Assembly (NCBI GenBank): GCA_046538485.1
Contig: JBKHIT010000021.1
Location: 1-64,000, forward strand
Direction of reading: 5' to 3'
DNA length: 64,000 nt
Origin: Candidatus Brocadiia bacterium
GTDB taxonomy: Bacteria > Planctomycetota > Brocadiia > SM23-32
Shown here: in pieces, positions 1-64,000 of the stretch
Layout of the letters: each line of letters begins with the position of its first letter
Numbering within the stretch: position 1 is the stretch's first letter
Position numbers and translations under genes: made by a program
Notes under the pieces: generated by a model
Database searches by the model: none
What the model was told of the DNA's origin: nothing
The model's input: the letters and a program-made list of their open reading frames with translations, nothing else

Positions 1-360
1 ACGACCTTTAAGCCTTGACAAAAGGCCTCATAGGAGCCCCGGGCGATCCCGGGCTCTTCGGGGGAGCCCGGGGTTAGCGGTTCGGGTAACGTGCCGGCTG
101 CTTCCCAATGCTAACCCGGGGCTCGTTCGGCCAAAAACAGCGGCCTCATTTCGCCCCGGGCTACGTCTGCCACGCCCGCTCCGCGGGCTTACCGACAGCA
201 CCAACGCTAAGCGCATACCCGCGCCATTGGGTTTCACATAATCGCTGATTGTTGTTGCCTCCCGCAGCAACGGACATTTTCCGTTTTCCAAAAACAGCAA
301 ATTGAGGCGGGCCTTCAGCCTGCAACAGCTTAGTTTTCTCCGCACATCAGGCCTACGTAG

Positions 361-417
361 TCCTTTAGACCACTTCAGCCCGGGCTACGATGAATCGGTC
401 TTTCAGGCCGCAAGAAA
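361..417 (+). repeat. Dispersed repeat family B, copy 1 (agaccacttcag...tacgatgaatcgg.ctttcaggccg.aagaaa)
   Basis: Near-identical to the reverse complement of 36923-36980. Confidence 0.8.
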
Positions 418-480
418 CAAAGCAACAGTTCACCGGCTCCGGGTCACCGGAGGCTCTCGCAGTTCCACCGTTGACAGGCA

Positions 481-522
481 AGCGGACTGGACTTCAGCCA
501 GCGGCTGGAGTTCAAAACGCGA
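481..522 (+). repeat. Dispersed hairpin repeat family A (gagcggaCTGGACTTCAG-loop-CTGGAGTTCAGaacgcggt), copy
   Basis: agcggactggacttcag ccagcgg ctggagttcaaaacgcg. Confidence 0.85.
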
Positions 523-802
523 TCGATTTCCCTGAAGATTCCAGGCGCCCCGCGCTCAACCGCCCCGTCGGGGCGGGGATTTACTGGCGTCCTGCCAACC
601 CCCGACTCCCCCGCTACGCGGAGTCGCCGGGGGCTACGCTCTCAATCGCCCCTTTCAGGGGCTCGGTCGTTTGTCCGCCGTATGGCGGGGCCAGCAAGCT
701 GGCGCGCTACCCTCCGACCTCTGACCTTCGACCTCTGTCCTCTGCCGTTCGCTTGTGCGCCGTCGCTGACATCTGTGCTCTGTTGCCCGTCTCATGGGTC
801 TT

Positions 803-830
803 ATGAGCGGACTGGAGTTCAGAACGCGGT
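803..830 (+). repeat. Family A repeat, collapsed copy (internal segment between the two CTGGA units deleted)
   Basis: atgagcggactggagttcagaacgcggt. Confidence 0.75.
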
Positions 831-962
831 TCGCAGGCGGTACAAGCCTAATAGCAAAACAACCAGGTCCGCCTCAGCGATGCGGACCTACACGTCTCTG
901 ACAGTCTTCCCCGTTGCGAGCCCTATCCGTCGCCGCCTGGGCGGCGCTCGCCTCCGCAGAGG

Positions 963-2159
963 TTATGCCGGAGAGTTACCGGCCAATCGTTTCCGAACCA
1001 TTTTCGCCAGCACAAACACAATTACCCCGGCAAAAAGAGCCAGGACGGGAGCCAGCACCACCGAACCGATGAGCCATTCAAACAGACGTTCATGCGCTTC
1101 GTAGCCCAGCGTGCGGAGGCTGAATTTGGTCAGGAAATGGCCATGGCGAATGTAGTATCCGAGCTCGATGCAAAGTGCGGGGACAAACGGGGGCATACAA
1201 AACTGGCTTGAGGCCACGGAGAGGGGCTTGTTCAATCGCAAATAACTCGCGGCCGCAATAATAGTGACAGTGTGGAAACCGATCAGTGGCAAAGTCCCCA
1301 AAAACACGCCCAGTCCGCCCGCAAATGCCAGCTGCCCCGGGGTCGCGTTCTCGGTGAGCAGCGTTTTCAGGGATCGTAGCGGATGAAAAAGCGTTATCTT
1401 CTCGCGTCCCAGGGTCTCCATACACAGTTTCTGATGCGGCCACGGGAGGATTGAGCGCATGGTCAGGTGGGTGTTGAGCAGTGACAGAACCATGTTGTCG
1501 CGAACCCCGCGAAAATGAGAGTTCGCCTTGATTTCATCATCGTAACGCACGGAAATATCCACATTCTCAATCTGCACGCCGGCCCAGGCTGCGCGGGTGA
1601 TAATTTCCACTTCGAAGGCGAAACCGCGGCACCAGGTGGTCAGTTCCTGCAGGACAAAAACCGGATAGGCGCGGTATCCGCTCTGCACATCGCCGACATC
1701 CTGTCCGGTCTGGAGTCGCGCCCAAAAATTGCCAAATGCGCGACCGAACCGGGAACCGAACGGTACGTTTTGTCCCGACATATCCCGTCTCCCGACAATA
1801 AGTGACAACGGATTGGCCCGGATCGCGTTCTGAAATTTCGGGAATTCTTCCGGTAGATGCTGGCCATCCGCATCCAGTGTTACGATATGGCTCGCCCCCC
1901 TTTTTTCGGCCTCCTCAGCCCCCGTGAGCAATGCCGCCCCTTTTCCCCGATTTTCCTCGTGGCGCACGCAAATCACGTCGAGTCCTTCCAGTTCTTTTTC
2001 TGCCGGTTCATCGCTCCCGTCATCAACCACCATCACCCGTGAATGGACCGAAAGCGCGCTGCCGACGACGGCACGCAGGCTTCCCGCCTGGTTGTAAACG
2101 GGTATGACAATCCAGATCTCTATCTCTTCATATTGCATATCAGAATTGTTCTTCGGCAT
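963..2159 (-). CDS. Glycosyltransferase family 2 fused to a C-terminal DUF2062-like membrane domain
   Basis: VIPVYN, VVDDGS, NRGKG, LDADGQH and DVQSGYRAY motifs; hydrophobic C-terminal domain (ATPGQLAFAGGLGVFLG). Confidence 0.85.
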   Translation of the reverse strand: MPKNNSDMQYEEIEIWIVIPVYNQAGSLRAVVGSALSVHSRVMVVDDGSDEPAEKELEGLDVICVRHEENRGKGAALLTGAEEAEKRGASHIVTLDADGQHLPEEFPKFQNAIRANPLSLIVGRRDMSGQNVPFGSRFGRAFGNFWARLQTGQDVGDVQSGYRAYPVFVLQELTTWCRGFAFEVEIITRAAWAGVQIENVDISVRYDDEIKANSHFRGVRDNMVLSLLNTHLTMRSILPWPHQKLCMETLGREKITLFHPLRSLKTLLTENATPGQLAFAGGLGVFLGTLPLIGFHTVTIIAAASYLRLNKPLSVASSQFCMPPFVPALCIELGYYIRHGHFLTKFSLRTLGYEAHERLFEWLIGSVVLAPVLALFAGVIVFVLAKMVRKRLAGNSPA

Positions 2160-2176
2160 TGGACGACCTCACAGCT

Positions 2177-3619
2177 TTACCTTGCGCGAATGCGTTCGTC
2201 TGAAAACGCAAAACTGAGGAAATCTTTCAGATGCAGTCCGAATCTGCGCCAGCTATCGGGAGATTCCCACAGCATGGTAAAATATCCCCACAGAACTTTC
2301 GGACGCATAAAATGGGATCGATAAAACAGCTGGAAAAGCGATTCCAGCTGATCTTCGGTCATTCCATCGGGGACAAATTGAAAATGCATGCAGTCCATCT
2401 TCTCATAATCTTCATCGAAAGTGCCATATTCTTCGATATTCTCGTAGACGGGTGATCCCGGGAACGGAGTGAACTTCGACAGATTGAAATCGTCAATCGG
2501 CAGGGAAAAAACATACTCCATGCTGCGGCGGACGGTTTCTTCGGTTTCGCCGGGCAGGCCGATCATAAGCAGCGCTTTAACGCGGATCCCCGCACGTTTG
2601 ATCTGACGGATGCGCCTGGCCAGCCGATCCACATCTGCGTTCTGACGGTGCCGAGAAAGAAGTTCTTGAGCGCCCGTCTCCACACCAAGACTGATCATCC
2701 AGCAGCCTGAAGCTTTCATCAATTTCAGAAGATCCGGATCAACGTGCTCGGCTCGCACAGCGCAGTTGTAAGTCATGCCGAGAGGTTTGTCTATCATCTT
2801 ACGGCAAAATTCCTCCACGCGTCTACGCACGAGAGTAAATTGATCGTCGTAGAAATTGATATGCCGAATTCCCCAGCGCGATTTCATATATTTCAAGTGT
2901 TCGTACAGATAGTCCGCGGAATTGTAACGAAAACTCCTTCGAAAAACCGACCGGTCACAATATGAACATTGGTACGGACACCCCCGGCTGGAGACGCAGC
3001 TGCTGTTCGGAGTGGTTGGATAATTGAATATCGGCAGCTGGTAAAGCTCTGGAAAGCCGTCCAGCTTTTCATAGGCCGGGAAAGGCAGTGAGTCCAGCTC
3101 CAGCAATTCCGACCTGTATCCGTTGAAAACAACCTCCCCGTCCTGTCGATGGGCCAGACCTTCGATCCCCGTGGGATCGCCACGGTTCTCCGTGAGTTCG
3201 CGCAGCGTTTCTTCCCCTTCCCCCACGACGGCGTAATCCACGGGAGGATTCTCTTCGAGGATTTTCGTCTTCAGCGCCGATACGTGCGGACCGCCCACGA
3301 CCGTCTGCGTCTGCGGCCGTTCAGATTTAATCATTTCCAGCAGACGAACGGTATCGGGGAAACTGGAGGTCGTGCAGGAAACGCCGGCATAATCCGGTTT
3401 TTCGCGGCGGACATATTCCCTGATTTTTCGGTCGCAATTCTCGGGATGGGCAAAACAGTCGATCAATTCGGTTTCGACGCCGTGTTCCTCAAGATAGGCC
3501 GCGATACCTGCCAATCCAAGCGGCGGCATCAGGTTCGCCACGCGGGCGATATCTCCCCTGGCATTGGACGGATCGTAACCAAGAGGATGGATCAGGAGGA
3601 CTTTTCGGGAACTTTGCAC
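2177..3619 (-). CDS. Cobalamin-binding (class B) radical SAM enzyme
   Basis: N-terminal PPLGLAGIAAYL and GGPH B12-binding motifs; SRGCPYQCSYC CxxxCxxC motif; GVET, GLPGET. Confidence 0.92.
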   Translation of the reverse strand: MQSSRKVLLIHPLGYDPSNARGDIARVANLMPPLGLAGIAAYLEEHGVETELIDCFAHPENCDRKIREYVRREKPDYAGVSCTTSSFPDTVRLLEMIKSERPQTQTVVGGPHVSALKTKILEENPPVDYAVVGEGEETLRELTENRGDPTGIEGLAHRQDGEVVFNGYRSELLELDSLPFPAYEKLDGFPELYQLPIFNYPTTPNSSCVSSRGCPYQCSYCDRSVFRRSFRYNSADYLYEHLKYMKSRWGIRHINFYDDQFTLVRRRVEEFCRKMIDKPLGMTYNCAVRAEHVDPDLLKLMKASGCWMISLGVETGAQELLSRHRQNADVDRLARRIRQIKRAGIRVKALLMIGLPGETEETVRRSMEYVFSLPIDDFNLSKFTPFPGSPVYENIEEYGTFDEDYEKMDCMHFQFVPDGMTEDQLESLFQLFYRSHFMRPKVLWGYFTMLWESPDSWRRFGLHLKDFLSFAFSDERIRAR

Positions 3620-3748
3620 GATTCTCTCACGTCGTTATCGGGAACACAACATTTACTGACATTTCTTCCGGCATCGAATTCAGCCGGCGAATATCGTCCG
3701 GTTTTTGCCGACGCTTCGCCGGCGATGCAGGGAGCCGGTGTCCGATTG

Positions 3749-4972
3749 TCACATCATTTCACAGACCAGTGCCGCGTTTATCCCGCCGAAAGCAAAACTA
3801 TTCTTAATAACCCGTCTGATCTCGTTTTCACGCAATCCCATAACGTGATCAATTCCCTCGCAATCGGGATCCACATTATCCAGGTTTCGGGTGGGAAGAA
3901 TCTTCCCTTCTTTTGCCATTTCCAGCGCAGCGATAAGTTCGACAGGTCCTGAAGCCCCCAGGGAGTGTCCCTGGTAGCCTTTCAGACTGCTCACGGGCGC
4001 GGTCGTTCCGAAGATCTCGCGGATTGCCCCTGCTTCTGCGGTATCGCCCTGCCGGGTCCCCGTGGCATGGGCATTGACGTAATCAATGGCATCCGGCTTG
4101 ATATCGGCCTGCTCAAGCGCTTCGCCCATGCAAAGTACCATAGATTCGCGATCAGATTGGCTCACGTGGACGCCGCTCCCGCACGTGTGATATCCGAGGA
4201 GCTCGGCTATAATTTTCGCTCCCCGTTCCACAGCATGGTCGTAATCTTCCAGCAGAACCACACCTGCCCCTTCTCCGCAGACAAGCCCGTCGCGGTCGCG
4301 GTCGAAAGGCCGGGGGCTCATTGTCGGATGGTCGTTGTATTCGGTGGATGTGGCATACAGCACGTCGAAAGAACCCGTTACCGTCTCGTGCAATTCTTCC
4401 GCCCCCCCGCAAAGCATGATGTCCTGTCGTCCCTGCCGGATCAAATCCATTCCGGTTCCAATCGCCTGGAGTCCGGAAGCGCACGCGGCAGAGGTAGCCA
4501 TCACGACCCCGCGGATACCGAAGTATTCGGCCACGTTCATTGTAACGGTATGAGAAAGGGTGCGAAAAAATTCCGAAGCGCCCAGCAGGGCAAAGTTTTC
4601 CTCGGCGGCCAGTAATCTGTAGGTCTCCATTATCGTGATGGGGCTGCCTGTAGTGTGGCCCATTATACAACCGAGTTGAGGATTGCCGCTCACATCTTCC
4701 CGGTCGAGTCCGGCGCTTTCGACGGCCTGTTCAGCGGCCTGGGCACCATAGATACTCATAGGACTCATAGTCCGACGCGAACGCCGGGGAATATCGCGTT
4801 CATTCTGCATTTCCAGCGGAGCACCCAACATGCTTCTGAGACCGTCGTAGTGTTCCCACTCGTCAATACGCTGAATCGCGCTACGGTTCGCGTACAATCC
4901 CTCCATCATTTCTTTCACCCCGTATCCGAGGGGCGTTACAACTCCGCAACCTGTGATAACGACACGCTTCAT
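3749..4972 (-). CDS. Beta-ketoacyl-ACP synthase (FabB/FabF family)
   Basis: Cys-His-His triad contexts SAACASG, YVNAHATGT and KGYQGHSLGASG; C-terminal NSFAFGG. Confidence 0.92.
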   Translation of the reverse strand: MKRVVITGCGVVTPLGYGVKEMMEGLYANRSAIQRIDEWEHYDGLRSMLGAPLEMQNERDIPRRSRRTMSPMSIYGAQAAEQAVESAGLDREDVSGNPQLGCIMGHTTGSPITIMETYRLLAAEENFALLGASEFFRTLSHTVTMNVAEYFGIRGVVMATSAACASGLQAIGTGMDLIRQGRQDIMLCGGAEELHETVTGSFDVLYATSTEYNDHPTMSPRPFDRDRDGLVCGEGAGVVLLEDYDHAVERGAKIIAELLGYHTCGSGVHVSQSDRESMVLCMGEALEQADIKPDAIDYVNAHATGTRQGDTAEAGAIREIFGTTAPVSSLKGYQGHSLGASGPVELIAALEMAKEGKILPTRNLDNVDPDCEGIDHVMGLRENEIRRVIKNSFAFGGINAALVCEMM

Positions 4973-6498
4973 CGGGGTAATCGACCTTCAATAAACTTCT
5001 GGAAACGGGGTTTGCCAATCACCGAGCGACAGACAAAAAATGCCGAAGCCATTGCCCCCACAACGCCCGGAAGCAATGAACTCTGGCCGGCAGCATATAG
5101 ATTGAGCAGAGGCAATTTACCCAACAGGTTGAACTGACCTACTTTTTGCTTGATACCGTAGGCGGCCCCGAATGGGCTGTTGAGATAATCGCGGTAAGTG
5201 AGCATGGATGCTGTCGCCATGAGTTCCAATTCATTGCGAAACTCGGGGAAATAGGGTTCCAAACGCCGGCATATTGCTTCAGCTCGACTGCGTTTATAGG
5301 CCGCGTATTTTTCTCCCCTTTGCCCGGTCCGTGTTTCCTTCCAGGGCTCCACATCCTCAAAAAAACTCACCTCCAAAGCCATCATCGTCTTGACCATCTG
5401 ACCGTCAACCTTTTCGCGACCGAACATCATAACCATAGGCCTCGCGCCCTCGCATTCGGGACTCAACATACGATTAAAATCGGTATCCGGATAAATCGAA
5501 AAGATAGGGGTATCGTTGGGCTCGTCAGGCGGCTCTTCGGCCAGTTTTCCAAAGACCGAAAAAAAACCGACGGACGGTTCAAAATCACGCACCCGGTGAC
5601 GGAAGGCGGGGGTCGTATGATGGTCGGGAAGCATCTTCAAAATCTTAAGAGGATGGATTGTGAAAACGCAGGCATCTGCTGATAATTCGGACCCGTCCGA
5701 AAGTATAAAATGCTCCACTTTTCGGTCTTTGATACCATCGACTGATTCCAGGGCACAATCGCACCGCACTTCCACATTCACCCCATCCAGCGCCTTCAGA
5801 AACGCTTCCACGATAGCATCACCTCCGCCCTCAATACGGGCGGAGGACTCCAGCAATCCAGCGGTAACACGGCAATGATCCGAAAAGGCCATTTCGGCCG
5901 GAGGAGTCCCGTGGCACGTGCAAAAAGCGGCAAGAATTGCCTGGAGAACCGGATTTTCAATATGCTCATCAAGCACATCCTGTAATGTAATATAATCTTC
6001 GTCCAGTGTCGGTGGGCGCTGACTGAGTCCCCTGACATTCATGGACGTTGTTCGCTCGCAGACTTTTATGAAGAGCTCGAAATAGTCGTCCAACCCGGCT
6101 TTTTCATCGGGAAAAAATCGCTTCAGGTTCTCACGGCTTCTTTCAATACCGCTGGGGAGTGTGTATGTTTCGTCGGTCGAGGGAAAAACCATCCGATGGC
6201 AATTCTGCTCAGGCAAAAAAACCGGATTAATCGACTCCTGCAACCCGAGCACGGCGAGCATATCGGCGAGCATTCCGTAATCGTTCTGGCTTAACCCCCC
6301 GGTAAAATGGAGTCCGACGTCAAAAGGTATATTTTCGCGGCGGAACCGGGCCAGAGAACCACCAGGATTGGGAGCCTTCTCCAGCACAAGCACACGATTT
6401 CCCTTCAGACCCAGCAATAGGGCTGTGGTCAAGCCGCTCGCTCCGCTCCCGACGACAATTTGATCGTAATGTTCCATACCGGGTGCCAAATGCCTCAC
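4969..6498 (-). CDS. Phytoene desaturase-like FAD-dependent oxidoreductase
   Basis: VVGSGASG Rossmann motif, LEK..PGG, FDVGLH, GAAYG, NLYAAGQ; overlaps both neighbours by 4 nt. Confidence 0.85.
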   Translation of the reverse strand: MRHLAPGMEHYDQIVVGSGASGLTTALLLGLKGNRVLVLEKAPNPGGSLARFRRENIPFDVGLHFTGGLSQNDYGMLADMLAVLGLQESINPVFLPEQNCHRMVFPSTDETYTLPSGIERSRENLKRFFPDEKAGLDDYFELFIKVCERTTSMNVRGLSQRPPTLDEDYITLQDVLDEHIENPVLQAILAAFCTCHGTPPAEMAFSDHCRVTAGLLESSARIEGGGDAIVEAFLKALDGVNVEVRCDCALESVDGIKDRKVEHFILSDGSELSADACVFTIHPLKILKMLPDHHTTPAFRHRVRDFEPSVGFFSVFGKLAEEPPDEPNDTPIFSIYPDTDFNRMLSPECEGARPMVMMFGREKVDGQMVKTMMALEVSFFEDVEPWKETRTGQRGEKYAAYKRSRAEAICRRLEPYFPEFRNELELMATASMLTYRDYLNSPFGAAYGIKQKVGQFNLLGKLPLLNLYAAGQSSLLPGVVGAMASAFFVCRSVIGKPRFQKFIEGRLPR

Positions 6499-7229
6499 AT
6501 TGCAAGTCCGCCGTTGACGCCAATGACCTGTCCGTGGACATACATATTCTTTTCCACACAGAGGAAACGTATCACAGATGCCACATCGGCCACCTCCCCA
6601 AAATGGCCGAGCGGAATCAATTTTTTGATTTCCTCCTCCTGAAGATCCTCCGTCATTTCCGTGTTAATTACGCCGGGCGAGACGACATTGACATAGATAT
6701 TACGTTCGCCGACCTCTCGAGCAAGTGCTTTGGCTGCACCGATAACTCCCGCTTTGGCAGCCGAATAATTTCCCTGTCCCGCTTGACCGATTTGCCCGGA
6801 CACCGAAGCCACCGCCACAATACGTCCACGGCGCTCCCGTAACATCGGAAAAAGCACAGCACTTATCACGTTATAAAAACCGTCCAGATCGGTCCGAACA
6901 ACCGTATTCCATTCCTCCTCCGTCATCCACACCATCAGATTATCCCTGGTAACACCTGCACTTACAACAACGGCATAAGGCGGCGTTTCTTCGGCACGGT
7001 CCTGCAGAGCCTTTTTGACCGCATCCGAATCGGCCACATCAAAAGCAAACAACTCACAGCTCTGACCATTCTTTTCAATCTCAGCCCGGGCCGACTCAGC
7101 AGCCTCATTGTTACTCCGATACGTCAACCAGATATCGAACCCGGCTTCGGCGAGCTCAACCGCGGCCTGCCGACCGATCCCCCGGCTTCCGCCAACGATG
7201 AGAGCAATTCGGGATTCTGTCTCGTTCAT
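6495..7229 (-). CDS. fabG: 3-oxoacyl-ACP reductase (SDR, FabG-like)
   Basis: GGSRGIG, AGVTRD, YSAAKAG, VNGG motifs. Confidence 0.88.
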   Translation of the reverse strand: MNETESRIALIVGGSRGIGRQAAVELAEAGFDIWLTYRSNNEAAESARAEIEKNGQSCELFAFDVADSDAVKKALQDRAEETPPYAVVVSAGVTRDNLMVWMTEEEWNTVVRTDLDGFYNVISAVLFPMLRERRGRIVAVASVSGQIGQAGQGNYSAAKAGVIGAAKALAREVGERNIYVNVVSPGVINTEMTEDLQEEEIKKLIPLGHFGEVADVASVIRFLCVEKNMYVHGQVIGVNGGLAM

Positions 7230-7401
7230 TTAAACACCTTCCCGGCTGAAACGACAAAAAATTGATCGTCTGCTTTGGAATTCCCCCGCGACGAAGATAT
7301 CTGCTCGCCGCGGCATCAAATAATGAGGATACGCTCTGAGGCGACGATTCGCAACCATGACACACATATTGGCGCCCCCACATTCCCCTGGTGTAGACAT
7401 T

Positions 7402-8370
7402 TTACCGGCTTGTTGCGGCATTCTCCGCGTGTTCGAAAGGATTGTTCCACAGGTCAAAAAAATTGAAATATTGCCAGGGATGTTTTTCCACATATTTTTC
7501 CAGCGCGTCGGCCAATTTCTGCGCATGCGGCTCGGCATCTTCCGGTTCTCGTACGCCCGGCGGAACATCGATAACTTCAGCAAGGTCCACTACATACAGG
7601 TTAACACGAGGCTTATGGGAGAATAGAACCACGATCGGGCGACCGGTCGCTGAAGCGAGTCGATAAGGAGAAAAAGGAAAGATCACCTCGTCCCCAAGAA
7701 ACCTCGCCTTAACTGTCTCCTCCTTTCGGCCAAAGACGCGGTCCGCCATAACCCCGAGAATGCAACCTTCTTGAAGCACTTGTACCATCTTCAGAACACT
7801 CTGCGGGCCTTCCCTCGGGTCAATAACTTTTACGGGCATATTTTCCCGACGGAGATGAGCCTCGGCACTGTTGCCTTCCGGAGGAATGATCACCGCATAA
7901 ACGGGACGATCTATCAGAGAAAGGGAGCTCATTGCCAATTCCCAGCATCCCACGTGGGCATTGGCCATAACCACACCATCGCCCCCTTCCAGCGCCGCCC
8001 GCATGGCCTTTTCATCCTCACAGGTCGCCTTGATAACATCTTCACCGAGCAATGCATACGCAGCTCGGTCAATCATAGTGCGGCTGAAGGTAAACACGAG
8101 CCGATAGCTGTCCCAAAACCGCCGCAACGGATTCCTGTGATCCGGGAAACGGCGTCGAAGATAATATTGGGTCCGGCGGCGAATCTCGGGGACAAAAAGT
8201 ACGTACCATAGAACAACGAAATACATAATGTGGTAAGCAGGACGCAATCCACCAATGCGGATAACAAAATAGAAAAAGCGGAACTGCCAGCTTTTCCCCA
8301 CGTCTTTTACAGACCAATCAGCAGTGGTCTTTGCTGAATCATCTTCGTCCTGGTAACCAGGAGTTCCCAT
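7402..8370 (-). CDS. Lysophospholipid/lipid A-type acyltransferase family protein (first gene of the lipid cluster)
   Basis: AHVGCWE, MADR and HPWQYFNFFDLW motifs, typical of acyltransferases in FAS-II/aryl-polyene-type clusters. Confidence 0.85.
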   Translation of the reverse strand: MGTPGYQDEDDSAKTTADWSVKDVGKSWQFRFFYFVIRIGGLRPAYHIMYFVVLWYVLFVPEIRRRTQYYLRRRFPDHRNPLRRFWDSYRLVFTFSRTMIDRAAYALLGEDVIKATCEDEKAMRAALEGGDGVVMANAHVGCWELAMSSLSLIDRPVYAVIIPPEGNSAEAHLRRENMPVKVIDPREGPQSVLKMVQVLQEGCILGVMADRVFGRKEETVKARFLGDEVIFPFSPYRLASATGRPIVVLFSHKPRVNLYVVDLAEVIDVPPGVREPEDAEPHAQKLADALEKYVEKHPWQYFNFFDLWNNPFEHAENAATSR

Positions 8371-8494
8371 GAGATATATACGAAGTTCCAGAAATTAGAA
8401 AGTACTGAACACGATTGGAGAGTAGCCGGTCAAGCCCGGGATTTCAAGGTCGCGCCCGGCCGCCAACCTCAGCGGATTCAACCCCTCATTTCAA

Positions 8495-8523
8495 TTGACA
8501 ACAACCGACGTCTCGGCTAAGCT
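8495..8523 (+). promoter_or_regulatory. Sigma70-like promoter for the pheA-tpiA operon
   Basis: TTGACA-17 nt-TAAGCT, about 130 nt upstream of pheA. Confidence 0.55.
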
Positions 8524-8653
8524 AAGCTTGGATTGTATCGTATGTAGTGATCTTATCGGGGTCCTTTCTTGCCATTTCCTGCACCGGGCTGAATAAGTTT
8601 CCCAACGCACCGGTGGAAAAGTTCTCTGATCGCACGGGAAGGTTGTCGCTTTC

Positions 8654-9730
8654 ATGAGTTTGGATGAGTTACGTAAACGCATCGATGGAATCGATGTGCA
8701 GATCGTCCGACTGATCAACGAGCGTGCGGAAATTGCTCACAAGATCGGAGAAGTCAAAGCCGAATTTAACGACTCCGTCTATAAACCTCACAGGGAAGAA
8801 GCGGTCTACGAACACGCGATAAAGGCCAATGATGGACCGATACGAGACGAATCAGTGAGAGCCGTTTTCCGGGAAATTATGTCCGGTTGCATCGCTCTTG
8901 AAAAAGCGCTGAAAGTTGCTTATCTCGGCCCGCCAGGAACGTTTACCCACTGGGCCGCGCGAAGCAAATTTGGAGATTCGGTCAACTACGAACCAAGCAA
9001 ATCCCTGGAAGAAGTTTTTGCCGAAGTGGAAAGAGGAAGAGCGGATTACGGTGTGGTCCCGGTGGAAAATTCCACAGAAGGCGGGATTCGTGATACCCTG
9101 GCGCGGTTTTTGGAAAGCCCGCTTAAAGTCTGCGCCGAAATCGTAATTGAAATTCACCATTCACTGATGGCAAACTGCAATCTCCAGGAAATCAAAACGG
9201 TCTATTCAAAAGGCACTGTTTTTGGGCAGACCCGCGGATGGCTCAGAGAACATTTACCGGATGCCGACCTCGTTGATGTGCCGAGCACAAGTAAAGCTGC
9301 CGCGCTGGCCTCTCAGCAAGACCATGCCGCCGCGATCGGACATAAACAGCTCACGGCCGCTTATGGATTGCAACTGCTTTTCGAAAATATCGAAGACACC
9401 CCTGACAATGTCACACGGTTCTTCGTAGTTGGAAACCACATGAGCGGCCCGACAGGAGACGATAAAACGGCTGTCCTCTGCAGCGTCCGAGATAAAGTCG
9501 GCGCACTTCATAGCCTGCTCACACCGTTCAAAGAGTTCGGCATCAATATGACAAAAATAGAATCTTTCCCGGCACGAGGATTGAAATGGCAATACTACTT
9601 CTTCATCGATTTCATCGGCCATCCCGAAAACGAAGACGTGCAACAAGCCATGGAGGCCATGAAACAAGAATGCACCGAATTCATTGTGCTGGGGGCTTTT
9701 CCGCAACAGGCTGATGGCGAAACAGATTGA
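8654..9730 (+). CDS. pheA: Chorismate mutase/prephenate dehydratase (P-protein)
   Basis: LDELRKRIDGID chorismate mutase domain; AYLGPPGTF, PVENSTEG, NVTRF; ACT domain NMTKIES. Confidence 0.95.
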   Translation: MSLDELRKRIDGIDVQIVRLINERAEIAHKIGEVKAEFNDSVYKPHREEAVYEHAIKANDGPIRDESVRAVFREIMSGCIALEKALKVAYLGPPGTFTHWAARSKFGDSVNYEPSKSLEEVFAEVERGRADYGVVPVENSTEGGIRDTLARFLESPLKVCAEIVIEIHHSLMANCNLQEIKTVYSKGTVFGQTRGWLREHLPDADLVDVPSTSKAAALASQQDHAAAIGHKQLTAAYGLQLLFENIEDTPDNVTRFFVVGNHMSGPTGDDKTAVLCSVRDKVGALHSLLTPFKEFGINMTKIESFPARGLKWQYYFFIDFIGHPENEDVQQAMEAMKQECTEFIVLGAFPQQADGETD

Positions 9731-9793
9731 TATTCGTTTTTCCCAAGCATACCAAAACAAACTAAGCACGAGAGCAACTGAGGAGAAACTCGA

Positions 9794-10555
9794 ATGAGAA
9801 AGCTTTTCATTGCCGGCAACTGGAAAATGAACCTTGACCTCGAAACAAGCGTCGGCCTGGTCCAAGACCTCAAAGATCAGGTCGGAGGTGTGGATGATGT
9901 GACCCTTGCCGTCGGCCCACCGTTTGTTTATCTCAATGCCGTGGCCGATATCCTTGAAGGCACAAAAATCGGAGTCGCTGCACAGAACATGTATATCCAA
10001 CCGGAAGGTGCTTATACCGGTGAGGTCAGCGGCCCAATGCTGCTTGATGTCGGTTGCGAATACGTAATACTGGGACACTCGGAACGAAGACATGTCTTCG
10101 GCGAACCGGACGAACTCATCAACCAAAAAGTGCAGAAAGCCTTCGAATACGGCCTGAAACCCATTATCTGCGTCGGAGAAAAACTCGAACAAAGAAAAGC
10201 CGGTGACACTGAACGGATCGTATGCGGACAGGTCGAAAGTGCCCTGGAAAGCGTGGGACGCGAACAGATGGAAGAGGTCACACTGGCCTACGAACCCGTC
10301 TGGGCAATAGGCACGGGTGAGACGGCAACTCCCCAACAGGCCGAAGAAGTCCATACGATCATTCGCTCGCTGGTAACCGACCTGTTCGACGCCGAGCTGG
10401 CCGACGAGCTGGTTATCCAATACGGGGGAAGTGTTAAACCCCACAATGCCGCTGACCTGCTGGCGCAGGAAGATGTCGACGGCGCTCTCGTGGGAGGAGC
10501 CAGCCTGGCCGCCGAAACGTTTGTCCCGATCATCGAAGCCGGTCAAAACATCTGA
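9794..10555 (+). CDS. tpiA: Triosephosphate isomerase
   Basis: AGNWKMN, GHSERR, AYEPVWAIGTG, YGGSV, LVGGASL. Confidence 0.98.
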   Translation: MRKLFIAGNWKMNLDLETSVGLVQDLKDQVGGVDDVTLAVGPPFVYLNAVADILEGTKIGVAAQNMYIQPEGAYTGEVSGPMLLDVGCEYVILGHSERRHVFGEPDELINQKVQKAFEYGLKPIICVGEKLEQRKAGDTERIVCGQVESALESVGREQMEEVTLAYEPVWAIGTGETATPQQAEEVHTIIRSLVTDLFDAELADELVIQYGGSVKPHNAADLLAQEDVDGALVGGASLAAETFVPIIEAGQNI

Positions 10556-10583
10556 GTCTTTTCCGCTGGCAAGGAACCTGGAT

Positions 10584-11063
10584 ATGGATCCGGATGAATT
10601 TAAAAAGTTGCTGAAACGCGTGGCCATCATCGGCGCATTTTTCCTCGTGGCCGTGGTCTTCTATCTGCTCGGGCGCGGAGGAAGTAAGTTCTGGGAAGGA
10701 ATGCTTTTCGCGTATGCTATCGTAGTAAGCCTGCTCATGGTGCTCGCTATCCTGCTACAAAGTGGGAAAGGCGGCGGACTGGCAAGTCTTGGAGGCATGG
10801 GCGGGGAAGCTCTATTTGGCGCCCGCTCGGCCACACCAATCGCAAAAGCGACCGCCGTGATGGGAGCCCTTTTCCTGTTCATTTGCATGTTGATATCACG
10901 GCTTCACATCACCCGCGCAACCGGTACAAGCGCGAAAAAAGGCGATATACTGGAGGTGCCAGCCGAAGCCCCCCCCGAAAGCCGCGAAGTCCCGGGCCTT
11001 GGAACGGGAAAAACACCGGATGAGGTCGAAGGAACTTCGGAATCGACCGAGGAGAACAAATGA
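10584..11063 (+). CDS. secG: Preprotein translocase subunit SecG (with an extra N-terminal hydrophobic helix)
   Basis: ILLQSGKGGGL...LFG motif; follows tpiA; ATG at 10584 preceded by AAGGA. Confidence 0.85.
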   Translation: MDPDEFKKLLKRVAIIGAFFLVAVVFYLLGRGGSKFWEGMLFAYAIVVSLLMVLAILLQSGKGGGLASLGGMGGEALFGARSATPIAKATAVMGALFLFICMLISRLHITRATGTSAKKGDILEVPAEAPPESREVPGLGTGKTPDEVEGTSESTEENK

Positions 11064-11947
11064 TCCGAAGCATGACCGGCTACGGAGCGAGCGAATACGA
11101 GTGCGATCAATGGCAAATTCAGGTGGAAGTCCGTTCGGTTAATCACGACCTACTTAAAGTTTCCCCCCGACTGCCCGACATGCTCCGCCTGAAAGAAAGC
11201 GAATTGAATTGCCTCCTTCGCGAATTCATCCAGCGAGGACACGTTTACGTTAAGGTGAACGCGGATATCAGCGAACAAGCGATGTCGATGCTGGTCGATA
11301 AACGGAAGCTCAGCGCGTACGTCCGCCTGGCCCGAGAACTCAGCGAAGAAGCCGATGTTCCACTGCGCCTTGAAGTCGGTTCTATGCTGGCCTTGCCCGG
11401 TATCCAGAATACAGAAACCCTCCCCCGCGAAGTGCGAGACGCCATGTGGGAAGACGTACTGGACGCCACTCGTAACGCAATCAAGTCTCTGGTGGAAATG
11501 CGGACTACTGAGGGGGAAAAACTCTCAGATCAGCTGAGCCAGCTCAGCCAGGAACTGCAACAGGAGACCGAAGCCGTCAAATCCCGGATCGATGAGTGTC
11601 TGGAGAAATATCAAGAGAAACTCGTCGAACGAGTCGACCAGCTTCTCAACGGAATCGATGCCCGGCCCGAAGAAGGCATTCTCGCCCGGGAAATAGCGGC
11701 CACCGCCGAGCGTGGCGATATCAGCGAAGAAGTAGCCCGTATGGAAAGTCACCTCGAACAGTTCGATACCGCGCTCCAGAACGACGAAAGCGCGGTTGGC
11801 AAAAAACTTGAATTTCTCGTGCAGGAAATGCTTCGAGAAACCAATACCATGGCCTCCAAGATCCCCTGCAGCGAACTCGTTGAAATCGCCGTGGAAATGA
11901 AAACGAACGTCAACCGGCTGCGCGAACAGGTGAGAAATATAGAGTAA
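11060..11947 (+). CDS. yicC: YicC/YloC family endoribonuclease
   Basis: MIRSMTGYG, EVRSVNH, DISEE, GKKLEFLVQEMLRETNT, REQVRNIE. Confidence 0.93.
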   Translation: MIRSMTGYGASEYECDQWQIQVEVRSVNHDLLKVSPRLPDMLRLKESELNCLLREFIQRGHVYVKVNADISEQAMSMLVDKRKLSAYVRLARELSEEADVPLRLEVGSMLALPGIQNTETLPREVRDAMWEDVLDATRNAIKSLVEMRTTEGEKLSDQLSQLSQELQQETEAVKSRIDECLEKYQEKLVERVDQLLNGIDARPEEGILAREIAATAERGDISEEVARMESHLEQFDTALQNDESAVGKKLEFLVQEMLRETNTMASKIPCSELVEIAVEMKTNVNRLREQVRNIE

Positions 11948-11981
11948 CCGACGCCCCACACCGGAATTTGAAAATTACTGA

Positions 11982-12575
11982 ATGGCCCCCAAAAAACATA
12001 CGGAGAAACTCGAAAAGCCCGACAACTTGTTCGTACTCTCCGGGCCGAGCGGAGTGGGGAAAAATACCGTCGCCGAACGGCTTTGCAAGCGAGATCAGGT
12101 GACTCGAGCCATCACAGCAACGACCCGGGATCCCCGAAACGGGGAAAAAGAAGGCGAAGATTACTATTTTGTCGATGAAAAAAAGTTTCAACAATGGATC
12201 GAAGATGGCAAGTTGCTCGAACATAATCGCTACGACGACAATGACTACGGCACGCCCGCATTTTCGGTCAATGAAGCCGCAAAACACAAAAAACCCGTCA
12301 TCCTGGTCATCGACGTCAATGGCGCGTTGAAAATACGGGAACAATACCCCGAAGTCACCCTCATTTTCCTCGCTCCACCCGATGAACGAGAGCTGGAAAG
12401 AAGGCTCCGGGACCGTGGCGACGAAGACGAAAAGCAGCTCGAATATCGGCTCGATAGAGCCCGAGAAGAAATGAAACTGATGGATAAATATGACCGGGTC
12501 GTGACCAATGATTCGCTCGAGCGAGCCGTGAAAGAAGTGGCTAAGATCGTGGAAAATCAATCCGACTCTTCATAA
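11982..12575 (+). CDS. gmk: Guanylate kinase
   Basis: SGPSGVGK P-loop, TTRDPR..E..G.DYYF, YGT. Confidence 0.95.
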   Translation: MAPKKHTEKLEKPDNLFVLSGPSGVGKNTVAERLCKRDQVTRAITATTRDPRNGEKEGEDYYFVDEKKFQQWIEDGKLLEHNRYDDNDYGTPAFSVNEAAKHKKPVILVIDVNGALKIREQYPEVTLIFLAPPDERELERRLRDRGDEDEKQLEYRLDRAREEMKLMDKYDRVVTNDSLERAVKEVAKIVENQSDSS

Positions 12576-12677
12576 ATGGCAACTCGGTCACATTCCGGGA
12601 AATGACTGATTTCAAGATTTTCAGAAAGTATTTGCCAATATTTTGCAAAATAGATAGAAACAACGGGAGCACAATTC

Positions 12678-12950
12678 ATGGAAAAAAGTCGCGATCAAAG
12701 AGTTGAAGAACTGAGCGAAAAAAGTGGCGGCCGGTTCAAACTAACTGCCCTTGTTCAAAAGAGAGTTCGAAACTACTACCTCCACGGTCGGACATTTATG
12801 CCAAATGTCGAGAATATGGACGAACTTGTCGATCTCGTTCTCGACCAGGTCGAGCGCGGAGAAATTGAACTCAGTTTCCGCAAAAAGAGCAAAAAACCCA
12901 TCGACCAACTCCGGGAAGGCGGTCAGGAAAAAGAAGAAGAAGAACAATAA
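12678..12950 (+). CDS. rpoZ: RNA polymerase omega subunit
   Basis: GGRFKLTALVQKR motif; directly follows gmk. Confidence 0.85.
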   Translation: MEKSRDQRVEELSEKSGGRFKLTALVQKRVRNYYLHGRTFMPNVENMDELVDLVLDQVERGEIELSFRKKSKKPIDQLREGGQEKEEEEQ

Positions 12951-13090
12951 CCCGGAAACAAATTTTCCCGATCGAATCGACTGACGGGCTTGAAGGGCTC
13001 TCCGGGACAGCACTCCGTGCGCTTCATTGGCGTTTTATGCATTCCCACCCTTTCCATATCGACGCCGATACTACGTCACTGGCCCCCCGC

Positions 13091-13137
13091 TTGACACAGT
13101 GCGCCGAAACGGTTACACTTTTTCCAGTTTCGTAACA
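13091..13137 (+). promoter_or_regulatory. Sigma70-like promoter with an overlapping GTTAC-N15-GTAAC dyad (candidate operator)
   Basis: TTGACA (13091-96)-17 nt-TACACT (13114-19); GTTAC at 13112-16 and GTAAC at 13132-36. Confidence 0.6.
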
Positions 13138-13242
13138 TGTTTTTTTTTTGTCGTTGTCGTGCCACGGTTTTGTAAAAGGTGCTATTAATTCTGCGGCTTG
13201 CCACTCCAGAATGAATAGACCCTCCCAGAAAGGAGCGCTCTT

Positions 13243-14016
13243 ATGCCTGATTCCGGTCCCACCGGTAATAAAAATAAAGCCTTTTCGGCTTTTACCCTCA
13301 TCGAACTGCTGGTGGTGATAGCCATTATCGCCATCCTTGCTGCCATGCTCATGCCCGCTCTGGCCAGCGCCCGCTCGGCGGCCAAAGGCATCAGCTGCAC
13401 GTCCAAACTCAAACAAATCGGCACCGCCGCTACCATGTACCTCCACGACTACGGCGCGTGGCCCATCTACCGCGATACGGGCGACACGAGCACCTGGACG
13501 ATCTACTGGTGCGCCGCGACCAAAGACGGAGAGACTCCCGATTGCAGCCGCGGAGTGCTGTCCGAGTACCTTGACGTCAGGGAAATGCAGAGCTGTCCCG
13601 CATGGAAGCAGGAAGTCAGTTCCCAAAAACCGGGTCTCGGTTACGGATACAACTGGCTCACCCTTGGTTTCCCACCGAGCTGGTACGGTATGTTCACCTA
13701 CTACGCAGACGTCGCAAAAGACGGAGACGTAGAGAAACCAAGCCGAACAATCGCTTTCGCCGATGGTGGGATACGGGAATCGGCGACTTTCGGCGGTACC
13801 GACCCGAATGTCATCACGGAAACGGTTGCTCTCACTCCCCCCTCGCAGGATAGCGCCAACGCCCCGAGCATGCATTTCCGGCATCTGGGGAAAGCCAACA
13901 TTACTTTCTGCGACGGCCATGTCAGTGCAGTCCGTCCCCATCCGGGCACAGAAGACTCCTATCACCCCACGCTCGCGTACCCGTGCCCTGACGATCGTCT
14001 CTACGACAGGGAGTAA
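13243..14016 (+). CDS. Prepilin-type N-terminal cleavage/methylation protein with C-terminal H-X9-DG motif (DUF1559-like)
   Basis: [47 protein letters not shown]. Confidence 0.92.
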
Positions 14017-14018
14017 TT

Positions 14019-14738
14019 ATGGACCTGAGTCTATCATTGTGGACCGGGGGAATGTTGTTCACTCTCGGAATATTTGCCACGAAAGTCGGTCTCGGTCTTG
14101 GATTCGGAGGTGTGCGGTGGCGCGGCACGCTCCTCACCCACACCGTCTACATCGCCCTGTTTCTCATCGCCGCTCTGCTATCGAAACCTCTTACGGCGGC
14201 GCTTCGGCCCATCCTGCAGGCCGGCCCCTACCTCCACGCGATGGTCGCCCTGATCATGATTGGCTGGGGAATCCACCTGTTCCGGGGACAGCACCGCATC
14301 CGGGATAATTCGGCGTCCTCGCATTCATTGCTGCTCTTGATCCCCTGCCCCGTTTGTTTCAGCGCGGTGGTGTTATCCACCTGGACCGCCCTGGAGATCA
14401 CCGGTCTGCCGCCGCTGGCCGTCGGAGTTGGCCTCGGACTCGCATTTGTGCTCCTCTCCTCCGTGTTGCATCTTTCGGTCAAACTGAGAGGAAACTTTGA
14501 AAGAACACGTTCGTCCTCGGTCGCGTTGGCACTGACAATGATGGCCATCGGCGCTTATTTCCTCGCTTCCCTCATCCTCCCCGCCAAAATAGAGCAGGCT
14601 CGCAGCGCCTACAGAACATTCACCGCAAATAATGCCAGAATCAGCTCCTCCGGGGGAACGGGCGTTGTTTTCCTCCTCTTTGCTGTTCTTCTGGCAGGAT
14701 ATCTCACACGCAAGAAGTCGGAGCCCACGCATGAGTGA
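14019..14738 (+). CDS. DUF2162 family membrane protein (HmuT-like)
   Basis: Multi-TM protein with IFATKVGLG and PCPVC motifs; context with ExbB-like, DUF2149 and CobN genes. Confidence 0.8.
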   Translation: MDLSLSLWTGGMLFTLGIFATKVGLGLGFGGVRWRGTLLTHTVYIALFLIAALLSKPLTAALRPILQAGPYLHAMVALIMIGWGIHLFRGQHRIRDNSASSHSLLLLIPCPVCFSAVVLSTWTALEITGLPPLAVGVGLGLAFVLLSSVLHLSVKLRGNFERTRSSSVALALTMMAIGAYFLASLILPAKIEQARSAYRTFTANNARISSSGGTGVVFLLFAVLLAGYLTRKKSEPTHE

Positions 14739-15309
14739 ACTGCTCGCCGGATTGGAAACCTACCTGTACGTCATTTCATCAAGTCTTTTCTACCCCGTCG
14801 TCATCGGGCTTGTGGCGCTGACTTTCTGGATTGTCTTCTGTTTTGGATCGTTCCTGCGGAATTACTCTGAGAAACGACGTGGCGAATCATCAGCTTTAAA
14901 ACAGTACCGAAAAGACCTTGAGGACGAACTGCAGCGCCATCGCGAAGAGGGCGCCGAACATTTGGATGCCCGTCTCGAACGGCTTCTGCAGGAATCGGAA
15001 TTAAAACTGGTCAAACAGCTCGACCGCGTCCGATTCGCCGTCCGCGCGGGGCCCGCTGTGGGGTTGATGGGCACGCTCATTCCGATGGGGGTTGCGCTCT
15101 CTTCCATGGCCCAGGGCAATATGCCCAAAATGGCCCAGAGCATGGTCACCGCCTTCACCACCACCGTCGTCGGACTCGCCTGCGGGGTCGCCGCATATCT
15201 GATGTCACTCGTACAGGAAAAATGGGTCCGCGAAGACATGCGCGAGATGGAATACGAAACCGAAGTGGCTGTGCGTGAAGTTGCCGAAGAATCGGGAGGG
15301 TACGAATGA
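14731..15309 (+). CDS. MotA/TolQ/ExbB proton channel family protein (HmuU-like)
   Basis: GPAVGLMGTLIPMG and AFTTTVVGL; ATG at 14731 overlaps the upstream gene. Confidence 0.9.
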   Translation: MSELLAGLETYLYVISSSLFYPVVIGLVALTFWIVFCFGSFLRNYSEKRRGESSALKQYRKDLEDELQRHREEGAEHLDARLERLLQESELKLVKQLDRVRFAVRAGPAVGLMGTLIPMGVALSSMAQGNMPKMAQSMVTAFTTTVVGLACGVAAYLMSLVQEKWVREDMREMEYETEVAVREVAEESGGYE

Positions 15310-15650
15310 AGTTCCTGAAACGTCGGCGGCAATCGGAAGGTTACATGCAACCCCTTGAAGACCCCCTGAGCGGCGTCGCTAACCTTTTTGATGCCAGCAT
15401 CGTGTTCATCGTCAGCATGATGATCGCCCTGTTTATGGCCTACAACATGCTCGACCTGCTCGATCCTGAGTCGGAAGTAACAATCGCCAAAAAAACCGCC
15501 GACGGGAAGCTGGAAATTATCACCAAAAAAGGCAAAGAGATCAAAGCACGGAAAGTGACGGACCGAAAACTCAGCGGACAGGGGACCCGTCTTGGAACGG
15601 CCTACAAACTCAAAGATGGAAGAGTTATCTATGTGCCCGATCAAGAATAA
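15306..15650 (+). CDS. DUF2149 family protein (ExbD/HmuV-like)
   Basis: EDPLSGVANLFD + TM segment; G.G.RLGTAYKL.DG..IYVP. Confidence 0.88.
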   Translation: MKFLKRRRQSEGYMQPLEDPLSGVANLFDASIVFIVSMMIALFMAYNMLDLLDPESEVTIAKKTADGKLEIITKKGKEIKARKVTDRKLSGQGTRLGTAYKLKDGRVIYVPDQE

Positions 15651-18600
15651 GTTGCTGGCCGCCCTGATCATCCTGCTGTGCTCCGCAACGAACGTCCTCA
15701 GCGCGGAGAAACCGGTCGTCAGCCTCGTCACAAGCGATGCCGACTCACGGTCCGCTGTGCAGGCTGTCCGGGCGATCCGGGAAGACTATCCTGGATTAAA
15801 AAAGCACCTCACACTGAGACCTTACTCCTCGGGCAACCTTACCCGCGCCGATCTGAATGCGATAGCAGGATCGCGCATCGTGTTTGTGTTCATGTTCGAC
15901 CGCCAGACGGCCAATCGGATGCAGCCGTTCCTCGAGCGCGTCATTGAGCGAGGTGGGGACGTTTACACCGTCAACTATCTGTTTCCGGGACAGCACAAAG
16001 AGCTCGGTTTTACGGTCGATGAAAAGGTCTGCGCCTACTACGAAGCGCGGGGTTCGGAAAATCTGAAAAACGGGCTGCTTTTCGCCCTCAAAAGAGATTT
16101 GGATCTGGAAGTCTCATTCGAAGATCCCGCCCCCTACCCAGACGCCGGGCTGTACGAACATCATTCCAGTCGGATTATCGAAGACGTAGAGGAATTCAAA
16201 CGCGTCTACGGTGAAGAACGAGAAAATTTCAAAGCCGACGCTCCGTGGGTCGGGATCATCTTCTACGTCAGCGACCTCGCCGGCGGTCAGATGGACGTCA
16301 TCGACACGGTGATCGAAACACTCGAAGACGCAGGATTGAATGTCTTGCCGGCCTACGGATATCCGTCCGAGGGGGTGGTCGAAAAATACTTCCTCGATGA
16401 AAAAGGCCAGAGCCGTATCCGCGTTCTCGTCGCCATTGCCCTCAAACTCGGCGTAAACCCCGAAAAATCCGCCCGGGTTCTCGGCGCGCTCGACGTTCCC
16501 GTCATCGACCCCATAATCCTTTACACACAGTCCGCAGACCAGTGGCGCGAGTCGGAGATCGGGCTTGATATCAACGAACGCACCTGGCAGATCGCCAAGC
16601 CCGAACTGGCCGGTATTGCCCAGCCCACTGTCATCGGGGCAAAAGAAACCGCCAGAGATCCCGCGACAGGCATAGTTTACATGCGCAAAAAACCCATGCC
16701 AGAGCGCGTCCGTCGCGTCGTCAACCGGGTGCAAGCCTGGCTAAACCTCCAGAACAAACCCAATCCCGACAAGCACGTTGCCGTCCTCTACTACAACTAC
16801 CCGCCGGGCAAGCAGACAATCGGCGCGTCCTACCTTAACGTGCTGCCGGAAAGCCTCTGGGAGATACTTCAGAAACTGAAGAACGAGGGATATGACGCGC
16901 GCGGGGCCCCGGGTGACAAATCGGCTCTGCAGACGGCCGTTTTTCACCACCGGAATCTCGGCAACTGGGCTCCCGCGGAACTGGACGCCTTCGTGCGGCA
17001 GTATGATCCGCCCCGTGTAAGCATAAAACAATACGAAAAATGGCTGGGAAAACTCCCGCCCGCGTTCATTCAATCCGTCGAAAAAGCATGGGGACCGCCC
17101 GGGGAGAGCGACATTATGGTCTGGCGCGATCAAACCGGGCAGGCCTGGATTATCATCCCCGCCCTTCAATACGGAAACATCCTTCTGACGGCTCAGCCCC
17201 CACGCGGATGGGGCCAGAACGTCACAAAATTATACCACGACACAACAATCCCGCCCCACCACCAGTACGTCGCCTTCTACCTCTATCTGAAACACAAATT
17301 CGGCGCCGATGCCATTATCCACGTCGGCACCCATGGCACCCACGAATGGCTATCCGGAAAAGAAGCCGGCCTGGCCGCCGAAGATCCGCCGGAAGCCCTG
17401 ATTCAGGATATGCCCAACATTTATCCCTACATCGTCGATGATGTCGGAGAAGGCATACAGGCGAAACGACGCGGTCAGGCTGTGGTAATCGACCACATGA
17501 CGCCGCCGCTCGACGATTCCGGATTGAACCCGGAACTCGACCAGCTCTCAAATCTTATCGACAAGTACAACGTCGCCACCCAAAAAAGCGCTCCTCTGGC
17601 GAAGGCGCGCCTCGACGAGATCAACCGGCTGGCAGGCGAAAAAGGGTTGCTGACGGATCTGGGACTGAAAAACATCGAAACGGACGAAGATGTCGAGCAG
17701 CTGGAACATCATTTGAAACGAATCGCCGAAAAAACCACCCCATTCGGTCTCCATACCTTCGGAAAGGTGCCAGAGGAAAAATACAGGCGCTCCACCGCCG
17801 AGGCTATCCTCAAGGCCGGAGACAAACTGCCGCCGGCGCGGAGAAAGGCAAAGCTGAAAGAGCTGGACGAACGAATAATCGCCGGTGCGCAGCGCGAATT
17901 GGATAGCCTGGTTCAAGCGCTGTCGGGGCGCTACGTCCCGGCCGGCACAGGCAACGATCCGATTCGCAACCCCGATTCGCTTCCGACGGGCAAAAATTTC
18001 TACTCTTTCGATCCCTCGCGCATACCTTCACCCGACACCTACAAGATGGGAGCGCAGCTGGCCCGGGAACTGGTCGAAGATTACAGGAACCGTCACGGTC
18101 AGTATCCCGATAAGCTCAGTTTCACGCTCTGGGCCGTGGAAACCATCCGCCACGAAGGAATCGTTGAGTCGCAGATCATGCACCTGCTTGGCGTCCGGCC
18201 CACCTGGGACAAACGGGGTAAGGTCACGGGAGTCGAGGTGATCCCCTCCGATGATCTGCACCACCCGCGCATCGACACCATTATGGTCCCTTCCGGCCTG
18301 TACCGGGATGTATTCTCCAATCTTATGGCTTTGCTCGACAAAAGTGTGAGCCTGGCGCGAGATCAGGATGAGTCCGATAACATCCTCCGCGCGAATGTGC
18401 TCGCCCGGCGAGACGAACTTCTTAAGCGCGGCATCTCCAAAGAAAAAGCTCTGCGTCTGGCTTCCGTCCGCATATTCACCGAAGAACCCGGTTCTTATGG
18501 CACCGGCCTGTGCGACGTGATTCCCCTGTCGGGGACGTGGGACAACGAAGAGGAGGTCGCGGACGTTTACTTTTTGAGAATGAGTCACATGTTCGGACAG

Positions 18601-19596
18601 GGATTCTGGGGGAACCGGACGGCGTCGGGTTCGGGACCGGGCGTTGAAAAAAAGATCAGCAAAGAGCTCTTCAAAAAAGCTCTTTCCGGGACCAAAATGT
18701 CCGTTCACAGCCTTTCCAGCAACGTCTACGCCACTCTGGACAACGACGATTTCTTTCAGTATCTCGGGGGAACCGCGATGGCGGTCCGTGCGGTGGACGG
18801 TGAGACGCCCGAGATGTATGTATCGGACATGTCGAATCCCAACGCCGCCCGGCAGGTAACTCTCGCCCGCGTGATGGGGACCGAGATGCGAACGCGCTAC
18901 CTCAACCCGAAATGGATCGACAAAATGATGGCTGAGGGCTACGCCGGCGCGCGCTTCGTCGATAAAGTCGTCGAACATCTCTGGGGATGGCAGGTGACCG
19001 CGCCGGAGGTTGTTGATTCCGCAAAGTGGCAGGAAATGTATGAGACATATGTGGAAGACAAATACGATCTGAATTTGAAACAGAAATTCAAAGAAGCCGG
19101 GAATACCTGGGCGCATCAATCAATCGTTGCGCGGATGCTCGAGGTCGTGCGGAAAAATTACTGGGATCCGGACCGGGAAGTCGTTCAGCGGCTGGCGAAA
19201 GAATACGCCGAAAGTGTCAAAAAAGAGGGCCTGGCCTGTTGTGACCACACCTGCAATAACCCTGCGCTTACGGAATACACCCGGTCCACGCTCACGTCGG
19301 TGCCCGGCCTTGAAAACCTGGCCAAAGAAATGGCCGACTCGCTTGAAGAGATAAAACGAACCCGGGCGAGCAGCCGTCCGAAAGCAAGTAACCCCGGAAA
19401 CAAGACCGCCGATGCGTCAAGCCCGTCTCCGGAACCCGCTGAGGGGCAACCGCAGCAGGTCGAAGGTTATGAAATGGAAGAAACGACTTCGGGAAGCAGC
19501 GCCTCCGCTCCTATCCCGTATCTTTTCCTGGTTTTTTTCCTGGGCTTTCTGGGTGTCATATTCTGGGGCTGGAAACGAAACCAAAAAGCCGGCTGA
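15631..19596 (+). CDS. CobN/magnesium chelatase H-like protein with signal peptide and C-terminal membrane anchor (HmuS-like)
   Basis: HVGTHGTHEW, GNDPIRNPDSLPTGKNFY, SGLYRD, RYLNPKWI, WGW, CCDHTCNNP; N-terminal signal; C-terminal TM (IPYLFLVFFLGFLGVIFWGWKR). Confidence 0.9.
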   Translation: MCPIKNKLLAALIILLCSATNVLSAEKPVVSLVTSDADSRSAVQAVRAIREDYPGLKKHLTLRPYSSGNLTRADLNAIAGSRIVFVFMFDRQTANRMQPFLERVIERGGDVYTVNYLFPGQHKELGFTVDEKVCAYYEARGSENLKNGLLFALKRDLDLEVSFEDPAPYPDAGLYEHHSSRIIEDVEEFKRVYGEERENFKADAPWVGIIFYVSDLAGGQMDVIDTVIETLEDAGLNVLPAYGYPSEGVVEKYFLDEKGQSRIRVLVAIALKLGVNPEKSARVLGALDVPVIDPIILYTQSADQWRESEIGLDINERTWQIAKPELAGIAQPTVIGAKETARDPATGIVYMRKKPMPERVRRVVNRVQAWLNLQNKPNPDKHVAVLYYNYPPGKQTIGASYLNVLPESLWEILQKLKNEGYDARGAPGDKSALQTAVFHHRNLGNWAPAELDAFVRQYDPPRVSIKQYEKWLGKLPPAFIQSVEKAWGPPGESDIMVWRDQTGQAWIIIPALQYGNILLTAQPPRGWGQNVTKLYHDTTIPPHHQYVAFYLYLKHKFGADAIIHVGTHGTHEWLSGKEAGLAAEDPPEALIQDMPNIYPYIVDDVGEGIQAKRRGQAVVIDHMTPPLDDSGLNPELDQLSNLIDKYNVATQKSAPLAKARLDEINRLAGEKGLLTDLGLKNIETDEDVEQLEHHLKRIAEKTTPFGLHTFGKVPEEKYRRSTAEAILKAGDKLPPARRKAKLKELDERIIAGAQRELDSLVQALSGRYVPAGTGNDPIRNPDSLPTGKNFYSFDPSRIPSPDTYKMGAQLARELVEDYRNRHGQYPDKLSFTLWAVETIRHEGIVESQIMHLLGVRPTWDKRGKVTGVEVIPSDDLHHPRIDTIMVPSGLYRDVFSNLMALLDKSVSLARDQDESDNILRANVLARRDELLKRGISKEKALRLASVRIFTEEPGSYGTGLCDVIPLSGTWDNEEEVADVYFLRMSHMFGQGFWGNRTASGSGPGVEKKISKELFKKALSGTKMSVHSLSSNVYATLDNDDFFQYLGGTAMAVRAVDGETPEMYVSDMSNPNAARQVTLARVMGTEMRTRYLNPKWIDKMMAEGYAGARFVDKVVEHLWGWQVTAPEVVDSAKWQEMYETYVEDKYDLNLKQKFKEAGNTWAHQSIVARMLEVVRKNYWDPDREVVQRLAKEYAESVKKEGLACCDHTCNNPALTEYTRSTLTSVPGLENLAKEMADSLEEIKRTRASSRPKASNPGNKTADASSPSPEPAEGQPQQVEGYEMEETTSGSSASAPIPYLFLVFFLGFLGVIFWGWKRNQKAG

Positions 19597-19597
19597 T

Positions 19598-22500
19598 TCA
19601 GAAATCCAACTGCCGCCGCGGCGGAACGGGTGGTAGATCCGGGTATTTCCATTCTGCCACTTCAATCCGGTGTTCGCCATCTGTTACGCCAAAAGCAAAG
19701 GCAAATTGTGGTGTTTCGGTCCCCTTGCTGATGCTCGGGTCATCGGCCCAGCCGGCGTAATAGCGCACGCCATCCATGTGATACATCGGCCGCGTTATGT
19801 CCCGTGGCCATGTCGTGACAATGCTCCGCGTACGACCCGTCACCTTGCCCCTGATACTGTCCGACGTAAATGTAAGGTCGAACGGACCAAGCCCGCGCAC
19901 TCCGACGTTCCCAACCGTCAATTTCGCATACGTCGGATCAGGAACGACAAACCGTTTGTATTCCGGGGTGACGATAACCCGCGCTCGCCGCGCGTAAAAT
20001 TGCTTGTCTCCGGTCTTCACTTTGACGGGATGATCGGACTCGATCCAAAGATGTTGCGCATTTCCGCGTTTCAAGCGCTTCAGCCCCGGGACCACTTCGT
20101 CGGCGTCCTCAGGCACGCCTTTCCACTTCAGAGTGCAATCCGGCAGACGGTGAGTTTCGACTTCCGGTTTGAGATCGTCAAGGGGAATGGTCTCTTCAAG
20201 CGGCGCGGTCCCTTCGAGAAAGTGACCTTTATAGCCAACGCGTCCCGCACCACCGGTCAGCGAAAGAGTAACGGAATCTCCGTGCAGCCGGACTGTGCCT
20301 GTCGAGCCTTCAAATGTCACTTCTGCGCCCTGGTAATTCATATGTCGAGAGGACAAGAAGGCATAATCAGTGCCTTCTCGATGCTTTATCCGCATCACAC
20401 CGGGCGCCAGCTGTTTGATCTCCGGCGGCGGTTCCTCCTGATCCCGGGGATAAAGCACCCAGAAATAGTCTTCTTTTGGCCTGTTCGCCAATCGCATGAA
20501 AAGCCGTTTTTCGTATCCGCGGTCATCGCCCGGTTTGACCGGCGTCCCGTCCTTATGCACCCAGTCACGCGAGATTCTTTTCTTTTTATCCAGCCGGGAT
20601 CCCAGATTTGTGCCGTGCAGGCCGAGACGTTGTCGTTCTTCATAATAATCCGGGGCAACTTTATCAGGTCCCGAGAAAACAACATCCATGGTGGTCGGCC
20701 ACTCGCTATCCAGGACAAATCGGCCGCCCTTTTGCGCGAGGTGTTCCCTGCCCCCGAGCAGACTTAGATAAAGATACGAAGCCAGTTGCCCGTCACCTTG
20801 AAAGCTGTCCCGCAGCACGAAATAGTTGGGACTCGTCGCCGTTTCGCCCTTCATGAACAGCACCTGCCGGTCCCATTCGATCGCCCCCTGTTTCTGCTCG
20901 TATTGTTCGGAGAGTTTCCGGTAATTATCAATGGGAATGTTTGCATCAGTGGGTTTCCGGAAAGGTTCGGCGATTCCCGGAGATATGAACCAATCGGGAA
21001 ACCCCGTGCTCGCCCATGCATACTCGACCGTCCCGCCAAAAGCATGATCGAGAATGTTACAGTCAGGCCAGCCGTAAGGCCACATATTTTCCGGATGCCC
21101 GAACCGAATCACATTGTGCATGTCGTAGGCGGGATGGGGACGACGCCTGTCCGCGCTCGACCAGTAGGCCCATTGCTGAAACGGAACCAGCACAGATCCG
21201 CGGCTGAGCAAGAAAAAATGGCCCGGATCGGCCGGCGTCCAGTGACTCCAGTTGAAACCGGCTCTCAGCAGCATATACGTCTCATTCGGTCCCTGGTGAG
21301 CGCGAAAAATAACTCCCATTCCCGGATATATGCGGCTCCGCAGCTCCAGGGGCTCTGGGTTCACATCCCGGGGCACAATCCACTTGTTTTTCGGTTGGTT
21401 GGCACCGTTTTCCTTCCATGCCCACACCAGATTGGCCGCAAAATCCGGGTTCTTTCGCGTGAAACTTCCCGCGGCCTCCAGAAGATGCGAGATGTTCCCC
21501 GGCCCCGAATTAGCCAATCCGGGCAACATCCGACATTTGTAGCGCGGGTCGGCGGGCGTAAGAAGGTTTATGACGTAATCCCAATCGGGCTTGTGGTATT
21601 TTTTATAGAGCAAATCAACGTTGGGAGCATCGGCCGAAATTAAACCCGGCAGACTGTTGGTGGTTCGGGCGTAACCGTGCATGTGGTAGGACGCTCCGTA
21701 TTCAAAATACGCCCCCGCCGGCGCGATTTGCGTGGCCATTTTGTATTCGGTATACGGCGCCACATGAGCCCGCCATTTTCCAAACATCGGATGATCGGCG
21801 ACCAGAGGCAGAAAAGCATTCACGCCCATGTAGCGGGACGTGCCCATATTCGGGTTGCCCGTGTGGGCCCCGTTCCCGTAACTGATGAAATCGGGTTCCT
21901 CAAAAAGATACATGATCAACGCCAACCGGGCTCGCATTTCCTTTCGGACATCTTCGGGCAGATTTCCGCGCGCAAGCGTGGCGTCCGCTTTCGCCGCGGC
22001 TACATACGTGCCTGTGGTGAGATGATGACTGATCACAGGACAGGTGATCGGAGCGTTGCAGAGTCCGATGAGATATTTTCCGGGTCCTTTCGGCGCTTCA
22101 TGGTGGAGCTCTGAGCCGCGCTCCCGGTAAAGCCGCGGATATTTCAGGTCCTTGTCAGGCCACTCGAGGACGTAATCTTTATATCGATCGAGACCGATCA
22201 CCCCGTAGAACGAACGTATCTGCGCAAAGGGCCCGAGAGTCTTGAGCGACTCCGGTTTGGTAAAATAACTGAAACGCACGCGGCTTTGCTGGGGATCCTG
22301 AACCTTCGGGCGGCCCAGCGCCAGCCCCCACACCCGCCGCCCATACGTTCGGGAAAGGCCGGGGTCATGGTCAATTATCGAAAACGGTGAGGTTTCCGAA
22401 GCGCTATCTTTCGGCCAGGTGGCATGCCGGGCGCTCATGGGAAACAGGATCCGAACGTCGTGTGGCCCGTCCGATTTAATCGGCACGCAATTCATCTTCC

Positions 22501-23479
22501 GCCAGTTTCCCTTGCGCAGCGGAACTACTCCCACCATCGCACAGCTATCGGGCGATTTTTGGCGTTCAGCGTTGTTGAAAAGGCCCAGCTGGGAGAGACT
22601 GGGTGGGCAAGTATCGGGCGTGATACGGGGATTTCTCATCTTTGCCAGACCAGCAAGGGGTTTGACCTTGCCCTTGTCGATCCCGGAACCATTGCCGTGG
22701 GTCCGGGCAACTTCCATTCGGTCCGGTGACCAACCTTCTGCCAGTCGCAGTTCCCAGAAATCAGATCCGTCCAGAGATCCAAGGTCATACTCTTCGACCA
22801 CCTTGACCACCGGCACCCGATGGACCACCCGGATCTGCGCCCGGTAATACCCGCCCCCGTGCCATTCCAGTTCGTAAACAATTTCAGCGTAAACGGGCCC
22901 GCTGGAGGTGAGTTCCACCCGCATAGCCCTGACATTTCGTTCTGTCAAAATTTTGCTGCTGCCGAGCGGTTTGCTTTTGCCGCTTCGGAAACTGAGAATC
23001 GGAGCCTGAAGTTTCCGAGCCGGCACGGCCGGATCAAATGTCATCTTCCTTTCCGACGGCAAACGAAGGGAGAGAAGATCATTCGACATTACAATGGCTT
23101 TTTTGTCGGCATTAACACGAACCCCCGCGTCCGTTTTTCGGCCGCCGCTGTCCCTAATTTCGTAGGTGGCCTCGGCATTCGGAGCCACCTCGGCCACAAA
23201 ACTGAGAATTTTACCCTCTCCATCTTCCGGATTTGAGAACTGCAACGGAATGAGTTTGCCTGTGCTGTCAAACAAGCTCAGGTTCTTCCCAGCCAATCCC
23301 TCGCCCGTGAGCCTGTATCTCACGAGGTCGGGTGCGAAACCACGCCCGGTATAATCATGAATTTTCAAGGTCTTTTCAGCAGCCCCGACCCAGCCTGTGC
23401 ATATCAGCCCGCAAAAAACAAACGTCAATATTACGAAAACTCTCAATCGTTGACAGCTACTCATTCTCTGGTTTCTCAC
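19598..23479 (-). CDS. Large secreted hypothetical protein (1293 aa), possibly containing a heparinase II/III-like lyase module
   Basis: Long ORF with GAGGAG SD and signal peptide; the segment IFRAH..ETYMLLRAG..SHW..DPGHF resembles heparinase-II/III-like domains (tentative). Confidence 0.7.
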   Translation of the reverse strand: MRNQRMSSCQRLRVFVILTFVFCGLICTGWVGAAEKTLKIHDYTGRGFAPDLVRYRLTGEGLAGKNLSLFDSTGKLIPLQFSNPEDGEGKILSFVAEVAPNAEATYEIRDSGGRKTDAGVRVNADKKAIVMSNDLLSLRLPSERKMTFDPAVPARKLQAPILSFRSGKSKPLGSSKILTERNVRAMRVELTSSGPVYAEIVYELEWHGGGYYRAQIRVVHRVPVVKVVEEYDLGSLDGSDFWELRLAEGWSPDRMEVARTHGNGSGIDKGKVKPLAGLAKMRNPRITPDTCPPSLSQLGLFNNAERQKSPDSCAMVGVVPLRKGNWRKMNCVPIKSDGPHDVRILFPMSARHATWPKDSASETSPFSIIDHDPGLSRTYGRRVWGLALGRPKVQDPQQSRVRFSYFTKPESLKTLGPFAQIRSFYGVIGLDRYKDYVLEWPDKDLKYPRLYRERGSELHHEAPKGPGKYLIGLCNAPITCPVISHHLTTGTYVAAAKADATLARGNLPEDVRKEMRARLALIMYLFEEPDFISYGNGAHTGNPNMGTSRYMGVNAFLPLVADHPMFGKWRAHVAPYTEYKMATQIAPAGAYFEYGASYHMHGYARTTNSLPGLISADAPNVDLLYKKYHKPDWDYVINLLTPADPRYKCRMLPGLANSGPGNISHLLEAAGSFTRKNPDFAANLVWAWKENGANQPKNKWIVPRDVNPEPLELRSRIYPGMGVIFRAHQGPNETYMLLRAGFNWSHWTPADPGHFFLLSRGSVLVPFQQWAYWSSADRRRPHPAYDMHNVIRFGHPENMWPYGWPDCNILDHAFGGTVEYAWASTGFPDWFISPGIAEPFRKPTDANIPIDNYRKLSEQYEQKQGAIEWDRQVLFMKGETATSPNYFVLRDSFQGDGQLASYLYLSLLGGREHLAQKGGRFVLDSEWPTTMDVVFSGPDKVAPDYYEERQRLGLHGTNLGSRLDKKKRISRDWVHKDGTPVKPGDDRGYEKRLFMRLANRPKEDYFWVLYPRDQEEPPPEIKQLAPGVMRIKHREGTDYAFLSSRHMNYQGAEVTFEGSTGTVRLHGDSVTLSLTGGAGRVGYKGHFLEGTAPLEETIPLDDLKPEVETHRLPDCTLKWKGVPEDADEVVPGLKRLKRGNAQHLWIESDHPVKVKTGDKQFYARRARVIVTPEYKRFVVPDPTYAKLTVGNVGVRGLGPFDLTFTSDSIRGKVTGRTRSIVTTWPRDITRPMYHMDGVRYYAGWADDPSISKGTETPQFAFAFGVTDGEHRIEVAEWKYPDLPPVPPRRQLDF

Positions 23480-23539
23480 TGACGATCTCCTCGTTGAATT
23501 TTACTCCGATCCGCCTGACGCCGGACGCAACCTATCTTC

Positions 23540-23752
23540 TCATTTGTTTTCAAGGAGCTTCTCCACACATTTTAACACCCGTTCAAAATCCAAAATCGAC
23601 AACTTCCGGGCCGCCGGTTCTTCACAGCCACCTTTCGTCCCGAGATTGAATTCCAGCAGACTGGTATACTTGCTGATAGTGTGGGAGACCTTCAGGCGGA
23701 AATGGGCGCGGCAAACGCCGGCCTTAAAATTGGAGACAGGAACATTGAAGAA
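23540..23752 (-). pseudogene. Start-less 70-codon open frame (FFNVPVSNF...VEKLLENK*), probable C-terminal remnant of a deleted gene
   Basis: Manual translation. It begins where the upstream prepilin loses its expected motif and ends 60 nt before the next gene. Confidence 0.4.
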
Positions 23753-24498
23753 CCGACCTCGTAGTGATCGTCGTGTCGGTTCCGGTAGAGATATGAAGCC
23801 GGGTTGAAAAGCGCGCCTCCATAGCTATATCGATCCGAGGCGGCGGGTTGCATCATAATCGTTCTGGAAGCGCGCCGCACATCAGCGATCCGGTACCAGT
23901 AACGGCACCTGTACGAATTGCCCTTGTTGACATGGTGGTGGTAAGTCCATGACATATAATAGTTTGGCATATAATTTGAGATCGCGCCAGAGCCGTAATA
24001 GTCCGGATCGCCGGACGGATTATGCCACTGCCAGGCCTGATAATCGTACCATCTGGGGACGGCGTGGCTGGTTTTGGAAAGTTTCACTGATGGGCACTTC
24101 CAGACTCCGACCGGCCGATAAGTACCCGGCCGTCCCCCACCTCGAAAATGGTCGTAGCCGAGTTCCGGGTACCAATCCGGACGATAGACGTTTGGCGCAT
24201 AACCTTCCCAGGCGAGGAGAGTGTAGTATTTGCTTTTATGAATGGTCAGATATTCTATCGGGCTGCCAGGATTAGTACGGGTCAACTGCGGCAGACCGCC
24301 GTAATTCTCGGCGTAGAACTGGCACCCCAATGCGAGTTGCCGCACATTATTCTTGCAGCTGGCATCCCGAGCGGCTTCACGGGCGCTTTCCAGTGCCGGC
24401 ATCAACATCGCCGCAAGAATCGCGATAATCGCAATGACCACCAGAAGCTCTATAAGCGTAAAAGCTTTTCTCAATTCTTGTCTCCGGATCAATGACAA
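23692..24498 (-). CDS. Prepilin-type (DUF1559-like) protein, apparently truncated just before the DG motif
   Basis: [42 protein letters not shown] is followed by non-family sequence instead of F.DGH. Confidence 0.8.
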
Positions 24499-24677
24499 TG
24501 TTACGAAGACTTGAAAACTCCATAGTTTCCACCACTAACAGTTTACCCATGCAGCAGGTCAGTCTGTCAAACCCATTTCAATGCCGCCGAAGGACAAACC
24601 GTTTTGCGTGAGAAACCAATCTGATGTTTAATAGTCCATTAATAAAAGCACACATTTCTCTCAACAGGAGGCTCGTT

Positions 24678-25487
24678 ATGAAAAAGTCTGTGCTCCTTTT
24701 AGCTTTTGTTCTCTCAGCAGCCGTAATGTCCTCCCCTGCGCCAGCCGCGGGCAAACTGGAGGTTAAAACAGCCGGGATACAGATTGCCGCCGCACCTTAT
24801 GATGTTGACGATTGGCAGACACGCCCATTCAATAGCCGGGGCACAGCCGTGGCATTGCTCGCCAAATATCCCGAAGCTGCGATCATCGCACTGGATACTG
24901 ATAACTGTAAGCTGGATCAATTTACCGACGACACCGGCAAAGACCTGACAAAAAAGCCGAAGACAAAACAACGCTTCCATCTTCAATCCGCTTTTTCTCG
25001 TTCGCACGTCAGTAAAGATCGTCACGCTGTCCTGCTGCAGATCCGAGGTGCATCAATCCCCGCTCCAAAAGCCAAAACGATTCACATCAAGGGCTCTGTT
25101 CAGATAAAGGTGGCGCGTGAGAGAAAAACCGCTTTGCAGAAGGGCCTCAAGCTCGAAGATAATTCGAAAATCACGGCCGGCCCTGTCGAATTCACGCTGG
25201 GCAAAGTTAAGTCGACAAAACAGGGCAAAATACGCAAGATAATCGAACTCAAAGCCACCGAAGCGATTGATCACATCGAAAAAATCCGTTTTCTCGATGG
25301 CCAAGGGAATGAGATCAAGTCACGTGGAAGAGGCTCGTCCACAATGCGGTTCGGCGGAAACGTAAAAGTACAAAAGCGGGTTGGGCTGGAGAGAGACATG
25401 GGTACCGTCGATGTTGAAATAACATACTGGGACGGGCTTGAAACAAAGACGATGCCACTCGACGTCAGAGCCGGACTCGGACTGTGA
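24678..25487 (+). CDS. Secreted hypothetical protein
   Basis: AGGAGG SD; MKKSVLLLAFVLSAA signal peptide; beta-rich mature part. Confidence 0.75.
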   Translation: MKKSVLLLAFVLSAAVMSSPAPAAGKLEVKTAGIQIAAAPYDVDDWQTRPFNSRGTAVALLAKYPEAAIIALDTDNCKLDQFTDDTGKDLTKKPKTKQRFHLQSAFSRSHVSKDRHAVLLQIRGASIPAPKAKTIHIKGSVQIKVARERKTALQKGLKLEDNSKITAGPVEFTLGKVKSTKQGKIRKIIELKATEAIDHIEKIRFLDGQGNEIKSRGRGSSTMRFGGNVKVQKRVGLERDMGTVDVEITYWDGLETKTMPLDVRAGLGL

Positions 25488-25542
25488 CCCGGTGCTGAGC
25501 CGGCCATAATGGTTTTCTGAAGTCCGCGCGTGGTGGTGGAGC

Positions 25543-25586
25543 GAGCGGACCGGACTTCACCCGAAGGGTGGAGTTCAGAACGCGGT
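25543..25586 (+). repeat. Family A hairpin repeat (compensatory variant cttcaC..Gtggag)
   Basis: gagcggaccggacttcac ccgaagg gtggagttcagaacgcggt. Confidence 0.85.
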
Positions 25587-25746
25587 CCGATTTCTGGGGC
25601 GGGATACGGGGTCTGAAAGCTGCAGGGCTGTTCGGATGCAAGCCGATTTTCAGACGCGCGGCCGGTTTTTTGTGCCCAGATTGTGAACCTGACGCTGGAG
25701 GATCTCGCAGCCTTTGGAGCCGGCTGCCGGCTGTCCCTTGTGTCCT

Positions 25747-26241
25747 TCACGCCAGATCCCGCAGGTGATCGCGGAGCAGATGATGAACAAGGGCCGGAAG
25801 AATCGCGCCGACCACCACCACAATGCTCGTTTTCACCTTCACACCTTGCATCGCCACCCCCAACGCCGTGCTCGAAGCCGGCGGGTGTTCAGTATCGGTC
25901 ACGACCATCAGGAATATGGACAACCCCACGGAAAACGAATAAAGCGAATACTGCAAAATAAGGCTCTCCCCCACGGCCGCTGTGGTCAGAGTGCAAAGCG
26001 CCCCCGATGCGAGCCCTACCATCTGCCCACCGACAACGTTCCGTGTTTGGGCGGTCAGCGACTTCGGCATCGCGAAAACAATAAAGGCAGTCGAGCCCAG
26101 GGATGCGACAATTAACACATCGGCAGCGTCAAGCACAAACAGCAGAACAAAAAATACAAGAGTCGCCAGACCGCTCTGTAAAATATAATTCTTCCAATAC
26201 TGCCGGAACTCCTCCAGCATTTTCTCCAGCGACCGATTCAT
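25747..26241 (-). CDS. HPP family membrane protein
   Basis: ASLGSTAFIVF, RNVVGG, TEHPPA motif. Confidence 0.9.
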   Translation of the reverse strand: MNRSLEKMLEEFRQYWKNYILQSGLATLVFFVLLFVLDAADVLIVASLGSTAFIVFAMPKSLTAQTRNVVGGQMVGLASGALCTLTTAAVGESLILQYSLYSFSVGLSIFLMVVTDTEHPPASSTALGVAMQGVKVKTSIVVVVGAILPALVHHLLRDHLRDLA

Positions 26242-26552
26242 AGGTGCTCCACTGTCACATTAATTTCATCGACATTCTCTATTGTCGGGGGGTTAAAAGT
26301 CAAACCGCCGACAACACTGAGGGATTTGCGCCGCGAGACGTCTCGGCGTTTAATAGCTGTAGGATTCCTTAAAACCGCCGCCCGTTCCCGATTGCCACCA
26401 GTGGTCCAGGCGCAATTAGCTTACCTTGAAGAGAGCGAAGGGCATAATTTAAAGATCTCCCTTGCATATTCTGCCCGCCTCAGTCATAATGCTCGCCTTC
26501 CGAACAAACTCTTTTGACTGCATAAGCAACATGACTCAACGGAGGCAATGTA

Positions 26553-27542
26553 ATGCGAGGATTGCGAAACCTGGGTAATGGAAAAGTGGAACTTGTCGAT
26601 GATCTTCCGACCCCGAAACCCGGCGATGGCGAAGTGCTGGTCAAGATCAAAGCCAGTGCCGTTTGCGGCAGTGAACTTGGCGCCATCAACGGCGACAATG
26701 AGATGGATGGTAACAGCGGACATGAATGCATGGGAATTGTGCAGGACCCAAACGGATCCACCCGCGTGGAAAAAGGCCAGCGAGTCGGCGTGGCCACACT
26801 TCAGGGCTGCGGAACCTGCATGTGGTGCGACCAGGGCAAACCTGACTTCTGCGACAACGTCGGCGTCGTGGGCAATACCCACAGCGAGTTCGTGGTGAGC
26901 AAAGAACGCTGGCTGCTCCCGCTCCCCGACGATATTACCGACGTTGAAGGCGTTCTGCTCGCCGGCGACGGCCTTGGGGTCCCATGGGGCGCGTCGGTGC
27001 GCGGCGAGGTCGAAGAAGGCAATATCACCTGCGTGCTCGGATGCGGCGCGGTCGGGCTGGGCAACCTGCTGGTCCACCGCTACCTCGGCGCGCAAGTCAT
27101 TGCCGTCGATATCAACCCCAAACGCCTGGATCTGGCCGAACAGATGGGTGCCTGGAAAACGATCAACGCCAGGGAAAGTGATGTTGGTGACGCCATGATG
27201 GAACTGACCGATGGGGTCGGTCCCGATGTCTGCATCGAAGCCTGCGGCCAGCAGGCCACACTCGACGCTGCCATCAAAGGCACAAAACCCGGCGGCACGA
27301 TTGTGCAATGCGGGCACGGCGAGCAGAGCATAAACCCCCAGAACCTGATCTGCCGGCGTAACCTGCGGTTGGTCGGAAACTGGGTCTGTCATTTCTGTGA
27401 AGTCGACGACATGATGACCGCCATCCGACGCGGGCTCCGCATCCGCGACCTCGTAACCGGGATCTACCCGCTCGAAGAAGCGCAGACCGGTTACGATCGG
27501 TTCATCGCGGGCGAAGAAGCCAAAATCGTCTTTACCCAGTGA
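26553..27542 (+). CDS. Zinc-binding (MDR) alcohol dehydrogenase
   Basis: VCGSE, GHE, CGTCMWC..G...C structural Zn site, GCGAVG; GGAGG SD; TTGCAT-17-CATAAT promoter at 26462-26490. Confidence 0.92.
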   Translation: MRGLRNLGNGKVELVDDLPTPKPGDGEVLVKIKASAVCGSELGAINGDNEMDGNSGHECMGIVQDPNGSTRVEKGQRVGVATLQGCGTCMWCDQGKPDFCDNVGVVGNTHSEFVVSKERWLLPLPDDITDVEGVLLAGDGLGVPWGASVRGEVEEGNITCVLGCGAVGLGNLLVHRYLGAQVIAVDINPKRLDLAEQMGAWKTINARESDVGDAMMELTDGVGPDVCIEACGQQATLDAAIKGTKPGGTIVQCGHGEQSINPQNLICRRNLRLVGNWVCHFCEVDDMMTAIRRGLRIRDLVTGIYPLEEAQTGYDRFIAGEEAKIVFTQ

Positions 27543-27602
27543 ACCTGATCGATTAAATTCACATTGCTAACTCGACAGGTGGATCCGAAAAAGGAGGGAA
27601 AA

Positions 27603-27893
27603 ATGGTCACAGCATTCGTATTGATCAACGCCCGACGCGACATGGTGCCTGAAACCGCCGAAGCACTCACGGACCTGGACGGTGTCGCAGAGGTTTATTC
27701 GGTGGCCGGGGAATACGACCTGATCGCTGTCATCAGGGTCGCGACAAACGAAGAACTGGCGGAGCTGGTGACCGAGCACATGCTCAAACTCCAGGGAATC
27801 GCCCGGACCGAAACCCTCATCGCTTTCCGCGCCTACAGTTCCTACGACCTGGAACGCATGTTCTCAATCGGGCTTGAGAAAGAGGAAGAATAA
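27603..27893 (+). CDS. Stand-alone Lrp/AsnC ligand-binding (RAM) domain protein
   Basis: MVTAFVLI...EVYSVAGEYDLIA...TETLIAF; GGAGG SD. Confidence 0.88.
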   Translation: MVTAFVLINARRDMVPETAEALTDLDGVAEVYSVAGEYDLIAVIRVATNEELAELVTEHMLKLQGIARTETLIAFRAYSSYDLERMFSIGLEKEEE

Positions 27894-27923
27894 TTCTCGT
27901 CCGCGGGGTGAAATCTGGACTGC

Positions 27924-28349
27924 TTACACCGTCACCGTGTTTGAAAGCCAAATATCCTCGGCACTGGCTATCCGAAGCGTTGTATTTTCCTCATCGTCAA
28001 ACGCATATATCTCGGCTCGCTCCAGCTCCTTGCCTGTCAGCCCCCCCTTCGTCACGACAAACACATCGACTTTGAGCATTGTATTTAGATGAATAACATT
28101 GAAGCTCGACCGATGCTCAATCGCTTCCTCAATCATCCCGGAACTTACGTAGAAATCGTCCCTTAGACCCTCCACAAAAGCATCGACGTCACCGAGCATC
28201 ATGGCCGCAACAACGTCGACATCCTGAGTGGAGCGAGGTATACCGTAAACAGAACTCGCGAGCGAACCCACAACGGCATAGGGGATATTCAGCTTCTCCA
28301 GTTTCTCGGCCACCATCCTGACCACACGAATCGGCTCACCAAGAGTCAT
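27924..28349 (-). CDS. Nucleotidyltransferase-fold toxin (MenT1/DUF6036-like), apparently C-terminally truncated
   Basis: YAVVGSLAS..YGIPRSTQDVD NTase motif; ends at ASAEDIWLS without the usual ED...K / D..D tail. Confidence 0.7.
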   Translation of the reverse strand: MTLGEPIRVVRMVAEKLEKLNIPYAVVGSLASSVYGIPRSTQDVDVVAAMMLGDVDAFVEGLRDDFYVSSGMIEEAIEHRSSFNVIHLNTMLKVDVFVVTKGGLTGKELERAEIYAFDDEENTTLRIASAEDIWLSNTVTV

Positions 28350-28350
28350 C

Positions 28351-28629
28351 TTAATACCCCTCTTCCTCCGGGTCCCAGCCAAAAGCCCGAATCATGGTCT
28401 CGCGGTCAATCCATAGAGAAGCCAACCGCAGTTTTTCCTCCCGTTCGGACATCTCACCGTATTGTCGACGAATACGCATCAGAGCGGCCTGCCGAATTGC
28501 TTTGGATAGTTCGCTGACCTGCTGCATCTTCTCGGCAGGTGACATGCGGCGATATCCCTCAATTAACACTTTACGCGCCTCCGGAGATGTGTCCCGTAAC
28601 CATGATTTCGCCGGTGGTTCTTCCGACAT
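28351..28629 (-). CDS. Small helical antitoxin-like partner (MenA1-like)
   Basis: DTSPEA...RRMSPAEK...RIRRQYG; 1 nt upstream of the NTase gene; AGGAG SD. Confidence 0.65.
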   Translation of the reverse strand: MSEEPPAKSWLRDTSPEARKVLIEGYRRMSPAEKMQQVSELSKAIRQAALMRIRRQYGEMSEREEKLRLASLWIDRETMIRAFGWDPEEEGY

Positions 28630-28963
28630 TCACATCTCCTTTGAGCCATGAGTCATCCACAATATTACCAGATCTTGCCGTCTGCCTTCACCCGTGAGAA
28701 ATTTGAGCTGTGCCTCCTTGCGATCACCGGTAGCCAGAGATTTGCCGAGAATCCCAACGGGTTTTGCCCTCCAAGCCCGGATTTTTGGCTGAGAAGGGTT
28801 ATGAACGGTCTTCAATAAAGATTCTACCCCGATTTGGCAAGAATGGCTTCCAATTACCCGTAAAATCCGGGCTGGGGACGCAAATTCCTTAGTTTTCCAT
28901 CGGAAAGATTTTTCACGGGATAGCCGGCTGAAACTCCGGGATGTCTTCTCCAACGAAACGAAA

Positions 28964-29836
28964 TCAGGACGTTCCTTTGCCCAGAACTCGCGCGATGTCC
29001 ACATACTGTTCGGGCGATAATTTGCCGGGACGGACGGACGGATCGATCTTGAGCGTTTCGAGAACATTCTGGGCAGCCGCCCTGTCCCAGCCGATTTTGA
29101 GGGCCCGTCGCAACGTCTTCCGACGGCTTTGCATAATATTCTGAACCACCCGCGACAACTCGGCAATATCAATCGGGATCTGCTCAGCGGCCAGAGGATG
29201 GAGCGCCACAAAATCGGAGGAGACCTTCGGGGCAGGCCAGAACGCATCCGGCGGCACCGAGAACAAACGTTCAGCCCGGGCCGCAACGGCAACAATTATC
29301 GTCAACGGACCGTACTTCTTGGTCCCCGGCTCAGCCGTCAACCGGTCCACCACCTCCGACTGCAGCGTCACATAAAGCCCGTCGATCTCGACCTCCCAGT
29401 CGAGGAGATCGATGATCGCGGGAGAGCTTATCTGGTAAGGCAGGTTGCTGACAACCGTCCAGGCTCCTCCTTTGGCCAGAACAGACGCCTTTTCGGTCAC
29501 GGCAGTATTGATCCGGTGTTTGCTCTCCAGAAAATCCTCATGGAGCATCACTACCGAATCACGGTCGGCCAGGCGTTGGCTGGCGGCTTTGTAGAGGCCC
29601 CGGTCAATCTCAACGGTGATGACCCGTTCAGTCTTTTCGGCAAGCCGTTCGGTCAAACGACCAAAACCAGTTCCAATCTCCAGGACGCGATCTTCCGGGC
29701 CGACTCCACTGGTTTTCACAATTTTATCGAGCAGCTCACCCGAAACGATAAAATTCTGCCCGTATCGTTTGTTGACAGCCAGCCCGAAACGGTCAAATAG
29801 TCGGCGTGGATGATCGTTGGCGGGATTCTCGTTCAC
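28964..29836 (-). CDS. rsmA: 16S rRNA m6,2A dimethyltransferase
   Basis: YGQNF, LEIGTGFG, VEID, SNLPYQIS, FWPAPKVSS, RRKTL; GTG start with GAGGTG SD. Confidence 0.93.
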   Translation of the reverse strand: MNENPANDHPRRLFDRFGLAVNKRYGQNFIVSGELLDKIVKTSGVGPEDRVLEIGTGFGRLTERLAEKTERVITVEIDRGLYKAASQRLADRDSVVMLHEDFLESKHRINTAVTEKASVLAKGGAWTVVSNLPYQISSPAIIDLLDWEVEIDGLYVTLQSEVVDRLTAEPGTKKYGPLTIIVAVAARAERLFSVPPDAFWPAPKVSSDFVALHPLAAEQIPIDIAELSRVVQNIMQSRRKTLRRALKIGWDRAAAQNVLETLKIDPSVRPGKLSPEQYVDIARVLGKGTS

Positions 29837-29939
29837 CGTTTCACCTCGACAATAGCTCAATGGACACGAAAAATCCGCCGGTGCAACGGGGAAAACGCCG
29901 CAAACAGTTCCGTGACCAAGCCCCAACCCTCATGCCCTT

Positions 29940-30554
29940 TCAATTGCTATTCTCAAGCGCTTTCTCCCATCGGCGGACGTGTTCCGGCGGGATCTTTTTG
30001 TCGGTTGCATTTTCAAGCAAGCGGTGTGCAGTGAGTTTGACGGCCTCATTCTGGTCTTTGAGCCCCATCAGGAAAACTTCAGCCCCCTTCTCGCCCGGCA
30101 ATACCCGATGCGCCTGCTGAAGGGCCTCGATCCGAACTTGAGGACTGGAATCTCTGGCAATAGCATACCGGATCAGGTTTTCCGCTTCCGGGCCTTCAAT
30201 TTTCACAATTGCCGCGAGTGCCTGCTTCCGCACTACCCAGGAGATGTCTCGACGAGCCAACAGTCGTAGCTTGTCAAGTGATTCTGTCGAACCAAGATTC
30301 CCCAGTGCCTCCGCGGCCATTGCGCGGGCCTTTACGTCCGTGTCACGAACCAACCGCCCTTCAATCGCCTCTCGCAATTCAGGATAAGGATCCAAACGAA
30401 GTTTATTTAGAGCTTTTTGACGTGCGGACGGATTTGGCGACTTGAGCTGGTTTTCCATCCGCTGCCGCCGACCCGGTCGAAAAAGTGTGCATCCAACGAA
30501 GAATATGGCCACAAGAAAAGGAACAGATCTCAAAGGGCAAAGAAAGGTTTTCAT
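29940..30554 (-). CDS. HEAT-repeat lipoprotein
   Basis: Lipobox FVGC; repeated (V/A)R..A..AL HEAT units. Confidence 0.8.
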   Translation of the reverse strand: MKTFLCPLRSVPFLVAIFFVGCTLFRPGRRQRMENQLKSPNPSARQKALNKLRLDPYPELREAIEGRLVRDTDVKARAMAAEALGNLGSTESLDKLRLLARRDISWVVRKQALAAIVKIEGPEAENLIRYAIARDSSPQVRIEALQQAHRVLPGEKGAEVFLMGLKDQNEAVKLTAHRLLENATDKKIPPEHVRRWEKALENSN

Positions 30555-30686
30555 CTCTGGTCCTGATTTTGAAAACAGAGGGCACCCGTCAGGCGAATGG
30601 TTGTCTATCCCGATGGAACTTTCGGATAGTATAACGCGGTGCTGCCTCTGCGCAAATCGGAATATGCCCTGATGAGGAACCCCGGA

Positions 30687-31508
30687 TCAGGGGATAATCA
30701 ATTCCATTCCTGTCTTAAGTTGGGAGGAACCATCCAGCCGATCGGTATTGGCTTTGAGAATCTTCTTCCAGTTTGCTCCCTTGCCGTAGACTTTTTTGGC
30801 AATTTTCCAGAGAGAATCGCCTTTTTGGACGGTGTAATATTTCCCTTCCGCAGAAAGCATTTGTTGACCGCTCTGGCTTTCGCCGGCCGCTCGGGAGGTC
30901 TGGAGGGGGGGGATTTCAAGTTTCATATTTGGTCGCAGGTCTTCGGCTTTTTCGAGGATGTTTTGGTTCGCCTCAAGGATTTTTTTCCACTTTCCCGGGG
31001 TATCGTAATATTCACAACTGATGCCAGAGAGGGTATCGCCTTTTTTCACTACGTGTATTTTTGTTTCCGGCTCTTTGTGTTTCTTAATTGGAACATCATC
31101 GCTTTTTGGCTCCTGAAGTTTTTCCTTTTTCTCTTTGAGAGGGATATCAGCTGGATCCTCTTCGTCAATTGCTTTCTCCAGCAAGCTGTCGAGTTCCCGC
31201 ATAGTTCCTTTTGGAACGGCATTGTCCTGGGAAAATGTTGGCTCACCTTCGATGCTCACACTCGCCTCGACACCCGTCGGCTCTTCAATTGTTTCCGGTT
31301 CACTGGCAGATTCATCTTCCATCCAGATCCACTCATCCAGGTCCGCACTTTCAGATGCGCCCGCGGCCCTCACCTCCTGTGGTTGCTGGGCTTGAACCGA
31401 CCCTTTATTGCTTTCCGAACCATCGCCCCACATTGAAATGGCAATAATTACGGCCGCAATGACGGCCAACACACCAAGCAACTGCGCCTCTTTCATTTTC
31501 ATAGACAT
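30687..31508 (-). CDS. Membrane-anchored protein with two LysM domains
   Basis: HVVKKGDTLSGIS and YTVQKGDSLWKIA; N-terminal TM. Confidence 0.92.
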   Translation of the reverse strand: MSMKMKEAQLLGVLAVIAAVIIAISMWGDGSESNKGSVQAQQPQEVRAAGASESADLDEWIWMEDESASEPETIEEPTGVEASVSIEGEPTFSQDNAVPKGTMRELDSLLEKAIDEEDPADIPLKEKKEKLQEPKSDDVPIKKHKEPETKIHVVKKGDTLSGISCEYYDTPGKWKKILEANQNILEKAEDLRPNMKLEIPPLQTSRAAGESQSGQQMLSAEGKYYTVQKGDSLWKIAKKVYGKGANWKKILKANTDRLDGSSQLKTGMELIIP

Positions 31509-31813
31509 GCCTCCGAGCGTTCACGAGCCACCAAGTATTCTTTTATGTGTCGCGACTTTGAGAGTAGCTTAATGGTTCAATCAAAAACAAATCTTGTGCT
31601 CATCCCGACGCCAAAACTCGACGCTATCGTTTTTTGGCTACCGTAACCGCTTTTCTAAAACACACTTATAGCAACAGCTCAAAAAGACCCTTGGAGCAGG
31701 CAGGAAAAATTTCCGTCACAAAAAAACGGACGCAAAATGGCCCCCTCTCGCCCGGCTGACTATTCTCAAGCCAAAATGCCCGCGTGATCATTCATAGCAT
31801 CGGCAAAACCATC

Positions 31814-31842
31814 TTGACGGTTGCCGCCGCGAGGCGTACAAT
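31814..31842 (+). promoter_or_regulatory. Sigma70-like promoter for the GntR regulator
   Basis: TTGACG-17 nt-TACAAT. Confidence 0.6.
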
Positions 31843-31996
31843 TCATCGAATGAACTGCGCATTTCCCGTATCCAAATTCAGGGAAAAATTCCAGCGGGAT
31901 CCCGGGACAGCATCGCCGGAGTAAAAATCCGGTCTACTGTCTTAAAGAATGTGTTGCCGGCGGCTCTGCGAAAACCAGCTGTTTTGTATTGGAATC

Positions 31997-33043
31997 ATGA
32001 CGCCTATCAATCGACAGCCACTTCACGAGCAGATCGCGGATATCCTGCGCCGGGAAATCCGCACACAACACAAACCCGGTGACAGGCTTGATTCTGAAAG
32101 CAAACTCGCCGAACGATTCGCCGTCTCCACCGTCACCCTGCGGGAGGCTATGCTTCAATTGAGCCAGGAGGGGCTCATCGAAAGGCGTCACGGCAGTGGA
32201 ACTTATGTTCTCGATGAGGCGGGCCAGCAACGAATTGTCATACTCGTAAATCCCGACATACTCTCCGAATCGGCATCTTACTTCTGGACCAAAGTCACAC
32301 GAGAAACCCAGCGTATGTTCGAAGATAAAGGAATCAGAAACTGGGGAGAACTCGGATCGAAAAAACCGCCGCGAGATTATCCGCACCTTGACGGTGCGGT
32401 CGCTATAAGCGCCTACCGGAATTCTTACTGGCCCCAAGAAATGCTCGATCGGGGGATTCCAATTGTCGGTAATGATCCGGCACTTGACTGCTTTGTGCAT
32501 AACGATATGCCGGGGATGGTGCGTGGGGGAGTACAGTATATCATCGACACCGGGCGTGAGCGCCCCGCTCTGCTCCTGTACAAATCCCAGCAAGCGGGCA
32601 TGCGTGAGGCTTTCCGAAAGACCCTGAAAGAAAATGGGCTCAAACCTGACCCCGAGCTCATCTGCACGGAAACCGAAAATGGCGAGTCGAAATACGAGGG
32701 AGGGGCTTTCCAAAAACTCTGGGAAAAACCGATACAAAAACCCGATGCGATTCTCGTCGCCGACGACGTCGTATTTAAAAACACGGCCTATGGAATCCTT
32801 TCCCGCTCCATTGATGTGCCCCGCGAGCTTCTCGTCCTCACGCACGCCAACAAAGGCGCTGATCTGTTCTACCCTTTCCCCACCGTTCGCCTTCAGTTTG
32901 ACCCGACGGAATATGCCCGGGCTCTTGTGGACGGGCTTTCGAAACGGATGGCAGGCGAACCGAATCCCGACAAAGAGGTCCTTCTCTCCCACACCATGGT
33001 GGGAACCGAAACAATCAAAAATCTCCTCGAAGCCAGTGAGTAA
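31997..33043 (+). CDS. GntR-family HTH regulator with LacI-type sugar-binding domain
   Basis: PGDRLDSESKLAERFAVSTVTLREA..L..EG.IERRHGSGTYV; PDAILVADD...VPREL. Confidence 0.9.
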   Translation: MTPINRQPLHEQIADILRREIRTQHKPGDRLDSESKLAERFAVSTVTLREAMLQLSQEGLIERRHGSGTYVLDEAGQQRIVILVNPDILSESASYFWTKVTRETQRMFEDKGIRNWGELGSKKPPRDYPHLDGAVAISAYRNSYWPQEMLDRGIPIVGNDPALDCFVHNDMPGMVRGGVQYIIDTGRERPALLLYKSQQAGMREAFRKTLKENGLKPDPELICTETENGESKYEGGAFQKLWEKPIQKPDAILVADDVVFKNTAYGILSRSIDVPRELLVLTHANKGADLFYPFPTVRLQFDPTEYARALVDGLSKRMAGEPNPDKEVLLSHTMVGTETIKNLLEASE

Positions 33044-33156
33044 AACCCGAAAGAATCCCGTTTGGATTCGGGTGGAATACAAGCGATCATTTCCTTAGGA
33101 TACAAGCAAATTGGCTCCTTTAACGTTTTGTCAGAAAACAAAATAGGAGGAAGATT

Positions 33157-34191
33157 ATGGCAGGACAATTTCGTTTTTCGTTTGGTCCATGGAACGTTCA
33201 CGAAGGTGCCGACCCTTTCGGCCCCGAGGTCCGGGAATCCATTGAATTCGCCGAAAAGTTGAAAATGTACAAAGACCTTGGATTCGGAGCGGTACAATTT
33301 CACGACGATGATGCCGTCCCTGAATTGAACGATTTGAGCCCCGGGCAAATTATCACCCGGGCCGAAGAAGTTAAAAAGATGCTCGATAACGAAGGGCTGG
33401 AAGCTGAATTCGTCGCCCCTCGGCTCTGGGAAGATCCCCGGACCATAGACGGGGCCTACACCTCAAACGATCTGGAGGAGCGGGAATACGCCATTGAAAG
33501 GAGTAAACGCTGCATTGATATCGCGAAGGCGCTCGATACCGATCTGATCGTTTTGTGGCTCGCGCGAGAGGGAACCTACATCCGCGAAGCCAAAGATCCT
33601 GTCGTCGCCACGCAGCGTCTGGTCGAAGCAATCAACATTATGCTGAATTACGATTCCTCGGTGCGGATAGCGATCGAGCCCAAACCCAACGAGCCCATGG
33701 ACCAGGCCTATATTCCGACGACAGGACACGCGATGGCGTTGGGAATGATGACCGATGATCCGGACCGCATGGGAGTTAATATCGAAACCGCCCACGTGAT
33801 TCTTGCCGGCCTCTCCCCTTCCGATGAAATGGGATTTGCACTGTCGGCCGATAAACTCTTCACCGTCCATCTCAACGACCAGAACGGTATAAAATTCGAC
33901 GAAGACAAATCCTTCGGAGTGGTCAACCCGCGCCGCGCCCTGGCTCAGGTGCGCATTCTCGACAAATATGATTTCGGTCAGAATGGAGAATGGGTCGGTC
34001 TGGACGTCAAAGCCATGCGAACCCAGAAAGCGGAGGTCGCGACAAAACACCTCAGAAATAGCCGTGAGCTCTTTCTAAAAGTGCTTGAGATCTCACGGGG
34101 GCTCGATGATGACGAAATCGAGCGGCTGAGAGATGAACGTGATTACGAGGAACTCGACCTCTACATCACCAATCAGCTGACGGGCGGGTGA
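33157..34191 (+). CDS. Xylose isomerase-like TIM-barrel sugar isomerase
   Basis: QFHDDD, WLAREG, EPKPNEP, NIETAH, HLNDQ, DEDK; AGGAGG SD. Confidence 0.88.
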   Translation: MAGQFRFSFGPWNVHEGADPFGPEVRESIEFAEKLKMYKDLGFGAVQFHDDDAVPELNDLSPGQIITRAEEVKKMLDNEGLEAEFVAPRLWEDPRTIDGAYTSNDLEEREYAIERSKRCIDIAKALDTDLIVLWLAREGTYIREAKDPVVATQRLVEAINIMLNYDSSVRIAIEPKPNEPMDQAYIPTTGHAMALGMMTDDPDRMGVNIETAHVILAGLSPSDEMGFALSADKLFTVHLNDQNGIKFDEDKSFGVVNPRRALAQVRILDKYDFGQNGEWVGLDVKAMRTQKAEVATKHLRNSRELFLKVLEISRGLDDDEIERLRDERDYEELDLYITNQLTGG

Positions 34192-34267
34192 AAAAAGAAG
34201 AAATCGAGACTCTGGCGCATGGTAAAGTGCCCGTGCGGCAATCCGGCATGCCCCGCATCAGTTTGGG

Positions 34268-34378
34268 AAGCGGGCTGGACTTCAGAACCGCTCCCGCGGG
34301 TCTGGAGTTCAGGGCGCGGTGCAGAAGCCCGCAGACCTCGCAGCACAAAGAGCAACAACGAACGGCAGGTCCGCCTCA
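34268..34378 (+). repeat. Family A hairpin repeat, extended form (with gcag..caaag..aacggcaggtccgcctc tail)
   Basis: Aligns with the reverse complement of 38505-38630 over about 110 nt. Confidence 0.85.
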
Positions 34379-34593
34379 CCCACCGTACGGCGGAGACCTG
34401 CAGATCTCCCCATTCCATTTCACCGCATGCCCTGGTCGGCTACAGAATACCTTCGCAAAAAACGGCTGCGCCCCACTTATCAGCGACGCCACGCTCATGG
34501 AGGGAAACCGATTTCACTATTCCGAAATGAAAACGGTAGCGCATCGGAAAAAATCGCCGAGTGCGGCATGCCGATTCTTCAGAGCCTTCCAAC

Positions 34594-35181
34594 TTACTGC
34601 TGACGCCCCTCGATTCCGGCCAGAAGGATACCACCAGCAAGGAGAAGACGCCGGTCCACAGGTGGATCGGGATTCTGAAGCTGGAGCGTATACTTCAGAA
34701 CGAAAGGATTGAAATGTTGTCTGCAGGTGGCAAATGGGGCTCCCTGCGCGTCTTCGCAAATATACTTTTGCGGTATTAATTTGAGAAACCGGCTGGCAAA
34801 AGCACTGAACCAGCTGTTCTCTCTCAGTTTGCCGATCTCTTTCTCATTCTCATCCAAAAATATATATTCATCTTTAAACATCGACTTTATACCACTCCTA
34901 CGAACAGCCCCGACGCCTTCTTCGGCGATCGGATCGAGAACGTAGTAGGTTGCGCCGATATCGAAAATCTGCGGGGTTTTAATAACAAGAAGTTCCTCGG
35001 TCATATTCTCATCGCCATAGATACGAAAATCTTCTTTGAGTTTGAAGGCCTTTTGCTCGGAATAGAAGGCCAGATTGCCCGATTGGTCATACGCATGGAA
35101 TGCGCCGCCGAAGATTTTGAAAACTTTCCGACGAAAAAGATACTTATTCTTACAGAACGCAGGATGCAGTTCCTCCGCCAT
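34594..35181 (-). CDS. LURP-one/scramblase-like (Tubby C-terminal fold) protein
   Basis: QKAFKLKEDFRIY and DRRLLLA..ILL motifs. Confidence 0.65.
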   Translation of the reverse strand: MAEELHPAFCKNKYLFRRKVFKIFGGAFHAYDQSGNLAFYSEQKAFKLKEDFRIYGDENMTEELLVIKTPQIFDIGATYYVLDPIAEEGVGAVRRSGIKSMFKDEYIFLDENEKEIGKLRENSWFSAFASRFLKLIPQKYICEDAQGAPFATCRQHFNPFVLKYTLQLQNPDPPVDRRLLLAGGILLAGIEGRQQ

Positions 35182-35265
35182 TTCAATTTCCTTCGCAGTC
35201 AAAGTGAAAATTTATAAAAAATCATCTGAACTTTTCCCGACCACTATGCTCTTGATCCAAACTCT

Positions 35266-35973
35266 CTATGTCCCAACAGAGGCGGTAAAAACAGACAATT
35301 TGTTGATCTCCAAACTCTTCTCAATCGGCTGAAGACGCCCCAGAACAGAGGCCAGGCCTGCTTCCGCAAAATCCTTCTGTGTTGTTTCGACAAACTGTTT
35401 GCCCATCTTCCCGATCTGGGCAGACGTGGCAACATCCCGCAGAGCCGGCAGCAAAATTGTGTCTTCATAAGCCGCATGTGCTCTGTACATTCGCGCGTAT
35501 CGCCTCAAAGCGCGAGCCAAATCCGTGCGTGTGGGGTCTTCAGAAATATTCTCCTTGCCGGCCAGATAATAGATCCGCTGGGAAAGACGACGCCCTGTCC
35601 GATGCTGAGTGCGAAGAGTTTTTATAAGCTCCTTTTGCTGCTCTGCTTCCAAAAAAACCGGAAAGACATATTTTTCCTCGAGTTCCTCGTGGTACTGTTC
35701 GATAAACTCGTCAACAAGGGGTCCGCTGTTGAGTGCCGTGGGAGGCAATTGCTCTTTCTGATCCAGTCGCTTTGCCACCTCCTCGTAAGTCATCACAAGA
35801 CGCTGCACCAGACCGTGCTGATACATCAGCTGTTCAGTGGGAGGGACTTTGTTCGCTGTATGCGTTTCTTTATCTCCCGGCTTCTCCGCGGCAGAGGCAC
35901 GTCCGATTAGCGCGCCCGCCGCACCACAAACAGCCAATCCGGTTTTCCTTAGAAAATTCCGCCGATCATTCAT
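35266..35973 (-). CDS. Tat-exported hemerythrin-domain protein
   Basis: DRRNFL twin-arginine signal; HGLVQR, YHEELEEKYVFP, QHRTG, HAAYED ligand motifs. Confidence 0.85.
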   Translation of the reverse strand: MNDRRNFLRKTGLAVCGAAGALIGRASAAEKPGDKETHTANKVPPTEQLMYQHGLVQRLVMTYEEVAKRLDQKEQLPPTALNSGPLVDEFIEQYHEELEEKYVFPVFLEAEQQKELIKTLRTQHRTGRRLSQRIYYLAGKENISEDPTRTDLARALRRYARMYRAHAAYEDTILLPALRDVATSAQIGKMGKQFVETTQKDFAEAGLASVLGRLQPIEKSLEINKLSVFTASVGT

Positions 35974-36922
35974 TCCCCTCATTCCTCCCTTGAACAATAA
36001 TGACCCGGAGTCAGCATCCGCGACACACATCTGCTGCAGGCGCCACGCTATGATGCTACCATCAGATCGACTCCTGTGCAATGTTGGCCGGCACCGCCAG
36101 GCAGTAGAATTAACCGTCTGATATGTCAAACCCCGAACCTTCGTTTCGCGATTCCCCTGTGATATACATACAAAAGGAAACCGTATCCGCCCGTCCAGTA
36201 CGAAAAATTCTCACCCGATCAGTAAAGTTGCGGTCCCCGCAGCAAAACTGTAATACCCCCCTGGCCACCAAGCAAAAACGCATCTTCCACGACATTTGTT
36301 AACGGGTTACGATGAGACCACGGGCACGAACATCTGGACGGCTGCGGCGGATGAGAAGTCCCCCGAACCGGTTGGCTGCGGCGATCACACATTCGGCCAT
36401 GTCAGCGTCTCCCATTGCGGCCGTTTCTGGATCGCCGACGCGCCGCGCGAAGACAACGTCCCCGTTTAGCCCGCATTTCTCACGAACCTAAATGTATAAT
36501 TATTATAAACGGCAGCACAGAAAGACTTTGCACTATATTTCGCATCTGATCTCGCTACACAGTCTGTAATCTGGTCTAAAGACAGCGGTTCGCCCTCCGG
36601 GAGCGGGTTAGAGCTGGATTTAACCCCCATTTTTTCAGGAGATGTAAGATACCGTGCCAGCGCATGTACCTGTTTACCCCAGAAATGCCGCTCCATAGGT
36701 CCTTGCGAGTCCATCGCAAGATGGGCGAAGCAATCTCGTCGTTTTGTGGACCCGACAGCGAGATTGCCGCGGCGCCCCGCTGAGCGGAACACCTCGCAAT
36801 GACATGTGAACCTGAAAGGCTGAGTCTCATACACGCTAAGCGTGTGCCAGCGCATCGCGCTGGCGTCCCTAAGCGGTCTTGTATAAGTAAACTAAGGATT
36901 TGACAATCGCCGTAAGATCCTT

Positions 36923-36980
36923 TTTCTTACGGCCTGAAAGGCCGATTCATCGTAACCCACACTGAAGTGGTCTGAAAGAC
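36923..36980 (-). repeat. Dispersed repeat family B, copy 2
   Basis: Reverse complement matches 361-417. Confidence 0.8.
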
Positions 36981-37119
36981 CAGGGAGGCCCGGGTTATGG
37001 AGAACCACAACATAAGGCGGAGTCCTACAGTTTTCCCCCATTGCTGCCCATTGCATGTGCTGCTCGGCTGCCAAAGACCCCAGAGACCCAATTCTTGGAC
37101 GCCATAAGGAACTGCGAAC

Positions 37120-38229
37120 TCAATCCGGATCGCTTACGACCAGCTCTTTCACCGCCTCCCCGTCGCTCCAGCGGCCCATAAATCGCTGCCCGGCCGTATC
37201 ACCCAACGCAGATTCCCGATTTTTACCCTCAAAAGCCGCGCGGCAGAGCGCGTCGAAGAGTCTCCAGGTTCCGTAGTAATCGAGCGCATCGACGCTGTCG
37301 CCTCCGGCGGCCCGATCTATGATCGGCGATCTTTCCCCTTCCTTATTTTTCTTTCTCCGCTCCCGGATCCGGTCGCGGAGTTTGCCGCGCCTTACCCCTC
37401 CGCCACCACCCAGAAGGCCGTCACCGGAATCGTACCTCTCGTCCGCCGCCACCGGAGCAAGATGATTCGCCTCAAGGGGCGGACGGCCGTGGCCGTCGCT
37501 ACGCATCAGAACAAAATCCTTGTTCCGGGCCGGGATCCGGTTTGCCCTTCGATAAATCCGTTTCGCATCCACATCCCTCACCACGCCATCTTTGTCCCCG
37601 GCGATCGTCAGCAACAGTGTGGCGGCGGAGATTTTGCTTAAATCTTCCAGCGGCACGACGATCCGCCGTGGCCCCCAGGATTTACCCGGCTGCACGCACA
37701 TGACGGCTTTCGGCCGGGGAAGACCGGATTCCGATGCCAGAGCCGCGATATTGGCCGACAGGAGCCCGCCCACCGAATGCCCCACGACCGCGAATTTGCC
37801 GGAGACGGGGCGAACATGATCTTTTTCTTTTTGTAGACGACGCACAGCATCTTTAACCGCTTGAATGGCGTTCGGCGTGAACTTTCCCGGCGGCGTGGCC
37901 AGATTCGCCTGGTAGCGCGGGTAAATAACGACATTTCCCCGCCGCACGATGTGGTCGATCCACGCCCCATAGATCTTCGGATTCATCGCCGTCCAACCGT
38001 GGTTGAACACAACCACCGGAGCACGATCGGGTGCCGGGTCGGCCGGCTCGAAAATCCAGTATTCCTGCCCCCCTTTACCGTAGCGATAGCGCTTCACGTC
38101 TTTGTGTGCGTATTCGGTCCCACCGGGCCCGCTCTCCGGTTGAGACGGTGCTTTTGGGGGCTTATCCGCGGCGAAACTCACCAAGCACATCAGCAGCAAA
38201 AACGGTATCAGAAAAATCTTTACTCTCAC
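37120..38229 (-). CDS. Secreted alpha/beta hydrolase
   Basis: Signal peptide; FNHGW, GHSVGG nucleophile elbow, GDKD, NH. Confidence 0.87.
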   Translation of the reverse strand: MRVKIFLIPFLLLMCLVSFAADKPPKAPSQPESGPGGTEYAHKDVKRYRYGKGGQEYWIFEPADPAPDRAPVVVFNHGWTAMNPKIYGAWIDHIVRRGNVVIYPRYQANLATPPGKFTPNAIQAVKDAVRRLQKEKDHVRPVSGKFAVVGHSVGGLLSANIAALASESGLPRPKAVMCVQPGKSWGPRRIVVPLEDLSKISAATLLLTIAGDKDGVVRDVDAKRIYRRANRIPARNKDFVLMRSDGHGRPPLEANHLAPVAADERYDSGDGLLGGGGGVRRGKLRDRIRERRKKNKEGERSPIIDRAAGGDSVDALDYYGTWRLFDALCRAAFEGKNRESALGDTAGQRFMGRWSDGEAVKELVVSDPD

Positions 38230-38504
38230 ATTTTGCTCCTCAGGACCAACGGAACAGTGGCTGACAGGTCGCTCTCAATAATTGTACCCTGAGTTCACGC
38301 CAATCTGTCAAGCTTTTTCAAACGTGGAGGTTTCCTTCGGAAAAGTCTTTAGAGAGTGTCTAATATAAACCTCTCGTTTAGTATCAGTGATTCTGTAAGC
38401 TTGCAACCCCGCTCTTCGACCACATATCCTGCAGACTCGATTTCAGCTGAGCGCTCCACTCAGCGGGCGAAGCGGGACAAATGCCGGGAAATGCCAGGTA
38501 GCTG

Positions 38505-38630
38505 TCGGTCTGCATCGCCGAGGCGGACCTGCCGTTGGTTGTTGGTCTTTGTTCTGCGAAGCCCGCAGATTTCTGCACCGCGTTCTGAACTCCAGCCCCG
38601 CAAGGCGCTGCTGAAGTCCAGTCCGCTCAT
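38505..38630 (-). repeat. Family A hairpin repeat, extended form
   Basis: rc: atgagcggactggacttcag cagcgccttgcgggg ctggagttcagaacgcggtgcag...ggcaggtccgcctcggcgatgc. Confidence 0.85.
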
Positions 38631-39239
38631 GTGACAGGCAACCGAAGCGAGACCTTGACTCCACGCGTCGGGACGCGTCACCGCACCACCAAACACGCTC
38701 CCCACATGAGCTGCGAGTGGTGGTTGAGCAACGACGGTTTTGAATGGCGACGCCCGTTCCGCAACGTCTTTGCAGCCGGAGAAGCAGATGGATTGATCCA
38801 GCATGAACCGATGCGCGTGGGCGGTGATCTGCTCTGGACGGACGGGAAACGCCTCTTCGGATTACCCAACGAGAGGCTTTTTTGCATTCGCTCCCTCTCG
38901 AATGCCGCTTTCACAACACGTCCTTTCGAAGTTCCCGATACACCGGTTGCGATCAACGCCGAGTTTGGGCTCGACAGCGATTCGAATCGCGGAATGCGCG
39001 GGCAGGGCTCAATCCTGGTCGAAGCGCTCGGGGAGGATGGCGAGATTCCGGAAGGTTTCGAGCGCGAAGCTTGCGTCATCCACGATCTCGACGCCCCTTC
39101 ACAAAGGCATGAATATGACCGGTACGGCGGCCGCGTTCTCGCCTGGCACGGACACTCCCTCTCGGAACTCGCCGGACGGACCGTTCGGCTGCGAATCTGC
39201 TTTCGGGACGCCCGTATCTACGACATAAGATGGACCTGA
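38631..39239 (+). pseudogene. Probable N-terminally truncated glycosidase-like protein (C-terminal beta-sandwich only)
   Basis: The C-terminus LAGRTVRLRICFRDARIY is typical of much longer planctomycete propeller+sandwich proteins. The ORF starts immediately at the repeat edge with no SD. Confidence 0.45.
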
Positions 39240-39291
39240 ATCGACGGCTCTGGCAAGAGACCACTTTGGGGAATCCGAAACACAGACCAAA

Positions 39292-40992
39292 ATGGCAAAA
39301 ATACAAGAAAAACCGAACGTTCTGATCTATTTCATGGACGAACTCCGCGCCGACGTTCTCGGCTGCTACGGGCATCCTTTTGTGCGAACACCGTCCATCG
39401 ACCGCATTGCTTCGGAGGGGATGCGGTTCGACGCGGCTTACAGCAACTGCCCGCTGTGCATGCCCGCTCGGAATTGTTTTTTCACGGGGAAATACCCGAC
39501 CGAGCACGGCGTCACCTCCAACGGACCCGCCGATAAGGAATTCCCCGAACTGGCAAAAAAATACTCAGAAGATCCCCCCACCTACGCTTTCGGCCGCGTC
39601 CTTCGTGCGGCCGGCTACGAGACCATCGCCGGGGTCGGCAAACACCACACGGGATTCTCTCCCGAAATCAGCGGGTTCACCGAATACCAAAGGACTCCAG
39701 ATCGGCGCGGCGCCGGACCGGCGCGATTACCGGACGGAGCTGATCCCGAAAAAAGTCGCCCCGTCATAATCCCCGGTGAGGCGCCGAACACAATTATAGG
39801 CGGAACATACGATGGCGATGCAGAAGACACCCACGCGGCGCACACCATCGACCGAGCGCTGGAATGGCTCAAACAGGCGCCCGGCGAAGAGCCCTGGGTG
39901 CTCCGGGTCAGCATTAACACCCCGCACACGCCGGTGCTCCCGCCCGCACCCTACGACAGCATGCACGAAGACCACGTTCAGAACTGGCAGTTCAGTGATG
40001 AGGAATTTGCTGCCCGTAGCGATATCCCGCGGAAGGCACGGTTCGTGGCGGAACATCCGCCCCATTCCCACAGGGTGGCACTCGCGTTTCCGGGACATCC
40101 TGAGGAAATTCACACGTATCGCTGGACCCGCTACCTCCGCGCGTTGCAGGCGTCCGCCCGTCGCCTGAACGAGGAAACCGGCTGGGACCTCGTCCCCTAT
40201 TTCGACATTGAACCCACCGAGAACGGAGAAATGGCCGATGGATATCACAGGCTGATGGACGACGTACGTTCGGACCGGCTGGCGGGCATCATCTTCGGCT
40301 ACTCACCTCACAATCTCTCGGGAACTGAACTGCTCGCGGAACGCCCCCTGCCAACCGTCTGCCTCACCGGCGGTGCTAAACCCTGGGGACCAAGCATCAT
40401 GGTCGATCGGGAAAAATTACTGGAGAAAGCCGCCTCCTTCTTCGTAGGACACAACCGGTGCCGCCTGGCGGTGGTCACGATCATGAGGGATAACCCTGAA
40501 TCTTTGCCCCCCGTGCTCGAAAAACTGAGCCAACAGTACGGTTTCTATTCCCCGCCCCGATGGATGCACCCAATGGACCCCTACCACCCCAGATGGGTCA
40601 ACCACACCCTCGGAACGATGCTAAAGCGACCGGCCGGAGACCGACCCGATGGATTGATTATCCTTGACGACCACCTGGTCAGGCCGGTGGCCGACGCCCT
40701 GAACGACCTTGGCGTGAGCATTCCCGAAGAACTCCGGATCGTCGGATATTGGAATTTCCCGCTTCGATACGAAGGTGAGACACCGATCATGCGCCTCGGA
40801 CTGGACACAATCGAGCAACTCACCAGAGCACTGCACCTTTTGCGGGAAGAGGATGGCAGCTACCAACCTCCCGGACCGGAAATCCGGCTGGAGCCGATAA
40901 CGGCATCTGAGTTCAAACAGCGTCACGGAACCGATGCGGAAGTGGCCTATGAAATTGAACCTCCAGACAGGGAGTTCAGCAATGTTTATTAA
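39292..40992 (+). CDS. Chimeric ORF: sulfatase N-terminal half fused to the effector domain of a GntR/LacI-type regulator
   Basis: [24 protein letters not shown] (sulfatase), then FVAEHPPH...[10 protein letters not shown]...IPEEL (regulator). The sulfatase C-terminal SDHG/K motifs and the HTH are absent. Confidence 0.8.
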
Positions 40993-41812
40993 AAACCCTC
41001 TGAGGTCTCGTAAAGCCTTCACACTCATCGAATTGCTCGTAGTCATCGCGATTATTGCCATCCTGGCGGCCATGCTGATGCCGGCGCTCGAACGCGCCCG
41101 GCAGAGCGCGGTCAGCGCTCAATGCGCACAACGCCAACACCAGATAGGTGTCTCGATGCACATGTACTGCAACGATTACAACGATTTCTTTCCCCCTTTC
41201 GGCCCCCCGCCCTACGAACGCGCCGTCACCTATTATTCTGGCACGGATGCTCAGGGTGACGAGTACCTGTGGGACCTGCGGGGATATTTTCAAAGCTACG
41301 GCCACCATAAATCGTTCATCTGTCCCGGATTCATCGGCACGCCCAAATACAACCGTTGGGGCAACCGATGGGCCAATCGCAGGCCGACCGATTTCGACTG
41401 GTACAGTATCGGTCAACATCATCTCACCAACATGGTGGGGTACAATTACTGGGCCTCCGAACGACTGTGGTTCTGGGTCACAAAATACTGCCATACCGGC
41501 GACGAATACTTTCTGCGACTGGGAACGCCAAATCCGAAATCTGCCTACAGCGTTCATCACGAGGGCCGTCCCAGACAGATGATGCTCATTACCTGTTTCG
41601 GGGTCAATACAAACACTCTCTACGGCGGCCGGGGCAATCTGCTGGACGCGCCAGATCCCTTCGAAAACTTTCCCCACAGTCCCGGCAGACCGTCGGGCGG
41701 CAACGTGCTGCTGGGCGACGGAAGCGTCCACTGGGTCAACGCCCAGCAGTGGTTCGCCAACTACTGGCGCCAGATCCCGGATTGGAACGAACTTTCCTGG
41801 AACAAAAATTGA
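40982..41812 (+). CDS. Prepilin-type DUF1559-like protein
   Basis: [22 protein letters not shown]....[11 protein letters not shown]; overlaps the upstream stop. Confidence 0.9.
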
Positions 41813-41878
41813 CCTGACGCCCCCGCCCCTAACCCTTTGAGCATGACGAATCTTGCGATCTCTAAGGAGAACAACTCA

Positions 41879-44800
41879 ATGTCGCGAAAATTAGTTTTGA
41901 TCGTGTTTGCCATCATCCTGCCGATATCGCTCGCCCGCCACGGATCCGCCGCCGCCGGGAAAGGGCGTCACGAACGCATCTACGCCGTTCCAACCCCGGG
42001 CAAAGTTAAAATTGACGGCGACCTCGAAGACTGGGATCTCTCCAGCCAGCTCCATATCTTCATCACCCGCGCCACCAGCGAAATGCGAAGCGCATACCTC
42101 GCCATGATGTACGATCAGCAGGCCCTCTATATCGGCGCCAGGGTCCACGACCAGAGCCCGATGATGAATCGTCACGATCCCAAAGTCGAACCCAAACGCG
42201 CCTGGGACGCCGACGTATGCCAGATTTTCATGACGCTCGATTCGTCAATGGATTATCCGGTCGAAAAAAGCACGTGGAAAAAAGACAGGGACAAAAGGCT
42301 CGTAACAATGATCCTCTGGTACTACACCGACCGCAAAGAGCCCAACATGGCCCTTTTCCAGGGTTTCCCGTTCAACAAACCCCGCCGTCCCGATCTGAAC
42401 AAAAAAGGTGTCATCCCGCACGATCATTTTGACGCCGCCTACCGCAAGTTCGAAAACGAGAAAGGGTATTATTTCGAATACCGGATCCCCTGGAAAACGC
42501 TGGGAAAAGAAGGACCACCGCCCGCCGGGAAGTTCCTCGCCGGCACGACCTGCGTCTTCTGGAGCGATCCGCAGGGGATGAAGACGGCCAAAGGCAATTC
42601 CTGGGCGTACGACGTCATGCGCACCCCGAGTTTCCCGTACCAGACAGCCAGCTGCTGGGGAAAAATCATCTTCCCCGAAAAAGGCAACATCCCGCGCGAA
42701 CTCGTCGAAAAAGGCGTCCCGATCAAAGAACCGTACCCCCTGAAGTTCCGCTACACGCTGCCGGAAGAAGGTTATGTCACCGCGGGGCTCTACGATGAAA
42801 ACGGTCTGCTGATTCGCAATATCGTCGTCGATAAACGTCGTGACGCCGGTGAGGTGGTGGAAAAATGGACCGGACGCGATATCAGAGACGAAATCATCAA
42901 ACCCGGGTCCTACAAATGGCGCGGTATCTACCACGACAAGATCACAACGGAATTCATAACTTCCGTCCATAATTCCGGCACACCGCCCTACAAGACCGAC
43001 GACGGCACCGGCGGATGGGGCGCCGACCACAGCAACCCCCAGACCGCGGCCCGCCTGGGCGACGACATGTTGCTCGGCTGGCGCGTCGCCGAATCCGGCT
43101 GGGGAATCATCCGGATCGATCCGTCGGGCGACAAAAAATGGGGCCTCAAGAACGGCGCGGAATTCCTGGCCGGCGGTGAGAAACGTCTTTTCGCCGCCCG
43201 GCGTCACGGCGAACCTGGCGTCAGAGTCTTCGATGCCCGCGACCGCCGACCGCTCAATTTCGGGTCTGGGAAAAAACGGGCCGACCTGCCGGAGGGCGGA
43301 TCACAAGAAAACAATCACATCAGCGGTCTCGATTACCTCAAAGGCCGCCTCTACATTTCCTACGGCAAACGCGATCTCGTCGCCGTAAACGATGCAAGAA
43401 GTGGAAAAGTTCTGAAAACCTGGGACGTGGCCTCTCCTGGCCGCCTCGTCGCCATCGGAAAAGGCGAAGCGCTGATTCTAAGCGAAGGGAAGGTCCTGCG
43501 CGCGAAAAACGGCAAAGTTTCCACCTTCACCACCCGTCACCTGGACGAACCGGCGGGCATCGCCGTCGACCAGAACGGCCGGGTCTATGTGACGAATCGC
43601 GGGAAACTTCAGAACGCCAGCGTCTTCTCCTCCGATGGCACATACCTCCGCGGAATCGGTACCAGAGGCGGGCGCCCCAGGGTCGGGCGCTACGAATCCG
43701 GCGGAATGCTCGAACCAGGTGGATGCGCCATCGGCCCGGAAGGGAAGCTGTGGGTGGCCGAGACACTGGATGGACCCCGCCGGGTGAGCGTCTGGGATGT
43801 GGAAACCGGCAAGAACACTGACGAGTTTTTCGGGGCGAGCGCCTATTCCGCCTTCGCCTGGATGGACCCGGCCCGTCCGAATGAGGTCTACTGTCACAAC
43901 GTGATCTGGGAAGTGGACCTGGACAAAGGGACCAAACGCCCAAAGGCGACTGTATGGCGTCCGAAAGGGCCGAATTCGCCTCCTGCCACGATGTCAAGTT
44001 TCCAGTATAAACTCCGCGTTCTAACGGCGGAGAACGGGCATCAATATGCCTGGGGCAAAATGAACCACGCCCACCCGTCCTATCTCTTCATTCGCCGGAA
44101 CGACCATTTTATCCCCCTGATGGGGTACATTCAGGTCAACAAACGCTCGAAATTTGTGCCATATCCCCCGTATCCGTTCATGGAGGACCTGGAGGAATAT
44201 CCCCGGGGGCATTATCTCTGGGTCGACAAGAACAGCGATCAACATCTGCAGAAAAGTGAAGTCTCGCCGATCGAAAGGAAATATAGTTTTGAATGGATGG
44301 ACCGGAAACTGAATCTTTACAGTCCCAGCGGATATATCCACAAACCGACGGAAGTCAGGGACGACGGCACGCCTGTCTACGATTTCAAGAACCCCGAAAC
44401 TTTCCCCTCGCTGAAAGGCCACGGCGTCTGGGTCGATCCGCAGGACGGTTCGCTTTACACGAAGATGTATCGCTGGAGACGGGATGGAGAAATGATGTGG
44501 GGGATTCCCGGCTCCGAGCCGCGGTGGCACAAATTCCTCAGTTATCCCGGCCCTTTCCCCGGCGATGTCTGGGGTTTGACATGTCCCCTGGGCGTGGCGG
44601 GGAACTTCACCGGTTCGGCCACATATTTTGGGCACATGCACATTCTGACCCGGGATGGGATTTACGTGGCGATGGTGATGGATCCACCGCCCGGTCAGGG
44701 ACTAAGCCCGCAGAACCTATTGTGCGAATTGTTCTGCGGCCAGCTGGTCAGACCGAAAGGGATGGACAGATTCTTCCTGCTCGGGGGCGATCAGGACGGG

Positions 44801-45601
44801 CGAATTATGGAAGTTCACGGGCTGAACAGCGTGCAATATCTCGACGGCGGGTCCTGTAAAGTAACCGAAGCCATGGCGCAGAAAACGCGGGACGCATGGA
44901 AAGAGTATGAACGCAAGAAGCGGGAGAAACAGGCCCTCGTCATTGCCCGGGGAGGTCGTGAAGCGCTGGAGGAAACCGAGGGGATTCGGGTGGAGGTCGG
45001 TCCGGAACGCCGTTTTAACGTCAAAGCTACGTACGATGCAAAAAACCTGTACTTTCGTTTCCACGTCAACTCGTCCGCCGGTTTGACCAACAGCATAGCG
45101 GATCCTCAGACGATTTACGCCGGCGGAAATTGCCTCGACATCATGCTGGCCACCGATCCCGACGCGCCCAAGGACCGCAAAAAACCGGCGCCCGGCGACC
45201 TCCGGCTGGTGGTCACCCGCCAGAAAGGCAAGCCAAAAGTCGTTATGATTCGACCGAAAGTGAAAGACTTCAAAGGCGATCCTATCGTACTCGAATCGCC
45301 GGTCGACAGGTCCGAGATCGACCATATCGAAAAAGTTGAAGCGGTAGAACTCGATTACAAGAAACACTCCGGTGGTTTCACGGCGACGGTGACGGTGCCG
45401 CAAAAGTTTCTTGGATGGATCCCTCGTCCGGGGACTGCGGTAAAGATGGATTTGGGCTATATTTTCGGCAACAAAACCGGCACGAACGCCGTGAAACGGA
45501 CCTACTGGTCAGACAACAGCTTCGAGGCCAACGTTGTCGACGATATCCCCGACGAAAGCCGCCTCCGACCGGCCGAATGGGGAACGGCTGTAGTGGAATG
45601 A
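41879..45601 (+). CDS. Large secreted protein: CBM9/DOMON-like + FlgD-Ig + NHL/beta-propeller + CBM9-like domains
   Basis: Signal peptide; IDGDLEDW; YTLPEEGYVTAGLYDENG..IRN; EPAGIAVDQNGRVYV; AAGGAG SD. Confidence 0.8.
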   Translation: MSRKLVLIVFAIILPISLARHGSAAAGKGRHERIYAVPTPGKVKIDGDLEDWDLSSQLHIFITRATSEMRSAYLAMMYDQQALYIGARVHDQSPMMNRHDPKVEPKRAWDADVCQIFMTLDSSMDYPVEKSTWKKDRDKRLVTMILWYYTDRKEPNMALFQGFPFNKPRRPDLNKKGVIPHDHFDAAYRKFENEKGYYFEYRIPWKTLGKEGPPPAGKFLAGTTCVFWSDPQGMKTAKGNSWAYDVMRTPSFPYQTASCWGKIIFPEKGNIPRELVEKGVPIKEPYPLKFRYTLPEEGYVTAGLYDENGLLIRNIVVDKRRDAGEVVEKWTGRDIRDEIIKPGSYKWRGIYHDKITTEFITSVHNSGTPPYKTDDGTGGWGADHSNPQTAARLGDDMLLGWRVAESGWGIIRIDPSGDKKWGLKNGAEFLAGGEKRLFAARRHGEPGVRVFDARDRRPLNFGSGKKRADLPEGGSQENNHISGLDYLKGRLYISYGKRDLVAVNDARSGKVLKTWDVASPGRLVAIGKGEALILSEGKVLRAKNGKVSTFTTRHLDEPAGIAVDQNGRVYVTNRGKLQNASVFSSDGTYLRGIGTRGGRPRVGRYESGGMLEPGGCAIGPEGKLWVAETLDGPRRVSVWDVETGKNTDEFFGASAYSAFAWMDPARPNEVYCHNVIWEVDLDKGTKRPKATVWRPKGPNSPPATMSSFQYKLRVLTAENGHQYAWGKMNHAHPSYLFIRRNDHFIPLMGYIQVNKRSKFVPYPPYPFMEDLEEYPRGHYLWVDKNSDQHLQKSEVSPIERKYSFEWMDRKLNLYSPSGYIHKPTEVRDDGTPVYDFKNPETFPSLKGHGVWVDPQDGSLYTKMYRWRRDGEMMWGIPGSEPRWHKFLSYPGPFPGDVWGLTCPLGVAGNFTGSATYFGHMHILTRDGIYVAMVMDPPPGQGLSPQNLLCELFCGQLVRPKGMDRFFLLGGDQDGRIMEVHGLNSVQYLDGGSCKVTEAMAQKTRDAWKEYERKKREKQALVIARGGREALEETEGIRVEVGPERRFNVKATYDAKNLYFRFHVNSSAGLTNSIADPQTIYAGGNCLDIMLATDPDAPKDRKKPAPGDLRLVVTRQKGKPKVVMIRPKVKDFKGDPIVLESPVDRSEIDHIEKVEAVELDYKKHSGGFTATVTVPQKFLGWIPRPGTAVKMDLGYIFGNKTGTNAVKRTYWSDNSFEANVVDDIPDESRLRPAEWGTAVVE

Positions 45602-45648
45602 AACCAGCAGGGGGGCACCGGTTGGGCTGGGATACTCTGGAAGTATTG

Positions 45649-45702
45649 ACCGCGTTCTGAACTCCAGCCCCGCAAGGCGGCGCTGAAGTCCAGTCCGCTC
45701 AT
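45649..45702 (-). repeat. Family A hairpin repeat
   Basis: Nearly identical to 38577-38630. Confidence 0.88.
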
Positions 45703-46082
45703 GTATCACACAAGCGGGAACAGGACCTGTGGACAATCAAGGACGAGCGAGGCATTAATCTTCATGCGATTTCGGGTATTTGCTGATACTCCGGGCGGAA
45801 ACGTTGTGTTGACTCTTGGAGCGTGCACTTTGCTGAGGTCCAAACGATTCCCCCAAAACCAGCTCCAGTGCTTCACCTGTTCAACAGAAACGACCACCCA
45901 TTTCTGTCCACGGAATACGTAGATTACGCGGATCAAACGGCCAACAGCAAAGGGACAGAAAAGACTGAAGGGACGGAAGGGACTGGGGGCGGGTTCCGTC
46001 TTCTCCACTCTCAAAACACCACCACAGCCAGAATGCCGACCGTTTCAATATTTCCTCACCCGGTCAATGTCATGCCGCTTTC

Positions 46083-46952
46083 TTATTGCAGCGGATCGTA
46101 CCACGGCATCGCACTGGATTGATCCGGTCCGTAGAAGAAACGCGTGCGGTAACCGTTTTTGATCAGAGATGTGCAATCGCTCGGAATTGCGAACCCGCTC
46201 CAGGCATCGTTATGGCTCACCTGCCACCCGGGGGGACAGTACATGGTCCCCGTATACGTGTACTCGTAGTTATGCCATGTCACGTGACCATCGCTGTAGG
46301 CTGCATTTCCCCCGCGGATATCCTCCAGTTTTCCGTGGTTGCTGTCGTGATAATCGTTCCACGCCCAGTTTTCCCACCGGCGGCGGAAATCGACCCGGTC
46401 CATGAACAAAAGAGAAGGATAACCATAACGGCTCACGATCCGACCGATGTTGTTCAATCGATAAGACATATAGAAATGCGGAACAACCAGCTCGTTGTTA
46501 GGCTCAAGGAACCCCGCTTGCCCGAGATAGAAATACGTGGAATGGTGATGGGCCCAACCGCCGCCGAGATCCGTGAAATCGCCGTTAGACGGACAGCGCA
46601 ACAGGTGGGATGTATCGTGTCGGTCGGTGACCGGGCCGCTCAAATACTCGGAGATAAATCTGGTCGTCGGGCCGTGCCATTTGTTCCAGGGAATCGTGCC
46701 GCTGTTCTTGGGCGTGCCCCAGGCACCAAGTTAATCGGAGACGCGTCGTCCCGCCGCATACGGCAATCCTCCGTCCCAATCATTGGTGTAAAGAAATAGG
46801 CCCGTCGTTATCTGCTTGAGCCTGCTGGCACAGCTGACCTGTCGGGCCGCCTCCCGCGCACTCTCAAGCGCCGGCATCAGCATGGCCGCGAGGATTGCGA
46901 TGATGGCAATCACCACAAGCAGTTCAATAAGTGTAAAAGCCGATCGCCTCAC
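46083..46952 (-). pseudogene. Prepilin-type DUF1559-like gene interrupted by one in-frame TAA (46731-46733)
   Basis: SAFTLIELL...GRRVSD*LGAWGTPKNSG...LRCPS...NH......GGNAAYSDGHV, all in one frame. Confidence 0.85.
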
Positions 46953-47136
46953 GGGCGCATTTCTCCTCAGAGGGACTTTTGCACGTGACCCCGTCGTTTC
47001 ATAAACTGACAGAAGAATCTCCGCTGCAATCGGTTGTAAAATAAGGAGCAGAAACCTCCTGGCTCAAGCGCGATTTGTTATAGTAGTTTATAAAACAATA
47101 GTGGCCTGTCAAGGACTTTACCGACTTCTGGAGCGT

Positions 47137-47191
47137 GAGCGAACTGGACTTCAGGACCGCTCTGCGGGACTGGAGTTCAGAACGCGGTGCA
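47137..47191 (+). repeat. Family A hairpin repeat
   Basis: gagcgaactggacttcag gaccgctctgcggga ctggagttcagaacgcggtgca. Confidence 0.85.
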
Positions 47192-47462
47192 AACATGGGA
47201 AAATGGCCTTTGGCCCTGACGGCCCGGTCCACTGGAGCCTCCTCTGCGCGAGGCCATAGAGCCCGAGGAGCCTATGCTACATGCGTTTCTTAACCACCGT
47301 CCACTATCGTAGCTGCGTTACGTTGTCCTTTTACCTCATCGTTCTACCTTGTCTTGTTTTGCGCACACCCGGGGAAACCGGTACAAACGCGCGGGGGCTG
47401 GTTTCATCACGGCAAAAATGCTAATATTTTACTGTTGGAACAAGGCCAGAAAGAGGAACTCC

Positions 47463-48530
47463 ATGAAAATTGCCAAAGAAAACGCCGAAAAGAGCAGAGA
47501 ACGCGTCGAAGCCTGGTGGAACCACGAGATTATCGACCGAGCCGTTGTGAACGTAACTGCCCCCCTCAAAGACGCCGACAACGAGGTAATTGATGAAGTC
47601 GAAGACGTCCAGCGATACTTCACAGACCCGGAGGTTGTCATTCCCCTCACGGAAAACAGGCTGGCAAATACGTATTTCGGAGGCGAAGCGTTCCCGGTCG
47701 CCCCGGGCGTGCCCACCAGTTTCGTCGCGATCACGGCCAGCTACCTGGGATGCCCTGTCACATTCCTGAACCGGTCAACTGTCTGGTGCGAACCAATCAT
47801 CGACGATCCCAATCATTTGCCTGACCTGAGTTTCAACCCTGATAACAAATGGTGGAAGGCGTCCCGGCGCATGATGGAAGCTTTCGTGGAGAGGGCCGAC
47901 GGCTATCACGTGGGCATTCCCGATCTGAATGGCCCCACGGAACTGCTGGCCAGGTTGCGCGGGACGCAGAAGCTCGCGTTGGATTTCATCGACAATCCCG
48001 AATATATCAAGTCGGCAATCGATAAAATCACCGACGCCTGGTACCGCTACTGGGAGGAATCGGTCAAGATAACCCGGGAAACCGGGGGCTATTTCTACTG
48101 GATGGGAATATGGTCGGATCGACCCTCCATCGATCTGCAATCGGACTTTTCCTGCATGATTTCGCCGGAGCAGTTTCGGGAATATTTTCTCCCCTCCATC
48201 GAAAAGCAGACGCACATGGTCGAGCGCACTGTCTATCATCTCGATGGGCCCGATGCCGTCAGGCATCTCGATGCCCTTTTGGAACTGCCGGACCTCGATG
48301 GGATTCAGTGGATACCCGGGGCGGGCGCAAAACCAACGGTGGAATGGATCCCCCTGTTGAAGCGGATTCAAGATGGCGGAAAACTCGTGTATGTCCATTG
48401 CCGTCCCGAGAGTGTCGAAACGCTGCTTGACGAGCTCCGACCCGAGGGTCTCATGATGGTCACATCCTGCGGCAGCGTGGAACAAGCTAAAAATCTGCTG
48501 AAAAATGCGGAAAAGTGGAGCGCGCGGTGA
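47463..48530 (+). CDS. Uroporphyrinogen decarboxylase-fold / corrinoid methyltransferase-like protein
   Basis: LRGTQKLALD, QSDFSCMISP, YHLDG, IQWIPGAG; GAGG SD. Confidence 0.75.
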   Translation: MKIAKENAEKSRERVEAWWNHEIIDRAVVNVTAPLKDADNEVIDEVEDVQRYFTDPEVVIPLTENRLANTYFGGEAFPVAPGVPTSFVAITASYLGCPVTFLNRSTVWCEPIIDDPNHLPDLSFNPDNKWWKASRRMMEAFVERADGYHVGIPDLNGPTELLARLRGTQKLALDFIDNPEYIKSAIDKITDAWYRYWEESVKITRETGGYFYWMGIWSDRPSIDLQSDFSCMISPEQFREYFLPSIEKQTHMVERTVYHLDGPDAVRHLDALLELPDLDGIQWIPGAGAKPTVEWIPLLKRIQDGGKLVYVHCRPESVETLLDELRPEGLMMVTSCGSVEQAKNLLKNAEKWSAR

Positions 48531-48647
48531 GTTCGGGGAACGGCCTAAGGGAGCGCAAAGCCTCCGAGACGACGTGGACGCGAGCCGACTTTCAAACACG
48601 GTGCCGATGCCGGCGGCCCCAAATCCCATCCCCTGGCGTTGGCATTT

Positions 48648-48699
48648 GAGCAGACTGGACTTCAGCACCGCTCCGGCGGGGCTGGAGTTCAGAATGCGG
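48648..48699 (+). repeat. Family A hairpin repeat
   Basis: gagcagactggacttcag caccgctccggcgggg ctggagttcagaatgcgg. Confidence 0.85.
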
Positions 48700-49281
48700 C
48701 ATAATAAAGCCGAATGTCAAGAAGCTCTAAAAACCTTCAAAAAATTAGGGGACCAAATGAAAGCGGCGCTATTGCGCGCGCCCTCCGCCAGACAAACGGC
48801 GGACAAGTCCAAAGCCAGCGCTCTGCGATGGCAAGGTAGGTCCATACGTAGATTGTCGTGAACGCGACATGGGAAGCGGGTTCCCAGAATCGATGTCTGT
48901 CAAAGACCCCTCCGCGGAGCGCTATGGGACGTGGTGAGCAGTTCGGCCACGCTGAACGGAGCACCGCTTTCTTAAATGTCCTTGTGAGTTTCCCACCATT
49001 CCGCCTCAAGTCCCGCTTTGCCCGCCGCGGGGCGGACTCAGCTGAACTCGAGTCTCCATTTACGTGCGCGAAGCACTGTGGAGTGCAGTAAGCTTTGTCC
49101 GTTTCCCAACGCAACGGACCGCTGACGCGGTCCACTACGAGCACGTTTCAGTGATTTGTACGTTCCCGGAGTTATTGCAAGCTAAGATATCAATGTCCGG
49201 TTCGTAGTGACTCCCTTCAGGGGCTCGGTCGTTTGTCTGTTTCTGTGCCGTTATCTTCCTAAGTTCGAGTACACAGCCCCT

Positions 49282-50835
49282 TCAGTGCACTCCATGCGCG
49301 AACATTTCGCGTGTCGGGTGGGGGTAATCCTGCAGGATGATCAGATCCATGAGCCGGTCTCGCAACTCTCTCCGCAGATCGCCGTGGTCAGACGAACCCG
49401 CGAGGTTGTGCTGTTCGGCTGGATCCTCCTGAAGATCAAAAAGCTGCTCGCCGGAATCGCCCGGATACATCGTATAGCGATACCGGTCCGTGCAGATCGT
49501 GCGGGCCCAGTGGTGGGGCGAAGCATTGCTGATGCTGTTATAACTCTCCGAATACGCCGCGTCACGTTCCCCGCCGGCTCCCTCGCAGCAGATTGGAAGC
49601 AAAGATTGTCCGGGGAAACGTTCCGGTTCGTCCTGCAAATACGGTCCGAGCACCGGCGGCGACGGTCTTTCCAACCCTGCCATATCGAGGACGGTGGGGA
49701 AGATGTCCTCGAGCTGAACGATTTCCCCTCGATATCCCGTTTCGACACCCGGGCCTGAAATCATGAGGGGGATTCGGATGCACGCGTCGTAGTGATACTC
49801 TTCTTTCCCGGTGAAACCGTGTTCCAGCAGCAGTTCCCCGTGGTCGGCGAGGAAAATAATGTAGGTATTTCCCAACCGTCCGGTTTCCTCGAGTGCATCC
49901 ATCACTTTCCCCAGCTGGTAGTCCAGGTGCGCGATATCAGCGAAGTAATAATGTCGTCGCGTCCGCCAGTTCTCGGGGATCGATCGGGCGCTCTTCCACG
50001 GCGGCAGATCATCAAAAGCCTCCGGACGCAGCGGATCGTCCGGCCATTCGGGAGCGGAAGGCTCTGGGATCAAATCCGGCTCGACAAGATCCATATATTC
50101 GGCTGGAGGGCAGGACGGGCCGTGAGGTTGAACGTAGCTGATATGGGCCAGGAGGGGTTCCGCGGGCTCGGCCCCCCGGATAAAATCGAGCGCATGGTCC
50201 GTGATCCAGTGGGTCTGCGAAATGGCCTCGGGGAAGGGGAGTGTGTATGCCTGGGGCGTGTTCTCGGGGAAATCGTCAGTGGCAAAATCGAACTCGTCCC
50301 GGATTGTTTTGATCCGCGAACTCAGATCTCGCTTTTCGGGTCCGTAACTTTTCAGTTCCGGTATATCGGCGCACCAGATCGTGGCCAGTGCGGATTCAAA
50401 ATGTTCGGCGTGATTCTGCTCGAACCAGTCAAGCCACTCCCCCGCCCGCGGATCCTCCGTGATGTGAGTGACATCAAAACCATACTCGCGATAATCCGGA
50501 TGCACACCGGCGAAATGGGGATGGAGGTGTACTTTGCCGAAAGCTGCCGTACTGTAGCCATCCTTCTGCAGCATTTGCATGAACGTCGGCAGATTCGGAT
50601 CGAGTCTGTAGCCGTTTTGGAGCACGCCGTGTTGCCGGCTGTTCAGGCCCGTTGCCAGCGTCGCCCGGGCGGGCATGCAGACGGGGTTGCTGGTGTAGGC
50701 TTTACTGAAAGTTGCACTGCGGTTACGCAACCGGTCTAAATTCGGTGTTGGGACGCATTTGGTAGCTCCTTCTTCAAGCCAGCGTGCCGAGAGCTGATCG
50801 ACCATGAAAAACACGATATTCGGTTTTTGAGGCAT
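49282..50835 (-). CDS. Formylglycine-dependent sulfatase (no signal peptide)
   Basis: KPNIVFFMVDQ, CMPAR, GKVH, PH, ADHG, GK, LFDLQEDP.E..NL. Confidence 0.93.
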   Translation of the reverse strand: MPQKPNIVFFMVDQLSARWLEEGATKCVPTPNLDRLRNRSATFSKAYTSNPVCMPARATLATGLNSRQHGVLQNGYRLDPNLPTFMQMLQKDGYSTAAFGKVHLHPHFAGVHPDYREYGFDVTHITEDPRAGEWLDWFEQNHAEHFESALATIWCADIPELKSYGPEKRDLSSRIKTIRDEFDFATDDFPENTPQAYTLPFPEAISQTHWITDHALDFIRGAEPAEPLLAHISYVQPHGPSCPPAEYMDLVEPDLIPEPSAPEWPDDPLRPEAFDDLPPWKSARSIPENWRTRRHYYFADIAHLDYQLGKVMDALEETGRLGNTYIIFLADHGELLLEHGFTGKEEYHYDACIRIPLMISGPGVETGYRGEIVQLEDIFPTVLDMAGLERPSPPVLGPYLQDEPERFPGQSLLPICCEGAGGERDAAYSESYNSISNASPHHWARTICTDRYRYTMYPGDSGEQLFDLQEDPAEQHNLAGSSDHGDLRRELRDRLMDLIILQDYPHPTREMFAHGVH

Positions 50836-50873
50836 TTTCAGGTTTCCCGGGTAAAAATCAGGCGGATGGCATT

Positions 50874-52376
50874 TTACGGTTCGATTGGTTCTTCCATTTT
50901 ATGCGCAACTTCAATGGCACGGAGGAGCGCTTTAGCTTTATTGAGCGTTTCTTCGAATTCCCGTTCGGGCACGCTATCGGCGACAATTCCCCCGCCGGCC
51001 TGCACGTAAGCGTCCCGGCCCTGAAGCACAACAGTCCGGATGGTGATACAGGTATCCATATTCCCGCTGAAATCGAAATACCCGACGGCCCCGCCGTAAG
51101 GTCCTCGTTTCGTCGGCTCCAGTTCATCGATGATCTCCATAGCGCGCACTTTTGGTGCTCCGGTAAGCGTACCGGCGGGGATACATGCCATAAGAGCATC
51201 GAGCGCATCGTTATCATCGGTCAGTTCGCCGGTCACATTGGAGACGATGTGCATGACGTGCGAGTAGCGTTCGATGACCATAATTTCATCGGCACGAACG
51301 GTCCCGTACTGACAAACTCTGCCAAGATCGTTTCGGCCAAGATCAACCAGCATCACATGCTCGGCCCGTTCTTTGGGATCAGAGAGCAATTCTTCCGCGA
51401 GTTCTTGATCTTTTTCTTCGCTCTGTCCCCTGGGCCGGGTGCCCGCGATAGGACGGACCGTGGCAGTTCGGTTCTCGACGCGCACCATCACCTCGGGGGA
51501 AGAGCCCACGAGATGGAGGTCATCCATTTTGAGCAAAAACATGTAGGGGGAAGGATTGATAACGCGAAGCGCCCGGTAGATATCCAGCGGCGAAGCGGAA
51601 GTCTGCACGCCGAGTCTCTGGGAAGGGACCACCTGGAAGATATCGCCGGCGCGGATATATTCTTTGCATTTCTCCACTCCCTCCAGATAATCCTGTTTCT
51701 CGAAATTTGACTCGAATGGAATTGTGATTTCGCCCTGAGGCGTAATATCATCACTGAGGTTGCTGACCGGTGTCCGGAGACGCGAAATTAATCGGTCAAT
51801 ACGCGCACAGGCATCATGGTAGGCCGTCTCGGGCTTTTCTCCATCAGTTCGGACACTGCATACGACCTTTATGGTCTTATTGAGGTAATCAAAGATCAAT
51901 ATTTCATCAAAGAACATGTAATAGATATCGGGGATATCTCGATCGTCGGGCGGACAGTCCGGCAGTTCTTCGACGAAACGGACGACATCATAGGCCATGA
52001 ATCCCACGGCACCGCACGAGAAACGTGGCAGGCCCTCTACTGGAGCGAGTTGAAAACGGGAGAGATAATCCCGAAAGACGGGGAATGGATTATCGGTCTG
52101 GATGGTTTCGACATCGTCCCCTTCGCAGATTTCAACGGTATTGCCCTGGGCTTTAAAAAGAGCAAATGGGGAGCTTCCCAGGAAACAATATCGACCGATT
52201 TTTTCGGGACCGCTCGCACTTTCCAGCAGGAAAGCATAATCACCGTCAGCCATTTTTTGGAACGCCGAAACAGGGGTCAGAGTATCGGCCATTAATTGGC
52301 GATAAACCGGGATAACGTTCCCCTGCTGGCTCTTTTCCTTGAACTCACTCAGTCCGGGGCAATACTGTGGTTTCAT
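50874..52376 (-). CDS. trpE: Anthranilate synthase component I
   Basis: LLESA, GDIFQVVPS, NPSPYM, GSSPE, PIAGTR, EHVMLVDLGRND, GAPKVRAM, AGGGIV. Confidence 0.93.
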   Translation of the reverse strand: MKPQYCPGLSEFKEKSQQGNVIPVYRQLMADTLTPVSAFQKMADGDYAFLLESASGPEKIGRYCFLGSSPFALFKAQGNTVEICEGDDVETIQTDNPFPVFRDYLSRFQLAPVEGLPRFSCGAVGFMAYDVVRFVEELPDCPPDDRDIPDIYYMFFDEILIFDYLNKTIKVVCSVRTDGEKPETAYHDACARIDRLISRLRTPVSNLSDDITPQGEITIPFESNFEKQDYLEGVEKCKEYIRAGDIFQVVPSQRLGVQTSASPLDIYRALRVINPSPYMFLLKMDDLHLVGSSPEVMVRVENRTATVRPIAGTRPRGQSEEKDQELAEELLSDPKERAEHVMLVDLGRNDLGRVCQYGTVRADEIMVIERYSHVMHIVSNVTGELTDDNDALDALMACIPAGTLTGAPKVRAMEIIDELEPTKRGPYGGAVGYFDFSGNMDTCITIRTVVLQGRDAYVQAGGGIVADSVPEREFEETLNKAKALLRAIEVAHKMEEPIEP

Positions 52377-52513
52377 AAGCCGAACGCCTTTCCTCTTTGG
52401 GATGCCACAGTTAAAAAGAGTCAACCCTTGCACGCAACCCCTTATTGGGGCTATAACAATAGGTAGATGGAGAAAAGCAAAACATCTTTTCCGCTTTTTG
52501 CAGGAGGTTTCGG

Positions 52514-52840
52514 ATGGCAGCTTACGTTGTAGGCCTGATCACGGGCGCTATTGTCACCATTTTCCCGCTTATTTATGCAATGAGCTTCGACCATTGTCAG
52601 GCTCTGGTTGTCAGTGCCGGCAAAAGTCCCACCGCGCTCGCTCCTTCAGTCTCCCCTGGTTTGGTGACCACCATCACCATTATCGGAGCAGTCGTCTTAC
52701 TTCTGAATGCAGCCATGCTCGCCTTTACGGGACTCAGCAACCTGGGCTTTGCCAGCGGCGAAACTCAAAAACCGGAGGAGTCACCTGATGAAGAACCCGA
52801 CGAATCCGCTGAGACCGAACCTCAGGAACCATCTTTTTGA
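52514..52840 (+). CDS. Small two-TM hypothetical protein
   Basis: GGAGG SD; two hydrophobic segments and an acidic tail. Confidence 0.6.
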   Translation: MAAYVVGLITGAIVTIFPLIYAMSFDHCQALVVSAGKSPTALAPSVSPGLVTTITIIGAVVLLLNAAMLAFTGLSNLGFASGETQKPEESPDEEPDESAETEPQEPSF

Positions 52841-53142
52841 TTCATCCTGTCGGTGCGTGGTCTTTTCCTTCGCGGAAAACCTCGTCCGCAGTGAGGGCAG
52901 CGCCACTTCGGCCTTGGCCGCAGCAGAATAATTCCAAGCATTCCAGCTGCTATCGCGCCCCCCCAGGCCGTATCCAATTGGCCGGGAGGCACAATCCATA
53001 GCAGGCCGACACCAACGAGCAAAAAGGCAACACCGCCCACCCGAAGAAGCCAATCCGCCTCCTCCCTGACAAGCTCTACTTTACAGTCAGGGCATTGCGG
53101 CCATGGATCGATAGACTGATCTTCGGCCTCGGGTTCACTCAA
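52822..53142 (-). CDS. Small membrane protein with two CxxC motifs flanking two TM helices
   Basis: CPDC...TM-TM...CPHC; starts 3 nt after the leuA stop. Confidence 0.65.
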   Translation of the reverse strand: MSEPEAEDQSIDPWPQCPDCKVELVREEADWLLRVGGVAFLLVGVGLLWIVPPGQLDTAWGGAIAAGMLGIILLRPRPKWRCPHCGRGFPRRKRPRTDRMNQKDGS

Positions 53143-53145
53143 TGA

Positions 53146-54717
53146 TCACATCCCGTGGAAACTTTCTGAAATCTCATCACCGTTGCGGCGCGCTTTGGCA
53201 ATTCGATTCACAGCGGCCAGATATGCGCGTGCGCTGGCTTCCAGGATATCGGTGCTGGTAGCGCGGCCCCGCACCGTCATATCGTCCGAAATCACTTCCA
53301 GCGAGACTTCACCCATAGCATCCTTCCCGCCGCTAATCGCTCGGATGGAATAATCCGTTAGGTCACAACTAATACCAGTAATTCTATCGATGGCTTTGTA
53401 TACCGCATCAATGGGCCCATCGCCGGTGCTGGCATCGGTTTGTTTGTTCTCCTCCACTTCAAGCTGAACCGTAGCGGTTGGTATAACACTTGTGCCGCTG
53501 GATATATGGAAAGTAATAAGCTGGAAAATATCGGGGGCTTGTTCGAGTTCTTCTCTCACAAGCGCTTCAACATCGCCGTCGAATATCTTCTTTTTCTTGT
53601 CCGCAAGCGATTTGAACTCCTGGAAAACGCGTTCAAATTTTTCACCCTCGAGTTCAATACCCAGTTCTTCCAATCGTTGTCGGAACGCGTGGCGCCCGCT
53701 GTGCTTTCCGAGAACTAACCTCGTCTTCTCAACGCCAACATCCTCCGGCCGCATGATTTCGTAGGTGCTTTTCTCTTTCAGCATGCCGTCCTGGTGAATA
53801 CCGGCCTCGTGAGCAAATGCATTCTCACCCACGATAGCCTTATTCCGCTGGACCGACAACCCCGTTACATGGCTGACAAGCCGACTGGTTTTCATGATCT
53901 GTTCGGTTCGGATCCCCGTCTCCACGCCAAAAATATCCCTGCGGGTTGCAAGGGCCATCACCACCTCTTCGAGGGAACAATTCCCGGCACGTTCTCCGAT
54001 CCCATTGATCGTGCATTCAACCTGTCGGGCACCCCGGCGCACGGCTTCCAATGAATTTGAAACGCCCAGGCCGAGATCGTTATGGCAGTGCACGCTGATG
54101 ACAGCCTCCCCGATATTTGGGACTTCCTGGACGAGGTTCTCAATCGTTGCGCCGAACTGGGCGGGAATAGCGTAGCCCACAGTATCAGGGATGTTCACCG
54201 TCTTTGCGCCGGCGTCGATAACAGCTTCGACAACTTCTCGAAGAAAATCATGCTCGGTGCGGCTGGCATCTTCCGGGCTAAATTCCACATCCTCGCAGAA
54301 TTTTTTGGCCAGGCGAACGCCTTTGACCGCCAGCTTAAGAATCTCCCCTCTCGCTTTTTTGAGTTTGTGTTTCCGATGAATCTCGCTGGTCGCCAGGAAA
54401 ACGTGTATCCGCGGGTGCTTTGCCTCTTCGAGAGCCTGTGCGGCCCGATCAATGTCCTCAGAGACACAACGCGCAAGTCCGGCAATTACAGGGGTTTCCA
54501 CACTGCGGGACACTTCTTTAACGCTCTCAAAATCGCCTTCCGAAGCGATTGGAAAGCCCGCCTCTATCACATCAACCCCCAATCGCGAAAGCTGTCGTGC
54601 TACGTGGATTTTCTCTTCGATGGTCATGGAACAACCGGGCGCCTGTTCTCCGTCGCGGAGGGTGGTATCAAAAATCGTGACACGGTCGTCTGTTTCACTC
54701 TGGTTTTTTTCACTCAT
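53146..54717 (-). CDS. leuA: 2-isopropylmalate synthase
   Basis: FDTTLRDGEQAPG, HCHNDLG, GIGERAGN, HEAGIHQDG, LGKHSGR, GDGPIDA regulatory domain. Confidence 0.96.
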   Translation of the reverse strand: MSEKNQSETDDRVTIFDTTLRDGEQAPGCSMTIEEKIHVARQLSRLGVDVIEAGFPIASEGDFESVKEVSRSVETPVIAGLARCVSEDIDRAAQALEEAKHPRIHVFLATSEIHRKHKLKKARGEILKLAVKGVRLAKKFCEDVEFSPEDASRTEHDFLREVVEAVIDAGAKTVNIPDTVGYAIPAQFGATIENLVQEVPNIGEAVISVHCHNDLGLGVSNSLEAVRRGARQVECTINGIGERAGNCSLEEVVMALATRRDIFGVETGIRTEQIMKTSRLVSHVTGLSVQRNKAIVGENAFAHEAGIHQDGMLKEKSTYEIMRPEDVGVEKTRLVLGKHSGRHAFRQRLEELGIELEGEKFERVFQEFKSLADKKKKIFDGDVEALVREELEQAPDIFQLITFHISSGTSVIPTATVQLEVEENKQTDASTGDGPIDAVYKAIDRITGISCDLTDYSIRAISGGKDAMGEVSLEVISDDMTVRGRATSTDILEASARAYLAAVNRIAKARRNGDEISESFHGM

Positions 54718-54829
54718 TATTCGAATCTTTCAGATGGAGTCGCCGTTGAACAGGAGAATAATCTTCAGTATCGACCCAAATCCAGTTCGAGCGACGCAGT
54801 CCGCACGGGGCGAACTTTCGTCGCGACAT
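54710..54829 (-). CDS. 39-aa upstream ORF (MSRRKFAPCGLRRSNWIWVDTEDYSPVQRRLHLKDSNNE) overlapping the leuA start
   Basis: Strong GGGAGGAG SD; its TGA lies within leuA ATGAGTGA (8-nt overlap); leuA itself lacks an obvious SD. Confidence 0.5.
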   Translation of the reverse strand: MSRRKFAPCGLRRSNWIWVDTEDYSPVQRRLHLKDSNNE

Positions 54830-54910
54830 ACGCTCCTCCCGGTCTCATGCTATCTGATCTATGATTTTGCTCCACCATTTTCATTCTGCTTCTTGGCGTT
54901 CCAGCTCGCA

Positions 54911-54947
54911 CAAAAAATGCCCTACAGCCTTGAGAGGCCTGCAGGGC
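54911..54947 (-). terminator. Attenuator intrinsic terminator upstream of leuA
   Basis: GCCCUGCA-G-GCCU-CUCA-AGGC-UGUAGGGC followed by AUUUUUUG. Confidence 0.85.
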
Positions 54948-54977
54948 GCGATTCTCTTTCTCCGAAACAGCCAGACC

Positions 54978-55067
54978 CTACCTGCCTCGCTTTGGCCTGG
55001 ACAACCAGAGCGAAGTGAGCCACAGGTTCAAAAGCCACAAACGAGACTGGGTCTGCTCGTTCCTCAT
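54978..55067 (-). CDS. Leader peptide MRNEQTQSRLWLLNLWLTSLWLSRPKRGR (7 Leu, 3 Trp)
   Basis: Manual translation. Lies between the promoter and the terminator; its stop codon is embedded in the antiterminator strand. Confidence 0.8.
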   Translation of the reverse strand: MRNEQTQSRLWLLNLWLTSLWLSRPKRGR

Positions 55068-55076
55068 AACAACCGC

Positions 55077-55105
55077 ATTCTAAGCCAAAAAAACGTGCCC
55101 GTCAA
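55077..55105 (-). promoter_or_regulatory. Sigma70-like promoter of the leuA leader
   Basis: TTGACG-17 nt-TAGAAT; the leader ATG is 9 nt after the -10 box. Confidence 0.7.
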
Positions 55106-55171
55106 GGTCTGATTTACCGGGTACCGGGACGCTGCTGATGATTGTAATGGCATCCGGGAACCCGGGAAAAG

Positions 55172-55900
55172 CTACTCAACGGTTATAACCGTTGAAGCTG
55201 CCCGCTGATAGTCGACAAAACTGATATCGGCGTGTGAGCGGTAACGCCACAGCCAGCCCCGGTCCCATCGTCCGTTTCCATTTAGATCCCGGAATGCTTC
55301 CCCCGGGACGGGGTTGCGGCCGTCCGGGAGGCCGTCGCCGTTCCGATCCCCCCCCGGCAAAACGGGTTCGGGATCGACGAGAAACTTTTTGCTTCCTCCC
55401 GTGCGATCCGATAGATAGCCGTAATATTTCAGCATGAGAGCGCCGCTGTCGACGGGAAGCTTTTGGGTTTCGATCCGGCCAACGTCACCGGGAATATATT
55501 TCACGAACGGCAGAAGGGCGTAGAGGATAAGCACAAAACCGCTGACAACGAGACCGTTGAATACCCCTAAAATTCCTCCTGCCACGGGATCCACTATACG
55601 ATAGGAAGGGAGATCCGGCGATGTAAGCTTTCGTCTGAGTGTTCCTGCCACTCCGACGGTCACGCCGAAAACAGTGGCAAAAACGATCATCCTCATATAA
55701 AGCGGTCCGGGATGGAGTTTGAAACGCGTGATGAGCCCGGTCATAAGACATGTCAATGGATCACACAGGGAAAGAGCCAGCACGAAACCCAGCAAATTGC
55801 GCATCAGCGCATAGACGGAGTCAAAGAACCCTGACGAAATTCCCCCGTAGATCATAATGCCAAAGATAACGAGAAGAAGAAGAATGGCGACGACCTGCAT
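55172..55900 (-). CDS. CvpA family membrane protein
   Basis: Multi-TM; D...GGILGVFNG motif; C-terminal DRNGDG / DLNGNG Ca-loop-like motifs. Confidence 0.75.
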   Translation of the reverse strand: MQVVAILLLLVIFGIMIYGGISSGFFDSVYALMRNLLGFVLALSLCDPLTCLMTGLITRFKLHPGPLYMRMIVFATVFGVTVGVAGTLRRKLTSPDLPSYRIVDPVAGGILGVFNGLVVSGFVLILYALLPFVKYIPGDVGRIETQKLPVDSGALMLKYYGYLSDRTGGSKKFLVDPEPVLPGGDRNGDGLPDGRNPVPGEAFRDLNGNGRWDRGWLWRYRSHADISFVDYQRAASTVITVE

Positions 55901-55917
55901 TTCGGCCCTCCACGGTT

Positions 55918-57630
55918 TTATTTTTTCAATATTCGGCGTATTTCTTTCAGCGTAGTTACCCCTTCCTGCACTTTCAGAAGGGCATCCTGATAAAGTGTTC
56001 TGAGTGCGTCACTGCCGGCTGCTTTTTTTACCGCATCGGCTGAGACGCCTGTTTGTTGCATCACCTGGTGGACTCTGTCATTGAGTATCAGCATCTCGAA
56101 AACACCTGTTTGCCCTTTAAACCCGGTATTCAAACACGCTTCGCAACCGACGGCCCGGAACCATTCGCCGGCATTTTCGGGATCAATATTGAGCTTTTCA
56201 AGCAATTTCGGATTCGGTGCCACCGGTTCCTTACAATCGTCGCAAAGCGTCCGCACGAGACGTTGCGAGACAACACAACTGAGTGTTTTTGCAGCCACGC
56301 CACCGTCCAAACCCTTCACCAGCTGAACGGTAGCTTCCGGAGCCCCGCCCGCCTGGATAGTCCCGATAAAACGCCCCGTGTCGGTCGGGAAATTCAGCAT
56401 CTCCACGACGGCTTTTGTATTGACGATTTCATCCACTGCCAGCACATCCGGTTCCTGCCGCAGAACAGGGGCCAGCGTATTATTCACTTTCTCCGGCGAT
56501 TTCAGGTCGACCTGATGCCTTTGTATTTGGCCCAGTTCATGTTCGAGACGGGACTCAAACGTGTGGACGTCGGTTGTGAAAATGTCGATTTCATTCAGCG
56601 TGGCATGAAACGTTGTCGTTTTGCCTGATCGGGACGGCCCGCTGAACAAAATGCTTCGTCCGGATGTAGCCACCAGCTTTTTTATACGCTGGATCATAGC
56701 TTTGTGCATGCCGAGCGCCTCAAGGCCACCACGATACAGATCTTCCGTCCAATCTGGCATATTGAACACGACGGCGGCTCCGTGCTGCGCTTTGCGTCCT
56801 CTTACCTGTATTGACACGCTTTCACCTCCCTGGATATTGGCTTTAAGTTCCGCGCGGGCTTTCCCTTTTCGCCCGAGCCCCAGGAATTGAGCCACACATG
56901 CCACCACAAGTTTCCCGTAATCCAGATCAAGAGAATCGAATTTCTGCATTACGCCATATAGCCTGAACAGAACCGCGAATTCTTCCTCACCGGGTTCCAA
57001 TCGCATCGCCTCGGCATCAGCCTCACATGCCTCTCCGATTAGATTTTCCAGTGTGTCGGCCGCATCAGCAAAACGTTCTTTTTCAGCGACCCAATCGGAC
57101 AGCTCGCGGCCCGAAGAATCTTCCAGGGAGACCCGAGGGCTCACGCGTGCGGTCGCCGTTCCCCCTGCAGGTCCTTTGACTGAACTCTCGGGCGCACAGA
57201 GCCATTCCGGACCGATACGGAACTGTTCGGGCACTACGGCATTTCGAAGCCAGAGATAATATACAAAAACGCCGCCTACGCCGAGCACGAGTACCAGAAA
57301 GCAAATCGGGTGAAGTAAAAATGTCAGCATGACTCCGAAAAGCCCTGTGCCGACAAAAATTGTACACCATTTTCGGAAACCCATTCCGACGCCCAGAGCA
57401 TCGTCTGCCGCCCAGGCAGAGAGCAACAACCAGCCAAATATGGACGGAGGAATAAGAATTAACCAGAGCGGATGAATATAGAACCCCCCCTGCATTTCAA
57501 GCACCGCTGAAACGTCCCCTCCCAACTCCCCAGCGTAAACGAGCGTGACAAGGCAGAAGAAAACCAAGCCAAAAACAGCGGGTCTAAAAATTTGACCCAG
57601 TTCTTGCTGCCGGTACTGATCTCCGTTCAC
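55918..57630 (-). CDS. GspE/PilB-like secretion ATPase with N-terminal TM helices and degenerate motifs
   Basis: GPSRSGKTTT, LRQEPD, SQRLVRTLC..C, GC..C..TGFKG, E..R; hydrophobic N-terminus. Confidence 0.85.
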   Translation of the reverse strand: MNGDQYRQQELGQIFRPAVFGLVFFCLVTLVYAGELGGDVSAVLEMQGGFYIHPLWLILIPPSIFGWLLLSAWAADDALGVGMGFRKWCTIFVGTGLFGVMLTFLLHPICFLVLVLGVGGVFVYYLWLRNAVVPEQFRIGPEWLCAPESSVKGPAGGTATARVSPRVSLEDSSGRELSDWVAEKERFADAADTLENLIGEACEADAEAMRLEPGEEEFAVLFRLYGVMQKFDSLDLDYGKLVVACVAQFLGLGRKGKARAELKANIQGGESVSIQVRGRKAQHGAAVVFNMPDWTEDLYRGGLEALGMHKAMIQRIKKLVATSGRSILFSGPSRSGKTTTFHATLNEIDIFTTDVHTFESRLEHELGQIQRHQVDLKSPEKVNNTLAPVLRQEPDVLAVDEIVNTKAVVEMLNFPTDTGRFIGTIQAGGAPEATVQLVKGLDGGVAAKTLSCVVSQRLVRTLCDDCKEPVAPNPKLLEKLNIDPENAGEWFRAVGCEACLNTGFKGQTGVFEMLILNDRVHQVMQQTGVSADAVKKAAGSDALRTLYQDALLKVQEGVTTLKEIRRILKK

Positions 57631-57659
57631 ATCGACCTCCGGAATATTATCAAAACCTC

Positions 57660-58775
57660 TCAGTCACCAGATGATGATCGTGACGAGGAAGAGAAGCTAA
57701 TTCCTTTCAATGCCATCTCCAGAGCGTCCTTATTCGGCGCGAACTCGCGTGCAACTTTTTTGGTAACAAAATCCTGCTGGATAAGCTTGACGAAAGAAGT
57801 GGTCCAGCTTTGCATTCCCTCTTCTTCACCTTCCTGTACCAGATCTTCAACCCGGGCATCATCTCCTTCGGCAATCGCTTTGCGGATAGGCGGATTCACC
57901 CACATCATCTCAACCGCCGGAACCCGCTGTACCTCATCACGAAACGATGGTACCAATCGCTGACAGATAATAGCCTTCAAATTGAAGGCCAGAGACTGGC
58001 GGATAAACTTATGCCTCTCAGTGGGGAAAAAATCAAGAATTCGCCCGAAGGTAGCCTTAACGCTGGAAGTATGCATTGTCGTCAAAACAAGATGACCCGT
58101 CTCCGCGGCAGTCAAACAAAGTTTAAAGGTCTCTTGCCCTCGCATTTCGCCGATCAACATCACATCGGGATCCGCGCGGACACCCGCCCTGATTGCTTCG
58201 GGCCAATCATGAAAATCAAGACGGTACTCCCTCTGGTTGATAATACTATTAGCATCTTCGTAGACAAATTCTATTGGATCCTCGAACGTTAATATATTAC
58301 GCCGGTGTTTCTTATTCATTTCATTCAACAGCCACGCAAGTGTTGTCGACTTTCCGACGCCCGTGATACCACATACGAGGCACAACCCCTCGTTGAAATC
58401 CACCATACGCAAAAGATCTTCAGGCAAATGCAGTTCCTCCCGCGAGGGCACAACATTTTCCACGAGTCGAGCAACAAGAGAGATACGCCCTCTCTGCATA
58501 AAAACCGAGACTCTGACCCGGCCACCTTCGAACTCGTGGCCAAAATCCATACTGCCCTGTTCCATAATACGGTCCACTTTTTCGTCGCCCAACCAATCCC
58601 TTGCCAGCGCTTCGATGTGAGCGGCCGACAGCGATTTCCCTTTGAGTCGACGCAGAGTTCCATCAATCCGAAACACCGGTGGGTTCCCTGCTTTCAGATG
58701 CAGATCGCTTGCACCCACGGAAGACATCCGGGAGAAAAGATCGTCGATACGGGGTTCTTCTTCCTCAGCGGCCAT
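57660..58775 (-). CDS. pilT: PilT/PilU family type IV pilus ATPase
   Basis: ASDLHL, RIDG, GITGVGKST, EDPIE, DPDV..IGEMR, AETGHLV.TTMH, GMQ. Confidence 0.9.
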   Translation of the reverse strand: MAAEEEEPRIDDLFSRMSSVGASDLHLKAGNPPVFRIDGTLRRLKGKSLSAAHIEALARDWLGDEKVDRIMEQGSMDFGHEFEGGRVRVSVFMQRGRISLVARLVENVVPSREELHLPEDLLRMVDFNEGLCLVCGITGVGKSTTLAWLLNEMNKKHRRNILTFEDPIEFVYEDANSIINQREYRLDFHDWPEAIRAGVRADPDVMLIGEMRGQETFKLCLTAAETGHLVLTTMHTSSVKATFGRILDFFPTERHKFIRQSLAFNLKAIICQRLVPSFRDEVQRVPAVEMMWVNPPIRKAIAEGDDARVEDLVQEGEEEGMQSWTTSFVKLIQQDFVTKKVAREFAPNKDALEMALKGISFSSSSRSSSGD

Positions 58776-58881
58776 CTGGCTCTCCGCAAGATAATCCCTC
58801 TAAAAATAAGCACAAATGATTCTAATTTCCCGGGTTACGGTTGTCAAGATAGAGATCGGTCCCGGATCGCCCTGGCTGATA

Positions 58882-59730
58882 TCATTGATCCCCGTTCGCC
58901 ATCGGCCCGAAACCAGCGGGGTGGGATGGCAAAAAATCTGCAGCGCCGACCACATCCCCTCGAGCCGTCAGGTCCACCACAGGCCCCTCGCTGAAAACAA
59001 CGCGAAACGGCACCGTTTCCTCCCGCAAAAGGCGCCGAACAGCGTCGGTCAATTCATATTCCCGCCTCTCGGGATGCGCTTCAATGGCCCGGCACGCATC
59101 AAAAATATCCGTCGTGAACCGGTACAAATTCATGCTCACCCTCAGGTCGCCATTGTCGGCATAATCTTCGGGATTTTCAGGTTTCTCCACAATCTCGGCC
59201 AGGTTATCCTCCCCCTCAATCGTCAAAACGGCGAATCTATCGACTCTATCAGCACCGAAATTGCTGTTCTCCACCAGAGCATTCCGCGAAAATCCCACAG
59301 CGTAACAAGATTTATCTGAAATCTCGTGCAAGTCTCTCAGCACCGAGCCGGGATAATAATTATCGCAATTACACATTACGAACGGGCCGCCACTTAAGAC
59401 ACTTTCAGCCGCCAAAAGTGCATCTGCCGTGCCCTTTGGTTCCTCCTGGACGGCCGGTATGATTTGTGCCCCCAACTGTTGACTGGCACGCTCACAGTAT
59501 TTCTCCAGTTCCTGACAATCCGGCGGGATCACGAGACATAGCTCGCCAAATCCTGCCCGCACCAATTCCCCCGTAACATAATCAAGAAACGGATACCCGT
59601 TGATCGGTATCAGACCTTTAAGCCCTTTATCCGCAAGCTCAGCAGAACTTCCCTTGAGTTCCACATCCGCAGAATTCCTGCGCATCCTGCTCCCCAAACC
59701 ACCAGCAAGAATAACCGCTTTCTTCGTCAC
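58882..59730 (-). CDS. Sugar-phosphate nucleotidyltransferase family protein
   Basis: AVILAGGLGSRM, QEEPKGTADA, IVEKP, EYELTDAV. Confidence 0.85.
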   Translation of the reverse strand: MTKKAVILAGGLGSRMRRNSADVELKGSSAELADKGLKGLIPINGYPFLDYVTGELVRAGFGELCLVIPPDCQELEKYCERASQQLGAQIIPAVQEEPKGTADALLAAESVLSGGPFVMCNCDNYYPGSVLRDLHEISDKSCYAVGFSRNALVENSNFGADRVDRFAVLTIEGEDNLAEIVEKPENPEDYADNGDLRVSMNLYRFTTDIFDACRAIEAHPERREYELTDAVRRLLREETVPFRVVFSEGPVVDLTARGDVVGAADFLPSHPAGFGPMANGDQ

Positions 59731-60689
59731 GACATCACCGCCTGTCTACCATGAGGACCTCGGCCCTTATCGCTATCGTACTTGCCAGGATATGTTTTCC
59801 ATCTACGATGCATCCAGAGCCATTTACCAGGATTTCGACGTACCAGATCTTCAACATCTGATGTCAGGCGTTGTGTGATACGTCGGATTTCAGCCTCCCT
59901 TTCGGCATCGGCTTTCGGCCAGATGACATCGCTTATAACAGCTCGAAACTTATTCATTTCTTCAATCCTCTCCGCATAGATAAAAACAACCGGTGAGGCG
60001 GTAGCAATGGCCAGTCTCGCCGCGCTCGTATGAGTGCAAGCCGGACGGCCGAAAAAGTCCACAAAGATACCTTCCTTCCTGGCATCTTGATCGATGAGAA
60101 CCGCCACATTGCGCCCGTTCCTGAGAGCCTTCAATGTTTTGCGGATGGCCCCATGTTTTGGAACCAATTTCTGCCCCGCGCTTTCTCGAATTCGAGAAAG
60201 ATATTTTTCAAGGAGTGGATTGCTCCGCTCGCGAGCAACACTGAGCACAGGGAACCCCAAACTTTTGCATGACAAACCCAGCACTTCCCAGCATCCATAG
60301 TGGGCCGTCGCAAACACAATACCCGTCCCCTCATCGACATCTCCCAATAATTCCTCCCCTTCCAGATGAACCAATTCAGCGGCTCGTCCCTCCATGACGA
60401 AACGACTGAAATACAATGCATCAAAAATGGACTCCACGAGCGATCGATAAGCTTTTTTTATGATACGCCTGGCATGCCCTTTACTGATGCCCGGGAAGGC
60501 AAGTCTCAGATTCCGGAGCATTCGCTTTTTGCGGCTCGGACGATCAACCATCCGGACTAAATCTCCGAGAATTCGAGCCATAGAACGACTTACACGCCAG
60601 GTTGGGGCAAGAAAAAATGCTATAACCAATCGCAGCACCAAATACTGTAAACGCTGTAAAAAGGTAACGTCAGCGTGTTCGTCGCTCAC
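59727..60689 (-). CDS. Lipid A biosynthesis acyltransferase (HtrB/MsbB family)
   Basis: TAHYGCWE, LIDQ, FFGRPA, WLWMHRRWK. Confidence 0.9.
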   Translation of the reverse strand: MSDEHADVTFLQRLQYLVLRLVIAFFLAPTWRVSRSMARILGDLVRMVDRPSRKKRMLRNLRLAFPGISKGHARRIIKKAYRSLVESIFDALYFSRFVMEGRAAELVHLEGEELLGDVDEGTGIVFATAHYGCWEVLGLSCKSLGFPVLSVARERSNPLLEKYLSRIRESAGQKLVPKHGAIRKTLKALRNGRNVAVLIDQDARKEGIFVDFFGRPACTHTSAARLAIATASPVVFIYAERIEEMNKFRAVISDVIWPKADAEREAEIRRITQRLTSDVEDLVRRNPGKWLWMHRRWKTYPGKYDSDKGRGPHGRQAVMS

Positions 60690-60785
60690 TTTTCGCCTCT
60701 CCAGAAACCAACATATATACCCGCTTCATAATACTTTAGTGAAAAACTCCGCCTCATCGCAACCCTGCAGGCTATGGGACATAGA

Positions 60786-63569
60786 TCACGACAAAAACTC
60801 CCGCAAAAACTTACCTGTTAGAGATCTTTCGCTGGCCGCGATATCCTCCGGTTTTCCAGCAGCCACGATCTCGCCTCCTCCCTGCCCCTCTCCTGGCCCC
60901 AAATCAATCACATAATCAGCACATTTAATCACGTCGAGATTATGTTCCACCACTACAACAGCGTGCCCCCGATCCACGAGACTCTGGAAACAGGAAATCA
61001 GCTTTTTAACGTCGTCAAGATGCAGCCCCACCGTCGGCTCGTCGAAAATCAAAAGCAGATTTTTTTTCCCGGTTTGCGCGACATAACTCGCCAGTTTCAA
61101 CCGTTGCGCCTCGCCCCCTGAAAGCGTTGTCGCGGGCTGGCCAAGTTTCACGTATCCCAGTCCGACTTCATAGAGCGGACTCAGCCGGTTTACCACACGA
61201 CGCTGGTCACGGAAAAAACGCATCGCCCGCTCAACTGTCATCTCAAGAACCTCATGTATAGAATGGCCTTTATACCTGATATTCAAAATATCCTCTCTGA
61301 ACCGGCGCCCTTCACATTGATCGCATTTCACATAAACATCCGCCAAAAACTGCATATCGACCTTAATATAACCGGCCCCTTCACAATGTTCGCACCGACC
61401 GCCCGGGGTATTGAACGAAAACGCGCCGGGATCCAGATTCCGCACCCTCGCCTCTTTTGTCTCAGCAAAAAGCTTCCGAATCGGCCCGTACGCTTTGATA
61501 TACGTGGCGGGATTTGAGCGAGGCGTCCGGCCTATGGCGCTTTGATCTACTAACACAGCATCCTCAACAAGATCGTGTCCCGTGAGCCGACGGTGCGGCC
61601 CGATCTCATCCCCATATCCCCCCGGCTTCTGGCGTTTGACCGCTCCATAGAGCGTTTCCTCTACCAGCGAACTCTTACCACTCCCGCTTACACCTGTCAC
61701 ACAGGTCAACCGCTCAAGCGGGAATTCGACGTCGATATCTTTGAGGTTATGATGAGAACAACCCTCTAATCGAAGGCTATCCGGAGTTTTTCCCCGCCGC
61801 CGATCCGGAACAGAGATCTCCGTCTCACCGCGAAGATACGCCCCCGTCACCGAATCCTCGCATTCGTATAATCCATCCACCGGCCCACTATAAACCACGC
61901 GCCCGCCCTGCTCGCCCGCCCCTGGACCGAGATCCACCACGTGATCGGCCTGTTCGATAATCTGCCGGTCGTGCTCGACAACAACAACCGTGTTGCCCCG
62001 ATCGCGGAGACCGCAGATGATATCGATCAACCGGTCGTTGTCCCGGGGATGCAATCCGATGCTGGGTTCATCGAGGATATACAGCGTATTGACCAGGGCA
62101 GACCCGAGACTGGTGGCCAGATTCACGCGTTGCATCTCCCCTCCGCTCAGAGTTCGCGTCGTCCGATCGAGCGTGATATAGCCCAGCCCAATGCGCTGGA
62201 GGTAATCGAGTCGTTGACGGATCTCGCTCAGGATGGTTTCCGTTATCTTCTGCTGGTAGTCGTCCAGCCCGAGGTCCCCTTCGAAAAACTCGTTCGCCTC
62301 CGCAATTGTCATCGCGTTGATATGAGCAATGTTCGCGCCATCGATCTGCACCGACCGCGCTTCAGGGCAGAGCCGCGTGCCGTCACACCTGGTGCAGGTG
62401 ACGTAACGGCGATACCGGCTCAGGAGGACCCGGACGTGCATTTTGTATTTTTTCGACCGCAGCCATTCGAAGTAGTCCCGAACTCCGTAGAAATGTTCGG
62501 TTCCTTCCAGAACCTGCTCCCGCTGTTCTTCGCTCAAATCCTCCCACGGAACATCCAGCGGTATCCCGGCCTTTGGAGCCCCTTCCAGCAACTGGGCCTG
62601 GCAGTCTTCGGTACTTTTGGTGGTCCAGGGCTGGATCGCGCCTTCCCGGAGCGATAAACGCGGGTTGGGGATAACGCTCTGCCAGTCGATATCGATCGTG
62701 GCCCCGTAACCCGAACAGTTTTCGCACGCGCCGAGTGGACTGTTGAAAGAAAAGAGCTGGGGAGTAATTTCCGGGAGCGAACGGCCGCAGGAATTGCAGC
62801 GAAAATCCTGGCTGAAGCGCAAAACTTCGCCGTCTATGACCCGGATGACACACCTTCCCTGCCCGAGTCGGTAGCTGGTTTCGACGGCCTCGGCAAGACG
62901 TTCGCGGCTCTGGCCACCGGCCACCAGACGATCCACAACCACCTCGGTGTTCGCACCGGCCGGGATATCGGGCTCTTCGACCGTGGAGATGTCGATCACC
63001 TCGGCGTCGACCAATATCCGCACGAATCCCATCTCCCGGATGCGATCAAGTTGTTCCTCAAGCTCGAGTTTCTCACTGAACTCGATCGGAAACGTGACCA
63101 TAAAACGCGTCTTTTCCCCGAGTTCCATCCCCCGCTCGACCACTTCTCCCACCGTATGAGATCGGATCGGTTCACCGCAGTCCGGGCAAAAAACTTCTCC
63201 CGCCCGGGCGAACAGAAGCCGCAGGTAATCGTTAACTTCCGTGGCGGTTCCCACCGTGGAACGCCGATTTTTGACGGGATTCTTCTGCTCAATGGCGATG
63301 GCGGGGGGGATGTTATCGATGCGGTCGACATCCGGCTTGTCCATCCGTTCGAGGAACTGGCGGGCGTAGGCGCTGAACGACTCGACATACCGCCTCTGTC
63401 CTTCCGCGTAGAGTGTATCGAGCACGAGGCTTGATTTGCCGCTACCGCTCACCCCCGTCACGGCGACAAACTTCCCTTTTGGCACGTCCAGATCCACGTT
63501 TTTCAGATTATGGACCCTGACACCCTGTAATTTAATCGATCGGTGGTTGGGATGGGTTTCGCTCGTCAT
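60786..63569 (-). CDS. uvrA: Excinuclease ABC subunit A
   Basis: Two GVSGSGKSS Walker A motifs, LSGGE signatures, LDEPS/FDEPT, Zn fingers. Confidence 0.96.
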   Translation of the reverse strand: MTSETHPNHRSIKLQGVRVHNLKNVDLDVPKGKFVAVTGVSGSGKSSLVLDTLYAEGQRRYVESFSAYARQFLERMDKPDVDRIDNIPPAIAIEQKNPVKNRRSTVGTATEVNDYLRLLFARAGEVFCPDCGEPIRSHTVGEVVERGMELGEKTRFMVTFPIEFSEKLELEEQLDRIREMGFVRILVDAEVIDISTVEEPDIPAGANTEVVVDRLVAGGQSRERLAEAVETSYRLGQGRCVIRVIDGEVLRFSQDFRCNSCGRSLPEITPQLFSFNSPLGACENCSGYGATIDIDWQSVIPNPRLSLREGAIQPWTTKSTEDCQAQLLEGAPKAGIPLDVPWEDLSEEQREQVLEGTEHFYGVRDYFEWLRSKKYKMHVRVLLSRYRRYVTCTRCDGTRLCPEARSVQIDGANIAHINAMTIAEANEFFEGDLGLDDYQQKITETILSEIRQRLDYLQRIGLGYITLDRTTRTLSGGEMQRVNLATSLGSALVNTLYILDEPSIGLHPRDNDRLIDIICGLRDRGNTVVVVEHDRQIIEQADHVVDLGPGAGEQGGRVVYSGPVDGLYECEDSVTGAYLRGETEISVPDRRRGKTPDSLRLEGCSHHNLKDIDVEFPLERLTCVTGVSGSGKSSLVEETLYGAVKRQKPGGYGDEIGPHRRLTGHDLVEDAVLVDQSAIGRTPRSNPATYIKAYGPIRKLFAETKEARVRNLDPGAFSFNTPGGRCEHCEGAGYIKVDMQFLADVYVKCDQCEGRRFREDILNIRYKGHSIHEVLEMTVERAMRFFRDQRRVVNRLSPLYEVGLGYVKLGQPATTLSGGEAQRLKLASYVAQTGKKNLLLIFDEPTVGLHLDDVKKLISCFQSLVDRGHAVVVVEHNLDVIKCADYVIDLGPGEGQGGGEIVAAGKPEDIAASERSLTGKFLREFLS

Positions 63570-63685
63570 AACTTACCAATAAGCGTCGGTATACTCTCCG
63601 CAAACTATTCAGTATATCAGCCCCGGAGCAGACCCTCCAGCGGGGAAACATCAAACTTTGATACCGCCCATCCGGAGAAAACGGG

Positions 63686-64000
63686 CTACTGATTCACCCC
63701 GACGCCGGTCAAATTTCTGGGGATCGATCCAAGATAATAATAATTCGTGAACCGGGACACGTACGGCCAGTACTTCTCCCCCACGCTCCTGACTCCCCCA
63801 TCCGCGCAGACCGAATTGTGGTTCGGCATGCCGTCGGGCGGATATACTCCCCACCGTCTCCAGCTCGCCGAATGCATCGATCCCAGTCCCTCGGTCCATT
63901 CTGATGGATCATCCGCTTTCACGTTGTTGTCCCACCACAATCCACTTTTAAAATTCCCGTAGAGATGGGGACCTCGCAGACGTCGATGAAACTCATCGTA
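63686..64000 (-). CDS. 3' end of a gene running off the window, probably another DUF1559-like prepilin
   Basis: Frame is open to the window edge; aromatic-rich, with NHNSVCADGGV resembling the N...DG.V motif. Confidence 0.4.
   Translation of the reverse strand, partial: YDEFHRRLRGPHLYGNFKSGLWWDNNVKADDPSEWTEGLGSMHSASWRRWGVYPPDGMPNHNSVCADGGVRSVGEKYWPYVSRFTNYYYLGSIPRNLTGVGVNQ

Follow-up and report, generated by a model that had tools for sequence, protein, structure and literature searches.

An operon of five genes headed by a prepilin gene

Five genes lie on the forward strand at positions 13243-19596 of the window, the 64,000-nt stretch of DNA that was analysed, in the order prepilin, DUF2162, ExbB-like, DUF2149 and CobN-like, as confirmed with Pfam and NCBIfam profiles. 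The first gene (13243-14016, +) encodes a DUF1559/H-X9-DG prepilin-type protein of 257 aa, which matched N_methyl (E 3.8e-7), DUF1559 (PF07596, E 2e-8) and the H-X9-DG family TIGR04294 (E 4.3e-5). It is followed by genes for a polytopic DUF2162 membrane protein described as 'predicted transporter' (14019-14738, +; PF09930, E 1.5e-53), an HmuU-like proton-channel protein of the MotA/TolQ/ExbB family (14731-15309, +; PF01618, E 4.4e-13; the ORF opens at 14632), an HmuV-like DUF2149 protein (15306-15650, +; PF09919, E 2.7e-33) and a CobN-like protein of the BtuS type, predicted to be exported and membrane-anchored (15592-19596, +; PF02514 CobN-Mg_chel, 1060 bits). Counted from the TTG at 15592 that opens its ORF, the latter comprises 1334 aa; the likely start is the ATG at 15616 or 15631. 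The junctions were read directly: a gap of 2 nt separates the prepilin stop codon (TAA, 14014-16) from the DUF2162 start codon (ATG, 14019), DUF2162 and the ExbB-like gene (ATG 14731) overlap by 8 nt (ATGAGTGA), the ExbB-like and DUF2149 genes by 4 nt (ATGA), and DUF2149 and the CobN-like gene by 20 nt, given a start at ATG 15631. The five genes are intact and tightly coupled translationally, and both the families and the abutting or overlapping arrangement named in a preliminary description of the locus were borne out by the profile matches and the junction reads. In run X2, which belongs to a study other than that of the possible source run, one contig covers 13359-14643, including the junction of pilin and DUF2162, with 6 differences. 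Hence, the gene order does not result from misassembly.

A sigma-70-like promoter candidate (TTGACA-17-TACACT, 13091-13119, +) matches 10 of 12 consensus positions. Such sites occurred four times between 12500 and 20000, against 3.3 expected from shuffles, so that the candidate is no evidence by itself. An inverted repeat read from the sequence, GTTAC-N15-GTAAC (13112-13136), overlaps the -10 hexamer and is a candidate operator. This pattern was found 7 times in the genome, where base composition predicts about 16, and a search around the NikR-like gene of the genome gave no second copy. No Rfam family was detected in the 292-nt spacer upstream of the prepilin gene.

The four-gene core resembles BtuS-type modules

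The preliminary description compared the locus to hmuYRSTUV, the heme-utilisation operon of Bacteroidota, in which HmuS is a heme de-chelatase (PDB 9d26; PMC12583661). In P. gingivalis, HmuU is a MotA/ExbB protein and HmuV a DUF2149 protein, while HmuT is listed as 'hypothetical protein' (PMC11681262). Similarly, the window operon is predicted to encode a CobN-family protein that is exported and anchored in the membrane, has no ChlI/ChlD partners and adjoins MotA/ExbB and DUF2149 proteins, and HmuS was the best solved-structure match of the CobN-like protein (9d26, E 3e-143), although the scores of CobN (3e-131) and ChlH (7e-130) were almost equal. The CobN-like gene is the sole gene of the CobN family in the genome. 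By inspection of the translation, its product begins with a hydrophobic stretch that ends in VLSA and carries another hydrophobic segment at the C-terminus; it keeps the GTHG histidine and the equivalent of His-538, which is conserved throughout the superfamily. However, the features that define HmuS, namely a methionine-rich insertion, His-254, Met-79 and His-1209 (PMC12583661), are missing: the insertion is absent from the alignment, and the three residues are replaced by Leu, Phe and Asp, respectively, the Asp being part of a CobN-like DDFFQY motif. The absence of the insertion, His-254 and His-1209 led us to reject the protein as a heme de-chelatase of the HmuS type. Moreover, the window operon lacks a hemophore and a TonB-dependent receptor, its order DUF2162-ExbB-DUF2149-CobN differs from S-T-U-V, and the hmu operon is iron-regulated, whereas relatives of the window core are B12-switched.

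The CobN-like protein is part of a module of the BtuS type. PMC6460266 cites Rodionov et al. 2003 for the naming of BtuS-family CobN-like clusters beside btuB, and a cobN-exbB-exbD-tonB cluster is present on G. lovleyi plasmid pSZ77 (PMC3403914). BtuS-family clusters share the four-gene core, at 40-78% identity; unlike these, the window copy comes without a riboswitch, a receptor, TonB or BtuF/CbiZ, and a prepilin gene stands first. A cobalamin riboswitch precedes the core cluster in 11 of the 18 relatives tested, usually together with a TonB-dependent receptor, and the neighbours in relatives include CbiZ, BtuF-CbiZ fusions, CbiK, CbiJ and TonB. Pfam identified 43 of 48 large neighbours as TonB-dependent receptors. 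The DUF2162 protein is 39-46% identical to DUF2162 of B12-switched clusters (L016, L031, L026, L024 and others), and the ExbB-like and DUF2149 proteins are 57-65% and 74-78% identical to relatives.

The core cluster was found in only two of 31 genomes of the family. In the second same-family locus, L003, the order is riboswitch (two copies), receptor, DUF2162, ExbB, DUF2149, BtuF/CbiZ and CobN. Identity of the CobN-like protein to homologues from Nitrospiraceae, Desulfobacterota and Methylacidiphilum (51-55%) exceeds that to the own-family copy (39%). Since the core proteins are nearer to those of other phyla than to the same-family copy, the core was probably acquired horizontally. The closest relative of the CobN-like protein, in L012, has a NikR gene directly behind it (the upstream end of L012 is cut off), and the source genome encodes a NikR homologue elsewhere (E 6e-44), which makes nickel or another metal a possible substrate. 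No CbiZ was found in the source genome.

The prepilin belongs to a clade linked to cobalamin riboswitches

The window pilin is one of 125 ORFs with a prepilin motif in the genome. Like other members of the DUF1559/H-X9-DG family (PF07596, TIGR04294) of PVC-type bacteria, it combines an N-terminal methylation motif and a DUF1559 domain with the C-terminal H-X9-DG motif. Its best full-length BLAST matches were riboswitch-linked pilins, with identities of 31-39% across 233-262 aa. Among the 125 own ORFs, only the riboswitch-linked copy on C78 aligned over the full length, and all matches better than this copy were riboswitch-linked pilins of relatives. In a maximum-likelihood tree of 117 sequences, computed by quick search only, the window pilin and 13 riboswitch-linked pilins formed a clade of 14 (SH-aLRT 96), apart from 102 own paralogues. 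All 14 members carry the motifs HFRH and Y[GA]YN, which occur in none and one, respectively, of 123 other own pilins. The window pilin is therefore no random paralogue but a member of a distinct subclade of DUF1559 proteins with a link to B12 riboswitches. Two points count against the reading that we prefer below: residue -1 is Ala instead of the canonical Gly (Ala is also present in 51 of the 125 own pilins), and the window operon has no riboswitch of its own.

The sole cobalamin riboswitch of the genome is followed by a pilin, BtuF, an ABC ATPase (btuD) and a FecCD permease (btuC). A riboswitch followed by a pilin was found in 13 of the 31 family genomes, including the source genome; in another 12, assigned by coordinates with two inspected, a receptor follows. 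In the source genome and its 12 relatives, the operon behind the riboswitch usually carries btuF, btuD and/or btuC. The sister of the window pilin, in L127, heads the arrangement riboswitch (two copies), pilin, BtuF, CobC, CobU, CobT, CobS. In a sample of the phylum, with only six candidates scored per genome, a clade match at E<=1e-35 was obtained in 57 of 401 genomes, mostly one per genome, and 20 of the 29 best clade loci from other families had a co-oriented cobalamin riboswitch upstream. Clade pilins thus follow cobalamin riboswitches as the leading gene, with btuFCD or cob salvage genes after them, and occupy the position where btuB normally stands.

In contrast, the position of the window pilin is not conserved: no pilin lies directly ahead of the core module in 90 other cluster loci, and pilin and chelatase genes adjoin in none of 80 metagenome pilin loci. 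The preliminary description had named confinement of this adjacency to one genome as grounds for refuting its own proposal, and among these loci it was indeed seen in the source genome only. The proposed tetrapyrrole link is supported in that the pilin clade has a specific, conserved connection with corrinoid uptake; the heme reading is not supported.

No receptor or TonB genes detected in the source genome

Pfam profiles found no Plug, TonB_dep_Rec barrel or TonB_C match in the source genome, which is 88.3% complete, and a local receptor HMM found none either; a receptor or TonB gene could sit in the missing part. No ChlI/ChlD-like ORF was present on the contig of the window, and three weak AAA matches (E ~5e-6) lie on other contigs. 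These searches agree with the preliminary description, which had reported neither a receptor nor ChlI/ChlD ATPases in the window and had likened the locus to Hmu, as a periplasmic module of the CobN type that lacks AAA+ partners. Within the family, 11 of the 13 genomes of the pilin type gave no Plug match. Across the phylum sample, Plug was lacking in 40 of the 56 genomes that carry the clade, compared with 61 of 344 other genomes, a contrast that overstates independence because the genomes are related. The remaining 16 of 56 carriers do have Plug-domain proteins, so clade pilin and Plug are not strictly exclusive.

Alternative explanations

The pilin might serve a role general to DUF1559 proteins, as an operon-private pseudopilin that helps to export, anchor or display the 1334-aa CobN-like protein without capturing a ligand. 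Indeed, the gene caller retained 111 own pilins, of which 55 have a co-oriented gene at most 100 nt away; 16 of these 55 partners encode at least 700 aa (29%, compared with 8.8% genome-wide), and DUF4838, CBM9, GH123, PA14, LamG or similar families were identified in 14 of 22 large partners. Pairs of a pilin and a giant gene also occur in the window at 23692-24498/19598-23479 and 40934-41812/41837-45601. However, while most other own paralogues adjoin glycan-type exported proteins, the window pilin clusters apart from the giant-associated ones, with a clade that is accompanied by BtuF, ABC transporter and cob salvage genes and not by giant exported enzymes; the gene next to it encodes the membrane protein DUF2162, the exported giant coming further on. 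We consider such a role unlikely. Scavenging of Ni, Co or Zn as a free ion instead of a tetrapyrrole, with the pilin-B12 link being purely historical, would suit the two NikR genes and the lack of a riboswitch at the operon, but it accords poorly with the cobalamin riboswitches and adjoining CbiZ or BtuF of core relatives and with the intact signature motifs of the window pilin, and the inverted repeat gave no support to a NikR-type operator. This makes it quite improbable.

A heme-uptake system of the Hmu type, with the CobN-like protein removing iron from heme, in line with the earlier comparison to hmu, would explain the HmuS match, the HmuU- and HmuV-type neighbours and the retained His-538 equivalent. 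It is very unlikely, given the missing HmuS hallmarks, the similar CobN and ChlH scores, the absence of HmuY and HmuR from the operon and the B12-switched core relatives with CbiZ, BtuF and CbiK as neighbours. Finally, the locus could be a decaying, non-working remnant that lost receptor, TonB, riboswitch and BtuF-CbiZ and beside which a pilin gene landed by chance. The four elements fewer than in L003, the genome without CbiZ and the rarity of the cluster in the family are in line with decay, yet five open, translationally coupled frames persist with the catalytic-site histidine and conserved blocks, the same arrangement recurs with few differences in contigs of the second study, and, by its identities, the core does not descend from the L003 type. 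This reading, too, is very unlikely.

A putative pilus-type route for corrinoid uptake

We favour, with a probability of about 0.6, a horizontally acquired BtuS core joined to a resident B12-clade pilin in the place of the receptor, forming a putative pilus-type corrinoid uptake system. The operon would then consist of two parts of different origin, a BtuS-type periplasmic core and a resident DUF1559 prepilin. The pilin would be processed and assembled by the type II/IV machinery of the cell; above the Pfam cut-off, the genome has 2 matches to prepilin peptidase, 3 to secretin and 10 to T2SSE. It may capture a corrinoid-type cobalt tetrapyrrole, or escort it over the outer envelope without TonB. 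In the periplasm, the membrane-anchored CobN-like protein might act on the metal-tetrapyrrole bond, and DUF2162 might carry the metal or the product through the inner membrane. With neither a receptor nor TonB detected in the genome for it to drive, the ExbB-like/DUF2149 pair would use the proton-motive force to energise the CobN-like protein or DUF2162.

In uptake of the E. coli type, cobalamin passes through BtuB-TonB and BtuFCD under control of a B12 riboswitch. By contrast, the riboswitch operons of the source genome and 12 relatives start with a DUF1559 pilin in place of btuB, and the window operon has a paralogue of this pilin and none of btuFCD. A pilin at the receptor position in a genome without detectable receptors points to a putative pilus-type route for B12-like compounds. 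Our literature search found no paper in which a DUF1559 protein was shown as a filament or as a ligand binder. Competence pseudopili are known to take up DNA. In Planctomycetes, pili-like fibres at crateriform structures bind dextran (PMC5394234). Neither example has a known link to DUF1559 proteins, small cofactors or riboswitch control, but each offers a precedent for fibres of the cell envelope to which a substrate binds prior to internalisation.

Organization and upstream region of the operon

The operon comprises five genes on the plus strand between 13.2 and 19.6 kb, each abutting or overlapping the next. The first (13243-14016, +) encodes a prepilin-type protein of 257 aa with matches to N_methyl (PF07963), DUF1559 (PF07596), TIGR02532 and H-X9-DG (TIGR04294). 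It is followed by genes with family matches to a DUF2162 membrane protein (14019-14738, +), a MotA/ExbB-family protein (14731-15309, +) and a DUF2149 protein (15306-15650, +), and by the ORF of a 1334-aa CobN-family protein (15592-19596, +; CobN-Mg_chel PF02514, 1060 bits). This five-gene arrangement, noted in the preliminary description, was confirmed by the family matches. In a second study, a contig from one run crosses the pilin/DUF2162 junction and shows 6 differences; hence, the gene order is not an assembly artefact. Contigs of other runs often break or branch at 13290-13340 (loose ends, depth spike), consistent with a near-identical N-terminal pilin motif repeated over about 125 paralogues. 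Upstream of the operon lie a yicC-like gene, a guanylate kinase gene, a 90-aa ORF and a 292-nt spacer; downstream, a convergent gene encodes a 1293-aa protein that has no Pfam match.

A single promoter had been proposed for the operon. The promoter-like site is there, but sites of its kind are no more frequent here than in shuffled sequence (4 found, 3.3 expected). Rfam searches of the whole window at gathering scores revealed no riboswitch or other RNA, and at E<=10 the region 12500-14100 gave only two chance-level matches and no RNA upstream of the pilin. In a search for a leader shared among pilin genes, no further copy of the 292-nt spacer was found genome-wide and no enriched 8-mer stood out. 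A candidate NikR-type operator at 13112-13136 was rejected: its inverted repeat is not enriched (7 matches, about 16 expected) and showed no tie to NikR.

Assignment of the CobN-like protein

Compared with solved structures, the CobN-like protein matched the heme de-chelatase HmuS best (E 3e-143), closely followed by CobN (3e-131) and ChlH (7e-130). On sequence, it is placed in the CobN/ChlH/HmuS chelatase superfamily (PF02514). Passages of PMC12583661, in which HmuS was solved, name a methionine-rich insertion, Met-79 and His-254 as defining the HmuS family, and His-538 and His-1209 as the HmuS metal site. The 120-residue methionine-rich insertion (domain IV, HmuS 780-898) has no counterpart in the window protein; the alignment to 9d26 stops at HmuS 690 (query 733) and restarts at HmuS 892 (query 723). 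At the interface between head and neck, heme ligands His-254 and Met-79 are aligned with Leu-286 and Phe-102, respectively, in a stretch of low posterior confidence, and a Met precedes Phe-102 by one residue. At the proposed de-chelation site, HmuS Asp-1208 is retained as Asp, while His-1209 is Asp and Glu-1212 is Gln, the resulting motif DDFFQY resembling the aligned CobN chain 7c6o. The query block VGTHGTHEW is aligned with HmuS FGTHGSLEF and keeps the superfamily-wide equivalent of His-538. Since the insertion is absent, His-254, Met-79 and His-1209 are replaced and the His-538 equivalent is the sole one kept, we do not count the protein as a strict member of the HmuS family. HmuS hallmarks that would back a heme (Hmu) reading are thus missing.

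By inspection, the protein carries a signal-like hydrophobic N-terminus and a hydrophobic C-terminal segment. No ORF for a ChlI/ChlD-type ATPase partner was detected on the window's contig, and the rest of the genome gave weak AAA matches alone. All partners of a BtuS module, namely DUF2162, MotA/ExbB-family and DUF2149 proteins, are present in the operon, and their order recurs in the compared loci L014, L016, L017, L019, L020, L022 and others. The 'BtuS' type of CobN-like protein was set apart by Rodionov et al. (2003), as cited in a passage of PMC6460266, and part of PMC3403914 records the same kind of cluster on a G. lovleyi plasmid, its function not known. We class the four genes behind the pilin as a core of the 'BtuS' type. 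The typical head of such modules, a cobalamin riboswitch with a btuB-type receptor, was not found, the window giving no Rfam match. The preliminary description had seen no outer-membrane receptor gene in the window, and a search of the whole genome (88.3% complete) agrees, with no match to the TonB-dependent receptor domain Plug, to the receptor barrel or to TonB_C.

A pilin clade linked to cobalamin riboswitches

The sole cobalamin riboswitch of the window's genome lies on another contig (G000:C78:1133-1320). It opens a locus (L114, G000:C78:1133-5086) that continues with a terminator-like hairpin and then with genes for a DUF1559 pilin, a BtuF-like protein, an ABC ATPase and a FecCD permease, but has no btuB. 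The riboswitch precedes the pilin motif by 170 nt; the window copy has no riboswitch. Because the riboswitch comes first, then the pilin and then the BtuF-like, ABC ATPase and FecCD permease genes, this pilin stands in the usual place of btuB.

Cobalamin riboswitches were found in 27 of the 31 genomes of the organism's own family, and 20 regions were fetched. A prepilin is the first ORF behind the riboswitch in 13 family genomes, usually with BtuF, BtuD and/or BtuC next; from the end of the aptamer to the pilin motif the distance is 140-213 nt (measured in 12 of the 13). By coordinates, a Plug-domain receptor comes next after the riboswitch in 12 other family genomes; two were confirmed, one reading receptor-TonB-BtuF-BtuD-BtuC. 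Eleven of the 13 pilin-type genomes had no Plug match.

The best BLAST matches of the window pilin are these riboswitch-linked pilins, with full-length alignments of 233-262 residues at 31-39% identity, and the riboswitch-linked copy is the only paralogue in its own genome that matches it full-length. In a quick IQ-TREE analysis of 117 rows, the window pilin and 13 riboswitch-linked pilins formed a clade (SH-aLRT 96), with 102 paralogues of the window's genome apart from it. The motif HFRH occurs in all 14 clade members versus 0 of 123 other pilins, and Y[GA]YN in 14 of 14 versus 1 of 123. We therefore regard the window pilin, as judged by these comparisons, as a member of a B12-riboswitch-linked DUF1559 clade and not as a random paralogue. 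Its sister is found in L127 (G024:C198:1-6600), a pilin-led corrinoid salvage operon with two tandem cobalamin riboswitches, the pilin, BtuF, a CobC-like phosphatase, CobU, CobT and CobS.

A profile of the clade, with 6 candidates scored per genome, gave matches at E<=1e-35 in 57 of the 401 genomes of the phylum sample, mostly one each. Among the 29 best loci outside the own family, a cobalamin riboswitch in the same orientation lies upstream in 20, within 372 nt in 15 and at 790-1232 nt in 5; it is directly upstream in two of three clade-level metagenome loci. In another family of the phylum (L145, L149), the riboswitch-linked pilin is followed by an ORF of about 120 aa and a Diphthami_syn_2 (PF01902) protein; ORFs of the same sizes are present in L151, L156 and L159. 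At L143:2345-3037 (-), a PEP-CTERM protein lies between riboswitch and pilin.

Relatives and origin of the four-gene core

Relatives in named genomes are 38-65% identical and stem from Nitrospirae, Desulfobacterota-type lineages, Methylacidiphilum, Ignavibacteria and many Betaproteobacteria, frequently in the order receptor-(TonB)-DUF2162-ExbB-DUF2149-CobN. We ran 70 of 199 candidate neighbour ORFs, 48 of them large, against Pfam. TonB-dependent receptors account for 43 of the 48, spread over 38 distinct loci; the remaining large neighbours are BtuF-CbiZ fusions, CbiZ-nitrilase fusions (L037 and L039) and one ChlID-like protein. CbiZ, CbiK, CbiJ, TonB and one NikR are among the smaller neighbours. 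Fusions of a BtuF-like periplasmic binding domain with CbiZ (adenosylcobinamide amidohydrolase) lie inside the BtuS clusters of L003 (5220-7283, -) and L031 (3383-5392, +). Of 18 loci tested, 11 have a cobalamin riboswitch ahead of the cluster in the same orientation, and 4 of the 7 negatives end just upstream.

In the organism's family the module is rare, DUF2149 occurring in 2 of the 31 genomes; among the sampled phylum genomes, 37 of 401 have it. The same-family cluster L003 has the order riboswitch (x2), receptor, DUF2162, ExbB, DUF2149, BtuF-CbiZ, CobN. Its CobN-like protein is 39% identical to that of the window, compared with 51-55% for copies of other phyla, to which the window DUF2149 is 74-78% identical. 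We infer a horizontal gain of the four-gene core from these identities, since it is rare in the own family and closer to copies of other phyla than to L003. The commonest layout of the phylum differs, reading receptor-(DUF4430)-CobN-ExbB-DUF2149. A family of the same class (L004-L010, L086-L092) has receptor-DUF4430-CobN-ExbB-DUF2149, without DUF2162. A pilin at L003 was rejected as an orthologue of the window pilin: it is convergent, 78 nt behind the cluster, and its best matches are other paralogues, over the N-terminal 47-146 residues only.

Adjacency of pilin and chelatase-like genes

Conservation of the pilin/chelatase adjacency, which the preliminary description had put forward for survey, was not borne out elsewhere. 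None of 90 cluster loci (1.45 Mb) has a co-oriented prepilin directly upstream of the cluster, and only 3 prepilin-motif ORFs occur anywhere in them. A single-protein metagenome scan found no relative. A scan with a pilin alignment returned mostly generic DUF1559 genes, clade-level scores (>=165 bits) being reached in 3 of the 80 loci fetched; none of the 80 has a BtuS-type gene near the pilin.

Prepilin motifs occur in 125 ORFs of the window's genome, where DUF1559 is matched at least 71 times, and many of these genes stand at the front of operons encoding large exported proteins. A simple gene caller dropped 14 pilins, the window pilin among them; of the 111 kept, 55 are within 100 nt of a gene in the same orientation. 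These partners encode proteins of at least 700 aa in 16 of 55 cases (29%), versus 8.8% genome-wide. Among 22 large partners, 14 carry DUF4838, CBM9, GH123, PA14, LamG or similar domains and 8 have no family. Two such pilin-led units lie in the window: at 19598-24498 (-), a pilin (23692-24498) ahead of a 1293-aa protein without Pfam match, and at 39292-45601 (+), a pilin (40934-41812) ahead of a 1254-aa CBM9/NHL protein. Upstream of the latter pilin is a protein that combines a sulfatase domain with a Peripla_BP_3 stretch. Taken alone, this pattern would make the adjacency a habit of the lineage or chance. The clade evidence gives the preliminary idea of a role for the pilin in uptake real comparative backing: with no TonB-dependent transport detected, a clade pilin stands in the receptor's slot twice in this genome, in the btuFCD operon and in the window BtuS operon. 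Outside the window's genome, Plug is absent in 40 of 56 clade carriers versus 61 of 344 non-carriers, a pattern and not a test, as the genomes are related. Support for the uptake originally proposed is partial: the adjacency is unique and the ligand more likely a corrinoid than heme. The ligand could also be another metal species, because a NikR gene (L012:4761-5177, +) directly follows the closest CobN-like relative, in a Nitrospiraceae MAG; the NikR homologue of the window's genome is on a different contig (G000:C127:83327-83746, -).

A putative TonB-independent route for corrinoids

Our main reading is that, for a corrinoid-type ligand, the pilin would provide the step at the outer envelope and the BtuS module would process the ligand in the periplasm. 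A bolder reading, to which we give a probability of roughly 40%, is that a DUF1559 pilin subfamily provides a TonB-independent import route for corrinoids (B12-type) in receptor-poor PVC-type bacteria, replacing BtuB, and that one of its paralogues was enlisted again in this genome, now to supply a periplasmic CobN-like (de)chelatase linked to a proton motor. If so, the ExbB-like/DUF2149 motor of Hmu/BtuS systems would drive the chelatase or its permease, not an outer-membrane receptor. As no receptor or TonB was detected for this pair to energise, the CobN-like protein or DUF2162 is its more likely partner. This differs from the Hmu model as drawn in the Figure 1 legend of PMC12583661, where the motor serves the receptor. 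The nearest experimental precedent is the dextran-binding fibres of Planctomycetes described in part of PMC5394234.

A BtuS module joined to a B12-clade pilin is new here. Literature searches on DUF1559, and on cobalamin riboswitches with pilins or Planctomycetes, returned no description of a B12-linked pilin and none of DUF1559 function. To our knowledge, no DUF1559 protein has been characterised. In bacteria of the Planctomycete, Verrucomicrobia and Lentisphaera types the family is among the largest with no known function, and we know of no established route for B12 import in receptor-poor members of these groups. The operon represents a second, independent case of one pilin clade in place of a TonB-dependent corrinoid receptor, which makes a loose idea of pilin uptake concretely testable. 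That the ExbB-like and DUF2149 proteins are kept where neither receptor nor TonB was detected is also relevant to the newly solved Hmu system, and argues for a motor that serves the chelatase-like protein or DUF2162 and not the receptor.

Pilin processing and predicted structure

The cleavage site of the window pilin (...FSA|FTLIE) has Ala at -1, where Gly is expected of a type IV pilin or type II pseudopilin; Ala is likewise found in 51 of the 125 pilins of this genome. The AlphaFold2 model of the pilin has a mean pLDDT of 68.7. A Foldseek search of the PDB with the model yielded no match at E<=0.001, the gonococcal pilin N-terminal helix alone appearing at E 0.17. For the pilin head paired with the head/neck portion of the CobN-like protein, complex prediction without controls gave a score of 0.00 and no verdict. 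Matches to pilus machinery above the Pfam cut-off in the genome comprise 2 Peptidase_A24, 3 secretin and 10 T2SSE. At 55918-58775 (-) in the window, two adjoining genes for T2SSE-family ATPases (570 and 371 aa) lie beside a gene for a Colicin_V-family membrane protein, and these genes may belong to a machine for pili or secretion.

What the first reader, a model, noticed from the sequence alone, without database searches (positions are those of the whole stretch)
54911..55105. Leu+Trp dual-codon transcription attenuator with an (LWLxx)x3 leader upstream of leuA (trpE further downstream)
Seen in the sequence (minus strand, too short for the ORF track): a TTGACG-17-TAGAAT promoter; a nearly leaderless 29-aa ORF MRNEQTQSR-LWLLN-LWLTS-LWLSR-PKRGR; the strand AGGC-AG-GUAGGGU spanning its stop codon, which can pair with GCCCUGC-AG-GCCU; and a terminator using that same 5' arm, followed by U6. 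This is classical ribosome-stalling attenuator geometry. Established: leu leaders carry Leu runs and trp leaders carry Trp codons. Here three Trp codons are regularly interleaved with seven Leu codons, and trpE lies about 0.8 kb past leuA on the same strand. Inference: one leader may integrate leucine and tryptophan availability across two unrelated pathways. I do not know of a described example of this combination.
Basis: partly seen in the sequence, partly recalled or inferred. Interest (0 to 1): 0.82.

Follow-up and report, generated by a model that had tools for sequence, protein, structure and literature searches.

The report
Leucine-tryptophan leader-peptide attenuator before leuA
A short translated leader in front of the leucine gene leuA works as a classical ribosome-stalling switch, is conserved across one uncultured bacterial family, and may also sense tryptophan for the nearby trpE gene, which is unproven.

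Summary

It is not chance. A covariance model finds the element in 26 of 30 genomes of the window's family and in 0 of 101 genomes of ten sister families. Terminator and antiterminator pairings are kept (95% and 87% of cells). The ORF shows codon-periodic conservation, and relatives use the rare Leu codon CUA (34% in leaders against 1.2% in genes).

The same scaffold recurs before ilvB (Val leaders), trpS (Trp leaders) and DAHP synthase (Phe/Tyr/Trp leaders).

For the Leu+Trp reading:
- 21 of 23 leuA leaders keep at least 2 Trp codons, partly at positions the trpS leaders use.
- The scaffold does not require them.
- trpE follows leuA in 20 of 20 assessable genomes, directly in two.

Against it:
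- In the window and most relatives a conserved opposite-strand gene with its own promoter lies between leuA and trpE.
- The Trp codons sit partly in helices.
- One relative lost both.

Verdict: a certain Leu attenuator, with dual Leu/Trp control about even odds. It is a new variant of a known kind.

The parts
55100..55105 (-). -35 hexamer TTGACG of the leader promoter
   Evidence: The homologous position is TTGACA or TTGACG in the relatives examined, with best promoter scores of 10-12 of 12 in 15 of 15 loci.
55077..55082 (-). -10 hexamer TAGAAT. It lies 9 nt before the ATG, so the mRNA is leaderless or nearly so.
   Evidence: The -10 box (mostly TATAAT) at about 9 nt before the ATG recurs in the relatives. 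No Shine-Dalgarno sequence is present.
54978..55067 (-). Leader ORF of 29 codons plus stop TAG, with 7 Leu and 3 Trp codons. Relative to the relatives' UGA stop position, Trp sits at -16, -11 and -6.
   Evidence: Homologous ORFs occur in 22 further genomes. Conservation is codon-periodic. In the window the family's UGA is CGA, so the ORF runs 3 codons further to an in-frame UAG that the relatives also have.
54975..54987 (-). Antiterminator 5' strand AGGCAGGUAGGGU, containing the stop codon
   Evidence: It pairs with 54935-54947 in the truncated-transcript fold. The homologous pairing is kept in 87.1% of cells over 22 sequences, against 37-51% when partners are slid.
54919..54947 (-). Terminator hairpin. 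The 5' arm (54936-54947) is shared with the antiterminator. The loop is 54930-54935 and the 3' arm is 54919-54929.
   Evidence: MFE. The homologous helix is 95.0% paired, and 3 of its 11 pairs change on both sides.
54912..54917 (-). U6 tract of the intrinsic terminator
   Evidence: A T-run follows the hairpin in all aligned relatives.
53146..54717 (-). leuA, 2-isopropylmalate synthase; the regulated gene
   Evidence: NF002086, 804 bits; TIGR00973, 752 bits.
52514..52840 (+). Small membrane-protein gene on the opposite strand, between leuA and trpE. It has an AGGAGG ribosome-binding site.
   Evidence: tblastn finds homologues at 33-55% identity in the same place in relatives. No Pfam family passes its cut-off.
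52428..52457 (+). Promoter of the opposite-strand gene: TTGCAC, 18 nt, TATAAC
   Evidence: Read. The same TTGCAN-18-TAGAAT-like motif is conserved in the relatives' intergenic regions.
50874..52376 (-). trpE, anthranilate synthase component I; possible distal target of the attenuator
   Evidence: TIGR00564, 589 bits. It lies downstream of leuA in 20 of 20 assessable leader-bearing genomes.

Best explanation
This is a leaderless, ribosome-mediated (leader-peptide) transcription attenuator of leuA.

Transcription starts a few bases before the ATG, and a ribosome translates the 29-codon leader while RNA polymerase moves on.

- With charged tRNAs plentiful, the ribosome reaches the stop codon. The stop lies inside the antiterminator 5' strand, so that strand is covered. 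The terminator hairpin plus U6 forms, and transcription ends at about 54912.
- If the ribosome stalls at the Leu codons upstream, the strand is free. It pairs with the terminator's 5' arm, and polymerase reads into leuA.

Leucine is the certain input (about 0.9).

I also take the Trp codons to be a second, selected input, making a Leu-OR-Trp gate. They sit where stalling leaves the antiterminator free. They partly coincide with the Trp codons of the paralogous trpS attenuator. They would pay off through trpE, which follows leuA throughout the family.

Shown here: the anatomy, its conservation, and the synteny.
Inferred: the stalling response, the Trp input, and read-through from leuA to trpE. 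In the window that read-through must cross 0.77 kb that is antisense to a small gene.
For: **Attenuator**
- Model R1 hits 26 of 30 family genomes and 0 of 101 genomes of ten other families of the class, at E <= 1e-5.
- The best-scoring hits lie just upstream of leuA in the loci examined.
- Ten of the leuA-type hits were not in the 13-sequence seed alignment.
- On 22 sequences the terminator is 95.0% paired, the antiterminator 87.1% (slid controls 37-51%), and an inner hairpin 91.6%.
- With the terminator 3' arm removed and a ribosome footprint masked, the predicted antiterminator probability is 0.0 at the stop codon in 20 of 22 leaders (0.1 and 0.3 in the other two). In the window it is 0.7-1.0 at all ten Leu and Trp codons.

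**Leu input**
- First and second codon positions are conserved at 0.82-1.00, while third positions of the Leu and Ala codons are at 0.32-0.68.
- CUA makes up 37 of 109 leader Leu codons, against 1.2% of 1126 Leu codons in leuA plus trpE of the same loci.

**Trp input**
- 21 of 23 leuA-type leaders have at least 2 Trp codons, where Trp is 1.65% of the genome's codons.
- UGG is kept at position -11 in 18 of 22 and at -6 in 20 of 22.
- Extra Trp codons occur at other places in single lineages: -16 in the window, -4 in 12 of 22, and other positions in the diverged G005 leader.
- The scaffold does not need them. The ilvB-type copies have C or G where the leuA and trpS types have the U of UGG at -6. 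The U of UGG at -11 is not in any tested helix.
- The trpS-type leaders on the same scaffold carry 3-4 Trp codons in three of four cases (one has 1) and 1-2 Leu codons, at positions -12/-11, -8 and -6.

**Link to trpE**
- trpE lies downstream on the same strand in 20 of 20 assessable leader-bearing genomes, and in one metagenome contig.
- The gap is 7 nt in G005 and about 81-114 nt in G004.
- My terminator scan found the attenuator terminator in 17 of 17 controls. Between leuA and trpE it found nothing in 11 of 18 loci and only irregular hairpins with poor tails in the other 7.
- No conserved sigma-70-type promoter is seen before trpE (best 6-8 of 12, at varying places), against 10-12 of 12 for the leader promoter.
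Against: - In the window and in at least 16 of 20 relatives a conserved opposite-strand gene with its own conserved promoter lies between leuA and trpE. A read-through transcript would be 430-860 nt of untranslated antisense RNA, open to Rho termination and polymerase collisions.
- The pair of that gene and trpE is conserved even where leuA is not adjacent: genus g8, which has no leuA leader at all, and G009, where trpS takes leuA's place. So trpE has its own promoter at least there.
- The UGG at -6 forms the 5' arm of a conserved hairpin, and the GG of the UGG at -11 pairs in predicted folds. The UGG at -11 aligns with the UAG stop of the ilvB-type copies, so it may be a historical relic.
- G016 replaced both Trp codons (by GGG and CGG) while keeping the attenuator and the synteny.
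- In several relatives the fold model gives low antiterminator probability for stalls at the later Trp codons. In 7 of 22 leaders, the window included (0.69), the antiterminator already forms without a ribosome in that crude model.
- The relatives are kin, so the counts overstate independence.
- No expression data are available.
Confidence: 0.5

Rival explanations
1. A plain leucine attenuator for leuA only. The Trp codons are baggage: UGG triplets retained because their G residues pair in conserved helices, and because the leader shares ancestry with the trpS-type and ilvB-type copies. trpE is transcribed from its own promoter. Any response to tryptophan is incidental and not selected.
For: - An opposite-strand gene with a conserved promoter separates leuA and trpE in the window and most relatives.
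- The pairing of that gene with trpE persists without leuA.
- The UGG at -6 lies in a hairpin that is 91.6% paired.
- The UGG at -11 aligns with the ilvB-type stop UAG.
- G016 lost both Trp codons with no other visible change.
- The later Trp positions score poorly in the fold model of several relatives.
Against: - The scaffold tolerates C or G at the U of UGG -6 (ilvB-type copies, and G016 and G012), yet U is kept in 20 of 22 as a weaker U-G or U-A pair.
- The U of UGG -11 is unpaired in the tested helices yet kept in 18 of 22.
- New Trp codons arose at other positions in separate lineages.
- The most diverged leader (G005, 28.9 bits) still has 2 Trp codons, and there trpE starts 7 nt after leuA.
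- The leuA-trpE linkage holds in 20 of 20 assessable genomes.
Confidence: 0.38
2. The conserved hydrophobic peptide itself is the functional product. It would act either as a small membrane peptide working in trans or as a nascent-chain arrest peptide that stalls the ribosome near the ...P-W-x-W-P-G-stop end. Codon supply would not be the signal.
For: - The amino-acid pattern L-A-L-x-W-L-A-L-P-W-x-x-P-G is conserved with synonymous third-position change, which means selection at the codon or amino-acid level.
- The relatives' ORFs end in Pro-Gly-x-stop.
- From recall: known arrest peptides such as TnaC and SecM depend on Trp and Pro near the stall site.
Against: - Selection for codon identity explains the same periodicity.
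- The enrichment of rare CUA (34% against 1.2%) points to tRNA supply, not peptide chemistry.
- The paralogous copies swap the residues to match the downstream gene: Val before ilvB, Trp before trpS, Phe/Tyr/Trp before DAHP synthase.
- The window's peptide lacks the P-W-x-W-P-G end.
Confidence: 0.07
3. Not a regulatory element: a chance small ORF beside an ordinary terminator of the upstream gene (55172-55900) and an ordinary leuA promoter region.
For: - Promoter-like sites are not rarer than chance in this region: 9 found against 5.0 +/- 2.0 expected.
- No Rfam family matches.
- The MFE z-score is only -2.18.
Against: - The promoter lies downstream of the upstream gene's end, and the terminator lies downstream of that promoter.
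- The whole arrangement is conserved with covariation in over 20 genomes and is absent from 101 genomes of sister families.
- The upstream neighbour is not conserved: it was found in only 1 of the relatives' loci.
Confidence: 0.03

Closest known systems
Escherichia coli leu operon attenuator (leuL leader peptide); described from recall
   Same: A short ORF with Leu codons. In the relatives here it is biased to the rare CUA, as recalled for leuL. It has alternative antiterminator and terminator hairpins and an intrinsic terminator before leuA.
   Different: - No sequence or structure match to any Rfam family.
- The mRNA is leaderless rather than using a Shine-Dalgarno sequence.
- The Leu codons are interleaved with Trp codons rather than forming a run.
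- The stop codon lies inside the antiterminator strand.
- The downstream context is leuA alone with trpE nearby, not leuABCD.
Corynebacterium glutamicum leader peptides before ilvB, leuA, trpE and aroF (PMC4046766 and PMC3890552; passages read)
   Same: The same set of targets: acetolactate synthase, isopropylmalate synthase, a Trp-pathway gene, and DAHP synthase. The leader codons match each product (Val; LLLL; WWW; F-Y-F). Reference 42 of PMC4046766 (title seen only) reports the ilvB leader being translated without a ribosome-binding site.
   Different: - A different, unnamed lineage.
- Here all copies share one recognisable RNA scaffold, found by a single covariance model.
- The leuA copy mixes Leu and Trp codons.
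- Trp control sits before trpS, not before a trp operon.
Multivalent attenuators of E. coli thr (Thr+Ile) and ilvGMEDA (Ile+Leu+Val); from recall
   Same: One leader peptide carries codons for more than one amino acid, so shortage of any of them relieves termination.
   Different: The recalled examples combine amino acids of linked pathways. Leu and Trp share no pathway. The rationale here would be gene order (leuA then trpE), not metabolism.
Predicted classical attenuators before trpS and leuS in Streptomyces (PMC1262725; abstract and passages read)
   Same: A leader-peptide attenuator in front of tryptophanyl-tRNA synthetase, as in four genomes of this family.
   Different: A different phylum. 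No relationship to a leuA attenuator was reported there. Here the trpS and leuA leaders are clear paralogues.
Noncontiguous operons of Staphylococcus aureus (PMC11034616 and PMC7154746; search listing and abstracts only)
   Same: If leuA and trpE are co-transcribed across the opposite-strand gene, the layout would be an operon interrupted by an antisense gene.
   Different: Co-transcription is not shown here. Only gene order, the lack of a clear terminator, and the lack of a conserved trpE promoter point that way.

Membership tests
Ribosome-mediated (leader-peptide) transcription attenuator | A short translatable ORF at the 5' end of the transcript | tested here: met
   The ATG lies 9 nt after a near-consensus -10 box, in the window and in relatives. 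Conservation follows codon periodicity.
Ribosome-mediated (leader-peptide) transcription attenuator | Regulatory codons cognate to the end product of the controlled gene | tested here: met
   The window has 7 Leu codons, and the 23 leuA-type leaders have 3-7. Leu identity is kept through synonymous change. Rare CUA is 34% in leaders against 1.2% in genes.
Ribosome-mediated (leader-peptide) transcription attenuator | An intrinsic terminator between the leader ORF and the structural gene | tested here: met
   The hairpin at 54947-54919 plus U6. The homologous helix is 95.0% paired over 22 sequences.
Ribosome-mediated (leader-peptide) transcription attenuator | An antiterminator mutually exclusive with the terminator | tested here: met
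   54987-54975 pairs with 54947-54935. The homologous pairing is 87.1% paired against 37-51% when slid, and 3 pairs change on both sides.
Ribosome-mediated (leader-peptide) transcription attenuator | Stop codon placed so that a terminating ribosome blocks the antiterminator | tested here: met
   The stop lies within (window) or directly at (relatives) the antiterminator 5' strand. Modelled antiterminator probability at the stop is 0.0 in 20 of 22 leaders.
Ribosome-mediated (leader-peptide) transcription attenuator | Read-through rises when the cognate charged tRNA is scarce | not testable with these tools
   The organism is uncultured, and no RNA run is listed.
Rfam leader families (Leu_leader, Trp_leader and others; names recalled) | A match to the curated covariance model | tested here: not met
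   cmscan of 54000-56000 at E <= 10 gave 4 matches, none to a leader, T-box or riboswitch family, and none near a gathering score.
Dual-input (Leu + Trp) attenuator | Trp codons conserved beyond what the RNA structure demands | tested here: inconclusive
   Kept in 18 of 22 and 20 of 22 leaders. The scaffold tolerates other bases there. But the codons are partly base-paired, the genomes are related, and G016 lost both.
Dual-input (Leu + Trp) attenuator | A Trp-pathway gene transcribed from the attenuated promoter | tested here: inconclusive
   Adjacency of 7 nt (G005) and about 81-114 nt (G004) makes an operon likely in those two. In the window an opposite-strand gene intervenes. No RNA data are available.
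Noncontiguous operon | One transcript spanning same-strand genes across an opposite-strand gene | not testable with these tools
   Only indirect hints: no clear terminator and no conserved trpE promoter.

The most novel reading that the evidence does not exclude
One bacterial family carries a modular attenuator cassette. A single leaderless RNA scaffold has been duplicated in front of ilvB, leuA, trpS and DAHP synthase, and each copy is re-programmed simply by swapping the codons of its leader peptide. The leuA copy is a two-input Leu-OR-Trp gate. It drives a noncontiguous operon, leuA-[antisense small membrane gene]-trpE. Read-through would then both switch on the first enzymes of two unrelated pathways and silence the antisense gene.
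Probability: 0.25. Interest if true: 0.75.

Novelty: new variant of a known kind. Interest (0 to 1): 0.6.

Why it matters
Leader-peptide attenuation is textbook biology, but almost all worked examples come from Proteobacteria and Actinobacteria. In the examples I know, each leader senses amino acids of a single pathway network.

Here an uncultured family shows two new things:
- One RNA scaffold is re-used for at least four amino-acid classes. This gives a natural series for asking which codon positions are read by the switch.
- A leuA leader keeps Trp codons next to a conserved leuA-trpE gene order.

If the Trp codons are functional, gene order rather than metabolism would be setting the logic of an attenuator. 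This would be a compact two-input RNA gate. If they are not, the case is a useful warning that conserved "regulatory" codons can be structural or historical.

Either way, the model built here allows these leaders to be annotated in metagenome-assembled genomes, where Rfam finds nothing.

Tried and rejected
- **Rfam.** No family matched.
- **RNA-seq support.** No RNA holder is listed for window 52300-55120. All seven listed runs are DNA, so nothing was laid.
- **Equilibrium folding.** Folding the complete leader with a masked ribosome always gives the terminator, with P(T) about 1. It cannot show a kinetically controlled switch, so I replaced it with truncated-transcript folding. That model is crude:
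  - it gives no antiterminator at all for G006;
  - it predicts the antiterminator without any ribosome in 7 of 22 leaders.
- **First terminator scan.** It missed 6 of 18 positive controls and was replaced.
- **The search for related loci with LeuA in genome contigs.** It returned only distant relatives (52-64% identity, mostly Planctomycetota, Omnitrophota and Nitrospirota MAGs). It did not name the window's lineage.
- **Protein atlas.** It gave no usable taxonomy.
- **Metagenome scan.** An 18-nt motif scan returned 80 loci with DNA. Only 3 were true hits by model R1. Two of these appear to be contigs already held as G044 and G046 (same score; for one, the same coordinates), and one was new.
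- **Own-genome checks.** I found no Val leader before ilvB, no Trp leader before trpS, and no Trp-rich leader in 1.5 kb before trpB. trpD starts about 60 nt after the preceding gene. The trpG upstream region was not read.
- **Earlier notes of this scan.** Nothing to show.
- **Not-in-print check.** Searches listed no paper describing a mixed Leu+Trp leader or a leuA-trpE attenuator. I went by listings and abstracts, and read passages of four papers. The library lacks most subscription journals, including the comparative-genomics papers I recall by Vitreschak (2004) and Lopatovskaya (2010).
Full report
**1.

On the minus strand:
- TTGACG (55105-55100), 17 nt, TAGAAT (55082-55077), scoring 10 of 12.
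- Nine bases later an ATG (55067-55065) opens a 29-codon ORF, MRNEQTQSRLWLLNLWLTSLWLSRPKRGR, ending at TAG 54980-54978.
- The strand AGGCAGGUAGGGU (54987-54975) contains that stop. It is complementary to GCCCUGCAGGCCU (54947-54935).
- That second stretch is also the 5' arm of a 29-nt hairpin (54947-54919) followed by A and U6 (54917-54912).
- leuA (53146-54717) starts 195 nt after the U-tract. trpE (50874-52376) starts 0.77 kb after leuA ends.

Taken alone the signals are weak:
- Promoter-like sites are not rarer than chance (9 found against 5.0 +/- 2.0).
- The fold z-score is -2.18.
- Rfam has no match.

**2. Conservation shows the element is real**

LeuA relatives were fetched from 36 of 41 related genomes. 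In the window's own family, small ORFs of the same kind lie upstream of leuA.

The shared plan is:
- a near-consensus promoter (10-12 of 12 in 15 of 15 loci);
- an ATG about 9 nt after the -10 box, with no Shine-Dalgarno sequence;
- a leader of 23-29 codons (most often 26) whose second half reads roughly SLALRWLALPWLWPG;
- a UGA stop running straight into GAGGC-GG-GUAGGGU;
- a terminator, GCCCUGCAGCC...GGCUGCGGGGC, followed by a U-run.

A covariance model (R1) was built from 13 of these sequences.
- At E <= 0.01 it matched 29 of 31 family genomes.
- At E <= 1e-5 it matched 26 of 30 family genomes, and 0 of 101 genomes from ten other families of the same class.
- Ten of the leuA-type hits were not in the seed.
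- A metagenome motif scan added one more new example; 3 of 80 fetched loci were true hits.

In the window the family's UGA is CGA. The ORF therefore runs three codons further, to an in-frame UAG that the relatives also carry. G012 shows the same change.

**3. Structure**

Counts are on a 22-sequence alignment (A4; the very diverged G005 leader was left out).

| Helix | Cells paired | Notes |
|---|---|---|
| Terminator | 95.0% | 3 of 11 pairs change on both sides |
| Inner hairpin | 91.6% | formed by the Pro-Trp and Pro-Gly codons |
| 5' ORF segment with GGUCUGC after the stop | 68.8% | |
| Antiterminator | 87.1% | slid controls 37-51%; 3 pairs change on both sides |

Most columns of these helices are highly conserved, so the support is conservation more than covariation. 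The sequences are also related to one another.

Equilibrium folding of the complete leader always yields the terminator, as expected for a kinetically controlled switch. I therefore removed the terminator's 3' arm and masked a ribosome footprint:
- With the ribosome at the stop codon, antiterminator probability is 0.0 in 20 of 22 leaders (0.1 and 0.3 in the other two).
- With the ribosome on roughly the first 15 codons, it is high in most leaders.
- Without a ribosome, it is at most 0.33 in 15 of 22 and at least 0.6 in 7 of 22. The window is among the 7, at 0.69.
- In the window, it is 0.7-1.0 for a stall at every Leu and Trp codon.

This model is crude. For G006 it gives no antiterminator at all.

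**4. The ORF is read as codons, and leucine is an input**

Along the conserved half of the ORF, first and second codon positions are 0.82-1.00 conserved. Third positions of the Leu and Ala codons are 0.32-0.68. For example, the Leu codon at -10 is C 22 of 22, U 21 of 22, and any base at the third position.

In 22 relatives' leaders (including the doubtful G005 alignment, excluding the window), CUA supplies 37 of 109 Leu codons. It supplies 1.2% of 1126 Leu codons in leuA plus trpE of 17 of the same loci. From recall, this rare-codon bias matches E. coli leuL.

The window's own leader uses UUG (3), CUC (2), CUU (1) and CUG (1), none of which is rare in its genome.

**5. One scaffold, several amino acids**

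R1 also hits second sites in many family genomes. Downstream genes were named by NCBIfam.

| Downstream gene | NCBIfam match | Leader content |
|---|---|---|
| Acetolactate synthase large subunit | TIGR00118, 828 bits | Val-rich leaders in 8 genomes; they stop before the inner hairpin |
| Tryptophan-tRNA ligase | TIGR00233, 302-317 bits; NF009207, 489 bits in G009 | 4 genomes; 3-4 Trp codons in three of them (one has 1), and 1-2 Leu |
| DAHP synthase | NF006421, 466 bits | runs of Phe, Tyr and Trp |

The leaders are listed. The window's own genome has the DAHP synthase version, with a core FAFWYFYF followed by a clean terminator. It shows no visible leader before ilvB or trpS.

The same four targets carry leader peptides in Corynebacterium glutamicum (PMC4046766 and PMC3890552; passages read). 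Predicted trpS attenuators exist in Streptomyces (PMC1262725; passages read). What I have not seen described is a single recognisable scaffold shared by all the copies.

**6. Are the Trp codons an input?**

*Evidence for:*
- Of the 23 leuA-type leaders, 10 have 3 Trp codons, 11 have 2, one has 1 (G008) and one has none (G016). Trp is 1.65% of codons in the window's genome.
- Counted back from the family's UGA position, UGG is kept at -11 in 18 of 22 and at -6 in 20 of 22. A third UGG at -4 occurs in 12 of 22.
- The window has -11 and -6 plus a new UGG at -16. The diverged G005 leader has two at other places.
- The scaffold does not demand them. The ilvB-type copies, where this stretch is untranslated, have C or G in place of the U of UGG -6. 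G016 and G012 have CGG there.
- The U of UGG -11 is in none of the helices tested.
- The Trp-specific trpS leaders place their Trp codons at -12/-11, -8 and -6. So -11 and -6 are positions that this scaffold uses for Trp sensing elsewhere.

*Evidence against:*
- UGG -6 is the 5' arm of the 91.6%-paired hairpin.
- The GG of UGG -11 pairs in predicted folds.
- UGG -11 aligns exactly with the UAG stop of the ilvB-type leaders. It may simply mark an old stop-to-sense change.
- G016 swapped both Trp codons for Gly and Arg, gained Leu codons, and kept everything else. Its congener G041 still has two Trp codons.
- In several relatives the fold model rates stalls at the late Trp codons as unproductive.

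**7. Is trpE under this promoter?**

*Evidence for:*
- In every leader-bearing genome with enough downstream sequence (20 of 20), trpE follows leuA on the same strand. Four more could not be assessed because the contigs end. The metagenome contig also shows it.
- In G005 trpE starts 7 nt after the leuA stop. In G004 it starts about 81-114 nt after. In those two an operon is the natural reading.
- In G008 a trpS-like stretch lies between leuA and trpE on the same strand.
- My terminator scan recovers the attenuator terminator in 17 of 17 controls. Between leuA and trpE it finds nothing on the sense strand in 11 of 18 loci, and only long irregular hairpins with poor tails in the other 7.
- No conserved sigma-70-type promoter precedes trpE (best 6-8 of 12, at varying positions).

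*Evidence against:*
- In the window, and by tblastn in 16 of 20 genomes, a roughly 100-codon membrane-protein gene lies on the opposite strand between leuA and trpE. It has a strong ribosome-binding site.
- In G020, which tblastn missed, the printed spacer visibly holds such an ORF.
- That gene has a conserved TTGCAN-18-TAGAAT-like promoter in the intergenic region it shares with trpE.
- It stays paired with trpE in genus g8, where leuA has no leader and lies elsewhere (read in G007 and G045).
- It also stays paired in G009, where a Trp-leader-controlled trpS sits in leuA's place.
- So trpE can be expressed without leuA upstream. In the window, a leuA read-through would have to cross 0.77 kb of untranslated antisense RNA.
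- No RNA run holds this DNA, so the point cannot be settled here.

**8. Verdict**

A leucine-responsive leader-peptide attenuator of leuA is as good as certain from sequence (about 0.9).

Mechanically, any slow codon placed before the antiterminator strand should relieve termination. The leader therefore very probably also reacts to Trp-tRNA shortage.

Whether that reaction is selected, and whether it reaches trpE, is about even. I put the dual-gate reading at 0.5 and the plain Leu attenuator with inherited Trp codons at 0.38.

Searches listed no paper describing a Leu+Trp leader. The library lacks most subscription journals, so this is weak evidence of novelty.

I rate it a new variant of a known kind. 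Interest is moderate to high, mainly for the re-programmable scaffold family and the natural series of codon swaps it offers.

Noticed in passing
own genome G000, contig C3, about 74000-74300 (minus strand), outside the window: DAHP synthase is preceded by a promoter and a roughly 41-codon leader. The leader's core reads FAFWYFYF and is followed by a clean GC hairpin plus a U-run. This looks like an aromatic-amino-acid attenuator. Weak R1 hits before DAHP synthase genes occur in several family genomes.
   Followed up: partly
window 52514-52840 (+), promoter at 52428-52457 (+): A small two-helix membrane-protein gene with no Pfam family. It is conserved and divergently paired with trpE across the family, including where leuA is not adjacent. 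Its function is unknown. It would be antisense to any leuA-trpE read-through transcript.
   Followed up: partly
L168 (G009 contig C5) 218-1419: A scaffold copy with a Trp-rich, Leu-poor leader (4 Trp, 1 Leu, including a tandem WW) precedes a second-type trpS (NF009207). This sits exactly where other genomes have leuA, upstream of the small gene and trpE.
   Followed up: yes
alignment A5: The UAG stop codon of the Val-type (ilvB) leaders aligns with the first conserved UGG of the leuA-type leaders. A single A/G change could convert a short leader into the long one that reads through the inner hairpin.
   Followed up: partly
L143 (G004 contig C2, 111932-112079) and L148 (G019 contig C359, 6990-7116): Two further good R1 matches (54.5 and 40.1 bits) for which I could not recognise the controlled gene or a convincing leader peptide.
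   Followed up: partly
L167 (G020 contig C4): The leuA-type leader lies about 1.87 kb upstream of leuA rather than about 0.2 kb, so another gene appears to have been inserted between the attenuator and leuA. Its congener G001 has the usual spacing.
   Followed up: no
L172 / L003 (G023): The leader region matches R1 only weakly (27.3 bits). The expected Leu/Trp stretch lies behind an in-frame TGA. This is either a decaying attenuator or an assembly error in a 72%-complete genome.
   Followed up: no
window 52822-53142 (-): A 106-codon ORF with two CxxC pairs (weak zinc-ribbon matches below cut-off) starts 4 nt after the leuA stop. It has no counterpart in the relatives' loci, and its coding status is doubtful.
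   Followed up: partly
window 55172-55900 (-): The gene upstream of the attenuator carries a Colicin V production (CvpA) domain (PF02674, 51 bits). A terminator-like hairpin at 55196-55175 spans its 3' end. This neighbour is shared with only one relative.
   Followed up: partly
L169 (G008 contig C14): Between leuA and trpE on the same strand lies a trpS-like stretch that seems to be frameshifted near its start. It may be a pseudogene or an assembly error.
   Followed up: no
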